DNA of 60,220 nt, counting the filler, from Hausera hauseri (Eukaryota), in NCBI GenBank assembly GCA_046269625.1. It is 10 parts of 10 records of this genome, joined end to end, with 100 filler letters (N's around TTAATTAATTAA, not from the genome) between each part and the next. Parts side by side here need not be neighbours in the genome. Positions count along the whole stretch, not along the records: positions 39,151 to 43,437 come from JBJURY010655997.1; positions 43,538 to 47,692 come from JBJURY010731101.1; positions 47,793 to 55,814 come from JBJURY010814309.1; 7 more parts are not named here. One strand, written 5' to 3'. The number at the start of each line of letters is the position of its first letter. The stretch's first letter is position 1. Below the pieces are notes generated by a model. The model was not told the origin of the DNA and searched no databases. It saw nothing but the letters and a program-made list of their open reading frames with translations. Made by a program: the position numbers and the translations under genes. Positions 1-60,220 of this stretch are shown here, piece by piece.

Positions 1-216
1 TCATCGGGTGAAACTGTTCGCGTTATTATGTTCAGACCCATGTACTTATCATTGTCTCACAATATTGTGCACAGTATATCCGTGTATATGTCTCATGAAT
101 TTTGGGAACCCATTAAATTTCTGTTTGGGTCAACGACACATTTGACGTTACATTTTCGACGTCGTCAAAGTCGATAATAAACAAACTGCGTCATCATTAT
201 CATCACCATAGAGATC

Positions 217-1320
217 ATGAGTATTTACATTGTGTTGCCGAGCAACAGTTGTCCGACGACTCGTCCGAACAATTCATCCAGTGAATACGTTGTAAATTGG
301 AACAATCCTTTGGATTTATCTGCTGGACATTGGGAGGTTGCACTGACGAAATTTAACTTTCCCTACGCACCGGTGACATTGAAAGGTAGTATGAAAATAA
401 CTCACAAAAAGACTGTTACTGAAACGAAAACACAATCTTGTCCTCTGAGACTTACTAACAATAAAATAACGGTTGGTGTATCGGCCATTTGCACGACCGA
501 AGCAAATTACGGTATATTCGGCAAGATCGATGTTTTTTATTATAGATCAAAACTTAAGTTTTATGGCAAATTTTGAATTTACTGTCACCTTTGAGTCTTC
601 TGAGATGGCGCAAAAATTTGGATTCAAAAATACAGAGTACAAAGTCAACATATAAAAAGTGTAAATACAGTTGCTCCTAGATTAAGTTCCGTATATTACC
701 AGACAACGGTGAAATTTACCTATACAAGAGGAATGGTGTCAACCTCATACGTATCGATTGGAGACAATGTCTATTGTGAATCTGTAGCACATCTCTGTCA
801 ACACTTTTCTTCTAATAAAAAGTACAAGGCGATATTTAAAGTTTTCGAGTCATATGCAAATGGGTACGTTAAATTTGAACTGGAAAAGGATATTGTCGAC
901 ATTTCATTGGACAAAGCTTTGTCCATGGTATTGGGTTTTGAAAAACAGTGGTTTCAGACATCATATACGACGACAGGGGCGGCGGTGGCACATGTTGCAA
1001 CACTCAAATCCAACCTGAAAACGGGACTAAGTCAAATGTACATTTACGTGAACTTCGCCAAACCGATTTTTGTCGGCAGAGTACGTGTACCGCTACTCCG
1101 AGCAATTTATCCGGAAAGCAGCAAGTATATTGCCGGCGACAATGTCGCTGTCAAGCTCAATAATCCGATGTACCTACCCGTGGCATCTACATCTATAAAC
1201 AATGTTGATGTGAATATACAATGTGACGCGGGTTACCTTATTGAATTTCCGTACGGTACCACAACCAGTCTAACTGTACATTTTTGTCGAATCCAACAAC
1301 AACAACAACAACATGATTGA
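217..1320 (+). pseudogene. Polinton minor capsid (penton) protein, frameshifted
   Basis: N-term 'IYIVLPSNS..N..SEYVV..PLDLSAGHWEVALT' and C-term 'MYIYVN..PIFVG..VPLLR..PMYLPV..I..DAGYLIEFPYG..LTVHF' are typical penton ends. Split over ORFs 217-576, 473-655 and 709-1320. Confidence 0.85.
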
Positions 1321-1673
1321 TTCAGAAATCGTTTCCATTTACAGTAAACCGCAGCAGGGCGGAAAACTGCCGTATCTCGTCTGTAAACAGTACGGCTATG
1401 GACGGTTGCATACATTGGCACGTTTAGCATTTCCGGTGTTGAAGCGTATCGGTGCCGTGGCAGCAAAAGCGGCACAGGACGTACTGTTTTAAAACGAGTC
1501 GATTTTACCACCACTGAAGGAACACGCCTTGTCGGAAATAAAAAGCGCTGTACCGGGAGTTGTTGAATCAGTCAAAAACAATTCTCTGGCAGTGGCTTGA
1601 TAATGAGAAATCGCCGTAAAGCATCATCGAGTTCAACAGCAATAAATAAGCGTCGTCGTACGATTTTCGATTG
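1313..1673 (+). pseudogene. Polinton small basic core-like protein (QxGG/QxGxG motif), with internal stops
   Basis: Hand translation from ATG 1313: MIDSEIVSIYSKPQQGGKLPYLVCKQYGYGRLHTLARLAFPVLKRIG..., with a basic tail. Typical position between penton and major capsid. Confidence 0.6.
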
Positions 1674-1677
1674 ACTG

Positions 1678-2979
1678 ATGACATCTGCAAAATCTGATTT
1701 GTGTATATTTGACAAAGCGACGCCACAAGTTGTTATTGACAATGCGGCATTCGAAGAAATTTACCCCGTTGATTCGGTTTCAACGGAATATAACATTGAC
1801 ATTCAATTCAACATTATGGCATCGGACAATGAATACCTGGATTTGAGCGATACGCTACTCTATGTAAAAGTCATTGTTAAAAAGGACGCGGCAACGGTTC
1901 TCGCTGCAACAGACAATGTCACACCAGCCAATTACTTTTTCCTCACACTGTTTCAGGAGGCTTCACTGACTCTGAACAGTGTTAAAATCAAAGGCAATAC
2001 CAGTCTGTACAGTATCAAAGCACTCATTGAAAGGGCTCTGAATTACAGCGCTGACACGAAAACGATTCATTTGACGGAAACCATCGGATATGATGTCACT
2101 GCAGCAAACCGTCAGGCATGGGTGGCAGAACCAAAAGCACTTACAATGTGTGGACTGCTGTACTTTGACTTTTTCGATCAGCCGAAATACCTACTGCCCG
2201 ATGTTAAAGCTATGATTCGGCTCAAACACGGCGACAATGTCTTTTGTTTGAAAAGCGCCGTTGCAAATCTCAAACTCATACTGAAAATTACCGGGGCACG
2301 ATTATACGTACGTCGTATAAAGGTAGAACCATATGTGATCATTGGACATCAATTGAGCTTGGAAACGCAAAATGCCCGTTACCCGATACAACGCACAGGA
2401 CTCGTGTTTTACAGCATACCTAAAGGTTCAACTACGTTTTACAAAGATGCACTGTTTGGCAACGTGCTATTGCAGAAATTTGTGCTCGTTACATTTCAAA
2501 CGACTGATGAACAAAGGGGCAGTTACACGACCGATTCGGAAACGTGTACCCCTAGCAATGTGAATTACATCAATTGGGGTCGGAATGCGGATTTCGTTGA
2601 AACATACAAACAGGATTTTGAGACCGGCGATTATGTTTGCACATATATGCAATCTATCGTGCGCAATATAGGTTTGCTGAACAAAAATGGCAACAGTGGC
2701 ATATCGATGGATTTGTTCAAGTCCACCTATCCATTCTTCACCTTTGTCCTGGCTCCGGATTATGACGTTCAACAGATTCAACTACCTCAGCAGGGAAACC
2801 TAAGACAGGAGGTTCACTTTGTTAAATCGTTGGAGCAATCTACTGTGATGTACATTTACGGTGTATTTGATGCCGAGGTTGAAATAACGAAAAACGGAAC
2901 CGTCATTGTACAAATAAAACCTTCTTCTTCCTCTTTGTATCATGAAGTAATTTATTACCACTATTACTATTATGATTAA
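1678..2979 (+). CDS. Polinton major capsid protein (double jelly-roll)
   Basis: 433-aa ORF with 'KSDLCIF..PQVVI..EIYP', 'EYLDLSDTLLYVK', 'DFFDQPKYLL', 'ARLYVRRIK', 'ARYPIQR'. Confidence 0.9.
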   Translation: MTSAKSDLCIFDKATPQVVIDNAAFEEIYPVDSVSTEYNIDIQFNIMASDNEYLDLSDTLLYVKVIVKKDAATVLAATDNVTPANYFFLTLFQEASLTLNSVKIKGNTSLYSIKALIERALNYSADTKTIHLTETIGYDVTAANRQAWVAEPKALTMCGLLYFDFFDQPKYLLPDVKAMIRLKHGDNVFCLKSAVANLKLILKITGARLYVRRIKVEPYVIIGHQLSLETQNARYPIQRTGLVFYSIPKGSTTFYKDALFGNVLLQKFVLVTFQTTDEQRGSYTTDSETCTPSNVNYINWGRNADFVETYKQDFETGDYVCTYMQSIVRNIGLLNKNGNSGISMDLFKSTYPFFTFVLAPDYDVQQIQLPQQGNLRQEVHFVKSLEQSTVMYIYGVFDAEVEITKNGTVIVQIKPSSSSLYHEVIYYHYYYYD

Positions 2980-3170
2980 ATCACGTTTTACGTTTAGCTC
3001 AACTGAACTCAGTCAGTATGGAAAACTGCTCTTGGGTGTGAAATTCCGCGGTGTGTTTCCACCGGACCGTGTGCCGCGTGACTTACGACAAAATGGTGGT
3101 GACGGAGGTTTCATTGTCAATACACAAAGTTCATCGTTACCGGGCGAACATTAGATTAAGGTGTACGTAA
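2972..3170 (+). pseudogene. Polinton adenain-like cysteine protease, truncated
   Basis: 'FRGVFPPDRVP..FIVNTQSSSLPGEH*' with a stop at the conserved W. The C-terminal half is replaced by unrelated sequence. Confidence 0.85.
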
Positions 3171-3706
3171 ATCCGACCGTCAAACAATTTCCACCACCAG
3201 TTTACTTGCTCAAGTGGGATTTTTCCCAGTTTGAAATTTTCCCACTGAAATTTCCCCATGTTCCCATGGTCAAACAATGTTGAAATTGTGCACATTCGAT
3301 TCCCCAACATTGATTTGACATTTGCACCAAACATTGCGTAATTTGTAACTCGTGTCTCGTTTCTCATAAAAATTTCCCCGTTTTGCTTTTTTTGCTTCTA
3401 GCGCCGGCCAGTAACATTTTCGACTTTCGCGCCGCTAGAAAATTTTTCTCCGCTCATCGAGCTTTGCCGATTTCCGTGGGTGACATGTGCGACATGTGCT
3501 TCCAATCCTGGGGGTCTCCGCCCACAAAACATGAAATTCTCAGAATTGTGAGATAGGTGGGAGAACTATGTTTTAGGTCCATCTGAACACTTTTTGGGAT
3601 CGGGGGTGGAGCGGGCACTTCTACCTACTCATGTTGCACTCATCAAAGGTAAAAAGTTGAGATAAATGGAAAAAAGAACTGAAGTCAGAGAATTGGTGTT
3701 TGCATT

Positions 3707-3892
3707 TTGACGGAAAAAATAGATGGAGCTGAACAAGAGAGAGAGAATAGAGAAGTAAATGAAGTAAGAATAGAGAAGCCTATAATTTTGAAGGATGGAA
3801 AGTCAGAGTCAATTTTTCAAGCTCTTACGGATGTTTTGGATCAATATGATTTTTGGAGTACCATAAAAATGATTGTGACACATGTTTTGTAA
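3707..3892 (+). pseudogene. possible DDE (hAT-like) transposase fragment
   Basis: 'LKDGKSESIFQALTDVLDQYDFWSTIKMIV' resembles the segment before the second catalytic Asp of hAT-like transposases. Short. Confidence 0.3.
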
Positions 3893-3949
3893 AATAACAA
3901 AATTTTTCTGCATGTTTGGAACAATTGTAGTGCAAAATGAATTTCATTT

Positions 3950-4049
3950 NNNNNNNNNNNNNNNNNNNNNNNNNNNNNNNNNNNNNNNNNNNNTTAATTA
4001 ATTAANNNNNNNNNNNNNNNNNNNNNNNNNNNNNNNNNNNNNNNNNNNN
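3950..4049. other. artificial contig linker (N44-TTAATTAATTAA-N44)
   Basis: The same linker occurs at 8351, 13733, 20652, 32352, 39051, 43438, 47693 and 55815, and carries stops in all six frames. Confidence 0.99.
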
Positions 4050-4319
4050 TGGCATCAAACGTTTAATTAGGGCAGAAGTTAATTTATCGCAATCAGCTTT
4101 TTCTTCATGAGTTATTTCTTGGAAAACATCGAGAGCTACTTCATCTAAGTAAAAGGGCATTCTTCGGATACAGGCTTGCTGGTCAATGCCTAATCCTTCA
4201 CTTAAGAAGCGATAAGTTTTTAAGAACTTAAGTAGACCGGCAGGATCACCGTTATATTTTCCAATATTCAAAGGTTCATGAATGGTTAAGTTAATCGGTT
4301 GCTGTGGAGCTTGTGCCAT
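4050..4319 (-). CDS. gag: Ty3/Gypsy Gag N-terminus (cut by contig end)
   Basis: 'KYNGDP..FLKTY..GLGID..IRRMPFYLDEVALDVFQEI..EEK' aligns with the Gag start of the 3247-aa ORF ('KFSGKEDIQDF..FGWDD..VERLPLHLKGTAL'). It lies just downstream of a PBS. Confidence 0.85.
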
Positions 4320-4480
4320 TTCGTTTGGTAAATCTGGATATATTAAGGCAAGATTTAAAGGCTTTAGTTCTATTACTAAATCTTTAAGTTCTAAACTTTG
4401 TGTGGAGTCGAGAGTCGCAAGTTTATTACGATTTTTTCAAGGTATGTTTGTTTATAATTTTAACTTCAGTTTTGGAGACA

Positions 4481-4499
4481 GGTCCTGCTAGGGTCGCCA
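4481..4499 (-). promoter_or_regulatory. primer binding site, probably tRNA-Arg
   Basis: The minus strand reads ...AACA-TTTC-TGGCGACCCTAGCAGGACC, complementary to a tRNA 3' end ...GGGUCGCCA. Confidence 0.85.
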
Positions 4500-4503
4500 G
4501 AAA

Positions 4504-5825
4504 TGTTGGTTCTCGGTTCAAAATTTCAACTTTACGCAAAAGTTTTATTTGGATTCCTGTCTCTTGTGCCCTTTGTATTCTATCCAAATGGGTACGTCAG
4601 TGATTAAATTTATGGTTCTGTATTATGTTTCACAACGACTTCTTTCTGGGGTACTTTTAGATAGAAATTTGTAAAGCCAGCAGTTAGCATAACTAACGGT
4701 CCTATGTGTAGGGAAAACGTTTCCAAGAAGCTTTTTGTAATCTTTTGTGATTTACACACAAAGTAAATAAAACAAGTTATTTCTGCTTCTAACGGGGAAA
4801 ACGGAATCAATTAATATTTTTTAGGTTGACTCTTTTGTTTAAGAACCTTTAATAACTTTTGAATTTGTTGATATAGGCCTTTTATGACCTTTGTATAAAG
4901 ATTTTTAATACACTCTAGTGAAATGATTTTAAATAAGTAAGAATTAATTACCCTTACTGTTAATATTTTATTTAGTTTAATTGTTTTGAACGATGGCTTA
5001 CTTTGTTTTCAGCCGTTCCCGCGATTAATTTGTGGGATGAAGTTTAAAATTAATTAAGAAGAAATAATAAACAACAAATGATTTGATCCTTACTGACGAA
5101 CAAACCACAAAAATTATAAAAATTACCGATCTGTTGATGACAACTAAAACCCAATGATATAATTTCTTAAATGTACAGAATGGGAGTCGAACCCGGAATT
5201 GTACAAGAGGCAGTTACCAAGGGTTAACCAATAAAAAGAATGACATAAATTTTCTTTATTTTATTGTGACTCGGTTTTGAGTTATTTTTTGTGTGTGTCC
5301 TTTTTCTTTTTTACTTCTCTTTTTATAGTATTTTCAAATGTACGGGATACATATTTTATTGTAGGGATGTTTTTCTTATTTTCTATGGGCGTTTTTATTT
5401 TTATGGTGGGTGTTTTTAATACATTTGCAGGTGTTAAAAGTACCATCAGGGATGTTTATTTTTTTTCTAATTATTACGTTTTTAATTTTTATCAGCATTT
5501 ATACTACTTATAGAATCGACAATCACAATTTGTATAGTAATTTAAGTTAATTTGTCTCGGCCTTTTAGTGTGATTTACTACTTATAAAAGTAGCAGTCAC
5601 ATTATCACTGTTTTGGTTAACAGTGTTTTTTATCTTCTAATTGAGTTTTTGATTACACGTTAAATATCTTGCTTTTTGTTGCATCGATTATAGTGTCTAA
5701 TCATCAGTCAATATTCTGTCAATAGACGATTCATCAAAATACTAAAATGTTCAATTTGCAACATTCTTCTTATTATCAAGTTTAAATTGATGATTCCTAT
5801 CTGTTGAGTTGATGATTCCGAAACA
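4504..5825 (-). repeat. putative LTR (~1.3 kb, TGTT...AACA)
   Basis: Non-coding stretch bounded on the minus strand by PPT-TGTT at 5825 and AACA-PBS at 4504. Only one copy is visible. Confidence 0.75.
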
Positions 5826-5840
5826 TTTTTCGCCCCCTCT
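5826..5840 (-). promoter_or_regulatory. polypurine tract
   Basis: Minus-strand AGAGGGGGCGAAAAA immediately before TGTTTCGG. Confidence 0.7.
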
Positions 5841-6150
5841 AAAACAATTTTCCTTAAAATTGAATGATGTCACTCTTTATTTTACATAAAAATAAAACTA
5901 AGTATAATGAAGAAAATTACATAAAATTTGAAATATGAATTGTCAATGTTAAATATAACAAAACAATGAAAGAAATATACAAAAGTATTCAAATTCAAAG
6001 CGTCATTAGATAAAAATGAGCATTGTTATACAAATAAATGAAAGAAATGTACAAATAAAGATAGTAAGTAAGATGATAGAATAAAGTAAATAATCACAAA
6101 TAAAAGATTGTCAGGAACAATCAAAGTTATACAGTTCAAAATCACAGTTT

Positions 6151-6684
6151 TCAAATTTGGATTGTTATCTCTCTTTTTGTATTTTCGGATATCTGCTCTG
6201 CTGTTTTCATCCGATACAAGTTCTCGAGGATGTATATGTCATGTTTGGCATATAGTATCATCCTTATTTTCACCTTGCTTGTATTTTTTAACGTTATCGG
6301 TCGTTCTCCCCTTGGTTTGGGGAGAGGGATTAGGTCTAACTGGATTGGTGTCGGCTGCTGTGTAAGTATCGGCTGATGATCCAACATTTTGATACGTTCT
6401 AAGTTTGCTCCAAGGAGTGCAAAATGTAGGGTTTTGTATATTTGATTTTTATACATAATTCCTATAATATTTCCATAATTTACATCTAAAAGTATTAAGC
6501 GTTGTGAAGTGATCGTAGAAGTTGGTTCATTTTTATACTGAACATTAACGCATTGAGCAACCTGCCCGTATAGTAGAATCGATAATTTTGTAAATGGTAT
6601 GAGAGGTCTGTCCTATAACATATTGGTAGTATTCTCTTTTAACTGGTTTATAGCCGAATGTTTTCGTCGTTGTATTTCTTCATA
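6151..6684 (-). pseudogene. retroelement 3' accessory ORF of unknown function, disrupted
   Basis: Coding-like sequence on the element strand. ORF 6151-6456 extends upstream in frame. Confidence 0.35.
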
Positions 6685-6687
6685 TTT

Positions 6688-7344
6688 TCAGTTTTTATTA
6701 TACTGTTTGGATATTTTCGAAAAATCATAATTGATTACGTTGTTCAAAGGTGGCTCCCAATCGTATTCCCAGTTTTCGTTGGTGCAAGTCGATTCTAATT
6801 TGTTATGTATTTTTATTAGTACTTGGATGATGTCTTCGACTGTTTTTGGGAACTCCTGGTCAAAATTGTAAACTAGTGGCATTTTGGTAAGATTTAACTT
6901 CAACCCTTGTTCTTGAAATCTTCTTTTTCTGTTCCGTGCGGACAGGAGATCTAGTGTTTCAAACAAAAATTCTTTAGGAATTCGCAATTCCTGAATAATA
7001 GTGATTGTGTTAGCACTAACCACAATGTACCCAAAAAGATAGGAGATTAATTCTTTTCTGACATCCTTTTCATCCGGTGCTTGTTGTATTATTGGTATGT
7101 TGAGTCCATGAATATGTTCTCCAGAATTTGCTATCCTTCTTCTTGGATTGATGTACGACTGATATATTATTAGTTGCTTCTCGTCTGCTACTATCAACTC
7201 ATTAAGCAGAAACTCACAGTTGGATGCGTAAGCCAAAGAGCATGCGAAGTGCCTATAATTAATGGCTGTGGTTACCCTATAATTACAGATATCCTTGGTC
7301 GGTAACTGATAGATAGCTGGTTTAAGACCCAAATTTTTATCCAT
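6688..7344 (-). CDS. ISG20/REX4-like DEDDh exonuclease-fold protein lacking catalytic residues
   Basis: 'ELIVADEKQLIIYQSYINPRRRIANSGEHIHGLN..DEKDVRKELISYLFGYIVVSAN' follows the REX4 core pattern and aligns with the C-terminal half of ORF 20865-22178. Confidence 0.65.
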   Translation of the reverse strand: MDKNLGLKPAIYQLPTKDICNYRVTTAINYRHFACSLAYASNCEFLLNELIVADEKQLIIYQSYINPRRRIANSGEHIHGLNIPIIQQAPDEKDVRKELISYLFGYIVVSANTITIIQELRIPKEFLFETLDLLSARNRKRRFQEQGLKLNLTKMPLVYNFDQEFPKTVEDIIQVLIKIHNKLESTCTNENWEYDWEPPLNNVINYDFSKISKQYNKN

Positions 7345-7602
7345 TTTACAACATGATTCTATACTAATTATAGCAGAGTGAGTAGTATTCGAAAGTAGAG
7401 CTTGGTTTGGGACGTTGTCAATTTAATTCTGTGTTTTTCGCTGATAGTGTTGCTGTCTTTTCTGGCAGCGCATGATAATAGTCTGATTCTGCTCGTAGCT
7501 GAATCTTTCCTTTAGCTAGATGAAGTAACACTTTGTTGGTTGCATCCTCTATTTGAAAAAGGTCCGTCAAACTTACATTATACATAGGTTTATCTATTCG
7601 TA

Positions 7603-8349
7603 TTATTCTGAATGATCGGTCACAGATGATATGAGTTTTAAAGCATTGTCAAGATGCTTACACTCCCGGTAGAGTAGATCGTTGAAATTATCCATTAACT
7701 CGTTTAGTCTCTTATAAAATTTTGAGGGATAAGGATTTAGTCTTGGATCGAATATTTTTATTCCACTAATTTCACATAGGTCACTCCATGATCTATTTTG
7801 TAGTCGATATGTTTTACTGTCTTGGACATTCTGTTCTATTTCCTTTTGCAGTTTTATTCTTTTTTCCTTCGGGAGGTTTTCTATACTGAATCCTTTACGT
7901 CTGATTTCTGGAATGAGCTGAGTTCTGTTCATGATTTCTATTTTTTGAGCTGTAATGGGTGGCGGAAGAATCCCACGATGTGTTGCATGTCCAAACAACG
8001 GGTTTTGGAAAGTGAACTTTGATTCGATTTCTTTCTGTGGTAGTATAACCCTTCGTTTAGGATTAGGGACTACCTATATAATTGATGTATCTGAGTCTGA
8101 CAAGCTGGCTGATTTATCAACATCAGGTTCATAATCTTCAGTTCCTTTTAGAATATTATCTTTCTCATATTCATAAACTGGCGTATTCAAGGAATTCATT
8201 TGGATGGAAAAGAAAAAGATGGTATAGCAGGTCGTATTTAATGGCCTGCTTAAAGGGTAGGTGGTTACCCTTCGATACTTTATATGTTGTTTATGTTGGT
8301 GGAAATCTATTGGTTGAGATTTGCTTTTGTTTTTTATCGTGTGTGTCAT
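7603..8349 (-). pseudogene. retroelement 3' accessory ORF(s), unknown function
   Basis: ORF fragments 8074-8349 and 7603-7998 on the element strand, with no recognised motif. Confidence 0.35.
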
Positions 8350-8708
8350 CNNNNNNNNNNNNNNNNNNNNNNNNNNNNNNNNNNNNNNNNNNNNTTAATT
8401 AATTAANNNNNNNNNNNNNNNNNNNNNNNNNNNNNNNNNNNNNNNNNNNNAAAGTTTATTTGCGCTAATCAAATATAAATTACATAAAACTATAACAACA
8501 TGCAATACTATATCAGTCATGAATTATATACAGTGGGTTACCTTTACGGTGTATATACAGTTGGTGGATAGCTGTTTTAGTTAGTTGTGTCAGTAGTTAT
8601 ATGTGATAAGGAACGTAAGTGATTAAAAATAAAATGATGATAGTATACAAAACTAGGTAGTCATAGTAAAATATACAAAAGTAAAAATCTGTGAAGTGTC
8701 AAAATTGT

Positions 8709-9503
8709 TTACACTACGATTTTGCGGCGCATGATGGCCAGTAGACGTTCACGTTCGAAGGAGCTGATCATTGGATCACGTATCAGAATGTCATTGATCG
8801 TTAAGTTTCGATAGTTGTGGGTTTCTGGGTGGATATCTGGTCGTCGCATCAGGATGGAGACTGCCCCATAGGTTCGGGTTAAAAGCACGGTTATGAGAGA
8901 AGTTTCCTCATGTGTGCTATTAGCGTAGTTTACATCGAATAAGTAGGTTCTATTGTCGACTTTCTTATTTGGGAAGGTTTCACATAATAGAAATCGTTTA
9001 AATACTATTGCATGATTTAGTAATGTACTGCATAACTGAGGTTGGAAAATAGCTTGGAATGCCTTGTTGTCGTAGGTATAATAGAATATTGGGGTTGCGA
9101 GGTTATGTTAACCGTGGCGTATGGCGAGCAGTAAGGGAATATCTCCATCTACGTTGGGTATATGTAGAGATGCTTGTAACTGAATGAGCATAAGTATAAA
9201 GAAATTATTGCACTCACTCATAATGGCTAAGTGAACGATGTTGTTGCCTTTTGTATCTTGGAACTTCAGTGCTTCAGCTGCTTCATCGCCTAGTTGGATT
9301 ATGGCTTCCATGACTCTTTCTTCATTTCCTGATGCTATTGCTAACATTAATGGGGTTGTTCCGGCGTTGTAAACTGCTGTATAGTCCATTGGGTTAGCTG
9401 GTTCGTCATTGTTTCCTGACATGTAGCGTTTTGCTGTTTGTAGAATTTGTTCCTTGTTATTTTCTACATAAGGGTAACATTCTTTTTCCCTGATGATTGA
9501 CAA
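8709..9503 (-). pseudogene. ankyrin-repeat protein (one in-frame TAA at 9108-9110)
   Basis: 'AGTTPLMLAIASGN', 'QDTKGNNIVHLAI', 'NVDGDIPLLLAIRHG'. The frame stays open after the stop to 8709 ('DVNYANSTHEETSLITVL'). Confidence 0.85.
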
Positions 9504-9652
9504 CCATTTCTCATCCCCGCAAATTTTGAAATCATATTCCAGATTGATTAGAGGAATTTTGAATGGTTTTTTGTTATGATTAGTGTTACGCGGGTGGATA
9601 CTATTACTATTAGCAGGAATATATTATAGTATATTAGGGGCTGCTTTATTGG

Positions 9653-10102
9653 TTAAATTGACGGTGTTCCATTGTGTTTAGGAGGAGTGGTAGATTTCCT
9701 AAAAATGAATTTTCCTCTTTTCATTATCTCTTCGAGTGTTGGGAATCGAAATAGTGAATTTACTCCTCTTTTGATTGTACTGACTTCCAATAATGCGACT
9801 GTTCTTGGTTTTCGTAATAGGTCATAGTAGGGTAACTGGATATTAGCTAAGTAAGGATAATCGGATATTAATTGAGCACACTCAACGTATGTGCTGGTAA
9901 TTAGAAAGCAAGCGACATTGGCGTTTTCAAATGTGATAATAAAATCGGGATTTGGTAAATTGAACATTACACGATCGGACCTCACTTGAAGATAAATATC
10001 CAATGGTTTGAATGGAATTATTTTGATTCGTTCTGGGCTTTGTCGTAATCCTTCTATCAGATAGGGAATTTTGTTATGTACGGAATAGATAAAAATTTTC
10101 AA
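9653..10102 (-). CDS. hypothetical protein
   Basis: 149-aa ORF on the coding strand, no recognised motif. Confidence 0.35.
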   Translation of the reverse strand: MKIFIYSVHNKIPYLIEGLRQSPERIKIIPFKPLDIYLQVRSDRVMFNLPNPDFIITFENANVACFLITSTYVECAQLISDYPYLANIQLPYYDLLRKPRTVALLEVSTIKRGVNSLFRFPTLEEIMKRGKFIFRKSTTPPKHNGTPSI

Positions 10103-11279
10103 CCAAAATGTATTTGAACAAGAAGATTGTAACTGTAATGTTAGAAGTTTTTGTCGATTATCATGCTTTGTACATAATATCGGAGGTCATGGATTTGTGA
10201 CCTCTAGAGTGTACATTTCCTCGCTATAACGTTTTGCAGCGCAGGATAGAGCATAGTGAGCTCTACAAATTTGAGGTGCAATTACTAGAATTTCATTTTC
10301 ATAAAATATTTTTGCATTAATTTGTTGATTGTCTGTAACTGTGGGAGTACACGGGATTGTTGGTGCTTTTCTTTAAATTTCTTTTACGGTATTTTTCCAT
10401 ATACCATTTACGAGACGAACATGGCAAATATTAGTAAATATTCCTGATCTGGACGTGCAAATATGCAGATTGACTGATTTTGTTCCCTAGAGTAGTGGAT
10501 ATTTTTATTGCTAGTGGAGGTATCGGCGTATCTGGTGGTTATTTACATTATTCTTCCCTTTGGTATTTTTCTATCCCACTCGACTGGTAGGCATTGTTTT
10601 CTATAGTTATGTTGAACTAGAAATATTCTTTTTTGTAAGAACAATCTATCAATATTAGTTTGTTCCTTTTGTTCTTGTGAATTATCTGTTAAGGATAGCG
10701 TGATTGTCTTTTGTTCTGTAGGTATAATTATTTCAATCGTCCGGTTTTCGGAAAGGGGTAAGTCTTTATTTCTTGATGTATGTACTTGTACCAAATAAAT
10801 GTCCTTGGATAACTTTACAACAACTTACTTTATGAGTAAAAATAAAATTACACACAATATTGATCGCCTGTAAAGTGTTAGTGCTCCCCATTCTTCTTTC
10901 AAAGGTTTTGTATTTTCTGTTTTGTTCTCTTAAGGGGAGAATTTTATAAGTAGGCACTTACTCTTGTGGTTATACTAAATGAAAAGATTTCCTGGTGCAG
11001 CTTCTTGGATATCCCTTGGTTCTGTTTTCGGGTTTCTTTTTGAAATTTTATAAAATCCGAGAATGTATGCGGCACTACTTGATTGGGCAGGCTTGTCGTT
11101 ATTTTCTGAGAACTTAGAGTTTTGTATACAGCAAACTAATATACTCAAGTGTCGAATCATCCGATGAGATTTTGGGCCACTTCTGATTACGTTATGCCTG
11201 GCGCCGATGTTATTGAGAGGCTTAGTTATTAAATTATTGCTAAATCGTACTTCGTGAGAGGCGGTGTTCTTTCTAGATT

Positions 11280-12650
11280 ATCGGCGTCTTCTGATACACA
11301 GGACCAGTACTGGTATTAAGATAATTGTGATAACAAAAGGGGGTATAATAGTTACTAGTAATAACAATCCAAAATCTTAATTTTTTGTTATATTTGTCAA
11401 CTTATTTTTTGCTAATACCTTGCTTTTGCGGGTTGTTGTCTGTGGTTTCCTAAGGAAGTTGGGTTGCTTTTCGGTTGTAGTTATGTGACATAATGCTATT
11501 GTTCTTAGTTTGAGAGACGGTTCATAAGGTTGGAGTATTAACTGCACCCAATAGAGGTATTGGAGTCTAAGATTATCGCATTTGATGGATGTATTTGTGA
11601 GCAGAAAACAATTGGTGATTGCATCGTCGAATGAAACCATATAAATTTGATTAGAAAACTTAAATATGACATAGTTGTCATTCACATGGAATGAAATGTG
11701 TAATGGATTGAAATGAATTGTTTTAATATACTCAGGGAGTTGTATTCCGTCGTAAGATGCGCGTAGTGGTGTATTGAGAGTATCAAATTAGGTATTGCTT
11801 ATCCAAAATATATTGGATGGTAGTTTCAGAGTCATTTGTATTTGTCGATCGTTACCCGGTACACAGATCCTTGACGGTTCTAGACTGGAATATTCTACAT
11901 TATAATCCTCTTCCTTCGTTAGTTTATCTGTGCAGGTTATAATATATGACTAATTTTTAATCGAGGTACGATTCCTATGAGCCCGATGGAATTTTCTACA
12001 TCTGCGCTTATTGACTGTTCATATTCAGGTATTGGGCGGCATGTAATATCGATTGATTTAATATTGCTTTCCTTCGTTATATTTTCCACTTTAGATTTTG
12101 TTTTTATTGGCATAATTGTTGTTATTTCCGCGGGTATCGTGACGAGGATAGTTCGTCGCATGGTAATGTTGTAACTTAAGCCACCTATGAGTTCCGATAC
12201 TTGAAATATTAAGGAATACGTGCCCTTGGGAAACGCGACAACATTTGTTTTCCTTTAATTCAGAATGTGCAACACAAATGGTTCTATATGATTCAAACAA
12301 CGTTGCTGCATCCTTTTCTTGTCCTATCGTTTTGTTTGTATATGCTATGTTTTAAGTATTTCTTCTCAGGGCTGTATTTGATGGAGAAAATCTTGAAGGT
12401 GAATCGTTGATTATCCTTTAATTCGAATCTTGTACTTTCTGGTAGTTTCAAATAATCTCGAAATATGGTGCGTGATATTTGTTCGCTAGAGAAGGCTGAA
12501 ACTAGGTTTAACTTTAATTGAGGTGTTGGGGTTATTTGCGCTAATAAGCCTGGTATATACATCGGTAATATACATCGGAATTTATTCCTACATGAGGTTG
12601 TGCCTATTATAATTGTGAAAATATTGATCGTTATTAGTAGAGCTTTCTCA
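11280..12650 (-). pseudogene. type I membrane protein with FN3-like ectodomain, fragmented
   Basis: Signal-like 'KALLITINIFTIIIGTTSC', 'NKCCRVSQG', 'IKCDNLRLQYLYWVQLILQ', and TM 'LFVITIILIPVLVLCIRRRR'. Confidence 0.5.
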
Positions 12651-13832
12651 TGGTTCCTAGGAATATATTTATTAGTTCTTATTGATAAGGCATTTCTTTA
12701 CCACATCGGATCCATTTGACTCTGTGGGTAAATTTATTAAGGAGGTGGCTCTTTTATATAATCGATTGCTGATGCTCTCACAGTTTCTGAGAATATTGCT
12801 GTTGATTGTGTCAATACGTTCGTAATACATAGTGCTAAGATACATGAAAATTATACCATTTGGCTGAGTTTTGGCTTTATAACTTGATGGTTTATTTAAA
12901 CATTTGCGGTTGATTATCCCATTCGGCAGAGTTTTCATTTGTAGTGGGTTCTTCTTTTGGTGTGGGATTTGAATTATCTGGTTCAGGAGAGTTTTCATTT
13001 GTAACTGACTCTCCTTTTGATGTGGAATTTGAAATCAGTTGACTTAGTTTACTAATATTGTTATCTACTTCTGCGCAAGATTTCTTGTCTCTGACGGGAC
13101 ATATAAATTTATACCTCTTCTCATTTAAGTGTCGGCTTATATCGGTGATCTGTTTATGTATTTTTGTGAGGTATTGCAATCAAGGCATTGTAGCCACTGG
13201 AATTTCCTCCGCTGATAAGTCTATTAAATAATCTGTTAAATAACATCCTTCCTTCTGTAAGAAATTGACGTGGGTCAATCCTAAATAAGCAGTGATTCTA
13301 CTGGTCCATCTGGCGTAAATTACTCCATTACGGTGTGCTCCATATTTTTGAGCAAGTGTATCCAATCTTGCGTCATGTAATTGTACTGATCGGTAATAGA
13401 TTTCGATGGTGTTTAGTTGTATTATTCTAATTATTTCTTTGTCAGTTACTTTTATTCCTTTAGGTTAGTCTCGTTTTCTGTTAAAACTATGAAGGAGAAC
13501 TTGGATCATATATTGTATGATTTCTTCCGCATTGAAGTCGGGTGCTAGAACAAATTTATTAATATGTAAGTGATCTACCATTTGTTGTAGTAGTTTCTGT
13601 TGTTCATATTCGTTAAGGCAATAAAAGTGATCCAAGTATTGACTCTTGATCCAATTAATCGTCCTTCCTGGTATATTATTATGGTTCAATCCTAGTTCTC
13701 ATACGACTTGTTATATCCATTTGTCAATTTCTNNNNNNNNNNNNNNNNNNNNNNNNNNNNNNNNNNNNNNNNNNNNTTAATTAATTAANNNNNNNNNNNN
13801 NNNNNNNNNNNNNNNNNNNNNNNNNNNNNNNN

Positions 13833-14393
13833 GAAGAAAAGTGTTGACAGAGATGTGCTACAGATTCGCAATAGACATTGTCTCCAATCGATACGTATGA
13901 CGTTGACACTCTTTCTGTTTTATAGGTAAATTTCTGGTAATATATGGGATTTAATCTTGGATTAACTACATATTCACTTTTAATATGTTGAAATTTGTAC
14001 TCTATATTTTTTAATCCAAATTTCTGCGTCATCTCAGAAGACTCAAAGATAACAGTAAATTCAAAATCTGCCATAAAATGTAAGTTTTGATCTAAAATTA
14101 AAACACCAATTTTGCCGTGTGAACCGTAACTTGCTTCGGTCGTGCAAATGACCGATTCACCAACTGTTATTTTATTGTTAATAAGTGTCAGATTAACAGT
14201 CTTGTTGTACGTTATTTTCATACTACATTTGAAGTTCATCGGTGCGTAGGGAAAGTTCAATTCCGTCAGTGCAACCTCACATTTTCCAGATAAATCCAAA
14301 TGATTGTTCCAATCTACAACTTATTCACTGGCGGAATTGTTCCAAGGAATCATTGGACAACCTTTGCTCGACAACACCACGTAAATCCTCATG
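13833..14393 (-). pseudogene. Polinton minor capsid protein (second copy, cut by contig end)
   Basis: 'LDLSGKCEVALTELNFPYAP...YVSIGDNVYCESVAHLCQHFS' is closely similar to 217-810. Confidence 0.85.
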
Positions 14394-14431
14394 ATCTCGA
14401 TGATGATGATGATGATGAAGCCGTTTGTTTA

Positions 14432-15502
14432 TTATAGACGACGTCGAAAATGTAACGTCAAATGTGTCGTTGACTCACATAGACATTTAATGGTTTCCCA
14501 AAATTCATCAAGCATATACACGGAAATACTGTGCACAATATTGTGAGACAATAATAAGTACATGAGGCTGAGCATATAAACGCGAACAGTTTCACCCGAC
14601 GATGTTTTGTACGTATCAGAATCCAGTTCGATAGAAGCCAGTAGTTGTTTGTGTTCTCCACCAACGAGTACGAATTCGGTTAAGTCCGTTAAAATGTTGA
14701 TTCTACGAAATGCTTCAGAGAGTTGTGGTTTGTATTTGGCAACAATAGATCGTCCAACAATGTTTTGATAGAATTCGCGTTTTGAAAAACCAGATTCCGA
14801 GCTAATAATTCATCAACGGCAAAATATGTAATATTGTCATGGAGTGTAATCGAAATATGACCATCTGCGTTTATTTCACATGTCGTTATGGCTAATGTAG
14901 CCATTTTATTCACGTACTCACACAATTCCAGTTCCGTTTCCATTAGTAAATCATGTGGTATAATATATGAGCGGAAGACTGATTCTTACTTACTCCACTT
15001 TACCATAATATTGCATTCTGCATTGGATGAAAGGTCCAATTTTTCACCAATTATAACATGTCCACCTAGCCTTAGACGTTTTGAGTGTACATTGGCTGAT
15101 TGAAAACCCTATGCCTGAGCATCAGCTATATATTTAAACTGCATTCCAATGGGATTTCGACGCATTAGGTTCATACGGTAGTTTGAAAATTAAGCATAAA
15201 CCGAGAAATTTTGTCGCGAATAATTGCGAAGAGTATATCGGTTATTGTATCGGATTGTCCGCAAACGACTTGAAATAGGGTACGCTGCTCGTCGAGTAAA
15301 GTAAATATAACTGTTCTGACGTACTGTCATTGGTGAAAATGTAAATGTGCATTCGGTAAAGGCCCCTTCCCAGGCTCCCTAGCGTAAATAGATCGGTTGG
15401 TCCAAGTGCATAGTAAACTGTTTAGCGGTATTGTCATTGTCGTCGTGTTGTGATAATTATCTGTGACTATCAAGTACGAAGTAAATGATACTGCTGCTCA
15501 TT
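14432..15502 (-). pseudogene. Polinton minor capsid-like protein (first copy)
   Basis: Start 'IIYFVLDS..NTAKQFTMHLDQPIYL..AWEGAFTE'; end 'MYLLLSHNIVHSISVYMLDEF..THLTLHFRR'. Confidence 0.7.
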
Positions 15503-16530
15503 GAATCTGTGATGCACAAATCCAAATCGGTACAGTGTATCCGTGCCACTTGACGAGATATTGTTTATCCGAACCTTTGCCACGTGAACGTAGAATTTAC
15601 TGAATACAATGTACATAGGATTTTTCGGGCAGTACCTTCAGTTCCGGTTCGTAGAATTTACCGCGTATCTCCTCACCGTTTCCATCCTCTAAAACGTACA
15701 TGACAGGTGTTTGTTTTGTGTTGATTGCCGAAATGCTGAAAACCTCATCGCTCTAGTTCTGATTAAAATTCTTAATAAATGGCGTCGTACTTATTTTTTG
15801 TAATACGTACGTAAGCACCGATTTTATATTTTGGGCGTTTAATTGTCTGTCGATGTGTTCGGTTTTGATAAAGCCACATATCCAAATCATCGATTCCGTC
15901 AATCAGGCGCTTTCCGTTGATTCCACGGCGTGCAGGTTGATTGTATGCATGAATAATATCCGGCAGTACATCTACCCAGCATTTGTAGCCTTGATTCGTA
16001 AAGAATTTGTTTAGGCGACCGTATAATGTTAGATTAAATCGTTCAATAAGTATATCTTTGTATTGGAAAAACACCGAGTAGTGGTTTAAGCCGAACCGTT
16101 TAAAGACCGCTGCAATGTAGGCATTGTAGAAATCCTTACCCAAATCCGCTTGTAAATGCTTCGGCCGTTGTTGTTGTTGTATTAATGTCTGAACAGCCTC
16201 GGCAATCCCTTTACCAAATTTAGATTTTACGGTAATTGCACGTGCAAAAGGATTAAACACACCAATACATGTCAGCACCCTACTGATACCCATCGTTGAT
16301 GCTGACGTACGGAATCATTTCTATCATATCCATTTGCCATACATTATTTACACCGGCAGCACGGTATGCACAAGTTGGAAACCGCCTTCTTATCGGTTTG
16401 TTTAGGCTGTATGCTAACTGTTTCCCGAGCCAACGTTGGGTCTGCTACCGAGTCTGTTGACAGTCTTTGCCATTTTGTCGACACCAGTATGGCCGACGGG
16501 ATGACGCGGGTAGAAACACACATTGCCCAT
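15500..16530 (-). pseudogene. Polinton retroviral-like (rve) integrase
   Basis: 'YSLNKPIRRRFP', 'WQMDM', 'HLQADLGKDFYN', 'IERFNLTL', 'IRGKFYEPEL'. Frameshifted. Confidence 0.92.
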
Positions 16531-16674
16531 CGTTGCCGTTGATGATGTCGGTTTTGCTTGTATTACAACAATAAGAACGAAACGTAAATGAAAGATTCGG
16601 TAAAGTGGGACAGAAAGATGAAAACCATGCACCCATATCGCCGAATCATCATACATTTACCTTCATTGTTTATA

Positions 16675-16932
16675 CTATGCTGCTGAAGAACCAGTGAGTC
16701 CGCCCAGTAATGACGTGACAATCGGTAGAATTGCACCAAGAAATCCTCCGTCTTGCTGGTACACGACCTCTCGTTTCAGTCGTTTACTACGGGTGTTGGC
16801 AAGGCCAATGATTCGTTTCCGATACTTTAATAAATTCCGCTTTCCACTACCAATGTCAACGTGACCCACGACGATACTGTATAAAATTTCCATCAAATCG
16901 TCTACTGCAAACTGTGGAAATGATCGCAGCAT
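16675..16932 (-). CDS. Polinton small virion protein with C-terminal QxGGFL amphipathic peptide
   Basis: 'QQDGGFLGAILPIVTSLLGGL'. Lies between ATPase and integrase. Confidence 0.7.
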   Translation of the reverse strand: MLRSFPQFAVDDLMEILYSIVVGHVDIGSGKRNLLKYRKRIIGLANTRSKRLKREVVYQQDGGFLGAILPIVTSLLGGLTGSSAA

Positions 16933-17229
16933 GTTTCGCTTATGTCTAGTAGTGCCTTGAGCACTGTAATAAAATACGGCTGACTACGTTTGAATCTCAT
17001 GCTTTTTGGACGTATTGATGTCGATGAGACGTAGTTGTTTATAACCGTTGCCACTGTGACGGTAATTTGCGTCTAGTTGCTGCTGTTGTTTTTCGACGAA
17101 ACACAGAATTGATTAATCGCTTGACTGTAGCAGTGGTTTTTTTATACACGTTTATTGCCACCGGACACCCGCTAAGTAGTTTACGTTTAACAATTGTTTT
17201 TCGGAAATTTTTCATTTTTTATCATAATT

Positions 17230-17887
17230 ATGTCGTCGATTTTCGAATTTGTTTATAGACACATACACCATCTTTCTGATTGAAAATGTCTGTTCGTACA
17301 CGCATGTCATCGGAACACTGTTGTGTAAAGTCCATGAACAAGTATACGTGTGGTTCGGTCGTAGCATCATGATATGCATCTATCAAGTAGGCTCGATTGT
17401 AAGAAAATGCTTGTCATGCAACATAAACAATGATAGTCTGATCACGGGGATTTTTGAACAACACCAAATAGTGTACGTTTAGATTTCTTGTTCGATGTTG
17501 TCTGCCCTGATGGAACATGTTTTGCGTAATGAAAATAACCGTCACACCGCGGTGGCGTGCAGCCTTTGTGAATACGTTGTTGAAGTCCGATTGTTTCATT
17601 GCCTCTTAAAATAAATCGTCAATGACAATAACGTCACCGTTGCGTAATTTCTCTGACCAGTTCTCATCAAACCTATCAATTACCGTTATCGATTTCAGTT
17701 TACAAAATTCCCGTTGTGTCAAACCGGACTCACCATCATCACCAACACCCTGATGCCAGTTTATATGATTATACCGCGGTGAATGGAACATGCCACGGTA
17801 ATTCTGCAATAGTTTACACACAAAATGTAGTTTGCCATTTCCACTGGGGCTTACAATCTGGAAAATGGCATCATTCTGCAGCTTCAT
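17230..17887 (-). pseudogene. A32/FtsK-like DNA packaging ATPase
   Basis: Degenerate Walker A 'SPSGNGK', Walker B 'VIVIDDL', 'IFITQNMF', 'NVHYLVLFKNPRD'. Confidence 0.92.
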
Positions 17888-17982
17888 CTAATAATAGTAA
17901 TACAACCTTTCCTCGCAATATGATTTGTTTATAATCGTGTTGCACGCATATAAATAGCTATAGTATAAACACTGGTTCCATA

Positions 17983-18480
17983 ATGTTAGCTAATATTAAA
18001 ACTATCGCGGACATGGTACCGAGTGTGACATTAATATACTACCTTTTAAACAATGGAAGTCGAGACAATATGTACTCAAGTATCCACCTGATTTTGCATG
18101 CATCATATTTCAATAGGGAAAGTGTCATATTATGGGTTGTCGCAAACCAGTCACAGCTGACAACAGTAACAGTAAACTACTACCATTCGGAACTGTCATT
18201 GACAAAATCCAATCAATAACGGTAACGATTTAGGTAGACTACCACCAAACAATCAATCTGTACAAATTAGCAATGTCCACTGCTGAATGTACATATTAAC
18301 CCGAACTTTTTCCTGCATTGATACTGACCTCGTTTCGCCCACTCTGTGTCAATGTGTTCAGCAGTGGAAAAATTGTTGTACTCGGTATTCGGACAGTGGA
18401 CTATGAACAGATTATTAATCAAACTAAAAACCACATAAATATTTTACTGAATCAAAATAATATACATTGCACAGCAACAA
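17983..18480 (+). pseudogene. TATA-binding protein (TBP)-like
   Basis: Two repeats by hand translation: 'IIFQ*GKCHIMGCRK' and 'Y*PELFPALIL..VNVFSSGKIVVLG', compared with TBP 'YEPELFPGLI..IFVSGKVVLTG'. Confidence 0.75.
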
Positions 18481-18524
18481 CAAACTATAAATACCATTCC
18501 CATGCACATTCAGAAATTACTACC

Positions 18525-18890
18525 ATGGAAGACGACGACAACGACCAAAAAATTCTACTCAATGATGCCAATGATGAAAGTTCAGATTGGTCGTGGTTGT
18601 TTGGCTACAAAAAGGATAATTCTACTGTCAAAATGCTGGAACCACCTGTCCGACAATTAGGAAAACCGGGTGATTGTCTGCAGGTCAATTGTCTGGAAAT
18701 GAAACAGGAACTTGCTCAGAAAGCAGCAGCAGCAGCAAAACCGACGTTAAAAAGGGAAAATGCAATGATTGAAATACGTAAACGAAAATCAAAACCGTCG
18801 GCATGCCAAACAGATATTTTTACCGAAACGAATTTTTCGCAAGTACGAAATGCATTTTCTGCAAACACACGTACTGATTTCATTGAATGA
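18525..18890 (+). CDS. Polinton hypothetical protein
   Basis: Acidic N-terminus and a basic NLS-like 'RKRKSK'. No family recognised. Confidence 0.4.
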   Translation: MEDDDNDQKILLNDANDESSDWSWLFGYKKDNSTVKMLEPPVRQLGKPGDCLQVNCLEMKQELAQKAAAAAKPTLKRENAMIEIRKRKSKPSACQTDIFTETNFSQVRNAFSANTRTDFIE

Positions 18891-19290
18891 TCCCCTGTCT
18901 CTATGTGCACTCAAGTACAGCTATCGTGTAAAATGGCTTTCGGGTTAAAATTGCTTTCCATCAATTAAACGTAGATTTAAAGTTAAACAAAACGACCGTG
19001 CAAAAGCAATCTGTCGATTTACCAGCTCTGAAAACGAAACTGTTTGATTTTATTGGTCGCGGAATGTTTCATGTACCCGATGGCGATGATGGTTTAAAGT
19101 GTCCACTGAATACTGAATTGCAAGGATACAAGTAAAAAGCCGGTATCGAAAGCCCGATCTGGTGTGTAGTTGAATTACATTTTAATTATCAATAAATTTT
19201 GTTGTTTTACCGTTCTTCTTCTTCTTCTTTCATTAACCCAATTAACTAGTATAAATATACGTGTAATTTTAAAAAATATGCATAAGAATA

Positions 19291-19760
19291 ATGATAATGA
19301 ATGACATAAAGATTATCTTAACAGACGAAAACGCCTTTGTACCAAGACATGTTACATCAAACAGTGCAGGCTACAATGTGTTTTCCAATGTCAATACGAC
19401 AAATCCAGACAGCACAATCAAATGCATAACGACTGAGATTCGATTGGCGATTTCACCCGGTTACTACGGCCAACTTTTATCAAAAAGCGGATTGGCAAAG
19501 CTCGGACTGACAGTTGTGGGCGGCGGCGTCACTGATTCAGACTTTGGAGTTGAAATTAAGGTGTTGCTGGAAAACCAATCCGGGGAACCGTATGCTTTTT
19601 AGAAAGGCAGTGCAATCGCACAAATCGTTTTTCATCGCTGTGAAAAGGCGGAATTCAGTGTAATGTCACCGGAACAATGGGGACTGTTTTGTGTCAATGA
19701 ATCAACACGAAATGAACGCAAAGAATTCGGCTTTGGTGATATGGACAAAACCACCTGTTT
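19291..19760 (+). pseudogene. dut: trimeric dUTPase (premature stop at 19600-19602)
   Basis: Motifs 'SAGYNV', 'LSKSGLA', 'GVTDSDFG', then 'IAQIV' and 'R..EFGFG' in frame after the stop. Confidence 0.9.
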
Positions 19761-19839
19761 AATGATTGTGATGATAATAATAATAGTTAGTTGTTTTGTT
19801 TGTGTTACAAACAAAAAATGATTTTGTACATGATAAGTA

Positions 19840-20335
19840 ATGGCGACAGGATTTATAGATATTGAAGCTTTCCAATATGATAATGCCCGGCGCATAATAA
19901 AAGAATTATGCATTATGGACGTCGGTAACATTTTCAAACCGCTTGTGTACATATTCAAGCCCGGTGTTGTGTAGAAATGCATGACGGAAAAGACGAAATT
20001 TACAAACGGATTTCTCTTTCGACATCGTCATAAACTTCATTGGTACGAAGACGATTCAATTTTCTGTGTGCCGTGTGTTATGGGAGAGATTTGGGATCGT
20101 TTTGACACTGAATATACAATATTTTAAATTAAAGATCAAATTGACGGATAAAAGTTTACACATCTCCATTCACAGTTTCCCGAATTGCGAAGAATGACGT
20201 ATTCAACAATATCGAACAGCTCGCTGGCGATGGTATCTGACAATATGAGATGTCCGTATCGTGATCATGGACCTCAATTTGCTTACAAAAAATGTCTACG
20301 GCTTTGTATTGACTATATTCCATGCAAATAAGTAA
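19840..20335 (+). pseudogene. DEDD-family 3'-5' exonuclease-like Polinton accessory gene
   Basis: Hand translation 'MATGFIDIEAFQY..IIKELCI..YIFKP..N.FL..HRHKLHWY', with in-frame stops. Confidence 0.7.
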
Positions 20336-20864
20336 ATGTATTTCTATGTTATTTCTCTGTTCAAAACTTAAATTCAGATAGGTTATAATAAAAATAATCA
20401 TGGGCTATAATGGAAATTGTACACGTTTATTACAAATGACTTCAGTAACATGGCAGTAATTTGTACATTGCAATATGATAATACTCACGAAGTAAATGTC
20501 TATTGTTTACAATGAAAACAAACCAGTATGAACAAAATTTATATAAATATTGATGCAAATTTATTTCACATTTTTCTTCTTTAAACAATGTCTTTGGAAA
20601 ACAATTCAGGAGGTGACAGTTCCGTGAGACTCACAAAAGAATCAAAGTACANNNNNNNNNNNNNNNNNNNNNNNNNNNNNNNNNNNNNNNNNNNNTTAAT
20701 TAATTAANNNNNNNNNNNNNNNNNNNNNNNNNNNNNNNNNNNNNNNNNNNNACGCAATGGTGTTATTTCAGATCGGCATAAAGTCCGAGAATCATATAAA
20801 TGGTATGATGTCCAAAGTTTATTAACAACTCGACGGGGGTTCCGAGAAATTTGTCCCAAATTGA

Positions 20865-22301
20865 TCACTGGTCCAACATGATAGGCATGTGGACATATTT
20901 GCCTGTGGATTTGGATTTGTACCGTATGGCATCTGGCTCGTATATCTCGTCATCCAATACCAGGGTTTCATCCACCTGGATTTTACGTTTACTTCCACTT
21001 TGTGTTATCGTGGGTGTTTTTCGCACCGTATCGGAGGCCGTTCTTTGTATAATATATTCATCAGACCATTTTAATTGTTTGTATATTGATTGATAGCACT
21101 GCGCTAAGGCAGTGCTTCGGAGAGAGAAACCCTTTGTGTCGTAAAACTTCCGGGCAAGTTCTTTGAAGGTACTAGAGGACAATTGGTACCGGCGGATAAC
21201 TTCTTCGTGATATAAGATATCACGAACTCCAGCTATCCGTCGGATGGGACATTTGAGATGGTTAACAACCATCTCTACTACGTCGGCTCCGATGATCACT
21301 TTGTCCGTTAGTATTTCCGTTACCCTTCGATAAAAATCCATGGGATCGAGCTGGTTATTGATACTGGATTCGGTAAGGCCTGTTATGTGTGTATCAAAAT
21401 TATTGATACGCTGTCTTGGTGTAATGATGCCATAGAATAAGGTATCTCCGTTTAACGTTAGAATCGAGGCTTCGATAGGTTGAAGCTGATTCCACTGGTC
21501 ATAGGCCAGATTCACGGCTGCTATGACCAGATCTTTATCTGTTACTTTTTCCAGTCTTCTATAAGGAATGTTCTTATATTTTACATAGTCGGGTTCTGGA
21601 AGATGAAAACACTTTCCTTCAGGTAGGCTGGGGTACAATTTTTCTCGTTTAATAACTTCCATAGCTAATATTACTCGATTTGTACACGAGCGGATTTTGA
21701 ATATATTGTTTTGGAGGAAGGTATAATCGAACGCCAATGCATGTTCGTGCTCCATATTAATTAAATCGCCTCTAATGGATGTTTTCCTGTCTGTGGTCTT
21801 TATCTGAATCTGACCTACCACGCTGTATAGGTTCATTGAATGAAACCGTTCTGGTAGAATAATGATATCTTCCAAGAGAAACGATGTAGGCTTTGTGAGT
21901 TGTATTATAGCGAAAGACCGATTAGCCATACTGTATCCTTTTATATTGTTAGGAATTTGTGGCGTCTGGGGATAATTTAAACTCGTCATGTTATCGTTAT
22001 GCGATATGAAATATTGATTGGAAGGATTAGCATTGATCATATGATTTTTGACGTTGCTGAACCAGTGTTTGGAGCGGTTGATTGTCTGTATCTGGTGGAA
22101 CGTCGTAACTGATACTGTAAAAATAAGAGTCAAGACATAATTTATCACAATACTTAAATACAATACAACGGTTATCACATAAGCCAGGGGGGTAATCGTT
22201 GTAGTTTCATTATTATTATTTCTATCGCATAAGATAACTTTATGTCTTTTAGTTATCTTTTTATTTGGGGTTGCGTCTATTGCAATCCCTAAGAATAATT
22301 G
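20865..22301 (-). CDS. in-frame readthrough extension: hydrophobic segment plus ISG20/REX4-like exonuclease fold
   Basis: 41 stop-free codons link the TGA at 22302-22304 to ORF 20865-22178. Exonuclease-like core 'EASILTLNGDTLFYGIITPRQRINNFDTHITGL..VTEILTDKVIIGAD..RDI..FKELARKF'. Confidence 0.75.
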   Translation of the reverse strand, partial: QLFLGIAIDATPNKKITKRHKVILCDRNNNNETTTITPLAYVITVVLYLSIVINYVLTLIFTVSVTTFHQIQTINRSKHWFSNVKNHMINANPSNQYFISHNDNMTSLNYPQTPQIPNNIKGYSMANRSFAIIQLTKPTSFLLEDIIILPERFHSMNLYSVVGQIQIKTTDRKTSIRGDLINMEHEHALAFDYTFLQNNIFKIRSCTNRVILAMEVIKREKLYPSLPEGKCFHLPEPDYVKYKNIPYRRLEKVTDKDLVIAAVNLAYDQWNQLQPIEASILTLNGDTLFYGIITPRQRINNFDTHITGLTESSINNQLDPMDFYRRVTEILTDKVIIGADVVEMVVNHLKCPIRRIAGVRDILYHEEVIRRYQLSSSTFKELARKFYDTKGFSLRSTALAQCYQSIYKQLKWSDEYIIQRTASDTVRKTPTITQSGSKRKIQVDETLVLDDEIYEPDAIRYKSKSTGKYVHMPIMLDQ

Positions 22302-23690
22302 TCAGCTGGGGTTGTCGATATCCAACGGGTTCGTTAGATTCCGCATGTCAATTCTAACCCAGCTCCTGTTTCGTTTGAGTCGCCTACATGCGAATCTACT
22401 TACTATTATTACTATGATTATCAATACTACAGGGGTTATGGTTCCTATGCATATTATTTCTAACCGCGAATACTTATACGCTGTTCGTGGAGGTTTAAGT
22501 GTTATCTTATGAGTAATCGTCTTGGTCCTATTACGTACAGTTATGTCATACTTTATTTTCGTTATCGCTGTCATTATCTTAGTGGAGGTTACTCTATCTG
22601 TATCGTCTAGCAATTGTAAAATTATTGTGTATTGGGTGTTCGAGTCTAGAGCTGCACATGGTGCTACCAAATCATCCGGGGTTATTATTCCTTTAGCGAC
22701 CACTATTTCTTGTTTCTTACAAGAGAATTTAATCTTGACAAAATCTAGGTCCGGTCTGACTGAGATGATTAATGCAGATGGGGCTGCTATTATAGTGACG
22801 TTCTCCCATATAGATCGTTTCGCCCGATAATAAGATGAGTAAGGCTTAACTAATATAGTCATTTCTCTTTTATCAGTCGAGGGCTGTTCAGAAGATACTA
22901 TATTCTTTTCGGGCATATCGTTGTATTCTTTAGGGTTTTTATATCGTATATACATAGTCGGTCCTTTTCTATGCATCTTATTCCTTAATTTTCCGTATTC
23001 CTTTCGTGACAAGGTGTACTTTACTTCGTATATTCTACCTCTTGTTACATTACAGCAGACCTGTTGTTGTTCTTCTGTTATCTCGCATTTCAACGATGGC
23101 TGTTCTTTTCCTGTGTCTTTTATGGATATTGTTATCCATCGGATATATTCTAATTCTATCAAGCTCCTAATTTCTAGACAACTTCGTCCACTTTTAAATC
23201 CCATTGGTCTTATCTTCACCTGTTTAAGTATTATTTCATCGAGCAATGTATTATTCATTTCTTGTCTATGCGGGACTCGCATGTATTTATGGAACTTAGT
23301 ATATAAACTATGATAAAAATCTCCTTGTTTCCTTATGAGTGTAAGATGCACTTCGTGTGTTCCTGAGGTGTGGATGGGGCATATTCTTTCGTTTATCGAT
23401 GATCGTAATATACAATCATCATTTAACTCACCAGAGTGTTTCTCATAACCGTAGATGGGGATTGTTCGTATTCTTATAATGTACTCGCCAGGCATTCGTC
23501 TTGTGGCATACCAGTGAATACATTTTTGACCTTTCATAGAGTAGGTTATTTGGTATTCTAAACTTTTTAACCATAAATCTTCGTTTATGGCTGCAGCATG
23601 TCGTATCTTCGCTTGTTCAATTTTTTGTTCTGTCATCTGTCCGGCTATTTGAGGTAATACATAAATGATGGTTAACAATAAACTCTTCAT
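22302..23690 (-). other. post-integrase domain: signal-like peptide, Cys-containing FN3-like ectodomain, TM helix, short tail
   Basis: 'MKSLLLTIIYVLPQIAG', tyrosine-corner-like 'LDSNTQYTIIL', TM 'IICIGTITPVVLIIIVIIV' followed by 'SRFACRRLKR'. Confidence 0.65.
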
Positions 23691-26600
23691 TGCCCCGTAC
23701 CTCTTATAGGTAGATTTTTCCGTTCTTACTTTTTCCTTTATGCTTAATATCCTTTCTTTTTCATTCCTTAACTCACTTTCTCGGGCTGCTGGTTTACATC
23801 TGTTGATATGGACCTTCACCGATGTATTATTTTTCTTTAAACATATATTTGGTAAACTTACTTTCTCTACTTCATACGGGCCTTTGTAAGGTCTATCCAG
23901 TTTAGAGGTTTTACCCTTTTTTATAGCTGGGGAATATAACATAACTTGATCACCTATTTTGATTTTTGGCTGTTTAGTCTTCTTATCGTAGTATTTCTTG
24001 TATTTGGATTTATACTCCTCTTGATTTCCACAAATCGTTTTGTAGGCTAATTGGAGACGTTCTTGCATTAGTTGTTTATAGTCCTCCACTTCCATTAAAT
24101 GTGAGACAGGTCTCACATTAAAGTCTAAGTCAATGGGTAATCTTGCGTCTCGTAAGTACATTAAATAAAAGGGAGTTTCCTTAGTGGCTTCATGTACTGA
24201 CGTTCGGTTTACGAATACACACGCATTGACATACTCGTCCCAGTCGTCCTGTCTGGTGTTTACTACTGTTTGCAGTTTTCCTTTTAAATCTCCAATATAT
24301 CTCTCAACTAATCCATTGTTTTCTGGGTGTCCTGGTGTGGAACGTAGCTTCAATATCTTTAAAATGTCATAAATTGACTGCATTACAGTTCCCGTTAGAT
24401 TTGAGGCCTGGTCAGTTAAAATAATTCTTGGGGCTCCGTAATTAAACACTACATTTTCCACAAATTTTTCAGCGATTGTGTCGGCCTTCATATCTGCCAT
24501 CGGTATGGCTACAACCCATTTAGTAAAGTAGTCAATAAAGACTAAGATATATCGGTTCCCATTCCGAGTTAATGGTAGTGGTCCCGTTATGTCCATTGCC
24601 GTAAATTCAAATGGTGCCGGGGGATTATCCCATACCTTTAATGGTGCTTTAAATTTGGATCCGGTGTTTTTTCGTGTGGCACATAACTTACAACTTTCAC
24701 ACCACTCTTGTACATCCTTCATCATAGTAGGCCAGAAATACTTTCGTTTTAATTTATTGAACGTCTTCCTGGGTGACTGGTGTCCACCGAGCAATCCATC
24801 ATGATATTGTGTTAACAGTACTGGTCTATTTTTCTTTGGGATTACTAACGCTGGTCCGTCTTGGTGAATATAGTATAAAAATCCATCTTTTTCCTCATAT
24901 GCCTCACCAAATCGTGCTAAGTGTCTGGCTAATTCGTTATCTTCTGGTAATACCTTATTCCTTATGAAATTTCTAATTATTTTTATTTCGAAGTCTTCCT
25001 GTTGGTTCTGTTTAATCTTTTCTACTGATCCATCCATACTCCATACTGCTGCTATTACTTCTTTCTTTACCTTTGGGTTTTCTGTCATTCTGGATAGATA
25101 GTCCGCATTGGCATTTCTCGTTCCAGGTTTATACTGGAAATTCAACGTGTACGGTTGTAGTTTCAGCGCCCATCGTAACAATCGGCTATTCGGATTTTCA
25201 TGTTGCTTCAACCACTGTAATGGTCGATGATCCGTATATATTATTAGTGGTTTATTTTCACTAATATAGGGTGAAAATATTTCTAAGGCGAATATTACAG
25301 CTAGCAGTTCCTTCTCAATCACGGCATATTTCTTTTGATGCTTGTTGAGTTTTCGTGAGGCATAGGCTACTGGGTGTTCCTTACCATCGTCACCCTTTTG
25401 TGATAGCACTGCTCCGACTCCATAATCGCTTGCGTCTGTGGCCAATATGAATGGTTTGTTCATATCTGGGTAGATTAATATTGGGGCAGTTACTAGTCTT
25501 TCCTTCAAGTATTGGAATGCTTTTTGACAATCGGTCGTCCAAACTACTGTATCTAGGTCCTCACGTAATAACTCATATAGAGGCTTTGCAATTTTACTAA
25601 AATCCTTTATAAACCTCCGATAATAATTTGCTAAACCTAAGAATCGACGTAGTTCTCTAACCGTTGTCGGTTTTGGGAAGTCTTTTATTTTTCCTAATAA
25701 TTTATCCTGTGGTTTCACACCATATCTGTCTACTCTATGGCCTAGAAAATCTACTTCTGCCTGAGCAAAGGAACATTTCTTCGAATTTATTTTCAGACCC
25801 ATGATCTCACACCTATCAAACAGGTCTTGCAGATCTTTCAAATGTTGTTGAAAATTGGGTGATGCTATTATTACATCATCAATGTATACCATGGCATGTG
25901 GGGCGTCCAATAATAGCAGTTCCGTACCTCTCTGAAATGTTGGTGGTCCATTCTTTAGCCCAAATGGCATCCTGTTAAATTCCCATAGTCCTTCTCCAAT
26001 GGAGAAGGCTGTCTTGGGTTTATCTTCCTCCTTTACTTCTACTTGCCAATAGCCTTTTTGCAAATCTATTGTTGAGAATATAGTTGATCCGTGAAGTCTA
26101 TCTAATATCTCATCAATCCTGGGCAAGGGATACGTATCCGTTTCAGTGATCTCGTTTAATGCTCGGTAGTCTATGCAAAATCTCATAGTTCCGTCCTTTT
26201 TCTTGACCATTACTACCGGGGCTGTCCAAGGGGAACAACTTGGTCGGATTATTTTGTTTTCCCTCATTTCCTTTATTATTTTTCGCGCTTCTTGTTTTTT
26301 ATCGTACGCTAATCGATATGGTCTCTTTTTGATTGGATTGTCCTGTCCTTTTTTCAATTTAATAGTATGTTGTATCACATTCATTGTACCTAAATCGTAG
26401 TCATTCTGCGCGAACCGGGCATTATTTTTTTGTAATAATTCTATTAGCGTCTTCTTTTCTTCTTGTGTTAAAATTTGACAATTATGTAACTTCTCGTGCC
26501 AATTAATATTAGTTGTTTTAATCTTCTTTAATTTTTCACTCGGTTCTCCTTTTAACTTTTCTTTCATTAATTTTTCTATTTTATCTATGTCAGACATTGT

Positions 26601-29600
26601 TGAGTTTGTTTCTTGTTTCACTATCCCTTCACTGGTTATAACTTCGCCCAGTCTTGTGTTCTTTCGTAGTCTTCTTTCTCTATTGGTCGTATTACAAATT
26701 CGTAAATGAATTTTTCCTTCTCTTACTTTGTCTACATGAGGCGCTATTAAAATTTCATATTTTTCCATCACTTGTGCAAAGGGTTCAAAGCACACCTCTG
26801 TTGATAGTATTGAACTTTCTATCTTTCCAGGCACTATTATTTCGGATCGGGGTGGTATTATGATATCTTTTGTTAACGCTACCTTTCCTCTACTTTTGTC
26901 TTCGTCAAACATTTTCAATTGGCTGGTTTTCACATCTATATACACATTTTCTAATTGGCTTAATACGTCACACCCGATTAAGATTTCGTTCGTTAAATTA
27001 TCGGCTATTCTTATCATATGTTTCACGATTTGATTGCCGATTTTAATATTTGCGTCAAGAACCATTTTTATTTCTTCTTCCGTACCAAACGCTCCTACAT
27101 TTATTAACGTAGTCTTTGGTCTCCGTAACTTCCTTTTCAATTCCTTAGGTAGTAGGCTTTTTCCCATTATCGTGGTGGTGGATCCAGTATCTAATAGAGC
27201 TATCATGGGATATCCGTTCACTTCGATTTCTATTTCTGGCCTTATAGATGACCTTTCTTCTTTGTCGTCGGTCTTATACGTAGGTTCATGTCTATATAAT
27301 CTTACGCCTTCTTCGAAGTCTTGTCGCATTTGTAATACTTGATCTGTTGGATACAATCCTGCATGCACTACGTATCTAGGAGCTGAAGGATTCGCTATAA
27401 GTTGTTCATTATATGGTTGTCCATGATACTCGTCTATAGGATCTAAATGCGGTAGATCGGTCACGAGCTTGTGTCTGTATTTCGATTTTCGTGTCTTTAA
27501 CATTATTTGTCTAATATTAGGTATTCTTTTATGTTCTGTCTTTGTCCTTCCTTGATCATAGTGGGTGTCATCATTATCAGGTATGCTATACACAGATTCT
27601 TTATTATCTCTCTTCTGTAATACTTTCTTCTTCCATCGTGCATCGTGATTCGCTAAGAAGCAACTTGCTACAGCTGGTATCACTGCTATCAGTATTTTCC
27701 ATGAACACCCTACTGCTGCGTGTATTCCATATGCTTTACCGAGGGCCGTAAATATTGTTCGTAGCGCGCTAATAATGAAATATATGGCCAGAAAACCCGA
27801 CGCTGCTTGTCCAAAATATAAGAACTTTCCCCACATCTTCTCCATGACATTTCTTGTTACTTTCTTCAAATAATCTTTACCCATAAGGTTTTCCCATTGT
27901 GGTGATCCTTCGCCGTCCCACATGACTCTCCGAGTCAGTTCGGTTATTACTCGTTGTCTTTGTTGTGGGAATAGTAACATTCGTCGGTAATCCTCTAAGT
28001 TTTGTTGGGTATATATTCCTCCTTGTGATATTTCTGTCAATGGCTCGAATTTCTGGTTTCTTTGGAGGTTAATCAAACTCAGTGTCTCTGGTTTAGACAC
28101 TGGTTCTCTTTTCGGCATCCTTATCCATTTGTCATTATCGATTTTAAACATTGGTGACATACTAAAAGTGCAGTTATATAAGGGAGTGGGCTTTACATGT
28201 GCATCAAGGAGTATCCTCGTTACTGGCATGACATATCGCGTTTCTGACTGGTAGACAACAGGTAATTCCATTATACATTCTTCCGTAGGTCTGATTGATA
28301 CTTCCACTTTCTTACATTCTATAGTTATTAAGACCTCGCCCATCACTCGTCCGATAACTCCGTCGCCAAAAGGTAATACTGGCGCTACCATGTCCGGATT
28401 CGTTATCACCAACGCCATTTTATTACGCATTATTTCGTAATTTAACTTGCATTCATTCATTATTATTTCTCGGTATAAACCTCTGATCTCTTTCCTTACG
28501 TAGTTGATCAGGAAATCTATTTTATTGTCAAAATATTGAGTCAGCTTTATGTCTTTCTTATCTACTTTAGTCTTCGCTCCTATTATTTCCTTTCTTGATA
28601 GGTAGATGCCCTTATAATTAGTCTTTGACATTTCTTCATTACATTTAGTTATCACACCCGTAATTTTAAATCGCATCATTTCTTCTGGATTCTCTGAATA
28701 GACAATTGTAGCTACTTCATTCATCTTAACTTCCTTTGTTCCCTCTTTATACGTTGCCGTCTCTTTTTCTGCTGTCTTCCCTACCGTCTTATTAAACTTT
28801 CCTTCTTTCAACAATGTCAACTGACATTTGCTTGCGGTTGTTTCCCAAGTCATTTTTGACTCTCCCGTATCGCATTCACCATTATCGTATTCACATTCGT
28901 TCATCGTTGTCATCAATTTTGTTTGAGAATCGAATAATCCTTCGTATTCTTTTAACTGTACCTGATAATCTTCTATGGCCACTGTTCTAGGTGCGATAGT
29001 GCCTCCAACGTCATAATCCACTCCTCTACAGGTTCCCTCCATTGTCTTATCTATCCGTCCGGCTCTAAAAACCCTCGTGTATTTTACTCTGTTTCTTACT
29101 GCCGGTATATGTGCATTCTGTATGGTTATAATGCCAATCTTAAAGGCATCCTGGCATTCTGCTCGGGATATTATTATCGGCTCGAAGGGTGTTGTAGGTT
29201 CAATTATGGCTGAATTTCCTGAGTAATATGCACAATTAAATAAGAAGAATGATTTCTTTACATAGCATTCTCTAATCTTTGTTTTTATAAATTCGGACTC
29301 TTGATATACCCAGTACGCAAGGCCGCTGGTGGTTGTCAGTTGTTCTGGGTCGGCTTCTGGACATTTTTCTAAATCAACCAACGAATACTTTTGTCCTTCT
29401 CTGGGTTTGGAACAGTCATATGCTATAATTCCTACGGCTTTTGGCAACAACAATGAGGTGATTAACAGAATTTGTATGATTTCCATTATTGACATGCCCG
29501 TTATACCTGTCCGAGGCATCGTTGCTTGTGTCCCCGTTGATCTATCTCTTCCTCGTTCTTCCGTCCTGGTTATGTTCGTCATCAGACTATTGAGCCATCC

Positions 29601-32045
29601 ACCTCTGCATTGAGCCCAATTTCCTAAAGTATCCTTTAAAATCTTCACGACTGTTTTTATATTCCGTTCTATTTCTTCCAGGTTTTGTGTCTGATGATTG
29701 ATTACTATTATTTTATATAGTAAATAAGATATAGCCGTTTGGACCTTTTCCCGCGTAATGCCTGTGGCGAACATCTTTTCCAAAATATCTAATTCGTGCA
29801 GCTCGTTTATCCTTTCCTCTTCTAAATTTTCGTAAAATTGTCTGCTTATTCTCAACACATTATTACGTAGTGTATTAAATACTTCTTCCGGAATCGTTGC
29901 CTGGGTATCAAAAGAGGCAAATGATGTGTGCATCCTTGCCAGTAACGTTCTTAATAAGGAATCTATGTCTACCGATTCAGGATTACCATCTGTTCCTGCT
30001 AATAATAAACGCCTTACTATTTCTTCGTTCCTATCTTTCCTGTTGCGAATATCGCTTATTTTCGTTCCTCTTGGCCTGCCTCTTCTCTTTGCTTCATTTT
30101 GAACCGTTGTATCTCGCATATCGCACATGGGATTTTCCACCTCCCGTGGTTCCGTTCGTCTTATAATTTCTTCCACCGTTGCTTGTGCTCTCGCCTCAGG
30201 GTGTATTTCAATTATGTTTATCGGATTATAATTTTCACTTCTACACCCGATTCTCAATAATCGGTCATAACTGTACAAAGTCCTTCCATAATAACTTAGT
30301 CCATAATGGTTATCTTGATAAAATGGTTCTAGCTCTTCTATCTTATTTCGTAACGTTAATATATCGTCTATTTCGTTCAGTCGGATAATCCTTATATCTT
30401 GATTCCCTTCTTTTATTGTTATTCTAAGAGGTTCATTTCTTCCTTTCCTTTCCTCTGCAGCTTCGGCTAATACCGTCCTAGCTATTTCTTTTACCGGACT
30501 AGTATCATGGGCGAGTAGTACTAATTGCGGTAACATCTCGTTCAATTTTTCCGTCGTCATTTTACTTGTGATGGTTTTTAGTATTGTCACGGTTGTTTTA
30601 TCTACGTCGACTATATTATTAGGGTCAATGGCTAACACGGCTTCTATAATATCGTCTTCCTCGTCCAAGTCTACTCCTGGATTTCTTATTACTTGATCCA
30701 ATACGGTATCATCAAAAATGGGCGTGGCCTGTGTTTCTTCCGGACTAAATGAGGGTAAGGGAGTACTGGGACTACTCTTTTTTCTTCCCCTTTTCTTTTC
30801 TTTTACTATCTCTTCCCTCTCTGTTGACGTTTCTCTTGATTCAATTTCTTCATCAATTATTTTTTTGTTACCTTTCTTTTTTCCTTTGCGAAGGGCCTGT
30901 TTCTCCAATGGGTCACCTACCATGTAGGTATTACTTTCTTTCAACCTCTGCTGTTGTCTCTTATATTCTTTTACTTCTATTTCTAACTGTTTCTTCATGC
31001 ATGGGGATAATGAATTACTTATATAATTAATACTTTCTTTCTTCTTGTCTTTCTTTTCAATTTCTCGTTCACTGGCACTATCCTCCGTCTCGTATTCTCT
31101 ATCGGACGATTCATCTGATGTGGCGGATACATTATCTTTTTTTTGCTTATTCTTCTTTAGTTTTAAAGAGTCCTTTTGACGCGACCTGCATGATTTTGCT
31201 ATGTGTCCATACTTATTACAATTGAAACATTTTAATCTTCCTTCGGAGTCTATACTGGGTAATGATCTTCCATCTTTCTTATATTTCTTTTTGTAACTTG
31301 TTTTTTCTCCGTTATTTCGTAAATTAAATCTTACTTTCTTTTCTCCATCTGATTCAGCTTCTGTTGCTGACGTTTGTGACGGACTTCTATTCCTTTCATA
31401 TCGTTGGTACTTCTGCGTACTATTGTTTCTTCCTTTATCGTTCCCATTATTACTATTTCTGGCTTTGTTCCATCTATATAGTTCTGCATCCCTTTCAGCT
31501 TTTCGTGCTTTTCTTATTGCTTCTTGAAACGTTGGCGGGTCTGCTTGAGAGATTATCATTCGCAGTCTTTCCTCTAGTCCATATTGGAACTGGGCTAACA
31601 GGGCGTTATTCCGTATCGTAACGTCTGGGTAGGCTCTTGCTGCAAGTTTTTCCAATGCACATACAAAGTCCTGGACGGATTCATCTTTTCGTTGCCTTCG
31701 TCTTATAAATTCTTCAATTCGTCCCTTTCCAGAGGGATCTATCAAAAACTTCTGAGGCAGCTTTTCTTTTATATCCTTCCATTCTTTCTTTTCCTCTTCA
31801 GGCAGTTGGAAATAAACCATGAGAGCCGTTCCTTTCAAATGAAGGGGTAACCGTTCTACTCTCTGCTTATCGTCCCAGCCAAAACTTTTGGAATACACCT
31901 CGTATTCCATCATAAAATCTTGAATATCTTCTTTGCCAGAGAACTTTTTCATGGGGAGGGTGAAATCAGCTTTTGACTGAATCACCTGTTCTACTTTATT
32001 ACTTGTCATCGTTTCTTCTTCGCTTAGGTTGTCAAGATATTCCAA
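22302..32045 (-). CDS. 3247-aa Gag-Env(glycoprotein)-Pol-membrane protein polyprotein
   Basis: Gag with CCHC knuckle (31188-31229), signal peptide plus AYDC glycoprotein, PR 'LLDTGS' (27183-27191), RT 'YIDD' (25875-25886), RH 'TDAS/EKE/TDH/ADYLSR', IN HHCC plus D,D,E and 'GPY', C-terminal TM. Confidence 0.97.
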   Translation of the reverse strand: MEYLDNLSEEETMTSNKVEQVIQSKADFTLPMKKFSGKEDIQDFMMEYEVYSKSFGWDDKQRVERLPLHLKGTALMVYFQLPEEEKKEWKDIKEKLPQKFLIDPSGKGRIEEFIRRRQRKDESVQDFVCALEKLAARAYPDVTIRNNALLAQFQYGLEERLRMIISQADPPTFQEAIRKARKAERDAELYRWNKARNSNNGNDKGRNNSTQKYQRYERNRSPSQTSATEAESDGEKKVRFNLRNNGEKTSYKKKYKKDGRSLPSIDSEGRLKCFNCNKYGHIAKSCRSRQKDSLKLKKNKQKKDNVSATSDESSDREYETEDSASEREIEKKDKKKESINYISNSLSPCMKKQLEIEVKEYKRQQQRLKESNTYMVGDPLEKQALRKGKKKGNKKIIDEEIESRETSTEREEIVKEKKRGRKKSSPSTPLPSFSPEETQATPIFDDTVLDQVIRNPGVDLDEEDDIIEAVLAIDPNNIVDVDKTTVTILKTITSKMTTEKLNEMLPQLVLLAHDTSPVKEIARTVLAEAAEERKGRNEPLRITIKEGNQDIRIIRLNEIDDILTLRNKIEELEPFYQDNHYGLSYYGRTLYSYDRLLRIGCRSENYNPINIIEIHPEARAQATVEEIIRRTEPREVENPMCDMRDTTVQNEAKRRGRPRGTKISDIRNRKDRNEEIVRRLLLAGTDGNPESVDIDSLLRTLLARMHTSFASFDTQATIPEEVFNTLRNNVLRISRQFYENLEEERINELHELDILEKMFATGITREKVQTAISYLLYKIIVINHQTQNLEEIERNIKTVVKILKDTLGNWAQCRGGWLNSLMTNITRTEERGRDRSTGTQATMPRTGITGMSIMEIIQILLITSLLLPKAVGIIAYDCSKPREGQKYSLVDLEKCPEADPEQLTTTSGLAYWVYQESEFIKTKIRECYVKKSFFLFNCAYYSGNSAIIEPTTPFEPIIISRAECQDAFKIGIITIQNAHIPAVRNRVKYTRVFRAGRIDKTMEGTCRGVDYDVGGTIAPRTVAIEDYQVQLKEYEGLFDSQTKLMTTMNECEYDNGECDTGESKMTWETTASKCQLTLLKEGKFNKTVGKTAEKETATYKEGTKEVKMNEVATIVYSENPEEMMRFKITGVITKCNEEMSKTNYKGIYLSRKEIIGAKTKVDKKDIKLTQYFDNKIDFLINYVRKEIRGLYREIIMNECKLNYEIMRNKMALVITNPDMVAPVLPFGDGVIGRVMGEVLITIECKKVEVSIRPTEECIMELPVVYQSETRYVMPVTRILLDAHVKPTPLYNCTFSMSPMFKIDNDKWIRMPKREPVSKPETLSLINLQRNQKFEPLTEISQGGIYTQQNLEDYRRMLLFPQQRQRVITELTRRVMWDGEGSPQWENLMGKDYLKKVTRNVMEKMWGKFLYFGQAASGFLAIYFIISALRTIFTALGKAYGIHAAVGCSWKILIAVIPAVASCFLANHDARWKKKVLQKRDNKESVYSIPDNDDTHYDQGRTKTEHKRIPNIRQIMLKTRKSKYRHKLVTDLPHLDPIDEYHGQPYNEQLIANPSAPRYVVHAGLYPTDQVLQMRQDFEEGVRLYRHEPTYKTDDKEERSSIRPEIEIEVNGYPMIALLDTGSTTTIMGKSLLPKELKRKLRRPKTTLINVGAFGTEEEIKMVLDANIKIGNQIVKHMIRIADNLTNEILIGCDVLSQLENVYIDVKTSQLKMFDEDKSRGKVALTKDIIIPPRSEIIVPGKIESSILSTEVCFEPFAQVMEKYEILIAPHVDKVREGKIHLRICNTTNRERRLRKNTRLGEVITSEGIVKQETNSTMSDIDKIEKLMKEKLKGEPSEKLKKIKTTNINWHEKLHNCQILTQEEKKTLIELLQKNNARFAQNDYDLGTMNVIQHTIKLKKGQDNPIKKRPYRLAYDKKQEARKIIKEMRENKIIRPSCSPWTAPVVMVKKKDGTMRFCIDYRALNEITETDTYPLPRIDEILDRLHGSTIFSTIDLQKGYWQVEVKEEDKPKTAFSIGEGLWEFNRMPFGLKNGPPTFQRGTELLLLDAPHAMVYIDDVIIASPNFQQHLKDLQDLFDRCEIMGLKINSKKCSFAQAEVDFLGHRVDRYGVKPQDKLLGKIKDFPKPTTVRELRRFLGLANYYRRFIKDFSKIAKPLYELLREDLDTVVWTTDCQKAFQYLKERLVTAPILIYPDMNKPFILATDASDYGVGAVLSQKGDDGKEHPVAYASRKLNKHQKKYAVIEKELLAVIFALEIFSPYISENKPLIIYTDHRPLQWLKQHENPNSRLLRWALKLQPYTLNFQYKPGTRNANADYLSRMTENPKVKKEVIAAVWSMDGSVEKIKQNQQEDFEIKIIRNFIRNKVLPEDNELARHLARFGEAYEEKDGFLYYIHQDGPALVIPKKNRPVLLTQYHDGLLGGHQSPRKTFNKLKRKYFWPTMMKDVQEWCESCKLCATRKNTGSKFKAPLKVWDNPPAPFEFTAMDITGPLPLTRNGNRYILVFIDYFTKWVVAIPMADMKADTIAEKFVENVVFNYGAPRIILTDQASNLTGTVMQSIYDILKILKLRSTPGHPENNGLVERYIGDLKGKLQTVVNTRQDDWDEYVNACVFVNRTSVHEATKETPFYLMYLRDARLPIDLDFNVRPVSHLMEVEDYKQLMQERLQLAYKTICGNQEEYKSKYKKYYDKKTKQPKIKIGDQVMLYSPAIKKGKTSKLDRPYKGPYEVEKVSLPNICLKKNNTSVKVHINRCKPAARESELRNEKERILSIKEKVRTEKSTYKRYGAMKSLLLTIIYVLPQIAGQMTEQKIEQAKIRHAAAINEDLWLKSLEYQITYSMKGQKCIHWYATRRMPGEYIIRIRTIPIYGYEKHSGELNDDCILRSSINERICPIHTSGTHEVHLTLIRKQGDFYHSLYTKFHKYMRVPHRQEMNNTLLDEIILKQVKIRPMGFKSGRSCLEIRSLIELEYIRWITISIKDTGKEQPSLKCEITEEQQQVCCNVTRGRIYEVKYTLSRKEYGKLRNKMHRKGPTMYIRYKNPKEYNDMPEKNIVSSEQPSTDKREMTILVKPYSSYYRAKRSIWENVTIIAAPSALIISVRPDLDFVKIKFSCKKQEIVVAKGIITPDDLVAPCAALDSNTQYTIILQLLDDTDRVTSTKIMTAITKIKYDITVRNRTKTITHKITLKPPRTAYKYSRLEIICIGTITPVVLIIIVIIVSRFACRRLKRNRSWVRIDMRNLTNPLDIDNPS
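23790..27250 (-). other. pol: Pol region: protease, dUTPase-fold-like spacer, RT, RNase H, integrase
   Basis: All catalytic motifs are present, in Ty3/Gypsy order. Confidence 0.97.
27650..29495 (-). other. env: chuvirus-like (class III) envelope glycoprotein domain
   Basis: Internal signal 'MEIIQILLITSLLLPKAVG', mature start 'IIAYDC..YSLVDLEKC', Cys-rich ~550-aa ectodomain with 'GEVL..C..VEV..C..ELPV', 'PVTRIL', and a C-terminal 'WGKF..FG..SGFLAIYFII..AYGIH..VGCSWKIL' matching my recollection of chuvirus-type G. Confidence 0.8.
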
Positions 32046-32140
32046 TCCAAAAGGTATATTTTCTTCTTTTTGGTATATTGTCCCTTTTCTGGTAGTTATT
32101 TTGTTTCTGTTTATCTATAGGTCCTAACAAATTTATAGTG

Positions 32141-32159
32141 TTCCCGGGTCACGGCACCA
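32141..32159 (-). promoter_or_regulatory. primer binding site, tRNA-His
   Basis: Minus-strand TGGTGCCGTGACCCGGGAA is complementary to the tRNA-His 3' end (...GUCACGGCACCA), 3 nt after ...AACA. Confidence 0.9.
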
Positions 32160-32162
32160 GTT

Positions 32163-32351
32163 TGTTCAATTTTTCCTTTGTGATAAATTATTATAATGAA
32201 AATAAAGATATAATATTTTTTTATCTCTTTGAACAATTTAAGCGTGGAGGTTGGGAGAGCAACTATGAGGTGTATCTTACCTAAACAAGTACGTAATGTG
32301 TTTCAAGGAACGTGAATGACGTTAGACAATTCGTTATTTACTTAAGGATTA
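32163..32351 (-). repeat. 5' LTR, partial (U5 end)
   Basis: Ends in AACA just before the PBS. Cut by the linker. Confidence 0.8.
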
Positions 32352-32614
32352 NNNNNNNNNNNNNNNNNNNNNNNNNNNNNNNNNNNNNNNNNNNNTTAAT
32401 TAATTAANNNNNNNNNNNNNNNNNNNNNNNNNNNNNNNNNNNNNNNNNNNNTATTACTCGGTGGAGAATGATAATTTGGCGAGTTATTGATTGTTTTTCC
32501 TGCACAAAGTGGGTCAATACTTGATATGGGACTTAATTAAGACAGATAAGTGGTCATGTGGGCCTGATTATTGCTTGTAAAGTTTATAAATATCACGCAT
32601 GCACGGACGACAAC

Positions 32615-32697
32615 AAAAGGCTGATTTAATTTACAAGGTTTTGTTTATTTACGTTAAAAGGCGGATTTAATTTACAATGGTTTTGTTTATTTACGTT
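32615..32697. repeat. two-copy ~41-bp tandem repeat containing minus-strand AATAAA
   Basis: aaaaggctgatttaatttacaaggttttgtttatttacgtt / aaaaggcggatttaatttacaatggttttgtttatttacgtt, just downstream of the minus-strand gene block. Confidence 0.8.
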
Positions 32698-33029
32698 AAA
32701 CATTTTTACAAAGCTATTCGATTTTAAGTTTTCTGCGTTGTTTCTTTATCGGTTTCTGTAAAGGTTCGACTCCCATGGCGGCATTGTTGTAAGGCGTTGG
32801 TAACTGTTCAAGTGATGTACTGTGTGCTGTCTGATCATGTACAAAGTTCTGTAAATAACCGTTTGGTAGCGGGTTTTGCGTCGACTCGTCATACCCGGGT
32901 GAAAAGGTCTGTATAGGAGCACTTTGCATGGCAATGGACTTTTCATAAAACGGTAAAAGTTCTGTAATGGCTCAGTGTCAATGAATGACATAAGGTTCGG
33001 CAGAGGCTTGGTTTGTGTGGTGGCCATGC

Positions 33030-33315
33030 TGGATAATGAGTATCATTCTGGAATGTCTTTTGGAACCGTTGCTATGTAGTCGATGGCGGATACAATCTCA
33101 CTTTGCGAGGCGATGAGTTGTTCAAATTCTTCATGGGTTAATGAGATTCTTGTTTTTGTTGGGAACTTTTTGTAGCTTTCGCCATAGTATCTTCTAATAT
33201 GCACCAAAACTTAATTTCGATATGAGGAAACCATAAGTAGCATGGTCGGGCCTATTGGTTTTGCCAATGCGGCATCGTTGGTCATGTAAACATTGTTATC
33301 AAACCGCGTAAACAT
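33030..33315 (-). pseudogene. PC4/Sub1-like ssDNA-binding protein
   Basis: Hand translation 'LMVSSYRN*VLVHIRRYY..FPTKTRISLTHEEFEQL'. Confidence 0.7.
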
Positions 33316-33403
33316 TTTGAAACAGAAGGACCCTCTGGTTGTGTGTGAATTGCTTATATACCGTTATAACCGGTTTATGCTGGATGTGTGACGTCATAGA
33401 TAT

Positions 33404-33818
33404 TTATACAAGTAGGGTTTCTCCGCAGTCAAGGTCGGACGAGGCGCCAAACGAGTCTACCGTTGACGTGTTGTCTCGTTGACGAAAAGGACATGAGGAC
33501 GCGTCGCATGAACCCCCTCCGGCTTTGATGATGATGAAATAAATGACGTAGAGTCCACAAGTGTTACTAAAAACTTGTAAGGGTCGCTCGTTGTAGACGA
33601 ATTTACTGTCAGAGTTACGTTTAATAAAATCGTCAATGTCAGCGTGAAATGTGCCGATGCCGTCATAGTACAAGGCTATCCATTCGTATTTATGACAACG
33701 GCCACTGGCTTTGTTGGGTCGATGCGTTTGGGTAATATGTCGTGGGGCATGACTTTGACGGGATGTTGGCAGACGAAAATGTCAGATTTTAAAATTGTTT
33801 GTATCTGTCGAGTGTCAT
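33404..33818 (-). pseudogene. Polinton cysteine protease
   Basis: 'VVINT', 'YYDGIG', 'YNERPLQVFSNTCGLYVIYF'. The catalytic His region is missing. Confidence 0.8.
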
Positions 33819-33825
33819 CTTTATT

Positions 33826-35118
33826 TTATGCCACAAACGCCAGTAACACTTGTCTGGTTTTGGAAATTTCAATTATAGAGTCTTGTTTGGCATACACCAC
33901 GACTTGTAAGGGATCGGGCATCACGGCGGAAAATTTAAACTCTAGCGAAAGATGTCCGTTTTTCAAAAGGCCCCCGTCCAAAAGGCTGGGACTTATATTG
34001 AACGTGGAGAGGGCATAACAATCTTTAAAACTTTTGTAGTCGACATTGCAGCTGGCATCCTTACCGATCAGACCCATAGCTAGATTGGTTCAGAAAAAGG
34101 CTCGAGCGTAATGTTCGCGATCGAAATCTACCATTTACGGCTTCCCCATGGCCGTCCTCCCATCGACGGTGACGTTCAAGTACGTCAAACCAAAATGTTG
34201 AAAGTTGAACCGATTGTTTCTGTAGGTGCCGTTAAAAGCCGAGAAACTTACTATCCCAATCACGACGCGCGTCGGTGTTTGACTGAGGCAAAGATTGTCT
34301 TGAATGTGCGACAACATTCCTCTGGGTATGGACAATGTCTTTATCGCGACTCGTTTGATGGGGTATTTCGCGTTCACTGTAGTCAATGCTTTTTCGTGGG
34401 CCAGAGAAATGGCCGGATTTAATTAGGTTTTCCTGACCAGCAGGACGGTGCACGTTATAATTGATTTATAACCGAGCACAGGATCGTCGGCTATGAAGTT
34501 GAACGAGTCTTTTGAAGGGTTGAGTTTGATCTTTACGTCCACAGTTCAGCATGTAACGACCTTGGGTGAAGATGTCGCAGTGTAACTTTCCCATCATATC
34601 CACTTCTCGACTACCCGCAACCAACTCCCGACGCGTTTTTAGTACCACGTTAGAATCGGCTTTAGCTTCATCGAGAAATTTTGGCGTGTCGCTGTAGTAT
34701 AGAACTTCCGTCAGGGACCCATTTTGGCTTCCCGACCGTAATTGAAAACGGATTCGAGGTAACATCTGCAAGGGTAAGTGTTTTCGCTCGCCATGATCAA
34801 CGTGTCCTTCAGGGCGACGTCCACTTGTGAAAAGAAACTGTGCAGATAATTGTTGACCGGGGCCACTTCAGCACCATCAGGTAAATTGTTGCCGTTGGCC
34901 AAAGCAACTTTGGCTCTCACGTGTACAAAGGTATTAAACAAATCTAGACACTCTTTGCCGCTTCCTGATATTACAAATTCTATGGGTACCCCGGGAGCGA
35001 GAGAAGCGAGAGGGTGAATTTCAACAAACAGTCCTTCCTCTACCGCCGTTTGTGTTGGAGGAGCGCTAACAAATCAAAACCTGAATGGAGGCATTCGCTC
35101 GGGGTGTATCAAAGCCAT
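33826..35118 (-). pseudogene. Polinton major capsid protein, frameshifted
   Basis: 'PPTQTAVEEG..IHP..PIEF', 'APVNNYLHSFFSQVDV', 'LHCDIFTQGRYMLN', 'AKYPIKRV', 'FNFQHF'. Confidence 0.92.
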
Positions 35119-35139
35119 GTCCTTTAATCAAAGATGTCT

Positions 35140-35578
35140 AAATGCTTCCTTCCTCGTCGTTTCGTGGACTTGTTGTAAGAACTGCTCTGGGTGACAGTCG
35201 TTTTTATTCTATTATTAACGAGTTCGCCTGGCAGCATGGCTTTTCTTTTACGATGCATGCCACCACCCGATTAGTTGCCGGTTACCTGATTCATGGCGCC
35301 TTGCAACAGTCTCTTTGGCTCGATCTCGGAAGGATTCGCCGACGTTTCTACCAGTTAACGCGTCCTGGGCCACTTGCAAACCCGTCCCTGATTAAAGCTT
35401 TGCCACCTATCTTTAACAATAGGAGGATCATTCGACCCAAATCGCTAAAGAAACTACCGATGCCTCTTCCGCATTGACTTCTGCCTCTGACAAAAATGGG
35501 AGTTCCATCTCCTGCTTGACTGCGGTAAAAATCTTTGTAAACTTTGGCGCTTTGATGTAAAGGAGTGTGCCCGACCAT
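35140..35578 (-). pseudogene. Polinton core-like protein (QxGxGIG motif)
   Basis: 'YRSQAGDG.P.F.RG.SQ.GRGIGSFFSDLGR'. Confidence 0.7.
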
Positions 35579-35581
35579 CTT

Positions 35582-35800
35582 TTACTTTATTGAAAATCGG
35601 AATGTCTCCTGGGTCGAAAATGTAACGTCACCACCGAAGAACATTTCATGAATGGGATTTTTTGTCCCAGGTCGCTGGTTAAAAGTATTTCCACAGTGTA
35701 AAAAAAATTGACTCAGCGGCAGGTAGTGGGGTCTGTTGTAAATCCGAAACATGGAGGTCAAATTTCTATCCAAAATGGGCACCGTTCGTTACAAAGGCAC
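35582..35800 (-). pseudogene. Polinton minor capsid C-terminal remnant
   Basis: 'VPL*RTVPI..YNRPHYLPL', then a 'TLHFR'-type end after a frameshift. Confidence 0.7.
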
Positions 35801-38466
35801 CACAAATCGGATATTGACCAAGATTCACATGTCTTTTCGTGTAGCAACTGTGGCAAGATTTGGCACGTCCACCGCGATTTGATGCGACATGAAGAGACTT
35901 GTAATGGAGGCAAACCTGTCAATGTATATAAAGGGGGTGTTTACAACCCACCCGAGACTATTTTGGAGAAAATTGCTCTGCTCGGGACATCAGTTAACAC
36001 ACACAATGTGTACCTATATAGAGCAACTTTAGATTTCGTGACATATTTTCAAAAGACAGTCTTGCCTCCAGAGGCTAGTGCGACAAAATTTGTCACAAAG
36101 CGCGTCCCGTTATCCTGCTGTATAGCCTCTAACGTGCATGGAATGAAGGAACCCGTTTGCTTCGTTACAAACGGAAACCCTCAATCCTTGGTCAATGATT
36201 TAATCGACCACCTCGAAGAAATATCAGAGGCGGCTTTTAAACTGTGAAAAAGAATTTGAGGATGCGATTAAAGCCTTAGGCAAATTAGAAGATAGCACAC
36301 TTCTAGGTAAGCTGATGTATTACTTGGGTCAGTTCTCAGTCATTGGATTTAACTCGGAAACATATGACATTAATGTAATTAAACTCTACCTAATAAACGC
36401 ACTTGCCGCTGAATGCGATGCAAAAGCCGCTATAGGAGGCAGTCGAGAAGAAGAGAAGGCTTCTGCCAAACCTCAAAATTTCATTACAATAATAACTTTA
36501 TGTGCTTTTCCACCCCAATGTTGAAATTTTTAGACATTTGCAATTATTTATCGCCTGGTTTCAGTTATAGCAAGTATCTAGCCGCCTACAAAATAAAGGA
36601 AAGTAAGGGATATTTTTGTTACGAGTATCTAGATGATTTAGAAAAATTAAAAGAAACTAGTCTTCCTCCCCATTCTGCGTTTTTCTCGTCCCTTAAAAAT
36701 AGTAATATTTCAGATTCAAAATATGAATATTGTCAAGAAATTTGGGCCGGAAACCACATGAAAACGCTTCAAGATTTTCACATTTGGTATAACAATAAGG
36801 ATATAGTGCTCTTTCTAGACCCGTTAGAAAAACAGGTTGAATACTATTCTAATTTGGGCGTCGATATTTTTCGTGATGCAATATCGGTCCCTGGCGTAAC
36901 TTTAAAGTACCTTTTCAAAACTAAACCTTCTGATGTAGCTTTTGTTTATATTTGAAACGCGAAAAGTAACTGCATCAAGTGATTACGGACAATATAGTCA
37001 GTGGTCCATCAATTTTTTTCCATCGGTACCATGAAAAGGGTGAAATGTTTATTAGGGGGGATTAGTTAGTTCAGTCTAATGTAATTTCTATGACACGAAC
37101 GCGCTTTATCTTTGGGCTTTAATACAGGACATGCCGACTGACTTTGCTATAGTTAGGAATAGGGAAGACGGGTTTAAAATGCATAAAGTGAATTATTATA
37201 CGAGACATAGTCGCGAATGGTTGGCTTGGGTAGAGCACGAGAAAGGAATAACTTTAAAAACTCAATATAACGGTAAGGAAATGGTTTTAGGTCACTTTGT
37301 ATGATAGGGTAGACGGGTGGGATAAAAATTCGCTGACCGCATATCAATTCCATAGTTGTGTTTTCCACGGGCATCTACATTTTTCCGTCACCAAAGGTAA
37401 GATCATTAATCCAATCAGTAAGATACATTTGGCCAAGTTGTATAAGAAAACTCTGAAAATTCGCGAGCGATTATCTAAACTCGCTGAAGTCGTGGAGATT
37501 TAGGAATGTGAGTGGAAAGCTCTGAAAAAGTCAAATCCAGCAAAAATGTTTTTTCTGAAAACTACGCCATTCGGGGCGCGATCCACGTTCCTGAAATTCT
37601 GAAAGCTATACAGGATCAGAAATGATTTGGTTTAGTAGAGTGTGACATCCACGTCCCCGAAGAATTAACGGATCATTTCTCTGAAATGACTCAGATATTT
37701 AAAAACATTAATGTCTCTAGAGCCGACATAGGGAACTTTATGCGTGAATCTCAATCTCAATCATGGGCTACAACTCACAAACGTGTACCGGGTCATCGAG
37801 TATCATCCGATGGCTTGTTTCAAAGAGTTTGGTGACAGTGTCTCTGATGCTCGGCGCAAGGGAGATCTTGATGACGTATACGCCATGACTAGTGATATGA
37901 TGAAATTGTTGGGGAATGCCGCTTAAGGCACAACTCTAACCAACATATCCAAACACTCTGACGTATCTTACTGTGAGGGTGATGACACTACCGGTTAATA
38001 GTCCCCTATTTAAAAAGATGATAGAAATTAGTAAGGATCTTTTTGAAATAGAAATGCGTAATTTCCCGTTACAAATGGAGGTTTTCGTGTTTCAATATGC
38101 CACGTTGAGAATGCTAGAATTTTATTATGATTTTATAGAAAATATGTAGATAGATCAGACTTTCAACTATGTGAAATTGATCCTAGCAGAGGTAGTCAAA
38201 CCAGAAATGAGAACAGAATTTTTTAGCGTTTACGACAAGTGGTTTACCGCAGAAGTCTGTGATGCGCATAAGTCCAAATTTATTACGGTGAGGGAAAGGC
38301 TGGGGTAGATTGTCAAAGTTGTAAAGATAGGAAGTTATTTGATAAGAGAACCCCGGGTCTCTTCAAATTAGAATATGCGGGTGAAGGGATGGTATCCCTT
38401 TGCAGTAAAACGTACCATTGATACGGGAGTTACAATAAAACCAGCGCAAAAGGTGTAATAAAATAA
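35800..38466 (+). pseudogene. polB: protein-primed family B DNA polymerase with Vsr-like insertion, 5'-truncated
   Basis: 'VIGFNSETYD', 'KGYFCYEY', 'YNNKD', 'YDTNALY', insertion 'VDGW..YQFHSCVFHGH..I*ECEW', 'KLLGNA', 'TPGLFKLE', 'LCSKTY', 'AKGV'. Confidence 0.92.
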
Positions 38467-39289
38467 AAAAACAACATAATCACATATTGCTTTTTCTTCC
38501 TTCATTGTATTTGTTTTTTATCTGCTTTAAAGTGGGGAATTTAAGGCTTCTTGTCGTCTGTTATTTTTGGCTGTGACAGAGAGCCTATTGTGGTTCTGCG
38601 GTTTCAGGTGCAACCCCTGCGGCCGGTGCAGCCTCGGCCCAGCCATCGTTTTTTAACACAAGGGAAACGTCATTACATGACAATTTCTCTTAACTTCCTA
38701 GATCTTTATAAACCTTCAAATACTTTGTCATCTTTATCTAGTGTCGATAACCATTAAACCACATGGTTTGCCGAATTGTGCTTTCAATTTTAAAACTTCA
38801 TCGGCTTCTTATTTATGCTCAAATTTCCAAAAGCCACGCAACAATAAAAACCAAATTGTTTAAAAATCCAAAAGGAAATTATTTTTCGTGTATAAACAAA
38901 AAAATAAAAAATGTTTTCCGTTTTGCAATTTCCGTTACGGTAAAGATTCTGTTTTCACACTTATTACCCTCTCATGTAGACCAACCCAGTTCACCTACAC
39001 AGCTTGTTTCCCCTATCTCTTCTTCTACTTCTTCCTCCAACAAATCTTATNNNNNNNNNNNNNNNNNNNNNNNNNNNNNNNNNNNNNNNNNNNNTTAATT
39101 AATTAANNNNNNNNNNNNNNNNNNNNNNNNNNNNNNNNNNNNNNNNNNNNAACGAAACCCCAGATATTTTCTGTGCTAGGTTCAGGTAATCCTTGGGTTG
39201 CCCAACCACAATTTCGAACCCGACAAAGTTGAACCAGCGCAACTTCCATAAAATGTTAATTATCAAAAACATTATTTCTGAGATACATT

Positions 39290-42200
39290 CTTTCATTACA
39301 GGATGAATCGTGTTTCTAGTAGCGAATAAACATGGTTTGACATATTCATCCCAGTCATCTTGGCGTTCATTAACCATCGTTGCTAACATGTTTGTCAATA
39401 TTCCGTTGAACTTTTCTACTGTTCCATTAGTTTGTGAATAATTCGGGTTGTTTATATTTGTAATATTCGAAATATTTTTGATATTTCTGCCATGACTTCT
39501 CATATGAAGTTTGGGGTTTGATCTGTCAATAGTTTAGTAGGCGTTCCATAATTAAAGATCATCTCTTCTACGAAGGCTTGAGCGATAGTCTGTGCCTTTT
39601 GATCTTGTACCGTAATTAATACGGGCAATCCAGAGAATAAATATACAAACACTAACATGTATTTATCTCCATTCACTGTCATTGGCATCGGTCCCAAAAT
39701 GACAATAGTTGAAAATTTCATTGGAGCTGGTGGACATTCCAGTGGCTTAAGCGGGACCTTAATTTTTGATCCTGTATTTCTACGTGTAGCACAAATATGA
39801 CAGCTTTTGCACCATTCTTGCACATCTCTTTGCATATTATGCCAGTAATACTTCCTTCTTAATTTGTCCAAGGTTCGTTTTACCGATTGATGTCCCCCCA
39901 TCACGCCATCATGATACTGTGTTAAAAGTATCTTTATGTCTTCTTGCGGGACAACTACAACTGGTTTTCCTTTATAGCTATAGTATAATATATCGTCTTT
40001 AATCTCGTAATTTTCGATAATTTTTTCGAGATGAACATGGAGGTTGGTATCGTTTGGTATAGTTTTTTTTCTCATGTACTCTCATATTTGGTTTATTTGC
40101 TCGTCATTCTGTTGTCGCTGTAATAACAGTTTTTCCTGATCCATAATACTCCAAATGGCTGCTATTACACTTGGTTTTTCTTTTTTTGTCCGTATCTTCA
40201 GGCATTCTCGACAAGTAATCTGCATTTATATTAGCCTTTCCAGTTATATATTCGAACTTGAGATCATATTGCTGGAGAAGCATTGCCCATTTCATTGGAC
40301 GACAATTTGGGCTTTTATGGTTTTTCAGCCATTGTAATGGCTTTTGATCAGTATATACAACGATTGGTTTTGTCTCCGATAAGTACTGACCATATTGTTC
40401 CAGTGCCATACAATCGCAGGTAACTCCCTCTCAATCGTAGAGTAGTTTCTTTCGTGTTTTCGTAATTTTTTTCCTCCAAACAATATTGGATGTTCTTGTC
40501 CTTGGTCATCTTTTTGTGATAACACCACTCCAATTCTAACTTTACTCGCATCTGTAGCTAAGAAGAATGGTTTTGACATATTTGGATAAGCTAGTATTGG
40601 CGGAGCTAGTAAATTATCTTTTAGCTCTTCATATGCCTTTTGGCATTCTTGAGTCCATATGAGTTTGGAAGTTTTTTGTAGTAGTGAATATAACGGAGCG
40701 GCTACTTGTTGATAATCCATAACAAATTTTCAATAATAATCTGTAAGGCCAAGGAATTTTGTAACACCTCGAACTGTTTTTGGGATTGGAAAATCCTGGA
40801 TTTTCTTGATTTCCCCAATCTGAGGACTAATGCCTTCTCTACTCACGGTATGACCTAAAAAGTCAACTTTGGTTCACTTTTGTATCAAGAAGTGTAAATC
40901 TTTCTAGCATATTTTTTGGGTGTTCTTTATGTTGTTTATAATCGGTTGAGGCAATTATAACGTCATTCACATAACAAATTATATGTGGAGCGTCCATTGT
41001 AACTATATCAATTGCTGTCTGGAAAGTTGCTGGGGAATTCGGTTAAATTCGTAATGCCCATCCGATGTCACAAACGCTGTTTCCTGTTTATCTTCTTTTT
41101 GTACTTTTATTTGCCAAAAACTTTTTTGTAAGTCCACCGTAGTGAATAACATCTTATCTTTCAGTTTGTCTAGTATTTCATCGATTCTAGGTAATGGATA
41201 AGTATTGTGTATCGTTACTTCATTTAAAGCCCGATAGTCCACGCACATTCTTATAGATCCGTCCTTTCTTTTACCATTACTATCGGAGCTGCCCAAGGAG
41301 GATTACTTGCTCTAATTTTATCATAATGTCTCATTCAGGCTATTATCTCTTTGGCCTTCTCTCTTTTGTCATACTTGAGGCAGTACGGTCTCTTCTTGAT
41401 GGGAATCTCCATACCTTGTTTTAATTTGATTTCATGTTTGATTACAGGTATTACACCCATGTCGTATTCATCTATTGCAAATATATCTTTATACTGCTGC
41501 AATATTTTAACTATGCCTTCCTTTTCCGCTTCCGTCAGTGAACTTTCTTTGCCAAACAAGTCACAGTCATTCCAATTGATAGGAGTCTTTACAAGTTTTG
41601 TAATCTTATTTTTATTAAGATGGGTTTTAAGTTTGTTCATTGGCTCGTTCTCGATACGTATTCCGCATTTAACTTGAGGTTGCCGTCGTTGTCTTTCTAT
41701 GCGTTCTGACAATTCTTCCACAGTAGATACGATGGCTTCTGTCGCATTATTACCTGTCTTTCACGATATATACATAGGCAATTCGTGTCCCTTTTCTCAA
41801 CAACTTTGATTTATCACAGACGTTAGCAATTCGAATAATTACTTGTCGTTCTTATTACTTATCGTTCTTTGGTTGGCTTCTGCAACTTTTCCTTTAATTG
41901 TTCCGGCATTTGCTTTCGTGAGATCATTAAAGATGAAGCTCCAGTATCTAGTATAGCAGTAATAAGATATCCGTCTATCCAAATTACCGTTCTTGGTATA
42001 GCTTTTCCTCCATATATGCTGGTTATTAAGTCTTTCCTTGGAGCGAACGGATAAAAAGTTAACTTTATATGTTTTGGATCGCAATTGTCCGTGTCACTAG
42101 AATAACGTACATCGATGTATTCGTTTGGTGAGATGAAATGTTGTTCCATTGGGTATTCATTCCATCTTTTCATTTGTGGGATGTCTGCCAGTAACGTTCT

Positions 42201-43437
42201 TTTTTTTCTACGAGTCGTGATTAGATTCCATGTCTTTTTAGTATCTCCAAACGACTGCGGTTTTATCTTGTCTATTGGTGGTGTATTGTCATCTTCGTTA
42301 GAGTCGGCTTTATTTTTGTTTTTCTGCTTCCACTCTGCATCTTTCTTTATTAAAAACAGCTGGCTATATTTTGGATCAATGCGTAGACAATTTTCCAGGT
42401 ACAACCAGCGGCTTGTTTTATTCCGTATCATTTTGTTATCACTGTTAAGATTGCTTTTACAAATGCGAATATGTAATAAAATCCTAACCATCCTGAATTG
42501 AACTGACCAAACCACACATACCATCCCAATGCGGTTGCAAATATATACTTAGCAATTTTCTTTGCATAATCGGGTACCATTAAATTTTCCCAGTTAGCTT
42601 TTCCATTATGATCAGCTAAGACTTTCATGGCCATTTCTGTCAAAACTTTTTGTCTCTGTTGAGGGAATATCATCATCCGCCTATGATTTTCGATATCTCG
42701 TTCAGAGTATACTCCCATTTTTACTAAATCCGTCAACGGTTTATAAGTTTGTTCAGTCTTTAAGTTTATTAGGCTGATTCTTCGTGGTGGAGTAATCTGT
42801 TCCTTGTTAGGCATTCGTATCCATAACCCATCACTTAATCGATATACTGGTGACATTGTATATTTGCAATTTTGATACACATGAGGCTTTTCCATTGGGT
42901 CTAGTAATATCCGAGTAACTGGTTGTAAGAAACGCGGTTTTTCTTTGTACAAGATTGGCAGTTCCATAGAACATTCTTTAGTAGGTCTTAATTTAACTGC
43001 CACTTTCGTGCATTCAAATGTCACTAGAGTTTCGCACATGGTTGGTGCAAATTTTCCTTCTGCATCGGGTAATTCTGCAGGATCCTTTATTATGCCGTCC
43101 GTTATTGCCGATAAATATATTCGATTCCTAATTATTTCTCTGTTTAATTTGCAGTCATTCAAGATTATCTCTCGGTACATAGTATAAAGATTCTCCTGCT
43201 GAAAATAATAGATAAAGTCTATCTTATTATTAAAGTATAAATGTGGTTTTACTTCCGATTTATCGATCATCCTATTAGCTTTGAGTACTTCAAAGGTGGA
43301 TAAAAATACTCCTTTATAATTTGTTCGATATACTACTTTATCGCATCTTTTTGTAACTCTTTCTAATTTAAATCTCATTCCTTCGTTAGGATCTGCTGAG
43401 TACCCTATAGTAGGGGTTTCGATAATATCGGATACTC
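39290..43437 (-). mobile_element. decayed Gypsy element, second family with glycoprotein-PR-RT-RH-IN order
   Basis: Glycoprotein ORF 42428-43378 aligns with the 27650-28680 segment. 'ILDTGAS' (~41950), RT 41003-41296, RH 40104-40720, IN 39290-40075. Confidence 0.92.
42350..43437 (-). pseudogene. env: chuvirus-like glycoprotein, C-terminal half
   Basis: 'TNYKGVFLS', 'YFNNKIDF', 'NDCKLN', 'ECSMELPI', 'PVTRILLD', 'FPQQRQKV', 'FGQFNSGWLGFYYI'. Confidence 0.85.
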
Positions 43438-43537
43438 NNNNNNNNNNNNNNNNNNNNNNNNNNNNNNNNNNNNNNNNNNNNTTAATTAATTAANNNNNNN
43501 NNNNNNNNNNNNNNNNNNNNNNNNNNNNNNNNNNNNN

Positions 43538-43655
43538 TAGGCACAGGACCGCGGTTTCCCGATCCGACTCCGACATCTTTATAAAGTCGAAGTATCTCTC
43601 GCATTTTCCAATAAAGGTATCCACGTTATCACCTTTCTGGAATTCTTTGGCATTA
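43538..43655 (-). pseudogene. possible retrotransposon Gag N-terminal fragment
   Basis: An alternative frame reads 'KEFQKGDNVDTFIGKCERYFDFIKMSESDRETAVLC'. Confidence 0.4.
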
Positions 43656-45231
43656 ATTTCTTCTCGAAGAAGTCTCTTGAAGCGTAATTCACCATGTTAG
43701 TAAATCGCGTTACTACCATTCCGACCTCAACGTAATTCGATGATTGTAAGATTAAATTCTGCATTAGAAATTTGTTATAAAAGTTGGTATAACAATTATC
43801 TCCTTCACTCATTAAATGATTCTTCTTTTCATCCTTCCTTGAATTTCCTGACATTATGTTGGATGTTTATTGATTTAACTTTGAATTGAATTAAACATTA
43901 ATATTCGTTTAAATTCCTCCTCACAATTATTATTGTTTTTCTTAACAAATTTGTAAAAATAAAACTGACAAATAACATTTCTACTAAACAGATACAATTT
44001 ATGTACAGTTTAAGAAGGAAATAGTGAAAATTGTTAAATCATTCATTAAGAAAAATGCAGAAAAACTGTAAAACATAATTAAGAAGATGCACATAATACT
44101 AGTTAAAATTAAATAAACAAAATTACATTAAATTCGTCAAATTTCGAATCAATGTAAACTAATAATACTTTCTTTTTCTAAAAATATAAAAAATAATAAT
44201 GTCACACTATTTCACTTACATCACCGTTTATTTCCGAGGAATGCATCCGATGCATAATTAAGTAGAACCAAGCCGCTACTACATTTCAATACGTTCATCC
44301 AATAATCAGTTACTAATTTTGATTCATCAAAACATTATTAGTAACTGTCTATAAATATAGCAAAAGTTCATTTTTATTAAGAGTTATTTTTATCATTCTT
44401 ATGCGAATACATCCAAAGTTCATACAAATTCCATATTATTTTAATTATGTTTAAATAACATCTAAATAATTATTTCTGAAGTTTTTGAAATACAGTATAG
44501 GAATAAAAGATAAAGAGCCTTCTAAAACTTAAGAAAAACGTATTATTGTGCGCTGCACCGCGCCAATTTCCATTTGCTTATAGGTTTTGGCATATGGGGA
44601 ATCGAATGACTTCATCATATTCTTCGAATAACGTTGATGTGCATTGTCAATTAGCACTTTGCTAATAGGTTCGATCAATAGTGCAAAGTGCTGTAGTCGA
44701 TTTGTGAAATGTGCAAAAGTGCGCATAGCAACGGTGCCCAAAGGCACCGTCGCCATGCACATGTGCCGATCGATAGTGAAGCGGGTGCACTATCGATTAG
44801 CACATGTGCAGTATCGATTTATCGATTACCCACCGTGGGAGTGGAGCCGAATGCCCATTTTTCCCTACTAACTGCGTACGTCATCAAAATAATATTTACA
44901 ATTCTACAACATTATTATTGATCATTCAATGCTTATCAAATACTGAGTGAACTTATCAATGTAATCTTATTACGAGTAGCTTTACAAACAAAACGAGTTT
45001 ATTTCATTTAATGAAATAAAAAATAATCGCGAATACTAGAATTATAAAATAGTCGAACATATGAACATATAGACCACACAAGTATTTGTATTAAGAGTCT
45101 TTCTTTGATACTTATCGGATGAATAAATGTTATTTTAAACAAATATACCAGTCGTCATAATTTTTAACCGTTGTTAAGATTTCTTTTTAAATTGCAAAAC
45201 ATACCAAATATCTTCCATTCGTGAATTAATA

Positions 45232-46535
45232 CACGGTCCGACAAATAAATTTTAGGACTGGACTTATAAAACGCTATAGAAGCAAAATATTTTCACTTTT
45301 ATTGTTTTATTTATTCAAAATAATTTCTTTCTTAAATAAACTTGTTGCATCGATCCAAAAGAAATTCAAATGCATGATTCAGCCCATTTTGTGGTATTTC
45401 CTTTGATGTCTGTGTTGAAGCTGTTTGAATGGTCAAAATACCTTCGAAAAAGCATCCTTTCTACATCAATTTCAATTTTGGGAATAAAAAGAAGTCGCAC
45501 GGAGTCAAATCGGGTAAATATGGCGGATGATTAACCACACAGACTTGATTTCGAGCCAAAATAGGCGAACAATAAGTGAATTATGAGATGGCACTTTATT
45601 GTGCAACAGCGACCAATTTTCTGGATCTGGATATTCGTAACGGTTACTACAGATTCTGTCCATCAAACGCTTCAAAACTTTGAGATAATAGTCGCTGGCA
45701 ACTGTTTGAACAGAGAGACCGAATTCTTTGTGGATAATTCTTTCGCTATCAAAGAATGTGATGAATATTGTTTAATTTTGGAAGACACTTTTCATATTTT
45801 TTGCTACTGGTAAATTTTTCGACCTTCATTACTCACGTTGATGCTTGGTTTTTGGATCATATTAGAAGCACCATGTTTCCTCACCCGTGTTAATTGATTT
45901 CAGGAAGTTTGGATCATTTCTGGCGGCTGTAACGAAGCCTCTGGAGTGGCTAACTCTCATTGACTTTTGTTCGTTATTCAAAATGTGTGGAACAAATTTA
46001 GCACAGATCTTTGTTTTACCTAAATCCTCGTGAAGAATGGTCCGAATCGTCTGTCGGTTGATATTCAGAGACTCATCCATTATTTTCAAGGAATCACTGC
46101 AGTCATTTGCAACAAAATCACATACTTTTTCGATCATTTCTGGGTTTCGACTTGAAATTGGTCTTCCCGTATGTTTGTCATCTTCTAGTGACTTTTTGCA
46201 ACCAAAAATCGTTTATGACACACGAAAACATTTGATCGACTTAAACAAGCATCGGCATGCACTTGCTGCATCAATTGGAATGTTTTTGATGCATTTTACC
46301 CAGTTTTCGCACTGAATTTAAGGATCGATCTTCGTTCCATGATAAAATTTCAATATCGATTTAAACTTGTTTAGGAAGAACTATCATAACTATTTCATTT
46401 GTCATTCAATTTAATAAATGAGGGCGCGTTAGATAGAAGAAAAATGTATCCTTCGAATGATGTTAATTTTAAACAGATGGCACCACTAATTGCTGAGATA
46501 TGGCGCTAGTCTTACAAATTATTTGTCGGACCGCA
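45232..46535 (-). mobile_element. mariner (DD34D) transposon, full length, decayed
   Basis: ~28-bp imperfect TIRs (CGGTCCGACAAATAA..GACT), TA on both flanks, 1304 bp. Transposase remnants 'KICAKFVPH', 'NTGEETW', 'HPPYLPDLTPCDFFLF'. Confidence 0.93.
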
Positions 46536-46759
46536 TATATATCACTTATAATAAATGTAATATACGTCTTATGTAGTACTGTACATTAATTCTTTGTTTC
46601 TAAAAATTAACCATAATATATAATTTTTCTAAATTTTAAGAGTCATAATTTTTCATAAGATTTGTTTCAGATAAACACTATTTGTTACACAAATTTTCTA
46701 TAGTATGCAAAACTTTACATAATCTACTTCTTATTTCACCATACAAAGTTTTTATTAAA

Positions 46760-47240
46760 TGTCTTTTTGAAGTATTTATTTAAAAAATACATTCGTCTAA
46801 TTTTTTGACCTACTGCAACGAATTCTGAAACTGTGGGCCATCATACACTCAGTCGGATAACAATTTCCAGACGTCTTCAACGATGTTCAAATCTAGATTC
46901 CTTGACGACCAATTTACCACATTCATATTACTGTGATAATAAAAATATTTAATTTTCTTGGCCTTATGTATAGCGCAAATGTTTTCTTGGATGAAAACAT
47001 TTTCTCCATGATTTAATTTCGCAACTGATACAAGAGTACTTTTCAATAGTTTCAAATAATCCCACGAATTAAATTTCTCATAGAAGATTTTATGGCACAA
47101 AAGCCCATTACGCTTTACCATCAGCCAAACCAACATACTTCCACCTTGGCATTGCCGCTTCTGACTTACATATTTTTCTGAATTTGACATATATGTTTCT
47201 CAATCGTCCGGACCATCCAGAGAAAATCTTTTTTTATCCT
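46760..47240 (-). pseudogene. Tc1-like transposase fragment
   Basis: 'FSLDGPD', 'GGSMLVW', 'FIQEN..IH', 'W..RNLDLNIVEDVW'. Confidence 0.85.
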
Positions 47241-47792
47241 TGAAGTATTAAAAAGGGTAAAATGAAATTGTATAATTAAAAAACCTTTGAAGTTAGTGAT
47301 TCTCAATTAAATAAAATAATCTAAATTGAAAAAGAAAGTTAATAAAATATTGATTGTGCTATTAAGAAGAGTGCTAAAAGTTATCCAAGGAAAGCAAATA
47401 AATTTGTGAACATAATTATACAAGATGTAAAGGGGGTCATATTAAATGTGTGAAATGAAGAAAATATCAATAACAATCTCAAATGTAAACGGAAGGAGGT
47501 AACCATAATTAGAATGAATATGGAAGAAAAAATGGAAAAAAGATTAAAATGAAAATGATATTCGTGTAATTAAAAGAAAACTTTCTCATTCAGTTATGTA
47601 ACAAGAATAATTTAAAGAATGAAGACGAGTGTCAAATAAGAAAATTCCAATAATTATAATTAGGTGGAATGAATAAAAATATTTTCTCTCTCNNNNNNNN
47701 NNNNNNNNNNNNNNNNNNNNNNNNNNNNNNNNNNNNTTAATTAATTAANNNNNNNNNNNNNNNNNNNNNNNNNNNNNNNNNNNNNNNNNNNN

Positions 47793-50700
47793 TTCCATGC
47801 TTCTCGTAAGCTGCCTAAAAATGGTTTTACACGAGATCCTCTATCTTTTCTTGTAGCACATATTTTACACGAACGTACCCATCCTTCAATATGTTTATTC
47901 ATTTGAGGCCAATAATATTTTGCGGTTATTCGCTTCAGTCTTATTTAAAGACGGTTATCCAGCTAAGTGTGAATCGTGTTCTTGTAGCATGAAAGCCTTG
48001 ACTGGTGTGGGTACAAGGATCAGTTTTCTCTCCGACTCTTAATCGTAAGATACCATTTTCGATTTCGAGATTTTCTCGGTTCCTTTCATGAAATTTCCGA
48101 ATTTGGCTTGATATTGAATCAGGTACTTGTCCATTGATTAATTGCTTGACTTGAACAAGAAAGGAATCTTGATTCTGCAAGGTCTCAATATTTCGTACTT
48201 GAATTTGACGTTGCTCTTGTAGCATCTCATTGATAATTTTCTCATTCAGTTGTTTGTTATTTTCATTATCTAAAGGCTTATAAACTGCAGCTACAATCTT
48301 ATCATATGGCATTCTCGAAAGCGCGTCAGCGTCTATGTTTTCGTTGCCGGGACGATATCGATATTCAAGATCATAATTCAAAAGTTCCAACTTCCATCTT
48401 TGGAGTCGACTTGGTACATGTCTATTGTCAGAGCGTAAAGACAAAAGTACCTTATGATCAATAAATATTATGATTTTATGACCATAAACGTAATACTCGT
48501 AATGTCGTAATTCGTCACAAATAGCTAATAGCTCTAATTCAGTGGTTGAGTATTTTCGTTCTGAATTATTTAAACTTCGTCCTCCGTAGGCGATCACGTG
48601 TTCTGTTGTTTCTTCTGCATCTTGCTGAGCTAATATATAACTAATTGCTTTTATGCTAGCGTCAGTTTTCAGGATAAATTACAATGAAAAATCTGGGTAT
48701 CTCAATATAGGTGCTGATACCATTCGTTTCTTAATCTTGTCAAATGCGTTTTGATTCTCTTCTGTCCATTCCCATTTTTGATCCTTTCTTAACAGTTTAT
48801 ATTGAGGTTGGTTAATTTCTGCAAAGTCAGGTATAAATGTAGCATAAAATCCTCCTAATCATAATTAAGCCTTCATTTCGTGGACATTGGTTGGTGGGGG
48901 ATATTCCAATATTTTGGATATTAAATCAGGGCTAGCCGAAATTCCTTGGTTAGAAACAACAAATCCGAGATATCTAACTTCTTTCTTGCACCATTCGCAT
49001 TTCTTCGGATTTAACTTTAATTTAGCAAGTCTAATTCGATCGGATACTTTTAATTCACCTAAATGTGCGGTCCATGTTTTGGATGCGATAAGAATGCCAT
49101 CAATGTATGATAATCCTCGTACTCCTTTTAGTACTAGGCGAATAAATTCTTGAAAGAGGTAGGTGCTGTTTTCAAACCAAATGGCATACGGGTAAATTGA
49201 TAGACTCCGGTATGCGTCTTAAATGCATTTTTTCATCTGTCTTCTGCTACGGGGATTTGCCAAAACCCACTTTGTAAATTCAAGGTAGTAAAATATTTAC
49301 AATCCTTTAATTCATCAATGATATCCCGAATTCTTGGAATTGGATAAGCATGATTCATTAGATGCTTGTTCAAAGTAACATAATTTACACACAAACGATG
49401 TTTAGTCGTATTAGCTTTCTTGGCCATAACTATGGAAGAGGGCCATGGTGATTGACTTGGTTCTATGATACCTTTATTGAGCTTAGCTTGAATTTGCTCT
49501 TCGACTTCCTTTTGGAGTGCTTTTGGAGGAGGGTACCATTTTGATATTGTTTGTCGTAACAAATCTTTCTTTTCCTGTTAACGGGTCAATTATAAATGAT
49601 AATTTGAATTTAACTAAATCAGTTCGTCCGATATCAGTTTCATTCTTTGCAAAAATGTCGAGATACTCAAAATTGAGGTCTGAGAAATGTTTTTGATATT
49701 CGTCTGATAGATTTTTCTTAGCTTTTGCAAGAACAACGTTTAATATATCTTCGGCATTTTCTTGTTCTGTAGTATAGACGGTTGCAACTTTGTTATCGTA
49801 ACTCTCTCGACGAGTCGTTTCAAGAGCGTGTCCAATTTTTGTTTTTGTGAATAACGTGACATATTTTGGGGTTGGATTTAAAACTTCTACTGAAATAGTT
49901 CCTCGAATCACATTGACGCAATAGTGTGGTAATATAAGTCCATTTCGAAGAATTTTAGGTACAAATTCAATGATACAATTGTCTGAAAAATTTGTTTTAG
50001 CATGTATGACCGTTCGTGAGCTGGGTGGTATTTTTTCAGTATGTCCTACCCAGATGTCTGCTTTGTTGTAATTAGGTTGTTTATCTTCATTATTTGGACA
50101 GATCGATCCTGATTGTAAGTTTATATGTACACCTTCCAATTTTTGTAACACATTCATACCCAAAATACATCGCGGATCCAGAGTAACCATTACATCAAAA
50201 GTTATTTTGACTCTCTGTCCACAAATCCATGGTTCACTTTTCTGTTATCCATAAGGTTTACTGCATTGCTGAAAAGCCGAAGTGGTACCTGGTGAGTCCT
50301 TAGTAACCAATTTTATTTTAACTTGTAATTCTTCTGGAATTGCATGTTTCGCTATCAACGCAACATTGGCCCCTGTATCTACCATAGCATTCAAATCGAA
50401 AGTACCAAAATGAACTGTTGTATGTGGTCTATTGTCTCGTAATAGCTCAAGGAACGTTAATACATCATTATGATCGTCAATATGTGGTTCCATCAGTGTA
50501 TAACTAGACGAACAATGTCTGTTGGTACTATTAGATAAAATGACTGTTAAACTCTCCAGTGATTGGGTATGAATTTCTGACGTTTTATTTTCATCTTTGA
50601 GTTCAGTTAATTCTGGATACCAACTAATATGCTTCGATGTTGTCCGTTGCTTATTGTTAAGCTCAGAAGTAGCTAAATGAGATTTTCTGTCTGATTGAGT

Positions 50701-53700
50701 TTCCATTGGCCTAGTTACTTGATGATAAGGTACTGAGGATAATGTACCCATTTTGGGTGAAACTGGTAACGTTACTCGATTGTTTTCCATATTTCGTGTA
50801 ATGATGGATTGCCGGATCTCCTCTTGAGAGTATTTTGGTAAGGTTCGTAATCTTATGTATTCTTCTCTTTTTGCGTAAGGATCAGTTAAATCTGTTAAAT
50901 TTGATAGTTTACAAATAGGCATTGTTTTATTATCATATGGTGCAGCAGGTAATTTGTGTTTATCCTTTTTCTTTGGCTTCATAAACTTCAATTTTCTCGT
51001 ATCCTTGGGAACTCCTATCGTAGGATAATACTTAGGAACTTGATGAGGTGTCCTTAGGAAATTGTTTCTCTAATTTATAGTCAACATGTTTTTCTAATTT
51101 GCCTCACCATTGTTTCTCATGATAGGCCTTAATAAATTTGCAAAGTGGGGAAAATAGAGCTCTTATTATGCTCAGCGACAGTCCCGTTAAATTAGAAATC
51201 TCATAGGCATTTAATACAGAATTAATGCAGACTTTCAAGGTTTGTATAATGAAGTATATGGCCAGAAAACCTGAAGCTCCTTGGCCAAATTTCAAGAATA
51301 CACCCCACATTTTATACCACAAATTTGAAACGATTTTAGAATAGGCGTCAGGTGTCCATAACCGATCCCATTTTCCTTCTCCGGCTGTGTCGTCGATTAC
51401 TCGATGTATTCCACGATTTACTATTTGTTCTCTTTGTCTAGGATATGCTAAAAATTTCACAAATGAATCAATTTCCTTTTTGCTATATAGTGCTGATTTG
51501 GATGCGTCGGTAAACATGTTGGTTTCAATCGCATGTTTTAAATTCGTCATCGTTAATTTATTTGGTTTTTCTTTAACTCTATCACGATCTGGTAGTCTAA
51601 CCCAAAGGTCTTGGCTATCATACTTGATAAACGGCTTATTTAATGCTGAACAATTCTGGATTTCCGTGGGTATTGTATGGGGTGCCAGGAGCACTCTAGT
51701 AATAGGCTGAACGTATCGTATTTCCTCGTTATATTTAACGTGTATCTCCGAATAACATGGAGTGCCGGTAATCAACGGCAATTCTAATCGTTTACATTTG
51801 TAGGTATATAACACTTCTCCTAGGACTCTGTCTTGAATTCCTTCACCGAAAGAAAGGGTTATCGTGATCATTTCCCGATTTGATGCATAGATAGTCAAAC
51901 GGTTTCTTAGTTTCAAAATTTACTTTACAAAAATTTTGGATTGTTTTGGAATATATTTCTTCAATTGTTTTATGGGTTAGATAGAATAGAAAGTCATCTC
52001 GATTTGCAATGTAATCGGCAATATTTACTAACTGAGCTCTATTAGTGGGAGAATTATCGGCTCCTTTGATTTCTCTTTTATATATGAAGTAATTATCGTA
52101 ATTCGTACTGAATACTTGCTGTCCACATTTTGTAATTGCATTCTGTTGTATAAGTTTAACTCCTCCTTTGATATCCTTGGATATTACAATCTTAGGCGTC
52201 TTTATTTCTGGAATAACTTGAATATTAGTATGCTCAAAATTAGTCTCATAATGGCGGGCATAACGTTTTCCTGTAGTGACATTGAATTCTCCTTTTCTGA
52301 TTTGTACTAATGTACAATCGTAACTTATGGGAGATGTCCACACTATCGTGGATGTTCTAGTATGACAATGTCCCGTTTGCAACTTACAAAAGGATGCGTC
52401 TGCCATTGTATTTGTGCTAGTCTTGAAGACGTAGGTATTATCCTTAATTTCGACTTTGTGCTGGTCAATCACTACGATACCTGCTTCGATGCCTTTTCCG
52501 GTGTCAAAATTTCCTCATCTTCAGTTTCCTTTTTCATCTTTATATCCAGTGATCCATTTTTCTTGTTGAGTTACTTGCCCTTTTGTGGCGGTCAATAGGA
52601 TTTCTCCCCATTTCAGTTGCTGGGTTTTTCCCGCATCTCTACAATATGTTGGGTTTACTGTCACGTATTTAGGTATAGTGGTAGGTTTAATGTAAGAGTC
52701 GTGGTGTAGATGACCGCAATGAGAAATAGTACGGGATACGCGTAGAGAGCATTCCAGTCCTTTTATGTGTAACATAGTTTAATCATAGTAAATATATAAA
52801 TTCTGCGTTTGAGTTTCCAATTTTCTCGGAAGAGCGTCCGGGCATGACTGGAGATCCATCAATGAGTAGTAACTTCCTTCATATATTTGATTGCAATCAT
52901 AAGCTAATATTGTTCCGGTCCTTTTAAAATTGGAAAATAATACCAATAAGAGTAACGTAAATAGGATAAATATTCCATTGGACTTTACACCATCGCTTTT
53001 CTGAATTTCTTCCTGTATTTGACTGGTCATTTTCTCCATTACAATGGGAACAACCTCTTCTTGAGATGCATTTAAAGTAATTTCTTGAATAACTTTTTCG
53101 ATATTTGTCGGTTGTTTCGAGTAAATTTTCGTTTTTATTGCGTAGAAATAGGTCACTCCATTTTCCATATTGCGGAATTATTGATTTGCTAGCATGAGTG
53201 ATTTTGCCTGTTGTGTCTTTCAATCTGTTTTCATTGAGTGTCTCATATATTAACAACATTATCACCTTTTCAAGATTTACACGAGATGGTTTCTCTAGTA
53301 TTAGTTGTACGATATTGTCAATTGTGAAGTTTTTCCACTGTGAATTTTTCTTAAGATTCTTCATAAATTTCAGCTGTTCTTTAACTTGTTTCTTCCATTT
53401 TGGAGATCGGGGAGTGATCGAATATTTTCCAATATCTATATAATAGATTTCTCTAGCTAACTTCTTAACTTCTTTATATTCTTTGTATAATTTTGGAGTT
53501 TTATAATCCGTAATTTGGATAGCGAAATTTTTAGCAACAGTTATTAATTTGTTAGGTCTGCCGCGCTTATTAAGGTCGAACAATGTTTTCCTTACTATTG
53601 GCTGTACGATTTCTTTATTGTCTATATCAATAAGTGGTTTCTTCAAATTTTCCGTTGTTGCTTCTTTTAAATGTTGTAAATAAGCTGGTTTACATTGGAT

Positions 53701-55814
53701 TTCCATAATAGATTCATCTTCATGTATATCTTCTTTTATTATTTTCCGTTTTGCTTCCTCATGAGTTAATTCATTTGTTGGCATAACTTTAACGGCGTTG
53801 ATATTTGTGGGTATCATTCCAACATTTATTAAAATTTTTCTGAGTCTAAGATTCTGTTATAATATTCAATCCTTAAGTGTTTCATAACTCTCTTGGTTTG
53901 ACACTTGATCATCTGTTCAAGGTCCGCAACTCGATTATCTAGACTCATTTCTAGATCAGGAAAGACAATGCCGTTGACATGGGGTCGAACAATAATTTTT
54001 TGATCTACGTAGTCTTGATTGCTTAGCAAATACTTTCCTAATAGTTTCAATAGCGTTAGTGGAGTAGCGTTATATCTCCATTTATCTGCCGCTTTACTGG
54101 CTAACTCCTCTGCCGCTTCTAAAATTTCTTGAATATTTCCATCCTTGTTGAGGTATGCCATTAACAAGTTGTCTAACTCTTCAGGAAACTCCTGTAAAGC
54201 ATTCACTCTTGAGTAAAGTTGGTCGAGTCTCTATCTCATCGTCCATTTCTTTCTCTGGGAATCTTTCAGGATGGATGTTGTCTAAATCACACTCGCTGAA
54301 ATCGGTAATGTTGATGTCATCTACGAAACTATAATCAGTTGTATCACAGAGAGTATCTCGTACTACGTCGACTGGTATTTGCATTTTGTTTCTACTAATT
54401 CTAATGTCACTAGGTTTGCATAAGCGCATCTTTTTTACAGTAGGTTTTCTTTTGATTTTGGGTTGTATTGTTTCAGTTAGATCGGCAGTATTACTCTCAA
54501 TTTCTTCTGGGTGAATTGCTTTTTGTACCTGTTGTATCATATCTGATCGTTTTGGCACTGGTCCTTTTCATTTTTCCATTCTTTCTTTTAAGTCTGATTC
54601 TTCATCAAATATCAACGGAGGTTCGTCATCGGAAAGAGGTTCGCTTCCTTCTTTTCTTTTTATTTCATTTATAAATTTCTTGCAATCCGGTGACAATTTG
54701 ATTCCTTTTAATCTTTTGAGAAAATCGTTAGTTGTTTCTACTCCTTCGATAAGTTCTTCGATGGTGACTGGATGTATCATTGGCGGGCATTCATCATTAA
54801 TATATTTTATAATAATCAAAATGAATTCATTTTCAGTTTTGTTCTCTTCCTTATCCAAATCTGTCTCGTTGGATATGCATTGGTACAATTCATTACTTTC
54901 ATCAAGAATTTTAGTGAGCTTTTTCTCATTTTCTTCGGTACTTTTTATGCCGAGACTTTTCAGTTGTTCAATTAACATGTTAATTCTCTTCTTGAGAGTT
55001 ATCGATTTGTCTGTAACTGATTTGTGAAGCAACATTTTACAGTGTTTTTGTTTCTAAGACTTTAAATAAGTACGATACTATGGTTTGGCTTAATTTAATC
55101 CGTATTTCCTTAATAATTTCTTTCTTTTCAGAGTTAATTGGCGGAATTTTCGCATTTTCCAGTAATCGTTTTTGCTCTGTCCAAAAGGATCTTTCTTTGT
55201 CACTTAACTTTTGATCTAGAATATCATCGATTTTCTTAAGTTCGATTTTTATTTCTGATTCATATGTTTTACTCAACCATAATTCCATGTTAGTGCGAAT
55301 TTCTTTTAATTTCTCCTTATGTTCTTGTTTTATTTTCTTTTTCTTTAGCATAAGTAGACATAATTTGTCTAAGTAGTCGTTCTTTGTGGACACATCCTTT
55401 GTGAGGAGTAAGTCTTGTCCTTCCTTAATGAATTTCTGTATATCAATTTTTTCATCTTTTATTAACTGAGTTTCGTCCATCCCAATGGGAGTAACCTCAC
55501 CACTGCTGATTACTATTGGAGATGGTTCGATTCTGTAACTAAGAACTTTATCAATTACCGCATCGATTTGCTTATTAATCTTTTCTTGTCTTTCAACTTC
55601 TACTAGATGTGTAGGTTCCGGTACAAAGTCTTTTCACGTAATCTATAAATTTCTTTAATCAAATTTTTTTGTCATTTTCATTCATTGTATTTATACAGTT
55701 CTTTCTATGTAAGTGTTTATTAACTTGGATAACTCTAGTCCTTTAGGAATTTTCCCTTTGTTTATTTTCGCCAGATTTTTTTGTATCTATTCTCTAATCT
55801 TTGGTTGCATTTTC
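47793..55814 (-). mobile_element. decayed Gypsy element, third and more divergent family with glycoprotein-PR-RT-RH-IN order
   Basis: Long helical region 53000-55800, glycoprotein 51104-52980, PR 'MVDTGA' (50371-50379), RT ~48950-49560 (YIDG), RH 47941-48670, IN zinc-finger start ~47800-48000. Confidence 0.92.
51104..52980 (-). pseudogene. env: chuvirus-like glycoprotein, frameshifted
   Basis: Signal 'GIFILFTLLLLVLF', 'ILAYDCNQ..YSLMDLQSCPDA', 'LGEVLY..C', 'VQPITRVL', 'KMWGVFLKFGQGASGFLAIYFII'. Confidence 0.85.
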
Positions 55815-55914
55815 NNNNNNNNNNNNNNNNNNNNNNNNNNNNNNNNNNNNNNNNNNNNTTAATTAATTAANNNNNNNNNNNNNNNNNNNNNNNNNNNNNN
55901 NNNNNNNNNNNNNN

Positions 55915-58900
55915 ACCAGTTTAAGCGGTAGAAGAAAGAAATATTTAAGGACAGCAGCAGCAGCAGCATTATCTTGTCAACAACAACAACTAATATGAAA
56001 CATCAGGCATCAACAAGTCTTGACGACTTAATCAGAAACAGTACCCAGCAGTAGCCGCAGCAGCAGCAGCAGGAACAGCATCAACAAAAACAGGAGGCCA
56101 GTATTCCCAACATTACAGTCAAGTACGATCTGAACAGATGGTACGCGGACATGAAGGTGTACATGTCGGCGAAAACAGCAACGCAATTGAAGGATGTACC
56201 CGCTCATTTGTGTAACCAGTTGGAAACAGGTGGCCAAATTCCAACACAAACACTACAAAGTGCAATATTATGCACTTGCAGAATTTGAAAATTTGGAAGG
56301 TGACAGGAAACACTGGTACCTGTCATATCAAGCCGTACCGTATTCAGAAGATTTTATTGCCAACGTAGGCGAAAAGCTAAAGGTAAAAATCGCCAACTAC
56401 ACTGAAAGGGATAGTGGATGGCGAATTATAAAAATTGTTACTCTAGGCTTTATCATAACAAAGTCGAGTGATATGACATATTTGTCTGGACGATCATTCA
56501 TACCGACACCTGCAGCTTTGAAGCAGTCTTTGGCAGTAGTGAATGTAAAAAATACCAACAATAAATACTGTTTTATTTACAGTATTCTCGCGGTATTGAA
56601 ATATTACGACGTAGACAGACATAGTGCATCTCGTCCAAAACAGTATCAAAAATATTTTTCCGAATTGGATTGCGATAAAAGCTGGATGCCGATGAAACTG
56701 AAATCTATTCCGACTTTTGAAAGACGTAATCCGACACTGGCAATCAACATGTTCCAGCATAACGCAATCGTAGAAATACCGGCGGATGAAGAAGGTTACA
56801 AAAATCAACATGTGGATATAATCTATCGTAGTCGGAACCCAAATGGCCGCCGCTCAGTAAATTTGTTGCTACTGAAACGAAAAAAAAGTACAATTACGTT
56901 GCAGCGGCAAATCTGGACAGACCACTGAACATGGAGCATAACCATTTACTCCAAAAACGGATACCGTGTAAATGGTGTCTTGTATGTCTTCATGGATTCA
57001 GGTCGGAAACAACATGGGAGAAACATGTGACTCTGTGGAGACAAAATTCATCGGGAACTACAATGTATGTCATGACGTCAAAAAGGAACTCAGGTTCACT
57101 GACTGGTCAAAAACAGACAGTCCGGCATATGTAATATATGCCAATATCGAAGCTATCTTACACAGCACAACATATATTACCAAAGATATGTTCCAATCGT
57201 CGTCGGCATGTTGGTTGTCTCAATGAAAGCCGCAGTTCATCAACCTCAATATTACGTTTCTCATGGCTGGAACTGTGTACGTAATTTCTTGCAGCAGTTG
57301 GAAACAATAATAGAAACGGAAATCGCACCCTGGTACAGTAGAAATAGCAATAAACCTTTGATGTGGACAGATGAAGATGAATACCTGAAGTTTGCAGTCA
57401 CAGATGAATGTTACCTGTGCCACAAAATATTACCGTTTGATGCACAGAAACGGTTCGTACCGGATCATGACCACTTTATTGGGCGATATCTCGGAGCAGC
57501 GTGCAATTCGCACAATTTGGCAAGGTGTGTGCGGCCATTCCTGCTGGTGATTTTTTATAACTTTCGGGGTTATGATTGTCACCATATTTTAAAATGAGCC
57601 ATAAACGGATTTCCGAACTGGGAACTATCCATAATTCCAACAATGATGGAGAAGTACCTGTCCCTATCGGCACGCATAAACCGGTTCCAGGTACGGTTTC
57701 TTGACTCACTGCAGTTTCTCAATGAGTCTCTAGGAAACTCATAAGTGCCTTGCCGGATGTGCCGCTAACGATGACGCAGTTCCCTGCGCATATTGCACGC
57801 AGAAAAGATATTCCCATATGACTTTGCTGTGTCGTACGAGCGGCATCAGACAACAGATGAATTGCCGCCACAATGGACCGGAATCACACAGGACAAGCAC
57901 CACAGAGCACAGGAAGCATGGACAGAGTACGGCTAATGAAACGTGTTGGAGTACAGGCTGCAGTACCTGAAAATGGACATGTACATGTTAGCCGATGTGT
58001 TTCAGACATTTCATGCTAAGGCGTTGGTGGACGATAGGCTGGAGCCGCTTAAATTTTACTCCATACCGGGGATGAGTTGGTCATTGGCACTAATGTTGCT
58101 GGACAGTAAAATTGACCTGTTGCAAGACCCGTAAATGAACTGACTATTTGATGTTGGTATTCGTGGCGACATGACATTTGTCAACAAGCATCACGTAACC
58201 AGTGATGACGATGATGATGATACAGTGTCAATATTGTACATCGATATTAATAACCTGTACGGCTGGGTGCTTTCGCCGTACGGTTCAATTGAATGGATAA
58301 TGGACAGACAAAAACTGGATACATTGCTGGACAGTCTGCCAGCAGCAGCAAACACGACAGAAAGCAGCTCAGTCGGCTACCTAATGGAAGTCGATCACGT
58401 AATACCAGATGAGCTGCATGATGCTCTGGACGAATTACCCGTGGCACCAATCAGTCAATGTCCACTCGGCGGCTGAAAAGTAAAGTAACTGCTCATGACG
58501 CATAAACCCAAATCGAATTACGTGGTTCATTGGCGTCTACTGCAGTTTTACATGCAGCTCGGTGCACGCGTCACACAGCTGCATACAGCAATCATATTCA
58601 ATCAGGCGCCTATATTCAAGGCATACATTGATGGAAATTCGGAGTTCGAAAAAGATTATTACAAGCTGAAACACAATTCACTGTATCAAAAAGCAGTGGA
58701 GAATCTAAAGAAGCGGCTCAATGTGCGCCTGTGCAACAACGAAAAGCGGCTGGTTACGTATACCAGCAAAGCACAGTTTCGCCGATCGATGCACATTGCC
58801 AACGGATTAGTCGCCGTATTTCTCAACAGGGCAGAAGTAGTACTGGACCGGCCAATCTACATAAGACAAGTAATACTAGATCTGGACAAGTTACGCATGT

Positions 58901-59462
58901 ACGAGCTACAGTATCGCGACTTGGCACGTTAGTGGCAAATGTTTGGCGACGGCGGCGGCTGTGAGATCAGTATCGTTTCCGGTGACACAGACAGCTTTTT
59001 CCTCGAGCTGAAAAACGTCAATCGCGACAAACTGCTCAGACAAATAATGGCAGATGGACTACTGGACACGGCCAATTACCCACAGAATTCTCCGCTGTAT
59101 AGCAACGCCATCACGAACAAAATCGGTTGCTTCAAGGATGAAAGCGAAAACCTTGTTCAGTACCGAGAATGGATATTCATACGCCCAAAATGCTACAGTC
59201 TTCTGACGGACTGTGAACCGAAAATGCGCGCCAAAGGCGTTCAGCTGGCCCAGACGGAAATCGACCACGGTGATTATCGCCGCATCTATGATGGACAACA
59301 TGAAGACGGAGAAGAAGGAGGAAAGGTTGTTGTGTCTCAAACGACCATCCGATCGATTGAGAACCACCTGTATACCACCACAAATAAAAAGGTTGCTTTG
59401 TCATGCATCGATGACAAGCAAAAGTGGGTGGGGCGAAATAAGAGTTAGGCTTATGGCCATTG
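55915..59462 (+). pseudogene. polB: Polinton protein-primed PolB with endonuclease VII-like insertion, decayed
   Basis: 'DSGW', 'VVNVKN..CFIYSILA', 'DHDHFIGRYLGAACNSHNL', 'NFRGYD', 'FLDSLQFL', 'YIDINNLYG', 'KLKHNSLY', 'GDTDSF', 'RPKCYS', 'AKGV'. Confidence 0.93.
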
Positions 59463-59703
59463 ACGGTTGAAGTAAAGCACATACACAGTAATACAGCTCA
59501 GATGAAGGCAGTCAAACCAGTACAATTTATAAACTATAACACTCGCTGTTATTTGGTTTTGTCAATAATGTGTATTTGTTCCACGTGTTTTGTTTTGTCT
59601 TTTTAATTTAACGTATTATTATCATGTAAGGTATTTAATAAAAATAGCAAATTAAGAGAAAAGTAAATCAATAATTTATTAATGATAAAACACAAAAGGC
59701 AAT

Positions 59704-60069
59704 TCAAATCAAACTAAATTTGCACAATTTCCACATTGGCGATTTAACACCACACAGTTCTATGTAGCCTTTCAATTTCAGCGTCAGAAAGCCTTTAGCA
59801 CTTTCGGATGGCAACGTCGTCGCTTCTGTTGTTGTTATTGTTGTTATTGTTTCGTCATCACTTGAACGTATAATCTTTTTTATACTGCCCTTGAGAAAAA
59901 GTGATGATGTGTCCCGAATATCATTGGACAACACCAAATCACCGTCGAAGTTTTTCAGCGTACGTTCCATCGTGTCCAAATCACTGTCGCTGATTTTTTT
60001 GTCAACAAACCGTATTTCACCTGTTTGAGTTTGACCGGTTGCGCCCATGACAATTAAATGCGCGTTCAT
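59704..60069 (-). CDS. hypothetical protein convergent with polB
   Basis: 121-aa ORF. The AT-rich gap toward polB has polyA-like signals. Confidence 0.4.
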   Translation of the reverse strand: MNAHLIVMGATGQTQTGEIRFVDKKISDSDLDTMERTLKNFDGDLVLSNDIRDTSSLFLKGSIKKIIRSSDDETITTITTTEATTLPSESAKGFLTLKLKGYIELCGVKSPMWKLCKFSLI

Positions 60070-60220
60070 AGGTAGTTCAATTTGTATCCATTGTACAACC
60101 GAGACGGTCTGACTGAATATTGATTGTATCGTGGTTGACTTGTAGCAGCAGCAGCAGCAGTAGCAGCAGTAGCTTCACTAGAATTCATTATTGTTGTTGT
60201 TGTTGTTGTAAAGGCAGAGA

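Follow-up and report, generated by a model that had tools for sequence, protein, structure and literature searches.

The window analyzed here, a 60,220-nucleotide stretch of Hausera hauseri DNA, joins ten pieces with N spacers between them, and the minus strand of the piece at 20770 to 32351 carries one retroelement. The element is a gypsy-type gag-env-pol retroelement that resembles the flatworm errantiviruses and Burro, and its host is probably a flatworm: Pfam places its pol domains in PR-RT-RH-IN order and a class III env between gag and protease, as expected of a GAG-ENV-POL errantivirus. This gene order has been described for errantiviruses of flatworms, nematodes, and bryozoans (PMC13524379) and has also been given for planarian Burro (PMC6431247). 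The LTR is incomplete, the contig end at 32351 cutting the 5′ LTR. Within the element lies a primer-binding site that we take to be of the tRNA-His type, followed by a long polyprotein frame:

32142..32159, minus strand: primer-binding site, beginning TGG, 3 nt past a CA that possibly closes the 5′ LTR
22302..32009, minus strand: ORF1, 3235 aa counted from the first ATG at 32009 to the TGA at 22304-22302
27555..29483, minus strand: env (Monjiviricetes_fusion, PF24664; Pfam E 1e-89), flanked in frame by gag and protease
22305..23690, minus strand: post-integrase cassette of ~460 residues, with a signal-peptide-like start, a Cys/sequon region, a TM, and a tail

The ORF1 frame runs from stop to stop over 3270 codons (32114-22302). 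It encodes, in order, a gag capsid, a CCHC knuckle (one zf-CCHC in Pfam), a weak Bcl-2 match (E 0.0086, under the Pfam cut-off), the class III fusion env, protease, a weak dUTPase-like match (E 0.067), reverse transcriptase (RT), RNase H, integrase, and an extra membrane-protein cassette; no MATH, BIR, or ankyrin Pfam family appears in ORF1 at E ≤ 1. The post-integrase cassette, whose signal-peptide-like start was judged by eye, has a transmembrane segment at 22457-22401 (residues 3220-3238) followed by a 32-aa tail, and is predicted to be a type I membrane protein with an ectodomain. No relatives of the cassette were found by HMMER, whose 31 matches were all confined to the downstream frame, or by a word-based protein search. 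Downstream of ORF1 we located the following:

22296..22304, minus strand: TGA stop (22304-22302) followed by CAATTA (22301-22296), a type I CARYYA readthrough context
22231..22289, minus strand: two predicted RNA hairpins (22289-22267 and 22259-22231), beginning 13 nt past the stop
20865..22301, minus strand: ORF2 (P0002), 478 codons
22119..22187, minus strand: hydrophobic stretch spanning ORF2 codons 39-61; it is rich in T at each of the three codon positions, and a predicted intron end overlaps it
21642..22100, minus strand: AlkB/cupin-like double-stranded beta-helix domain, residues ~68-220 of a predicted model
21054..21533, minus strand: predicted ISG20/REX4-like DEDDh fold, residues ~257-416, without the ExoI D-x-E and the ExoIII H/D

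Re-reading the sequence bore out the first observation of the preliminary description, that the minus strand reads AGC TGA CAA TTA and then stays open to 20865: the 478 codons after the TGA (22301-20865) are in the same frame as ORF1, and CAATTA (CAAUUA in RNA) is an exact fit to the CARYYA hexamer. As a gauge of chance occurrence, 2 of the element's 726 stop triplets (0.3%) are followed by CARYYA, as are 13 of 6602 in the window. The stop and the open frame are not an assembly slip, because contigs from two sequencing runs cover the stretch without a gap: one from run X1, which may be the source sample, spans 21794-22393 with 0 differences at depth 56, and one from run X2, which carries another organism label, spans 376 nt (22022-22397) with 2 unplaced substitutions. 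Read variation shows nothing at the stop among the 40 of 4601 variable places listed, a share too partial to carry weight; the summed read depth suggests several relatives over this region. In a mammalian reporter context UGA-CARYYA is leaky, with ~15% readthrough (PMC4132726), and the tobamovirus type I signal, UAG-CAR-YYA, is reported to function with UGA as well (PMC3542737); PMC8310308 contains nothing on the motif.

Between the stop and the point where homology to relatives begins lies a linker of 62 codons, which is open in 0.54% of base shuffles and in 9 of 5000 dinucleotide shuffles; the empirical open rate across the window is higher (227 of 6500), the window including decayed coding DNA. 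The other two frames of the linker hold 9 and 8 stops. Open hydrophobic upstream extensions of at least 50 codons also occur in two relatives of ORF2, P0013 and P0037, and in a relative at window position 8199, and an open linker is therefore less rare in this family than the shuffles say. A codon-usage test of the linker mostly mirrors the lack of stops and is not counted as separate evidence. ORF2 codons 1-61 show no conservation. The two hairpins that follow the stop have a z of -3.7, with 1 of 200 shuffles as stable and 3 of 128 tiling windows of the element reaching a z that low; their window was picked afterwards, from two tried, the first fold having given z -2.1. We regard the pair as a candidate readthrough stimulator; a search of Rfam returned nothing above chance.

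ORF2 is a real, conserved gene for a predicted pseudoenzyme, because it has 31 relatives at E ≤ 0.001 in a full HMMER scan, every match lying within ORF2 alone, and because its modeled AlkB-like and ISG20-like folds come without the nuclease catalytic motifs. P0003, the nearest relative, shares 56% identity with it from residue 62 onward (BLAST) along with an N-R-S sequon at residue 75. Word-based protein searches with ORF2 found P0003 alone, the Atlas gave no usable match for ORF2, and no DNA of ORF2 relatives was found in metagenome contigs, viral contigs, or prokaryote genomes. A fused longer form was likewise not found among candidates of 869-2480 aa (a weak search) or among the 31 representative matches. 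The structural model was built from a 28-sequence alignment (pLDDT 75; a two-sequence model was unusable, with pLDDT 32), and this alignment is too diverged for a pattern scan. In the model the barrel resembles ALKBH6 (Z 13.6, rmsd 3.6, 148 aligned) and the C-terminal fold resembles ISG20 (Z 17.8, rmsd 2.5, 156 aligned). The family profile matches ISG20L2 at E 2e-25, and Pfam RNase_T matches 14 of the 28 aligned members, not ORF2 itself. Of 23 aligned relatives, 13 keep ExoI D-x-E and ExoIII H/D, which ORF2 and P0003 lack; if the models hold, this retroelement-borne AlkB-like plus ISG20-like family, with some members active-looking and others dead, is itself cargo of interest. A decayed distant member lies within the window at 8199-6688 (probability 97.7), upstream of a stretch that runs into a primer-binding site and gag start.

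The relatives of ORF2 are for the most part soluble proteins that have a Met of their own. Such a Met stands 10 to 45 residues ahead of a conserved FY motif in 22 of 23 aligned relatives, internally in 8 (a residue-1 Met may be a GTG or TTG converted by the gene caller), and of the 24 aligned family members ORF2 alone lacks a Met before FY. No hydrophobic stretch lies upstream in 18 of 22 scorable relatives; P0003, P0013, P0030, and P0037 have one, yet carry an internal Met as well, and P0037 is a cluster mate of P0009 with a 54-residue open hydrophobic N-extension. These N-terminus counts left out nine matches (P0010, P0014, P0015, P0020, P0021, P0025, P0027, P0031, and P0033), which comprise fragments, one near-duplicate in type, and one host-like multi-repeat protein, and P0037 was added. 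In ORF2 no in-frame ATG occurs before 22040 (codon 88), which lies beyond the hydrophobic segment, and the ATGs of its start region, at 22230, 22210, 22180, and 22138, are out of frame. Initiation at codon 88 was rejected as a candidate; it would leave out the helix with the conserved FY motif as well as the strands that open the fold.

The preliminary description had named a spliced mRNA among the things that would tell against readthrough, and a splice route is now predicted: the best acceptor of the element, at 22115, lies where homology to relatives begins. The sites concerned are these:

22115..22133, minus strand: predicted 3′ splice site, with a branch-point motif (22133-22129), a pyrimidine tract, and AG at 22116-22115
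23426..23431, minus strand: highest donor score among the element's 478 GTs, phase 1, a candidate behind the signal-peptide-like segment
31997..32002, minus strand: weak phase-1 donor candidate, 7 nt past the gag ATG (rank 103 of 478)

Among the 919 AGs of the element, acceptor 22115 ranks 1, 1, 1, and 2 under four weight matrices, which are hand-made and generic rather than host-trained. Its branch-point motif is 15 nt upstream, the nearest upstream AG is 38 nt off, and a second in-phase AG follows at 22110-22109. The site falls 190 bases beyond the stop, at codon 62-63, and so coincides with the homology start just ahead of the fold start (~68); identity to P0003 falls sharply upstream of it. 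An exon beginning there would be in phase 1, needing a start codon from a 5′ exon, and the env exons of Drosophila iERVs are described as taking their start in this way (PMC12992720). No convincing donor with an ATG was found among the 478 GTs scored in the element, whose LTR is incomplete. An alternative acceptor at 22289, with the stop itself as branch point, was rejected, ranking just 32 to 118 of 919.

Hydrophobic coding does not explain the strength of acceptor 22115, because synonymous recodings of the same peptide attain its score with P = 0.0003, because it scores 10.3 versus at most 2.2 for five other hydrophobic segments, and because the T content of the segment exceeds what its amino acids need (34 versus 28.7, P = 0.011). 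The hydrophobic segment is in part a reading of the T-rich tract at the predicted intron end. The order hydrophobic-S-I-Q-Met occurs in P0003 as well as in the relative at 8199, where the DNA is a long pyrimidine tract without AG; the hydrophobic N-extensions of ORF2 relatives look like read-outs of T-rich intron ends. More generally, where an ORF lacks a start, an apparent hydrophobic segment can turn out to be the end of an intron read as codons. The earlier argument that ORF2 has no ATG before its hydrophobic segment keeps its factual part and loses some of its force.

Because neither of the two sets of signals can easily be put down to chance, we favor, at somewhat less than an even chance, a reading in which ORF2 is reached both ways, by predicted splicing at 22115 and by likely low-level readthrough of TGA-CAATTA. 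Taken by itself, use of the acceptor is probable, and selection for readthrough by itself slightly more plausible than its absence; these weightings are judgements, not computed posteriors. The programmed readthrough proposed in the preliminary description is plausible on the strength of the hexamer, the open linker, and the 3′ hairpins, and now has a rival in a spliced route with strong sequence support.

With both routes in use, a subgenomic RNA would join a phase-1 5′ exon bearing a start codon to 22114, as for errantivirus env, the donor candidates being 32002 and 23431. This spliced RNA would yield a soluble AlkB-like plus ISG20-like pseudoenzyme, probably an RNA binder or decoy. On the unspliced RNA, a few percent of ribosomes would pass the UGA, aided by CAAUUA and the hairpins, and would continue from the tail of the post-integrase membrane protein across the hydrophobic segment and on into the ORF2 domains, giving a minor tethered form. 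Counted from the first ATG at 32009, the full readthrough product would be 3714 aa; the 3726 aa given earlier requires a TTG start at 32045. An intact product of 3.7 kaa is in any case unlikely to persist and is probably cleaved, because the polyprotein has predicted internal signal peptides; after signal-peptidase cuts the readthrough form would be ~925 aa. The two-route model, it may be observed, needs two mechanisms where one might suffice.

Topology is the main difficulty for readthrough. Because a basic stretch and then 23 hydrophobic residues follow, the readthrough form would probably place the RNA-enzyme-like domain in the lumen, where it has no obvious use, both folds being shared with RNA enzymes that reside in the cytosol or nucleus. 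Protection of the RNA may offer a solution. At least 1.5 kb of RNA lies beyond the pol stop, and readthrough into a long open frame may shield genomic RNA from nonsense-mediated decay (NMD); in reporters, readthrough guards against NMD in proportion to the length of the downstream ORF (PMC5360307). Such a role would account for selection on a leaky stop even were the fusion protein of minor importance. The full proposal, in which a selected, tobamovirus-type leaky stop and an overlapping acceptor would supply tethered and soluble forms of a dead AlkB/ISG20-like protein together with protection from NMD, we put forward a shade more tentatively than the two routes themselves.

Splicing might also suffice on its own, ORF2 being expressed from a spliced subgenomic RNA and the CARYYA and open linker being a coincidence or a relic whose leak is unselected. 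Acceptor 22115 speaks for this, with its rank, its branch point, and the recoding test, as do the Met ahead of FY in nearly all relatives and the usual lack of a hydrophobic stretch; the extension that P0037 adds to P0009 shows that such stretches come from upstream DNA, and SIRE1, the closest precedent for readthrough, is called atypical even among Sireviruses (PMC2829016). We nevertheless consider it rather unlikely that splicing is the whole account, as the hexamer (0.003), the frame (1 in 3), the linker (0.002 to 0.035), and the hairpins would all have to arise together by chance, and the account leaves unexplained why ORF2 alone in its family has no Met of its own.

The converse, which was the view of the preliminary description, is that readthrough alone delivers ORF2, at a fixed low ratio, as one more signal-plus-domain cassette following those of the polyprotein, the acceptor-like tract being a by-product of encoding a hydrophobic helix. 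The hexamer, open frame, and hairpins fit this, the polyprotein already carries such cassettes, P0003 is hydrophobic in the corresponding position and shares the sequon, and the accessory ORFs of Burro have alternatively been described as polyprotein subdomains (PMC6431247). That readthrough acts alone nonetheless seems distinctly unlikely to us, given that the peptide accounts for neither the acceptor nor the T excess, that identity to P0003 falls off sharply once the acceptor is passed in the upstream direction, and that both folds belong to RNA enzymes of the cytosol or nucleus.

It is improbable that ORF2 in this copy or lineage has a lost or displaced start, such that the out-of-frame ATG at 22210 or a near-cognate ACG shortly past the acceptor, at 22106 or 22103, marks initiation now or formerly and ORF2 is weak or silent. 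An own Met is the family rule, and ATG 22210 is roughly aligned with the called start of P0003; that called start, however, may be a choice of the gene caller, the internal Met29 fitting the family better, the X2 contig crosses the region without a gap, both ORFs are otherwise intact, and the hexamer would be left unexplained. Least probable is a recent nonsense lesion as the origin of the TGA, within one fused 3.7-kaa polyprotein, a reading which the shared frame without a second stop and the expectation of one such lesion in a young 11-kb copy would allow, but which requires the lesion to hit a short inter-domain linker (~2% of codons) and to precede CARYYA (0.3%), with no fused relative found in the searches described above.

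The element has parallels in several known systems. Its architecture is closest to Burro/GYPSM1 and the flatworm GAG-ENV-POL errantiviruses with an HSV/gB-type env (PMC6431247, PMC13524379). With these it shares accessory ORFs and the in-frame position of env, behind gag and ahead of the protease; the BCL2-like stretch that precedes env and the dUTPase-like one that separates protease from RT may be further common traits, both matches being weak here; the env start is also similar by eye to the Schmidtea mediterranea row of an env supplement (PMC13524379). Unlike Burro/GYPSM1, ORF1 here has 3235 aa rather than ~4900-5100, one CCHC knuckle rather than two or three, and nothing that matches the MATH, BIR, or ankyrin families of Pfam. 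In its main text PMC13524379 speaks of neither readthrough nor an exonuclease, and the word "readthrough" occurs 0 times in PMC6431247. An AlkB-plus-ISG20 accessory ORF was not found in the mostly open literature that we searched, the supplements of PMC13524379 being covered in their flatworm rows only.

For the spliced route, the DEDDy ORF3 of the rotifer elements Juno and Vesta offers a parallel, being a DEDD-family nuclease ORF 3′ of pol that is, by its description, typically spliced (PMC5408684); here the predicted nuclease fold is DEDDh/ISG20-like, sits behind an AlkB-like barrel, and in this clade is without its catalytic motifs. The spliced env of Drosophila iERVs resembles the proposed arrangement in that the downstream exon gets its start from a short 5′ exon or within gag (PMC12992720), and differs in that the cargo is env and, as far as described, the linker is no open extension of pol.

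For the readthrough route, the hexamer CAAUUA exactly matches the type I tobamovirus motif UAG-CAR-YYA (PMC3542737, PMC4132726, PMC2754532), although the stop here is UGA, natural cases being generally UAG while UGA works in reporters; the hairpins predicted after the stop are a trait of type II signals. An animal gypsy element with readthrough after pol was not found in a search of mostly open literature. The preliminary description's appeal to SIRE1 holds insofar as stop-codon suppression in that soybean Ty1/copia Sirevirus is confirmed, second-hand (PMC2829016), and there, too, pol and an accessory ORF downstream of it are divided by just one stop, in frame. SIRE1 is, however, a plant copia element with an env-like ORF downstream, whereas here an animal Ty3/gypsy element already has env inside its polyprotein, the stop follows an extra membrane cassette rather than integrase/RNase H, and what lies downstream is an ORF for a predicted pseudoenzyme, AlkB-like plus ISG20-like, with a strong predicted acceptor competing. 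Readthrough past pol into an accessory gene is documented for one atypical plant element, SIRE1 (PMC2829016). If the reading proposed here is true, the SIRE1-type recoding strategy would extend to invertebrate endogenous retrovirus-like elements, and this locus would serve as a small case, open to experiment, of the way in which elements with a single polyprotein set the dose of their accessory proteins and escape RNA decay.

Fused after the integrase of the focal gag-env-pol element is a predicted membrane-protein cassette without a Pfam match and without a relative found:

23690-22305, minus strand: type I membrane-protein cassette, predicted

A purine stands at -3 to the cassette's first Met, which might also serve as the start on a separate RNA. 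All five GTRAGT donor-consensus hexamers on the minus strand of 20770-32351 lie within 24691-22403, with none in the 7.6 kb between the LTR end and 24692, an absence that may represent avoidance of cryptic donors in that part. Both of the element's most stable RNA folds (128 windows) lie within ORF2, the reading frame that follows the polyprotein stop, at 21281-21192 (z = -6.3) and 21551-21462 (z = -4.3) on the minus strand, and are possible packaging or export signals.

One ORF2-family relative, P0013, ends in a C-terminal RING finger, likely a cytosolic ubiquitin-ligase domain, and the ORF2 family is thus also found fused to such a domain. A decayed, distant ORF2 relative also lies in the window, on the minus strand of 4050-8350. 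Its own ATG, at 8199, is preceded by a long N-terminal extension as well as by a pyrimidine tract. The same piece holds another family's 3′ end and 5′ start together:

After the ORF2 relative, minus strand: ORF of 153 codons
Near 4500, minus strand: primer-binding site
After the primer-binding site, minus strand: gag start

Other features elsewhere in the window are listed here:

604-2979, 33800-35000, 35702-36955 and 56191-59448: decayed, Polinton-like fragments of capsid and DNA polymerase B, recognized by eye
39151-43437 and 47793-55814, minus strand: two decayed sister gag-env-pol elements
Within 8451-13732, minus strand: broken ORFs
9108-9623, minus strand: ankyrin-like stretch among these broken ORFs, recognized by eye
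12913-13032, minus strand: 60-nt tandem repeat

Positions 1-812 and 13833-14602 are inverted copies (85-93%). Identity of the two sister elements in env and pol is 29-46%, and neither sister reaches the 3′ accessory region. The 8451-13732 piece may represent a Burro-like element's accessory region.

Follow-up and report, generated by a model that had tools for sequence, protein, structure and literature searches.

The closest described counterparts of the element reported here are the planarian Burro/GYPSM1 elements, giant gypsy elements of Dugesiidae (PMC6431247, after Jurka 2007 and Grohme et al. 2018), in which an env lies in frame between gag and pol and is preceded by ubiquitin-like and BCL-2 domains (Arkhipova & Yushenova 2019, PMC6431247). 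The Burro Env matches mononegavirus fusion glycoproteins (PMC6431247). GAG-ENV-POL elements with a gB-type Env are also known from Nematoda, Bryozoa, and Platyhelminthes, and their env has been argued to be ancient (Chary & Hayashi 2026, PMC13524379); in the Pol tree these elements are not monophyletic (PMC13524379). As far as its available main text goes, the latter study contains no mention of ubiquitin, exonuclease, fibronectin, polyprotein, or Burro. Non-canonical nematode metaviruses (Sacco et al. 2022, as cited in PMC13524379) likewise place Env, a gB-type glycoprotein, before Pol.

The window analyzed here, 60,220 nucleotides in length, consists of small contigs of Hausera hauseri joined by N spacers. 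The element takes up one of these contigs, 11,600 bp long (20752-32351). It occupies the minus strand as one stop-free frame (Table 1), while the plus-strand reading at the same span is closed, with stops throughout. An initial annotation of this DNA had reported an ORF of 3247 aa; the single uninterrupted frame stands, although the proposed start (32045) is a TTG codon and the first ATG gives 3235 aa. The order of Pfam domains along ORF1 (a weak capsid, CCHC, Monjiviricetes_fusion, protease, RT, RNase H, and integrase) confirms the gag-env-pol arrangement in one frame. The frame does not end with the integrase; it continues for about 460 aa and includes a strong transmembrane-like segment. 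Judged from its sequence, the element is a Ty3/gypsy LTR retroelement whose env is read in one frame with the gag before it and the pol after it, and very probably a compact member of the planarian Burro-like GAG-ENV-POL lineage. The assignment to that lineage is based on the shared architecture and a by-eye match of Env, not on an RT tree. A description of this layout, with its ubiquitin-like and Bcl-2 cargo, has been in print since 2019 (PMC6431247), and the finding opens no new class.

Table 1. Features of the element and its flanks, in order of transcription on the minus strand (positions count along the window)
Feature	Position	Residues	Strand	Basis or remark
Likely 3' end of 5' LTR, 192 nt	32160..32351		-	directly before PBS; contig end; putative LTR
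tRNA-His primer binding site (PBS)	32148..32159		-	12/12 complement of the His_GUG 12-mer (PMC13524379, supplementary file 1)
ORF1	22302..32114		-	3270 codons stop to stop; ATG 32009
Gag capsid	31473..31952	55-214	-	Pfam Ty3_capsid E 3.4e-4, below cut-off; 52% identity with P0004 Gag
Single CCHC zinc knuckle	31185..31232	295-310	-	Pfam zf-CCHC
Ubiquitin-like domain	30204..30422	~565-637	-	profile and weak Pfam
Bcl-2-like domain with BH1- and BH2-like motifs	29580..29942	~725-845	-	PDB, profile, Pfam
Internal signal sequence of Env	29430..29495	874-895	-	hydrophobic peak 2.2
Env, gB/chuvirus-type fusogen homologue	27555..29483	878-1520	-	Pfam Monjiviricetes_fusion PF24664 E 1.3e-89
Env transmembrane anchor	27744..27806	~1437-1457	-	hydropathy, relatives
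Aspartic protease (DTG)	26949..27242	1625-1722	-	Pfam RVP E 2e-8
Possible degenerate dUTPase-like domain, PR-RT interval	26628..26885		-	weak PDB dUTPase matches, E 0.09-0.15, ranked below a chance kinesin match; position as in Burro
Reverse transcriptase and RNase H	25149..26207		-	Pfam RVT_1 aa 1970-2128, RT_RNaseH aa 2217-2322
Integrase (HHCC, D-D(35)-E, C-terminal domain)	23790..24842		-	Pfam Integrase_H2C2 aa 2425-2483, rve aa 2500-2597
Post-integrase extension	22305..23690	2809-3270	-	hydropathy
ORF1 stop, TGA-CAA-TTA (type I readthrough context, as in TMV)	22296..22304		-	motif defined in PMC13517186
ORF2, in frame with ORF1	20865..22301		-	478 codons, behind the TGA-CAA-TTA stop

By the order PR-RT-RH-IN, the Ty3-type RT as best PDB match, and the His PBS, the element is assigned to Ty3/gypsy (Metaviridae). 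The match of its RT to the Ty3 enzyme (E 1e-88) is followed at a distance by the next ones (2e-60 and 1e-44). The claim of intact catalytic motifs and a tRNA-His PBS agrees with the presence of DTG, YIDD, the RNase H D/D residues, HHCC, and D-D(35)-E, and with the exact 12-nt complementarity of the PBS. Beyond the PBS the contig reaches 192 nt further, and beyond ORF2 113 nt. It contains no LTR pair. The putative LTR end has no word of at least 9 nt in common with the ~310 nt at the opposite contig end, nor does a candidate polypurine tract (a purine run of at least 10) occur in the last 1700 nt. The suggestion that the element is young is borne out in part, by its intact frame and by many near-identical records, but there is no LTR pair to date it.

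The interval between the zinc knuckle and Env, initially regarded as ~550 aa of unknown sequence, contains a ubiquitin-like and a Bcl-2-like domain, as indicated by profile, PDB, and Pfam matches. A four-sequence profile of the former matches the ubiquitin-like domains of ubiquilin and RAD23 (best E 7e-4), and the single sequence scores weakly against Pfam ubiquitin (E 0.13; E 0.03 for P0004). With the Bcl-2-like domain as a single query, the top PDB match is BOK (E 0.012). Pfam Bcl-2 is found at E 6e-4, and the best 60 of the 106 matches of a three-sequence profile all belong to the Bcl-2 family (best E 3e-4). This profile detects six of 12 new relatives, none of them used in building it, and Pfam Bcl-2 is reached at E < 1e-3 in three of the 12. 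The E-values for both domains are modest (1e-4 to 1e-2) and are repeated in relatives. P0003 is without the Bcl-2-like part; in a decayed element of the window (47793-55814), there is no match to the Bcl-2 profile, and the ubiquitin-like profile reaches E 0.17 only (54230-53832). An AT-hook-like GRP motif lies between the two domains (ORF1 aa ~675-685) and is common to P0002 and P0004, with weak Pfam scores.

The likeness to Burro runs through one polyprotein of Gag with CCHC, a Ubi2/SUMO-like and a BCL-2-like domain, in-frame Env, PR, RT, RH, and IN (PMC6431247). Between PR and RT, Burro has a dUTPase-like domain (PMC6431247), where the present element has a possible, degenerate one. The two differ in size, with an ORF1 of 3235 aa versus 4873-5140 aa in Burro, and in the number of zinc knuckles, with one versus two or three (PMC6431247). 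Furthermore, none of the BIR, MATH, Smc, and ankyrin domains of Burro (PMC6431247) is found in the element by Pfam at E 0.1. As it misses the size of Burro and the BIR, MATH, and ankyrin domains, the element is filed as Burro-like, not as Burro in the strict sense, and falls in the flatworm GAG-ENV-POL group already described; its host would probably be a planarian. Elsewhere in the window, an ankyrin-repeat ORF (9111-9623, minus strand; Pfam E 3e-6) lies amid fragmented ORFs. Both Burro (PMC6431247) and P0002 have ankyrin cargo.

The resemblance of Env to chuvirus glycoproteins, initially noticed from its two ends, is borne out by the strong Pfam match, and no sequence match to Env is found in PDB. 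All 14 cysteines of the ectodomain are kept in P0002, and all 14 in P0003. A Chuviridae glycoprotein also occurs in BEL/Pao elements that are presumably of the Anakin type. These (Dezordi et al. 2020, as cited in PMC13524379) have the same fusogen family on a BEL/Pao backbone, whereas the RT of the present element is Ty3-like. Among 229 published Env rows (PMC13524379), searches with the Env motifs match one hymenopteran row and the GAG-ENV-POL rows of Schmidtea, six in number. In a comparison by eye, these six have both the motifs and the cysteine spacing of the element, while the 15 nematode C1 Env rows compared do not share the motifs. The corresponding elements, Smed_errantivirus_1-6 (Platyhelminthes GAG-ENV-POL of the HSV/gB type), resemble the present one in their Ty3/gypsy Pol, domain order, gB-type Env, and multicopy nature (PMC13524379); in contrast to the perfect His PBS found here, the published table assigns a PBS to none of the six (PMC13524379).

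A hydrophobic stretch precedes the AYDC start of Env in all four proteins compared (the element and P0002-P0004), and signal cleavage is predicted just before IIAYDC. A second hydrophobic stretch after the anchor (aa 1470-1490) is weak in relatives, in which only the first is strong. The initial idea of a polyprotein threaded through the ER is plausible, with the signal and one strong transmembrane segment conserved in relatives: one signal and one anchor would place Pol back in the cytosol. If the second stretch crossed the membrane, Pol would end up in the lumen, which is a point against this model. Under it, the Gag portion with the ubiquitin-like and Bcl-2-like domains would be made in the cytosol, after which the internal signal might direct Env into the ER lumen, signal peptidase might cut before IIAYDC, and the single strong anchor would bring the chain back to the cytosol, where PR may free PR, RT, and IN. 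The left-over signal, staying on the Gag-derived part, could anchor the Bcl-2-like domain in the membrane by its tail. Such a tail anchor is typical of Bcl-2 proteins. The domain probably weakens or modulates cell death in the host. For reverse transcription, tRNA-His would be the primer, and Env might let particles move between cells. The value of the element lies in being a compact, apparently intact Burro-like example with a clear His PBS, which would ease the study of polyprotein topology, of the roles of the Bcl-2-like and ubiquitin-like cargo, and of movement between cells.

Downstream of the integrase, the polyprotein ends in an extension that opens with a Met and a weakly signal-like stretch. 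A predicted beta-rich ectodomain of ~390 aa comes next, then a segment of strong transmembrane character (aa 3220-3243, Kyte-Doolittle 3.2) and a basic tail. Searches of Pfam, PHROGs, and PDB, together with a homologue search, gave no homologue or family for it, nor any support for the FN3-like motifs that it may contain. Its AlphaFold2 model (mean pLDDT 33.9) is too poor for a fold search. P0014 runs ~590 aa beyond IN, a part that does not match the extension. The extension resembles a membrane protein and is likely an accessory gene, as is ORF2 behind it.

ORF2 is 56% identical to P0005 over 414 aa. Its C-terminal half (~21536-21072) gives a profile match to ISG20L2 (E 0.0022), a DEDDh exonuclease-like domain, in which by eye the first catalytic motif is missing; the domain is likely inactive. 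The AlphaFold2 model of ORF2 (mean pLDDT 32.1) is likewise too poor for a fold search. The DEDDy ORF3 of the rotifer LTR elements Juno and Vesta (PMC5408684) constitutes a precedent for DEDD-type exonuclease cargo; the ORF2 domain, in contrast, is nearer to ISG20L2 (DEDDh) and apparently without catalytic residues. A related ORF (E 3e-5 to 8e-5) is present at 7422-6691 on the minus strand, within 4050-8350 of the window, with its related part at 7245-6916. It lies upstream of a Gag-like start at 4436 and may belong to a further element, as its 3' accessory region beside a new Gag.

Stop readthrough and RNA splicing are about equally likely as the way in which ORF2 would be expressed. Splicing to an acceptor near 22115, with the readthrough-like stop context arising by chance, is itself little short of an even prospect. 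The similarity to P0005 begins only at codon 62 (22118), at a pyrimidine-rich stretch ending in AG, whereas codons 1-61 lack conservation and have a high T and a lower GC content; moreover, the first ATG of ORF2 (codon 89) is not kept in P0005. On the other hand, these 61 codons are open and in frame, and the exact CAR-YYA context follows just 13 of the 6574 stop triplets in the window (0.2%). The two hairpins 3' of the stop (z -2.35), equaled in just 2 of 200 shuffled sequences, also favor readthrough. An in-frame stop separating pol and env is known from SIRE1 (PMC2194720) and provides a precedent; in the present element, the readthrough-type stop follows a membrane-protein-like tail. A membrane protein after IN, a readthrough stop, and an exonuclease-like ORF are not found in the available descriptions of Burro and GAG-ENV-POL elements (PMC6431247, PMC13524379), a blank of little weight, since the original Burro and nematode accounts may include them. 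Only the two tail genes, the extension and ORF2, look undescribed. It is conceivable, though doubtful, that the polyprotein ends in a second, unrelated type I membrane protein, to which TMV-type readthrough adds a membrane-tethered pseudo-exonuclease shielding RNA or cDNA from host sensing. If so, the extension might act beside the gB-type fusogen as its partner in attachment or in immune modulation, and the element would be a retroelement with two glycoproteins and an accessory gene expressed by recoding.

Given that the domain order is real, the main source of Env could nevertheless be a spliced subgenomic RNA, translated from Met874 or Met877, in an intracellular retrotransposon that uses Env for membrane targeting and not for infection. 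Two Met codons do open the signal, and env is a separate ORF in other gypsy elements (PMC6431247). However, Env of relatives is read in one frame with Gag and PR, P0003 and P0004 are without a Met at the start of the signal, and the full retention of the ectodomain cysteines is expected for a folded ectodomain, which leaves this alternative unlikely. The preferred reading remains a Burro-like polyprotein with Env as an internal part.

Among database proteins, P0002, P0003, and P0012 carry Gag-Env-PR in one frame, and P0014 carries Env-PR-RT-RH-IN in one frame; Env identity with these relatives of the same order is 28-37%. No relative was found among metagenome and viral contigs queried with Env and two alignments (A1, A2). 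The layout had been put forward as new, by an independent capture of a chuvirus glycoprotein in a Gypsy element; yet families with this order are already described, both Burro (PMC6431247) and the GAG-ENV-POL elements (PMC13524379). The lack of monophyly of the latter in the Pol tree implies that the order arose more than once (PMC13524379), which favors a separate, undescribed capture. Such an event is nonetheless very unlikely here, and the claim finds no support: the unusual series of ubiquitin-like domain, BCL-2, Env, and PR is common to the element and Burro (PMC6431247), the Env motifs and cysteine spacing are common to it and the Schmidtea elements (PMC13524379), and relatives at just 28-37% Env identity keep the order, which points to an old arrangement. 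In P0002, P0003, P0012, P0013, and P0014, two or three tandem aspartic-protease domains follow Env, where the element has one; P0002 has no in-frame RT and closes with ankyrin repeats. Two decayed elements also lie on other contigs of the window, on the minus strand. One (39151-43437) has an env 44% identical to that of the element, followed by PR-RT-RH-IN with frameshifts and stops; the other, more distant one, mentioned above, combines an env of 29-36% identity with PR-RT-RH-IN.

Logan contigs from four runs reveal a high-copy family, with thousands of records 85-99% alike; runs X3 and X4 contribute small shares, and X1, possibly the source sample, is not independent. Of the best-supported 40 variants among related copies (a selected part of 2147 rows, not a random sample), 30 are synonymous, versus 28% expected, and none is a stop. 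Judged from these variants, many related copies are shown to be under purifying selection. None of the Logan contigs listed spans the whole element, so that near-identical copies may have been pieced together in the intact frame. That the contig joins different elements or copies, a chimeric assembly of the kind the initial annotation had considered, is exceedingly unlikely even for a short contig from so numerous a family, since exact Logan records bridge the Bcl-2 linker, signal, and Env (X2 29214-29730), IN and the extension (X1 23499-23910), and the ORF1 stop and ORF2 (X1 21794-22393, X2 22022-22397), a related, not exact, record bridges the Env tail and PR (X2 27217-27605), other elements share the order, and base composition is even along ORF1. 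An artefact can concern only the reading as one intact copy, not the domain order.

Elsewhere, the window may contain mobile elements of different kinds. ORFs in 1-3949, 13833-20651, 32452-39050, and 55915-60220 resemble Polinton/Maverick genes by eye, with capsid, integrase, and type B DNA polymerase as putative products. The contigs 1-3949 and 13833-20651 have ~320 nt in common, in inverted orientation. Fragments resembling a Tc1/mariner transposase by eye are located at 45500-47200 on the minus strand.

Follow-up and report, generated by a model that had tools for sequence, protein, structure and literature searches.

Introduction

What does a retroelement polyprotein encode when its frame does not end at the integrase? 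This question is raised by a Burro-like element of Hausera hauseri (assembly GCA_046269625.1) that has a gB-type Env ahead of Pol and whose open frame continues for hundreds of residues after the GPY/F module. Retroviruses and errantiviruses are thought to combine binding and fusion in one Env. GAG-ENV-POL elements with a gB-type Env occur in flatworms, nematodes and bryozoans, and how they enter cells is described as unexplained, since herpes gB needs partner glycoproteins (main text of PMC13524379). An earlier note, made from the DNA alone, proposed that the extension after integrase is a second membrane protein, either for attachment or as a receptor decoy. Here we examine whether this protein is real, what it is predicted to look like, how far it extends among relatives and what it may do.

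Results

The element is of a known enveloped kind

The window, meaning the whole stretch of 60,220 nucleotides that was analysed, consists of ten contigs joined by N spacers, and the element occupies the minus strand of the contig at 20752-32351 (JBJURY010085546.1; Table 1). This contig stops within the element at both ends, which bears on paired LTRs and on target-site duplication, and no second LTR was found on it. The PBS-like site is presumably of the tRNA-His type; no tRNA genes were found in the window. The Pol order PR-RT-RH-IN with a GPY/F module is a Ty3/gypsy (Metaviridae) feature, as are the Gag capsid (here with a score under the cut-off) and the CCHC knuckle, and all of these are present. 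Of the two hydrophobic segments in the Env membrane region just one would presumably span the membrane if Pol is to lie in the cytosol.

Table 1. Features of the element and of the region downstream of its stop (window coordinates).
Feature	Position	Strand	Basis and remarks
Probable 3' part of 5' LTR	32161..32351	-	Inferred: directly 5' of PBS-like site, cut at contig end (N spacer 32352)
PBS-like site TGGTGCCGTGAC	32148..32159	-	Precedes ORF
Single ORF, 3,270 codons stop to stop	22302..32114	-	First ATG at 32009 (3,235 aa)
Gag capsid (Ty3_capsid)	31473..31952	-	Pfam E 3.4e-4, under curated cut-off
CCHC zinc knuckle (zf-CCHC)	31185..31232	-	Pfam E 2.9e-4
Bcl-2-like domain, weak	29580..29897	-	Pfam Bcl-2 E 1.7e-4, under cut-off; BOK 6ckv E 0.006
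Internal signal-like segment 1, ahead of Env	29430..29495	-	KD19 2.16
gB/chuvirus-type (Monjiviricetes) fusion glycoprotein ectodomain	27807..29429	-	PF24664 aa 878-1520, E 1.3e-89
Env membrane region, two hydrophobic segments	27651..27797	-	Hydropathy
Aspartic protease	26949..27242	-	Pfam
Reverse transcriptase and RNase H	25149..26207	-	Pfam
Integrase: H2C2 finger, core, GPY/F module	23790..24842	-	Pfam and sequence reading
Charged linker, 33 aa, integrase to signal 2	23691..23789	-	Sequence
Internal signal-like segment 2, aa 2809-2825	23640..23690	-	Hydropathy; predicted cleavage after IAG, inferred from small-residue pattern
Module 1, Cys-containing, repeat of module 2	23265..23639	-	Module 1 vs 2 P 0.0015
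Module 2, weak member of family FN3-like repeat	22920..23255	-	1/500 shuffles reach score
Furin-type site RAKR, aa 3097-3100	22815..22826	-	Motif, just ahead of module 3
Module 3, predicted fibronectin type III with conserved Cys pair	22527..22814	-	AlphaFold2, Foldseek, VIA-align, profile
Short basic stalk, moderately Thr-containing	22458..22526	-	Composition
Predicted TM helix, about aa 3220-3239	22398..22457	-	KD19 3.17
Basic stop-transfer and predicted cytosolic tail, 31 aa	22305..22397	-	Sequence; 8 K/R in 20 residues after TM
TGA then CAA TTA (CARYYA leaky-readthrough context)	22296..22304	-	1/31 long-frame stops in window; chance 0.0026 per site
In-frame 478-codon ORF	20865..22301	-	Hydrophobic segment aa 39-66; ISG20/REXO-like exonuclease-like region

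The element belongs to the Burro-like, GAG-ENV-POL gB-type errantivirus kind, which is a known one. In Burro/GYPSM1 of planarians a single huge ORF encodes Gag, then a BCL2-like motif, an in-frame Env between BCL2 and PR, and PR-RT-RH-IN (Burro section of PMC6431247). Gene order is the same here, including the BCL2-like motif directly before the in-frame Env (a weak match in this case), and relatives in the clade have ubiquitin-like and ankyrin domains. However, with 3,235 aa against 4,873-5,140 aa in Burro as given in that section, and with no Pfam match in the ORF to ankyrin, BIR, MATH, ubiquitin or dUTPase, all of which have their like in Burro, the element is filed as Burro-like and not as Burro. 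The Platyhelminthes C1a errantiviruses (Smed_errantivirus_1-6) also place a gB-type Env between gag and pol, and by eye the Env domain I-II motifs and Cys spacing here match the six Smed C1a rows, a comparison that concerns Env only (PMC13524379). On this match, a flatworm is the likely host. In its passages on these elements that paper gives one Env per element and no second surface protein, and its main text has neither of the words 'fibronectin' and 'accessory'. A second membrane protein after integrase was likewise found neither in the Burro section of PMC6431247 nor in the literature searched, and the primary Burro paper, Repbase, figures and bioRxiv supplements may mention one.

The Bcl-2-like domain sits directly ahead of the Env signal segment (29430-29897 for the two together, minus strand). 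By analogy with cellular Bcl-2 proteins, segment 1 could stay behind after signal cleavage as the C-terminal membrane anchor of this domain. Similar segments were also seen by eye in P0005, P0014 and P0020 and at window 52924-53400.

The extension has the predicted layout of a second surface protein

The continuation of the frame for about 460 aa past GPY/F, as claimed in the earlier note, is borne out: M2809 starts at position 23690, 33 aa past the end of the GPY/F module, and 462 aa of the 3,270-codon open frame then lead to the TGA at 22302-22304. The signal-like hydrophobic run described after integrase was found as MKSLLLTIIYVLPQIAG, with a top 10-residue hydropathy of 2.56 and four K/R in the preceding 12 residues; this segment was called from hydropathy and charge pattern. 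At the other end, the TM helix and the basic stop-transfer are both predicted as had been described (values in Table 1). The ectodomain between them has nine Cys and 4 N-glycosylation sequons, and the tail of this copy has no Tyr and no PDZ-type end (it ends in DNPS). The Thr-rich stalk fared less well: Thr accounts for 10 of its 44 residues, but the initial half of this stretch is the predicted strand G of an FN3 domain, and the actual linker before the TM helix (~26 aa) contains 5 Thr and 8 K/R. A Thr-rich mucin stalk was consequently rejected for this copy. Two features absent from the first description are the RAKR site (aa 3097-3100) and the UGA-CAA-UUA context of the stop.

The frame is real and appears to be selected

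The window is made of short joined contigs and the extension alone finds no homolog, both of which would fit a frame that is open by chance, an assembly error or the passive capture of a host exon. Nevertheless, a 495-codon open frame has a chance probability of about 7e-17 at this composition. The integrase-signal junction is bridged by contigs from public runs of different studies (X1 record 4 with 0 differences, X3 record 17 with 2 differences) and the stop by contigs in two runs (X1 record 3, X2 record 10); X1 may be the window's own source, and the junction contigs bear on assembly, not on expression. Extension variants among the diverged X1 and X2 copies were 24 silent and 14 replacing with 0 stops, where the same change spectrum predicts 9.8 silent out of 38, and 24 was reached in 0 of 20,000 simulations. 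As these 38 variants are from the best 40 of about 300 differences, they are indicative of purifying selection on the extension and do not amount to a full dN/dS. The same layout is moreover present in 15 of 18 relatives (see below), so that an accidental, mis-assembled or passively acquired frame is largely refuted and extremely improbable.

Searches with the extension alone returned 4,089 candidates among 5.8 billion proteins, none with E<=0.001, and one spurious Cys-repeat match (P0123) among 1.84 billion representatives. An alignment of the module matched 0 of 7,989 longer proteins, which is weak evidence as it covers 427-2,000 aa only. No cellular donor was found in these sequence searches with the extension or the module alignment. 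Altogether, the analysis confirms that the predicted second surface protein is real and clade-wide, indicates that it is selected, and shows that it belongs to an element of a known enveloped Ty3/gypsy kind.

A predicted fibronectin type III fold for module 3

The earlier note had described about three beta-rich, Cys-containing modules and suggested structure prediction with Foldseek as a check; this reading stands for module 3, which is predicted to be a fibronectin type III domain; modules 1 and 2, which are repeats of each other with pLDDT below 50, are without a supported fold. With a 10-row alignment, AlphaFold2 modelled module 3 at pLDDT 74-93 except for one loop (module 2, <50). In Foldseek, FN3 domains rank first for module 3 (24 matches with E<=0.001; probability 1.00 vs 10Fn3 and Tencon), VIA-align superposes it on fibronectin with Z 10.2 and an rmsd of 2.2 A over 80 aligned residues, and a profile built from the relatives with this ORF left out matches it at E 2.4e-8. 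The L..NTQY.I.L motif, rightly called FN3-like, is found at aa 3156-3166 within this module. The tyrosine corner L-x-x-x-T-x-Y is a feature of FN3 domains, and its L and Y are invariant in 12 of 12 alignment rows. Pfam fn3 matched none of 12 members, divergent members being expected to fall under that profile, and the best PDB hit in a sequence search with the module profile had E 0.34. Module 1 does not match the family profile significantly (49/500 shuffles reach its score), and a single-sequence fold gave a mean pLDDT of 35.9 with no Foldseek match at E<=0.001.

With the fibronectin type III superfamily (10Fn3, tenascin, CD45, cytokine receptors, FNDC5) the module shares the predicted beta-sandwich and the L-x-x-x-T-x-Y corner, and the protein shares a type I layout with a cleavage site. 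In contrast to these, it shows 6-19% identity, no Pfam fn3 match, a family-specific invariant Cys pair and no WSxWS, and no identifiable donor for the module was found. In Atlas features it resembles FNDC5, FNDC9 and cytokine receptors at 0.87-0.91, a weak indication (recognition 1855). WSxWS is the motif of class I cytokine receptors, and none of the 18 ectodomains carries it; given also the 31-aa tail, which has no Tyr in this copy, a signalling receptor was rejected. A Foldseek row for the Env of walleye dermal sarcoma virus (E 0.013, rmsd 46) hints at a possible precedent for an FN3 domain in Env, on which we do not rely.

The slot after integrase is kept across a clade while its ectodomain changes

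Relatives were collected with an Env-to-end query, and 23 of the 120 listed proteins were examined for the extension; the other 97 are mostly pseudoscorpion gene models, five of which served as tree outgroups. Eighteen examined relatives form a 19-member clade with this ORF (support 99/92 for RT-RH and 94/90 for integrase), within which this ORF has a long branch and a position that differs between the two trees. Env lies ahead of Pol in 15 of the 18, the other three beginning too late to judge. A signal segment follows integrase in 17/18 relatives, accompanied by a TM helix and tail in 15/18; P0026 and P0031 finish with a short stretch of weak hydrophobicity and have no cytosolic tail, and P0006 has an Env and no post-integrase protein of this type within its ORF. 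Two related gB-type elements of other layouts, P0098 and P0109, have no such extension. With the predicted signal and TM topology present, and the extension in 17/18 clade relatives, the analysis supports the proposal of two surface proteins, with membrane anchors on either side of Pol. Since no Met lies within 15 residues ahead of the signal core in 10/17 relatives, signal 2 is likely an internal signal, a spliced message being also possible. Sequons are three times denser in the ectodomains (1.9 per 100 residues, 96/5,067) than in Pol (0.6, 88/14,848).

What fills the slot varies. An 88-aa module with the Cys pair and L-x-x-x-T-x-Y occurs in 1-3 copies in 11/18 relatives, P0026 and P0031 have an Ig domain, P0013 and P0016 a small Cys-rich domain, and P0007 and P0020 a sequence without an assigned domain; a furin-type site is found in 4/18 ectodomains. 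Between close pairs, ectodomain versus Env identity is 57 vs 94, 42 vs 95, 44 vs 64, 30 vs 53, 23 vs 69 and 24 vs 53%. The ectodomain is thus swappable (FN3-like in one to three copies, Ig, Cys-rich) and diverges much faster than Env. A fixed position and topology with an exchangeable, fast-changing, adhesion-type ectodomain points to a host-binding surface, and rapid divergence and domain swapping do not separate attachment from decoy.

An immune decoy or receptor mimic would act on producer cells, probably shedding modules 1-2 at RAKR, and would soak up a cytokine-like ligand or block a receptor. FN3 with a TM helix and no signalling tail, the furin-type site, the rapid divergence, the weak Atlas neighbourhood of cytokine receptors and FNDC5, and the presence in the clade of Bcl-2-like, ubiquitin-like and ankyrin domains, which are typical host modulators, would all suit such a role. 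We nevertheless consider it unlikely: WSxWS is absent from all 18 ectodomains, no cellular homolog was found by sequence, whereas captured decoys usually retain the likeness of their donor, and production in equal amounts with Gag would better suit a structural protein.

The C-termini bear on another function. A class I PDZ-type end, [ST]-x-V, is found in 8/17 relatives and a final Val in 11/17, as could be expected if the tail directed assembly to a single membrane domain or to a cell contact and the ectodomain served cell-cell adhesion for direct spread; the adhesion-type folds and the anchors on both sides of Pol would fit as well. However, this copy ends in DNPS, P0026 and P0031 have no cytosolic tail and a pure scaffold would not need a fast-changing ectodomain, so that a budding-site or trafficking scaffold appears quite unlikely.

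In two elements outside the clade, P0116 and P0111, the frame continues past integrase through a chromodomain-like region into an env-like glycoprotein; there, a fusogen occupies this slot. This canonical env position would accord with a replaced-env remnant, in which the post-Pol slot kept its signal and anchor and the ectodomain now only blocks the element's own receptor (superinfection exclusion). But Pfam detected no fusogen remnant, and blocking a receptor requires binding it, which overlaps with attachment; superinfection exclusion, or such an origin, is very unlikely.

Ankyrin or ubiquitin matches were obtained in 4/12 scanned relatives. Between integrase and signal, many relatives have extra protease-like domains and two have ankyrin repeats. 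The former are aspartic-protease-like with a D-[ST]-G motif in P0006, P0007, P0008, P0011, P0012, P0013, P0015, P0071 and P0092, some of which carry such a domain also between Env and the main protease; those after integrase sit at the point where a cut would be needed to release integrase from the second signal. P0017, a clade member annotated as a Flavobacteriaceae MAG protein, most likely stems from animal DNA that was binned with bacteria. No related loci were found in viral contigs, and metagenome contigs yielded 8 distant integrases. A planarian nidovirus with FN2 and ankyrin domains is a loose parallel (PMC6211748).

The stop is in a leaky context ahead of an exonuclease-like ORF

CARYYA is the type I readthrough motif and works after UGA too (PMC3542737). 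Downstream of the TGA, 87 open codons precede the next Met, as seen in 0.1% of shuffles, and the RNA folds somewhat better than shuffles (z -2.7). The 478-codon ORF matches ISG20L2 at E 0.32 and has a homolog at window 6691-7422 (E 1e-6); Atlas gave no usable match. By eye, its exonuclease-like region seems to be without the first acidic catalytic motif. SIRE1 shares an in-frame stop after pol, which lies between pol and env and is described as subject to stop suppression (PMC2194720), whereas here readthrough would follow the second membrane protein. Bdelloid LTR retrotransposons likewise have TM-bearing and DEDD-exonuclease ORFs downstream of pol; their TM-bearing ORF3s, however, are separate ORFs that replace env, while here the second membrane protein accompanies Env in frame (PMC5408684). 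Readthrough of UGA-CAA-UUA into the 478-codon ORF is a lead only.

Other contigs of the window

Broken relatives of this Env-Pol type were found on three further contigs. Window 39151-43437 and 47793-55814 (minus strand) hold frameshifted, stop-bearing Env-Pol copies of the family with about 30-45% protein identity. On the broken contigs at 8451-13732 and 4050-8350 (minus strand), a signal-like run lies at 12296-12697, a tandem pair of 60-nt copies at 12913-13032, an ORF with ankyrin (Pfam E 2.8e-6) at 9108-9623, an exonuclease-like ORF at 6688-7422 and the start of a gag at 4002-4436; these contigs probably represent the 3' accessory region of related elements. Polinton/adintovirus-like gene fragments (capsid-like, protein-primed polymerase-like, integrase, dUTPase-like) were recognised by eye at 1-3949, 13833-20651, 32452-39050 and 55915-60220, where 13833-14602 is an 83% inverted duplicate of 1-812, and Tc1/mariner-like transposase fragments, also by eye, at 45862-47199 (minus strand).

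Discussion

The polyprotein would have to cross the ER membrane repeatedly. Signal 1 would send Env into the ER and the Env anchor would bring the chain back to the cytosol for PR-RT-RH-IN, which demands that the two hydrophobic segments net one span. Signal 2 would then reopen translocation, signal peptidase would free the ectodomain, and the TM helix with its basic tail would halt transfer. Such alternating signals and anchors, comparable to those of flavivirus-type polyproteins, would place Env and the second ectodomain on the lumenal side of the ER and keep Gag and Pol cytosolic, with integrase tethered by signal 2 until the element's protease cuts inside the 33-aa linker. The mature second protein would be a type I glycoprotein of ~445 aa. 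A furin-type protease would likely cut at RAKR and, since module 3 has no spare Cys, modules 1-2 would be held non-covalently or shed. As it would be produced 1:1 with Gag and Env and at the same membrane, the second protein may be packaged in budding particles and there bind a host surface molecule, much as gD and gH serve herpes gB.

We therefore favour, at slightly less than an even chance, the reading that the last part of the polyprotein would mature into a further surface glycoprotein of type I, carrying FN3-type domains and likely serving the gB-type fusogen as attachment partner; it is the predicted 1:1 production with Gag and Env that favours attachment over decoy, scaffold and exclusion. 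The signal-ectodomain-TM layout kept across the clade, the exchange of ectodomains, their divergence far above that of Env and the adhesion-type folds of the alternatives (Ig in P0026, P0031) argue for attachment. Other facts argue against it: class III fusogens such as rhabdovirus G need no partner for attachment, P0006 has an Env without such a protein, P0098 and P0109 are without the extension, fast divergence suits a decoy equally, no fold is supported for modules 1-2, just 4/18 have the furin site, and the PDZ-type ends of 8/17 relatives suggest a task within the producer cell. In favour of attachment again, HSV gB needs gD/gH/gL and the entry of gB-type errantiviruses is described as unexplained (PMC13524379). 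Herpesviruses and this element both have a class III fusogen and a separate beta-sandwich surface protein (here a predicted fold), a functional analogy with no homology claimed; here, however, both proteins come from one polyprotein and their partnership is putative.

At its broadest, and rather more doubtfully, the clade could be a retrovirus-like invertebrate lineage whose entry machine consists of two proteins: a conserved gB-type fusogen before Pol and, after it, an exchangeable receptor-binder (FN3 in one to three copies, Ig or Cys-rich) that sets tropism, both from one polyprotein crossing the ER membrane repeatedly, with leaky readthrough adding a nuclease-like product. If true, it would give the first LTR retroelements with fusion and attachment split between two proteins. 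The polyprotein layout implies that newborn integrase is membrane-tethered, an unusual processing problem. Should the protein be a decoy instead, it would provide a probe for immune ligands of the invertebrate host. As it stands, the fast-changing, domain-swapping second protein offers a concrete and small candidate for the missing gB-partner part.

Follow-up and report, generated by a model that had tools for sequence, protein, structure and literature searches.

The window analysed here is a 60,220-nucleotide stretch of Hausera hauseri DNA that consists of ten contigs joined by artificial N44-TTAATTAATTAA-N44 spacers. Three of the contigs carry a retroelement, in each case on the minus strand: c7 (positions 39151–43437), c9 (47793–55814), with an unrelated contig in between, and c5 (20752–32351), a third family outside the range given in the original prediction. 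The c7 and c9 copies are broken and dead, and the c5 copy is intact. Identity in the glycoprotein is only 28–44% (c5–c7, 44–45%; c5–c9, 32–33%, or 33% over 608 residues; c7–c9, 28%) and 40–53% in reverse transcriptase–RNase H (RT–RH; 53, 42 and 40% for the same pairs), indicating that the three elements represent distinct families. No LTR pair or direct repeat was found on any of the contigs, which end first.

The c5 element contains an intact 3270-codon open reading frame (P0001; 22305–32114), identified by ORF search, in which Pfam matches occur in the order Ty3 capsid-like domain, CCHC knuckle, PF24664 glycoprotein, retropepsin, RT, RNase H and integrase. The ORF is preceded by a primer-binding site (32148–32159) positioned 3 nt after a CA and complementary at 12 of 12 positions to the 3′ end of tRNA-His(GUG) given in supplement 1 of PMC13524379. 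Gag (31185–31952) is composed of the capsid-like domain and one CCHC knuckle, each with a Pfam E-value of 3e-4 that for the capsid lies under the curated cut-off. It is followed by a helix and a ubiquitin-like domain (30165–30725) common to 10 proteins; the best ubiquitin match in the Pfam library is weak (E 0.03) and occurs in the relative P0037.

A Bcl-2-like helical domain (29535–30017) lies just before the glycoprotein signal in c5 and six relatives (seven proteins), and was assigned by profile search, AF2 modelling and Foldseek. The profile matches Bcl-2/Bcl-xL chains in the PDB (E ~8e-4), and the Foldseek rows listed for the AF2 model (pLDDT 75.6) all belong to the Bcl-2 family, with E-values of 2e-3 to 1e-2 and TM-scores of about 0.5. 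The top PDB match of the profile was a designed repeat protein, which we set aside as a score summed over weak repeats.

The glycoprotein segment (27615–29480), defined by Pfam and hydropathy, consists of an internal signal-like helix, an ectodomain with 14 cysteines and membrane helices. PF24664 is matched over nearly its full length by residues 878–1520 (E 1e-89), and a search against PDB sequences returned nothing significant. In 20 of the 20 proteins listed, inspection by eye places a signal-like hydrophobic stretch ahead of a [YF]DC motif. Pfam places the protease (PR), spacer, RT, RNase H and integrase at 23775–27242; the conserved domain between PR and RT, shared with relatives, has no Pfam dUTPase match. 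Many of the relatives contain 2–4 protease copies.

Beyond the integrase, c5 encodes a predicted second type-I membrane protein (22305–23687), composed of a signal-like stretch, a ~100-aa Cys-pair β-repeat and a transmembrane segment (residues 3220–3238), as judged from hydropathy and a repeat profile. One to three copies of this β-rich repeat follow the integrase in 9 of the 11 tails examined (shuffles matching, 0 of 220), flanked, on hydropathy plots read by eye, by the signal-like stretch on one side and a hydrophobic helix at the C terminus on the other. The repeat may resemble the fibronectin type III pattern, a tentative likeness only; the ectodomain has no Pfam match and a single-sequence AlphaFold pLDDT of 32.

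Only one in-frame TGA, with CAA TTA directly behind it, stands between the polyprotein and a 478-codon ORF2 (20868–22304), located by ORF and profile searches, with an exonuclease-like part that is ISG20-like (weak match to ISG20L2, E 0.002). A context of the TGA-CAA-TTA type follows 13 of the 6614 stop triplets in the window, and CAR YYA is described as the type I readthrough motif in PMC13517186. ORF2 has one homologue (56%), with conservation beginning at residue 62, upstream of the first Met at residue 88. Stop-codon readthrough is the proposed mode of expression, with splicing or a non-AUG start as alternatives. Our search found no literature on CARYYA readthrough in retrotransposons.

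The c7 copy retains the C-terminal ~60% of the glycoprotein (42351–43437), which is cut by the contig end. The reading frame is open for 335 codons up to a stop at 42428–42430, with a frameshift near 42351, and the PF24664 (Monjiviricetes_fusion) match spans 43435–42431 (E 4e-46). Only the N-terminal half of the protease is present (41862–41996; DTG at 41948; RVP E 2e-4), the remainder having been lost in an internal deletion that a local HMM skips from position 46 to 180. Domain matches place RT–RNase H–integrase, with stops and frameshifts, at 39264–41658.

More of the upstream region is recognizable on c9. A local HMM built from relatives gives a weak match to the helix and ubiquitin-like domain (53838–54164; iE 0.005), and a candidate Bcl-2-like region occupies the expected position (53134–53409; hhalign E 0.24, not significant, and no local HMM match). 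The glycoprotein and its signal-like stretch (51107–52976; PF24664 at 51919–51107, E 9e-40) are followed by the protease (DTG at 50379) with the PR–RT spacer domain (49800–50430; one stop), and by a broken RT, RNase H and start of the integrase (47825–49514), cut by the contig end; the pol segments were assigned by domain matches. Local HMM searches detected no Gag on c7 or c9.

The glycoprotein thus lies upstream of the protease in three divergent families, as predicted, with the intact c5 ORF joining c7 and c9. The predicted motifs were also confirmed in position on c7 (TNY 43324, PVTRIL 42922, PQQR 42664, FGQFNSG 42511) and c9 (TNY 52106, PITRVL 51706, PRQR 51442, FGQGASG 51289). The description ‘directly upstream’ holds in that the two are collinear on the same strand, but the gap from FGQ to DTG amounts to 188 (c7), 208 (c5) and 303 (c9) codons. 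As family markers the motifs differ: [FY]GQ..[SA]G discriminates well, occurring in 18 of 22 element rows versus 1 of 59 other glycoproteins, whereas PxQR does so poorly (5 of 22 versus 3 of 59).

A phmmer scan with the glycoprotein recovered 1236 relatives at E ≤0.001, with Gag- or PR-fused forms in the top ranks and stand-alone glycoproteins of ~650 aa after them. The gag-env-pol type of order in one ORF is found in c5 and in long relatives such as P0030–34, P0038, P0041–43 and P0045. Twenty of the 21 fetched proteins that combine the glycoprotein with a Gag, PR, RT or RH match have this layout; the exception, P0064, is a glycoprotein–RNase H fusion that falls elsewhere in the glycoprotein tree. 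The glycoprotein also precedes the protease in all five matches among proteins of 1798–5723 aa, three of which represent clusters of 7, 21 and 4 members, the first two at about 3760 aa. A scan of IMG/VR gave two pattern matches, neither of which was confirmed.

Phylogenetic analysis places the element glycoproteins in a single clade. The glycoprotein tree has 83 rows; of 114 unlabelled rows the first 60 were used, and apart from c7 and c9 only rows of at least 430 aa were included. In it the 22 element rows group with two unlabelled fragments in a single branch (SH-aLRT 99), with c5, c7 and c9 together (92) and the sampled stand-alone glycoproteins outside. In the RT–RH tree (125 rows; 5 of 128 rows dropped for low coverage), 12 of 12 glycoprotein-bearing rows fall inside one 18-row branch (98), the other six rows of which have no glycoprotein in the available protein sequence. 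Both large trees were inferred rapidly under LG+G4, and c7 and c9 sit on long branches. For the 11 elements that have both domains, c5 and c7 pair as sisters in the glycoprotein tree as well as the RT tree (98/98 and 98.6/99), and the RT data do not reject the c5/c7/c9 trio (AU 0.19). Patristic distances for the glycoprotein and RT correlate among these 11 elements (Mantel r 0.78, p 0.0001). The old, diversified clade originally proposed is largely borne out by these two trees.

The elements have close counterparts in published work. All three show the PR–RT–RH–IN order of Ty3/gypsy (Metaviridae), and c5 in addition has the weak Gag capsid with its knuckle and the tRNA primer site. The planarian giant gypsy elements Burro and GYPSM1 are described as a single ORF encoding Gag, a Ubi/SUMO-like domain, BCL2, Env, PR, a spacer, RT, RH and IN, with an Env that matches mononegavirus fusion proteins and, for Burro, a high copy number (PMC6431247). 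In that description Burro shares with c5 the domain order, including an in-frame Env placed between Gag and PR and a BCL2-like domain before Env, and a high copy number. The weakly matched ubiquitin-like domain of c5 and its conserved domain between PR and RT are candidate counterparts of the Ubi/SUMO-like and dUTPase-like domains found at these places in Burro-like elements. They differ in ORF length (3270 aa in c5, 4873–5140 aa in Burro) and in CCHC number (one versus 2–3). MATH/TRAF, BIR and ankyrin domains together with a size of >30 kb characterize Burro proper, and the c5 ORF has no Pfam match to MATH, BIR or ankyrin. Ankyrin is present in the relative P0002. The membrane protein after the integrase and the readthrough-type ORF2 of c5 are not mentioned in the Burro text of PMC6431247. 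We therefore classify c5 as Burro-like rather than Burro, because it is without the Burro size and the MATH/BIR/ankyrin cargo.

GAG-ENV-POL elements have also been catalogued in Platyhelminthes, Nematoda and Bryozoa by a survey that argues for env–pol co-divergence and finds these elements not to be monophyletic (PMC13524379). Its HSV/gB-type errantiviruses (Platyhelminthes C1a) have the same order and, by eye, ENV motifs in common with ours; within-group ENV identities of 31–64% among the 12 pairs listed resemble the values for c5, c7 and c9. In its Schmidtea mediterranea ENV rows, [VI]YQE and TNY are present in 6 of 6 (by eye, unscored), and TNYKGIYLS and CDTGES (C-x-TG) are identical between c5 and these rows, again by eye. 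The main text of PMC13524379 does not mention a polyprotein, Bcl, ubiquitin, fibronectin or Burro. Kinship of c5, c7 and c9 with Burro and the S. mediterranea elements is judged by description and by eye; the database matches included no Burro sequence. Nematode ERVs with a continuous gag-env-pro-pol ORF were reportedly described by Sacco et al. in 2022. Non-canonical nematode ERVs, as cited in PMC13524379, likewise place ENV before POL. Anakin elements carry a chuvirus glycoprotein of the same Pfam family, but on a BEL/Pao backbone as described in PMC7642597 and PMC10084718, unlike the Ty3/gypsy backbone of c5, c7 and c9. In P0116, which is outside the tree sample, the glycoprotein follows DUF5641. 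Troyka was set aside as a relative, no env being mentioned in the text seen of PMC12440569.

We conclude that c5, c7 and c9 are likely Burro-like Ty3/gypsy LTR retroelements, a kind that encodes Gag, ubiquitin-like, Bcl-2-like, predicted fusion glycoprotein, PR, RT, RH and IN domains in a single frame. Such a polyprotein would be made at the ER and would cross the membrane alternately. The Gag, ubiquitin-like and Bcl-2-like domains would remain on the cytosolic side, and the internal signal after the Bcl-2-like domain would direct the glycoprotein ectodomain into the lumen, with signal peptidase expected to cleave immediately ahead of the conserved (A)YDC. Past the transmembrane anchor the chain would again be cytosolic, and there Pol would be released by the protease of the element; a second signal would translocate the luminal repeat protein up to a second anchor. 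The retained signal helix could keep both Gag and the Bcl-2-like domain membrane-bound. In this arrangement no splicing would be needed to produce Env alongside Gag and Pol, and Env would enable particles to fuse with other cells. Capture of the glycoprotein was probably a single, ancient event, followed by inheritance mostly with pol.

The glycoprotein is maintained in at least one of these families. Contigs from four sequencing runs, with no RNA run among those listed, cover 28–30 of 30 bins of c5, and run X1, which may be the source sample, yields 26,347 pieces on c5, mostly at <95% identity, indicating that the c5 family is large and diverse. Among the 40 best-supported of 3,989 variable sites, a biased subset from pooled contigs of at least 80% identity that represents the c5 family only, 31 of the 40 variants shown are synonymous. 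For the glycoprotein the count is 9 of 12, compared with an expectation of 27% (P 7e-4), and omega is roughly 0.12. The c5-family glycoprotein is therefore under purifying selection. The proposal that selection kept the glycoprotein thus applies to the c5 family; c7 and c9 are dead. On c9, glycoprotein and pol have decayed to a similar extent: the former has 3 stops and 1 frameshift within 1861 nt, and 8 breaks are listed for the domains of the latter.

Selection on the glycoprotein shows use but not which use, and the transmission of most elements in the GAG-ENV-POL survey is described as unknown (PMC13524379). Elements of the same known clade could thus retain the glycoprotein for another role, such as direct cell-to-cell passage or membrane anchoring of assembly. 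We consider this possible though unlikely, given that the protein matches a family of viral fusion proteins over nearly the full length and has both signal and anchor.

Swapping of glycoprotein modules between lineages by recombination, such that pol and env histories partly differ, is a rather improbable account. It draws on one conflicting split, in which P0043 and P0045 join P0042 in the glycoprotein tree, whereas the RT tree puts them outside the core (AU 0.003 and 0.036 when whole topologies are compared, 0.005 and 0.054 when the split alone is). This pair is long-branched, however, and the RT-side result of 0.054 is borderline; the conflict may reflect either a module swap or a long-branch effect. 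All element glycoproteins still form one clade, the glycoprotein and RT distances correlate, and c5, c7 and c9 are not among the conflicting rows. The comparison of the two trees suggested in the original prediction shows agreement that is not full, with the P0043 and P0045 split as the exception.

Co-option of the c7 glycoprotein by the host after death of the element is very unlikely. The c7 glycoprotein is free of breaks over 990 nt, whereas about 10–12 breaks occur in the next 3.2 kb (among them the stop, the frameshift, the deleted protease half and 8 listed in RT–RH–IN), a contrast with a post hoc P of about 0.04, taking 12. This contrast is weak, the c7 contig is truncated and c9 shows nothing similar. 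Finally, the short contigs and the lack of any single piece spanning all of c5 lend a little room to the idea of a faulty assembly, or of a separate insertion of a virus beside pol in each contig. As the original prediction held, this idea can be dismissed, because glycoprotein and protease are fused in frame not only in c5 but also in numerous independent proteins, including the clusters of 7 and 21 members.

The observation is therefore real and its reading right in outline, and the layout itself is already known. The novelty implied for env before protease does not stand, since this arrangement has been published for Burro and for GAG-ENV-POL elements (PMC6431247, PMC13524379); it adds little, having been in print since 2019. 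The features for which we found no description are the clade-wide predicted membrane protein after the integrase and the possible readthrough ORF. Neither turned up in searches of the texts of PMC6431247 and PMC13524379 or in listings of Burro literature, although figures, Repbase, Grohme 2018 and Sacco 2022 may show them. As a tentative extension, these elements might be an enveloped retro-transcribing virus lineage that derives a two-protein entry machine from one polyprotein, with a class III fusogen ahead of Pol and, past the integrase, an attachment protein resembling fibronectin. A Bcl-2-like host modulator tethered to the membrane would accompany them, as would, in c5, an exonuclease-like protein expressed by readthrough. 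The value of c5 lies in being intact and compact and in allowing selection on its glycoprotein to be measured, so that the idea that Burro elements are proviruses becomes testable.

The intact, probably Burro-like Ty3/gypsy element of contig 5 is predicted to encode a second type-I membrane protein, located 3′ of the integrase (window 23687–22305, minus strand). A predicted post-integrase protein of this type is also present in the clade polyproteins P0004–P0006, P0032, P0034 and P0194–P0196; these proteins, that of contig 5 included, contain one to three copies of repeats that look fibronectin-like by eye. P0034 is recorded in the database as a Flavobacteriaceae MAG protein, likely reflecting animal contamination. 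Downstream of the contig 5 polyprotein lies a conserved frame with an ISG20-like part (ORF2; window 22301–20868, minus strand), in which all three of the variants listed are synonymous. The context at the junction, TGA CAA TTA (window 22304–22296, minus strand), suggests that ORF2 could possibly be reached by stop-codon readthrough.

The DTG/DSG protease occurs in two to four copies per polyprotein in P0002–P0006, P0030–P0033, P0041 and P0195, with one copy positioned 3′ of the integrase in P0004, P0005 and P0032. In contig 7, a broken relative of the contig 5 element, pol is decayed whereas the glycoprotein is free of breaks (window 43420–42431, minus strand; P ~0.04, post hoc). Glycoproteins of the same Pfam family are joined to immunoglobulin domains in P0143 and directly to RNase H in P0064.

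Contigs 1 and 4 have a stretch in common (window 1–812 and 13833–14599; 83% identity), a protein of contig 1 (1675–2976) recurs in contig 6 (34714–35073) at 27% identity, and contig 10 contains an endonuclease VII match (57103–57594); to judge by their appearance, these four contigs may be Maverick/Polinton-like. Contig 8 retains DDE transposase remnants (47199–46852 and 46212–45865, minus strand; DDE_3, E 8e-5).

Contig 2 terminates in a Gag start akin to that of the clade (window 4436–4050, minus strand; E 7e-15), and the unannotated ORFs upstream (8073–6154, minus strand) could be accessory ORFs. Contig 3, with ankyrin repeats and a faint Gag-like match (iE 0.04) at window 9623–9111 and 13698–13468 (both minus strand), is possibly another Burro-like fragment.
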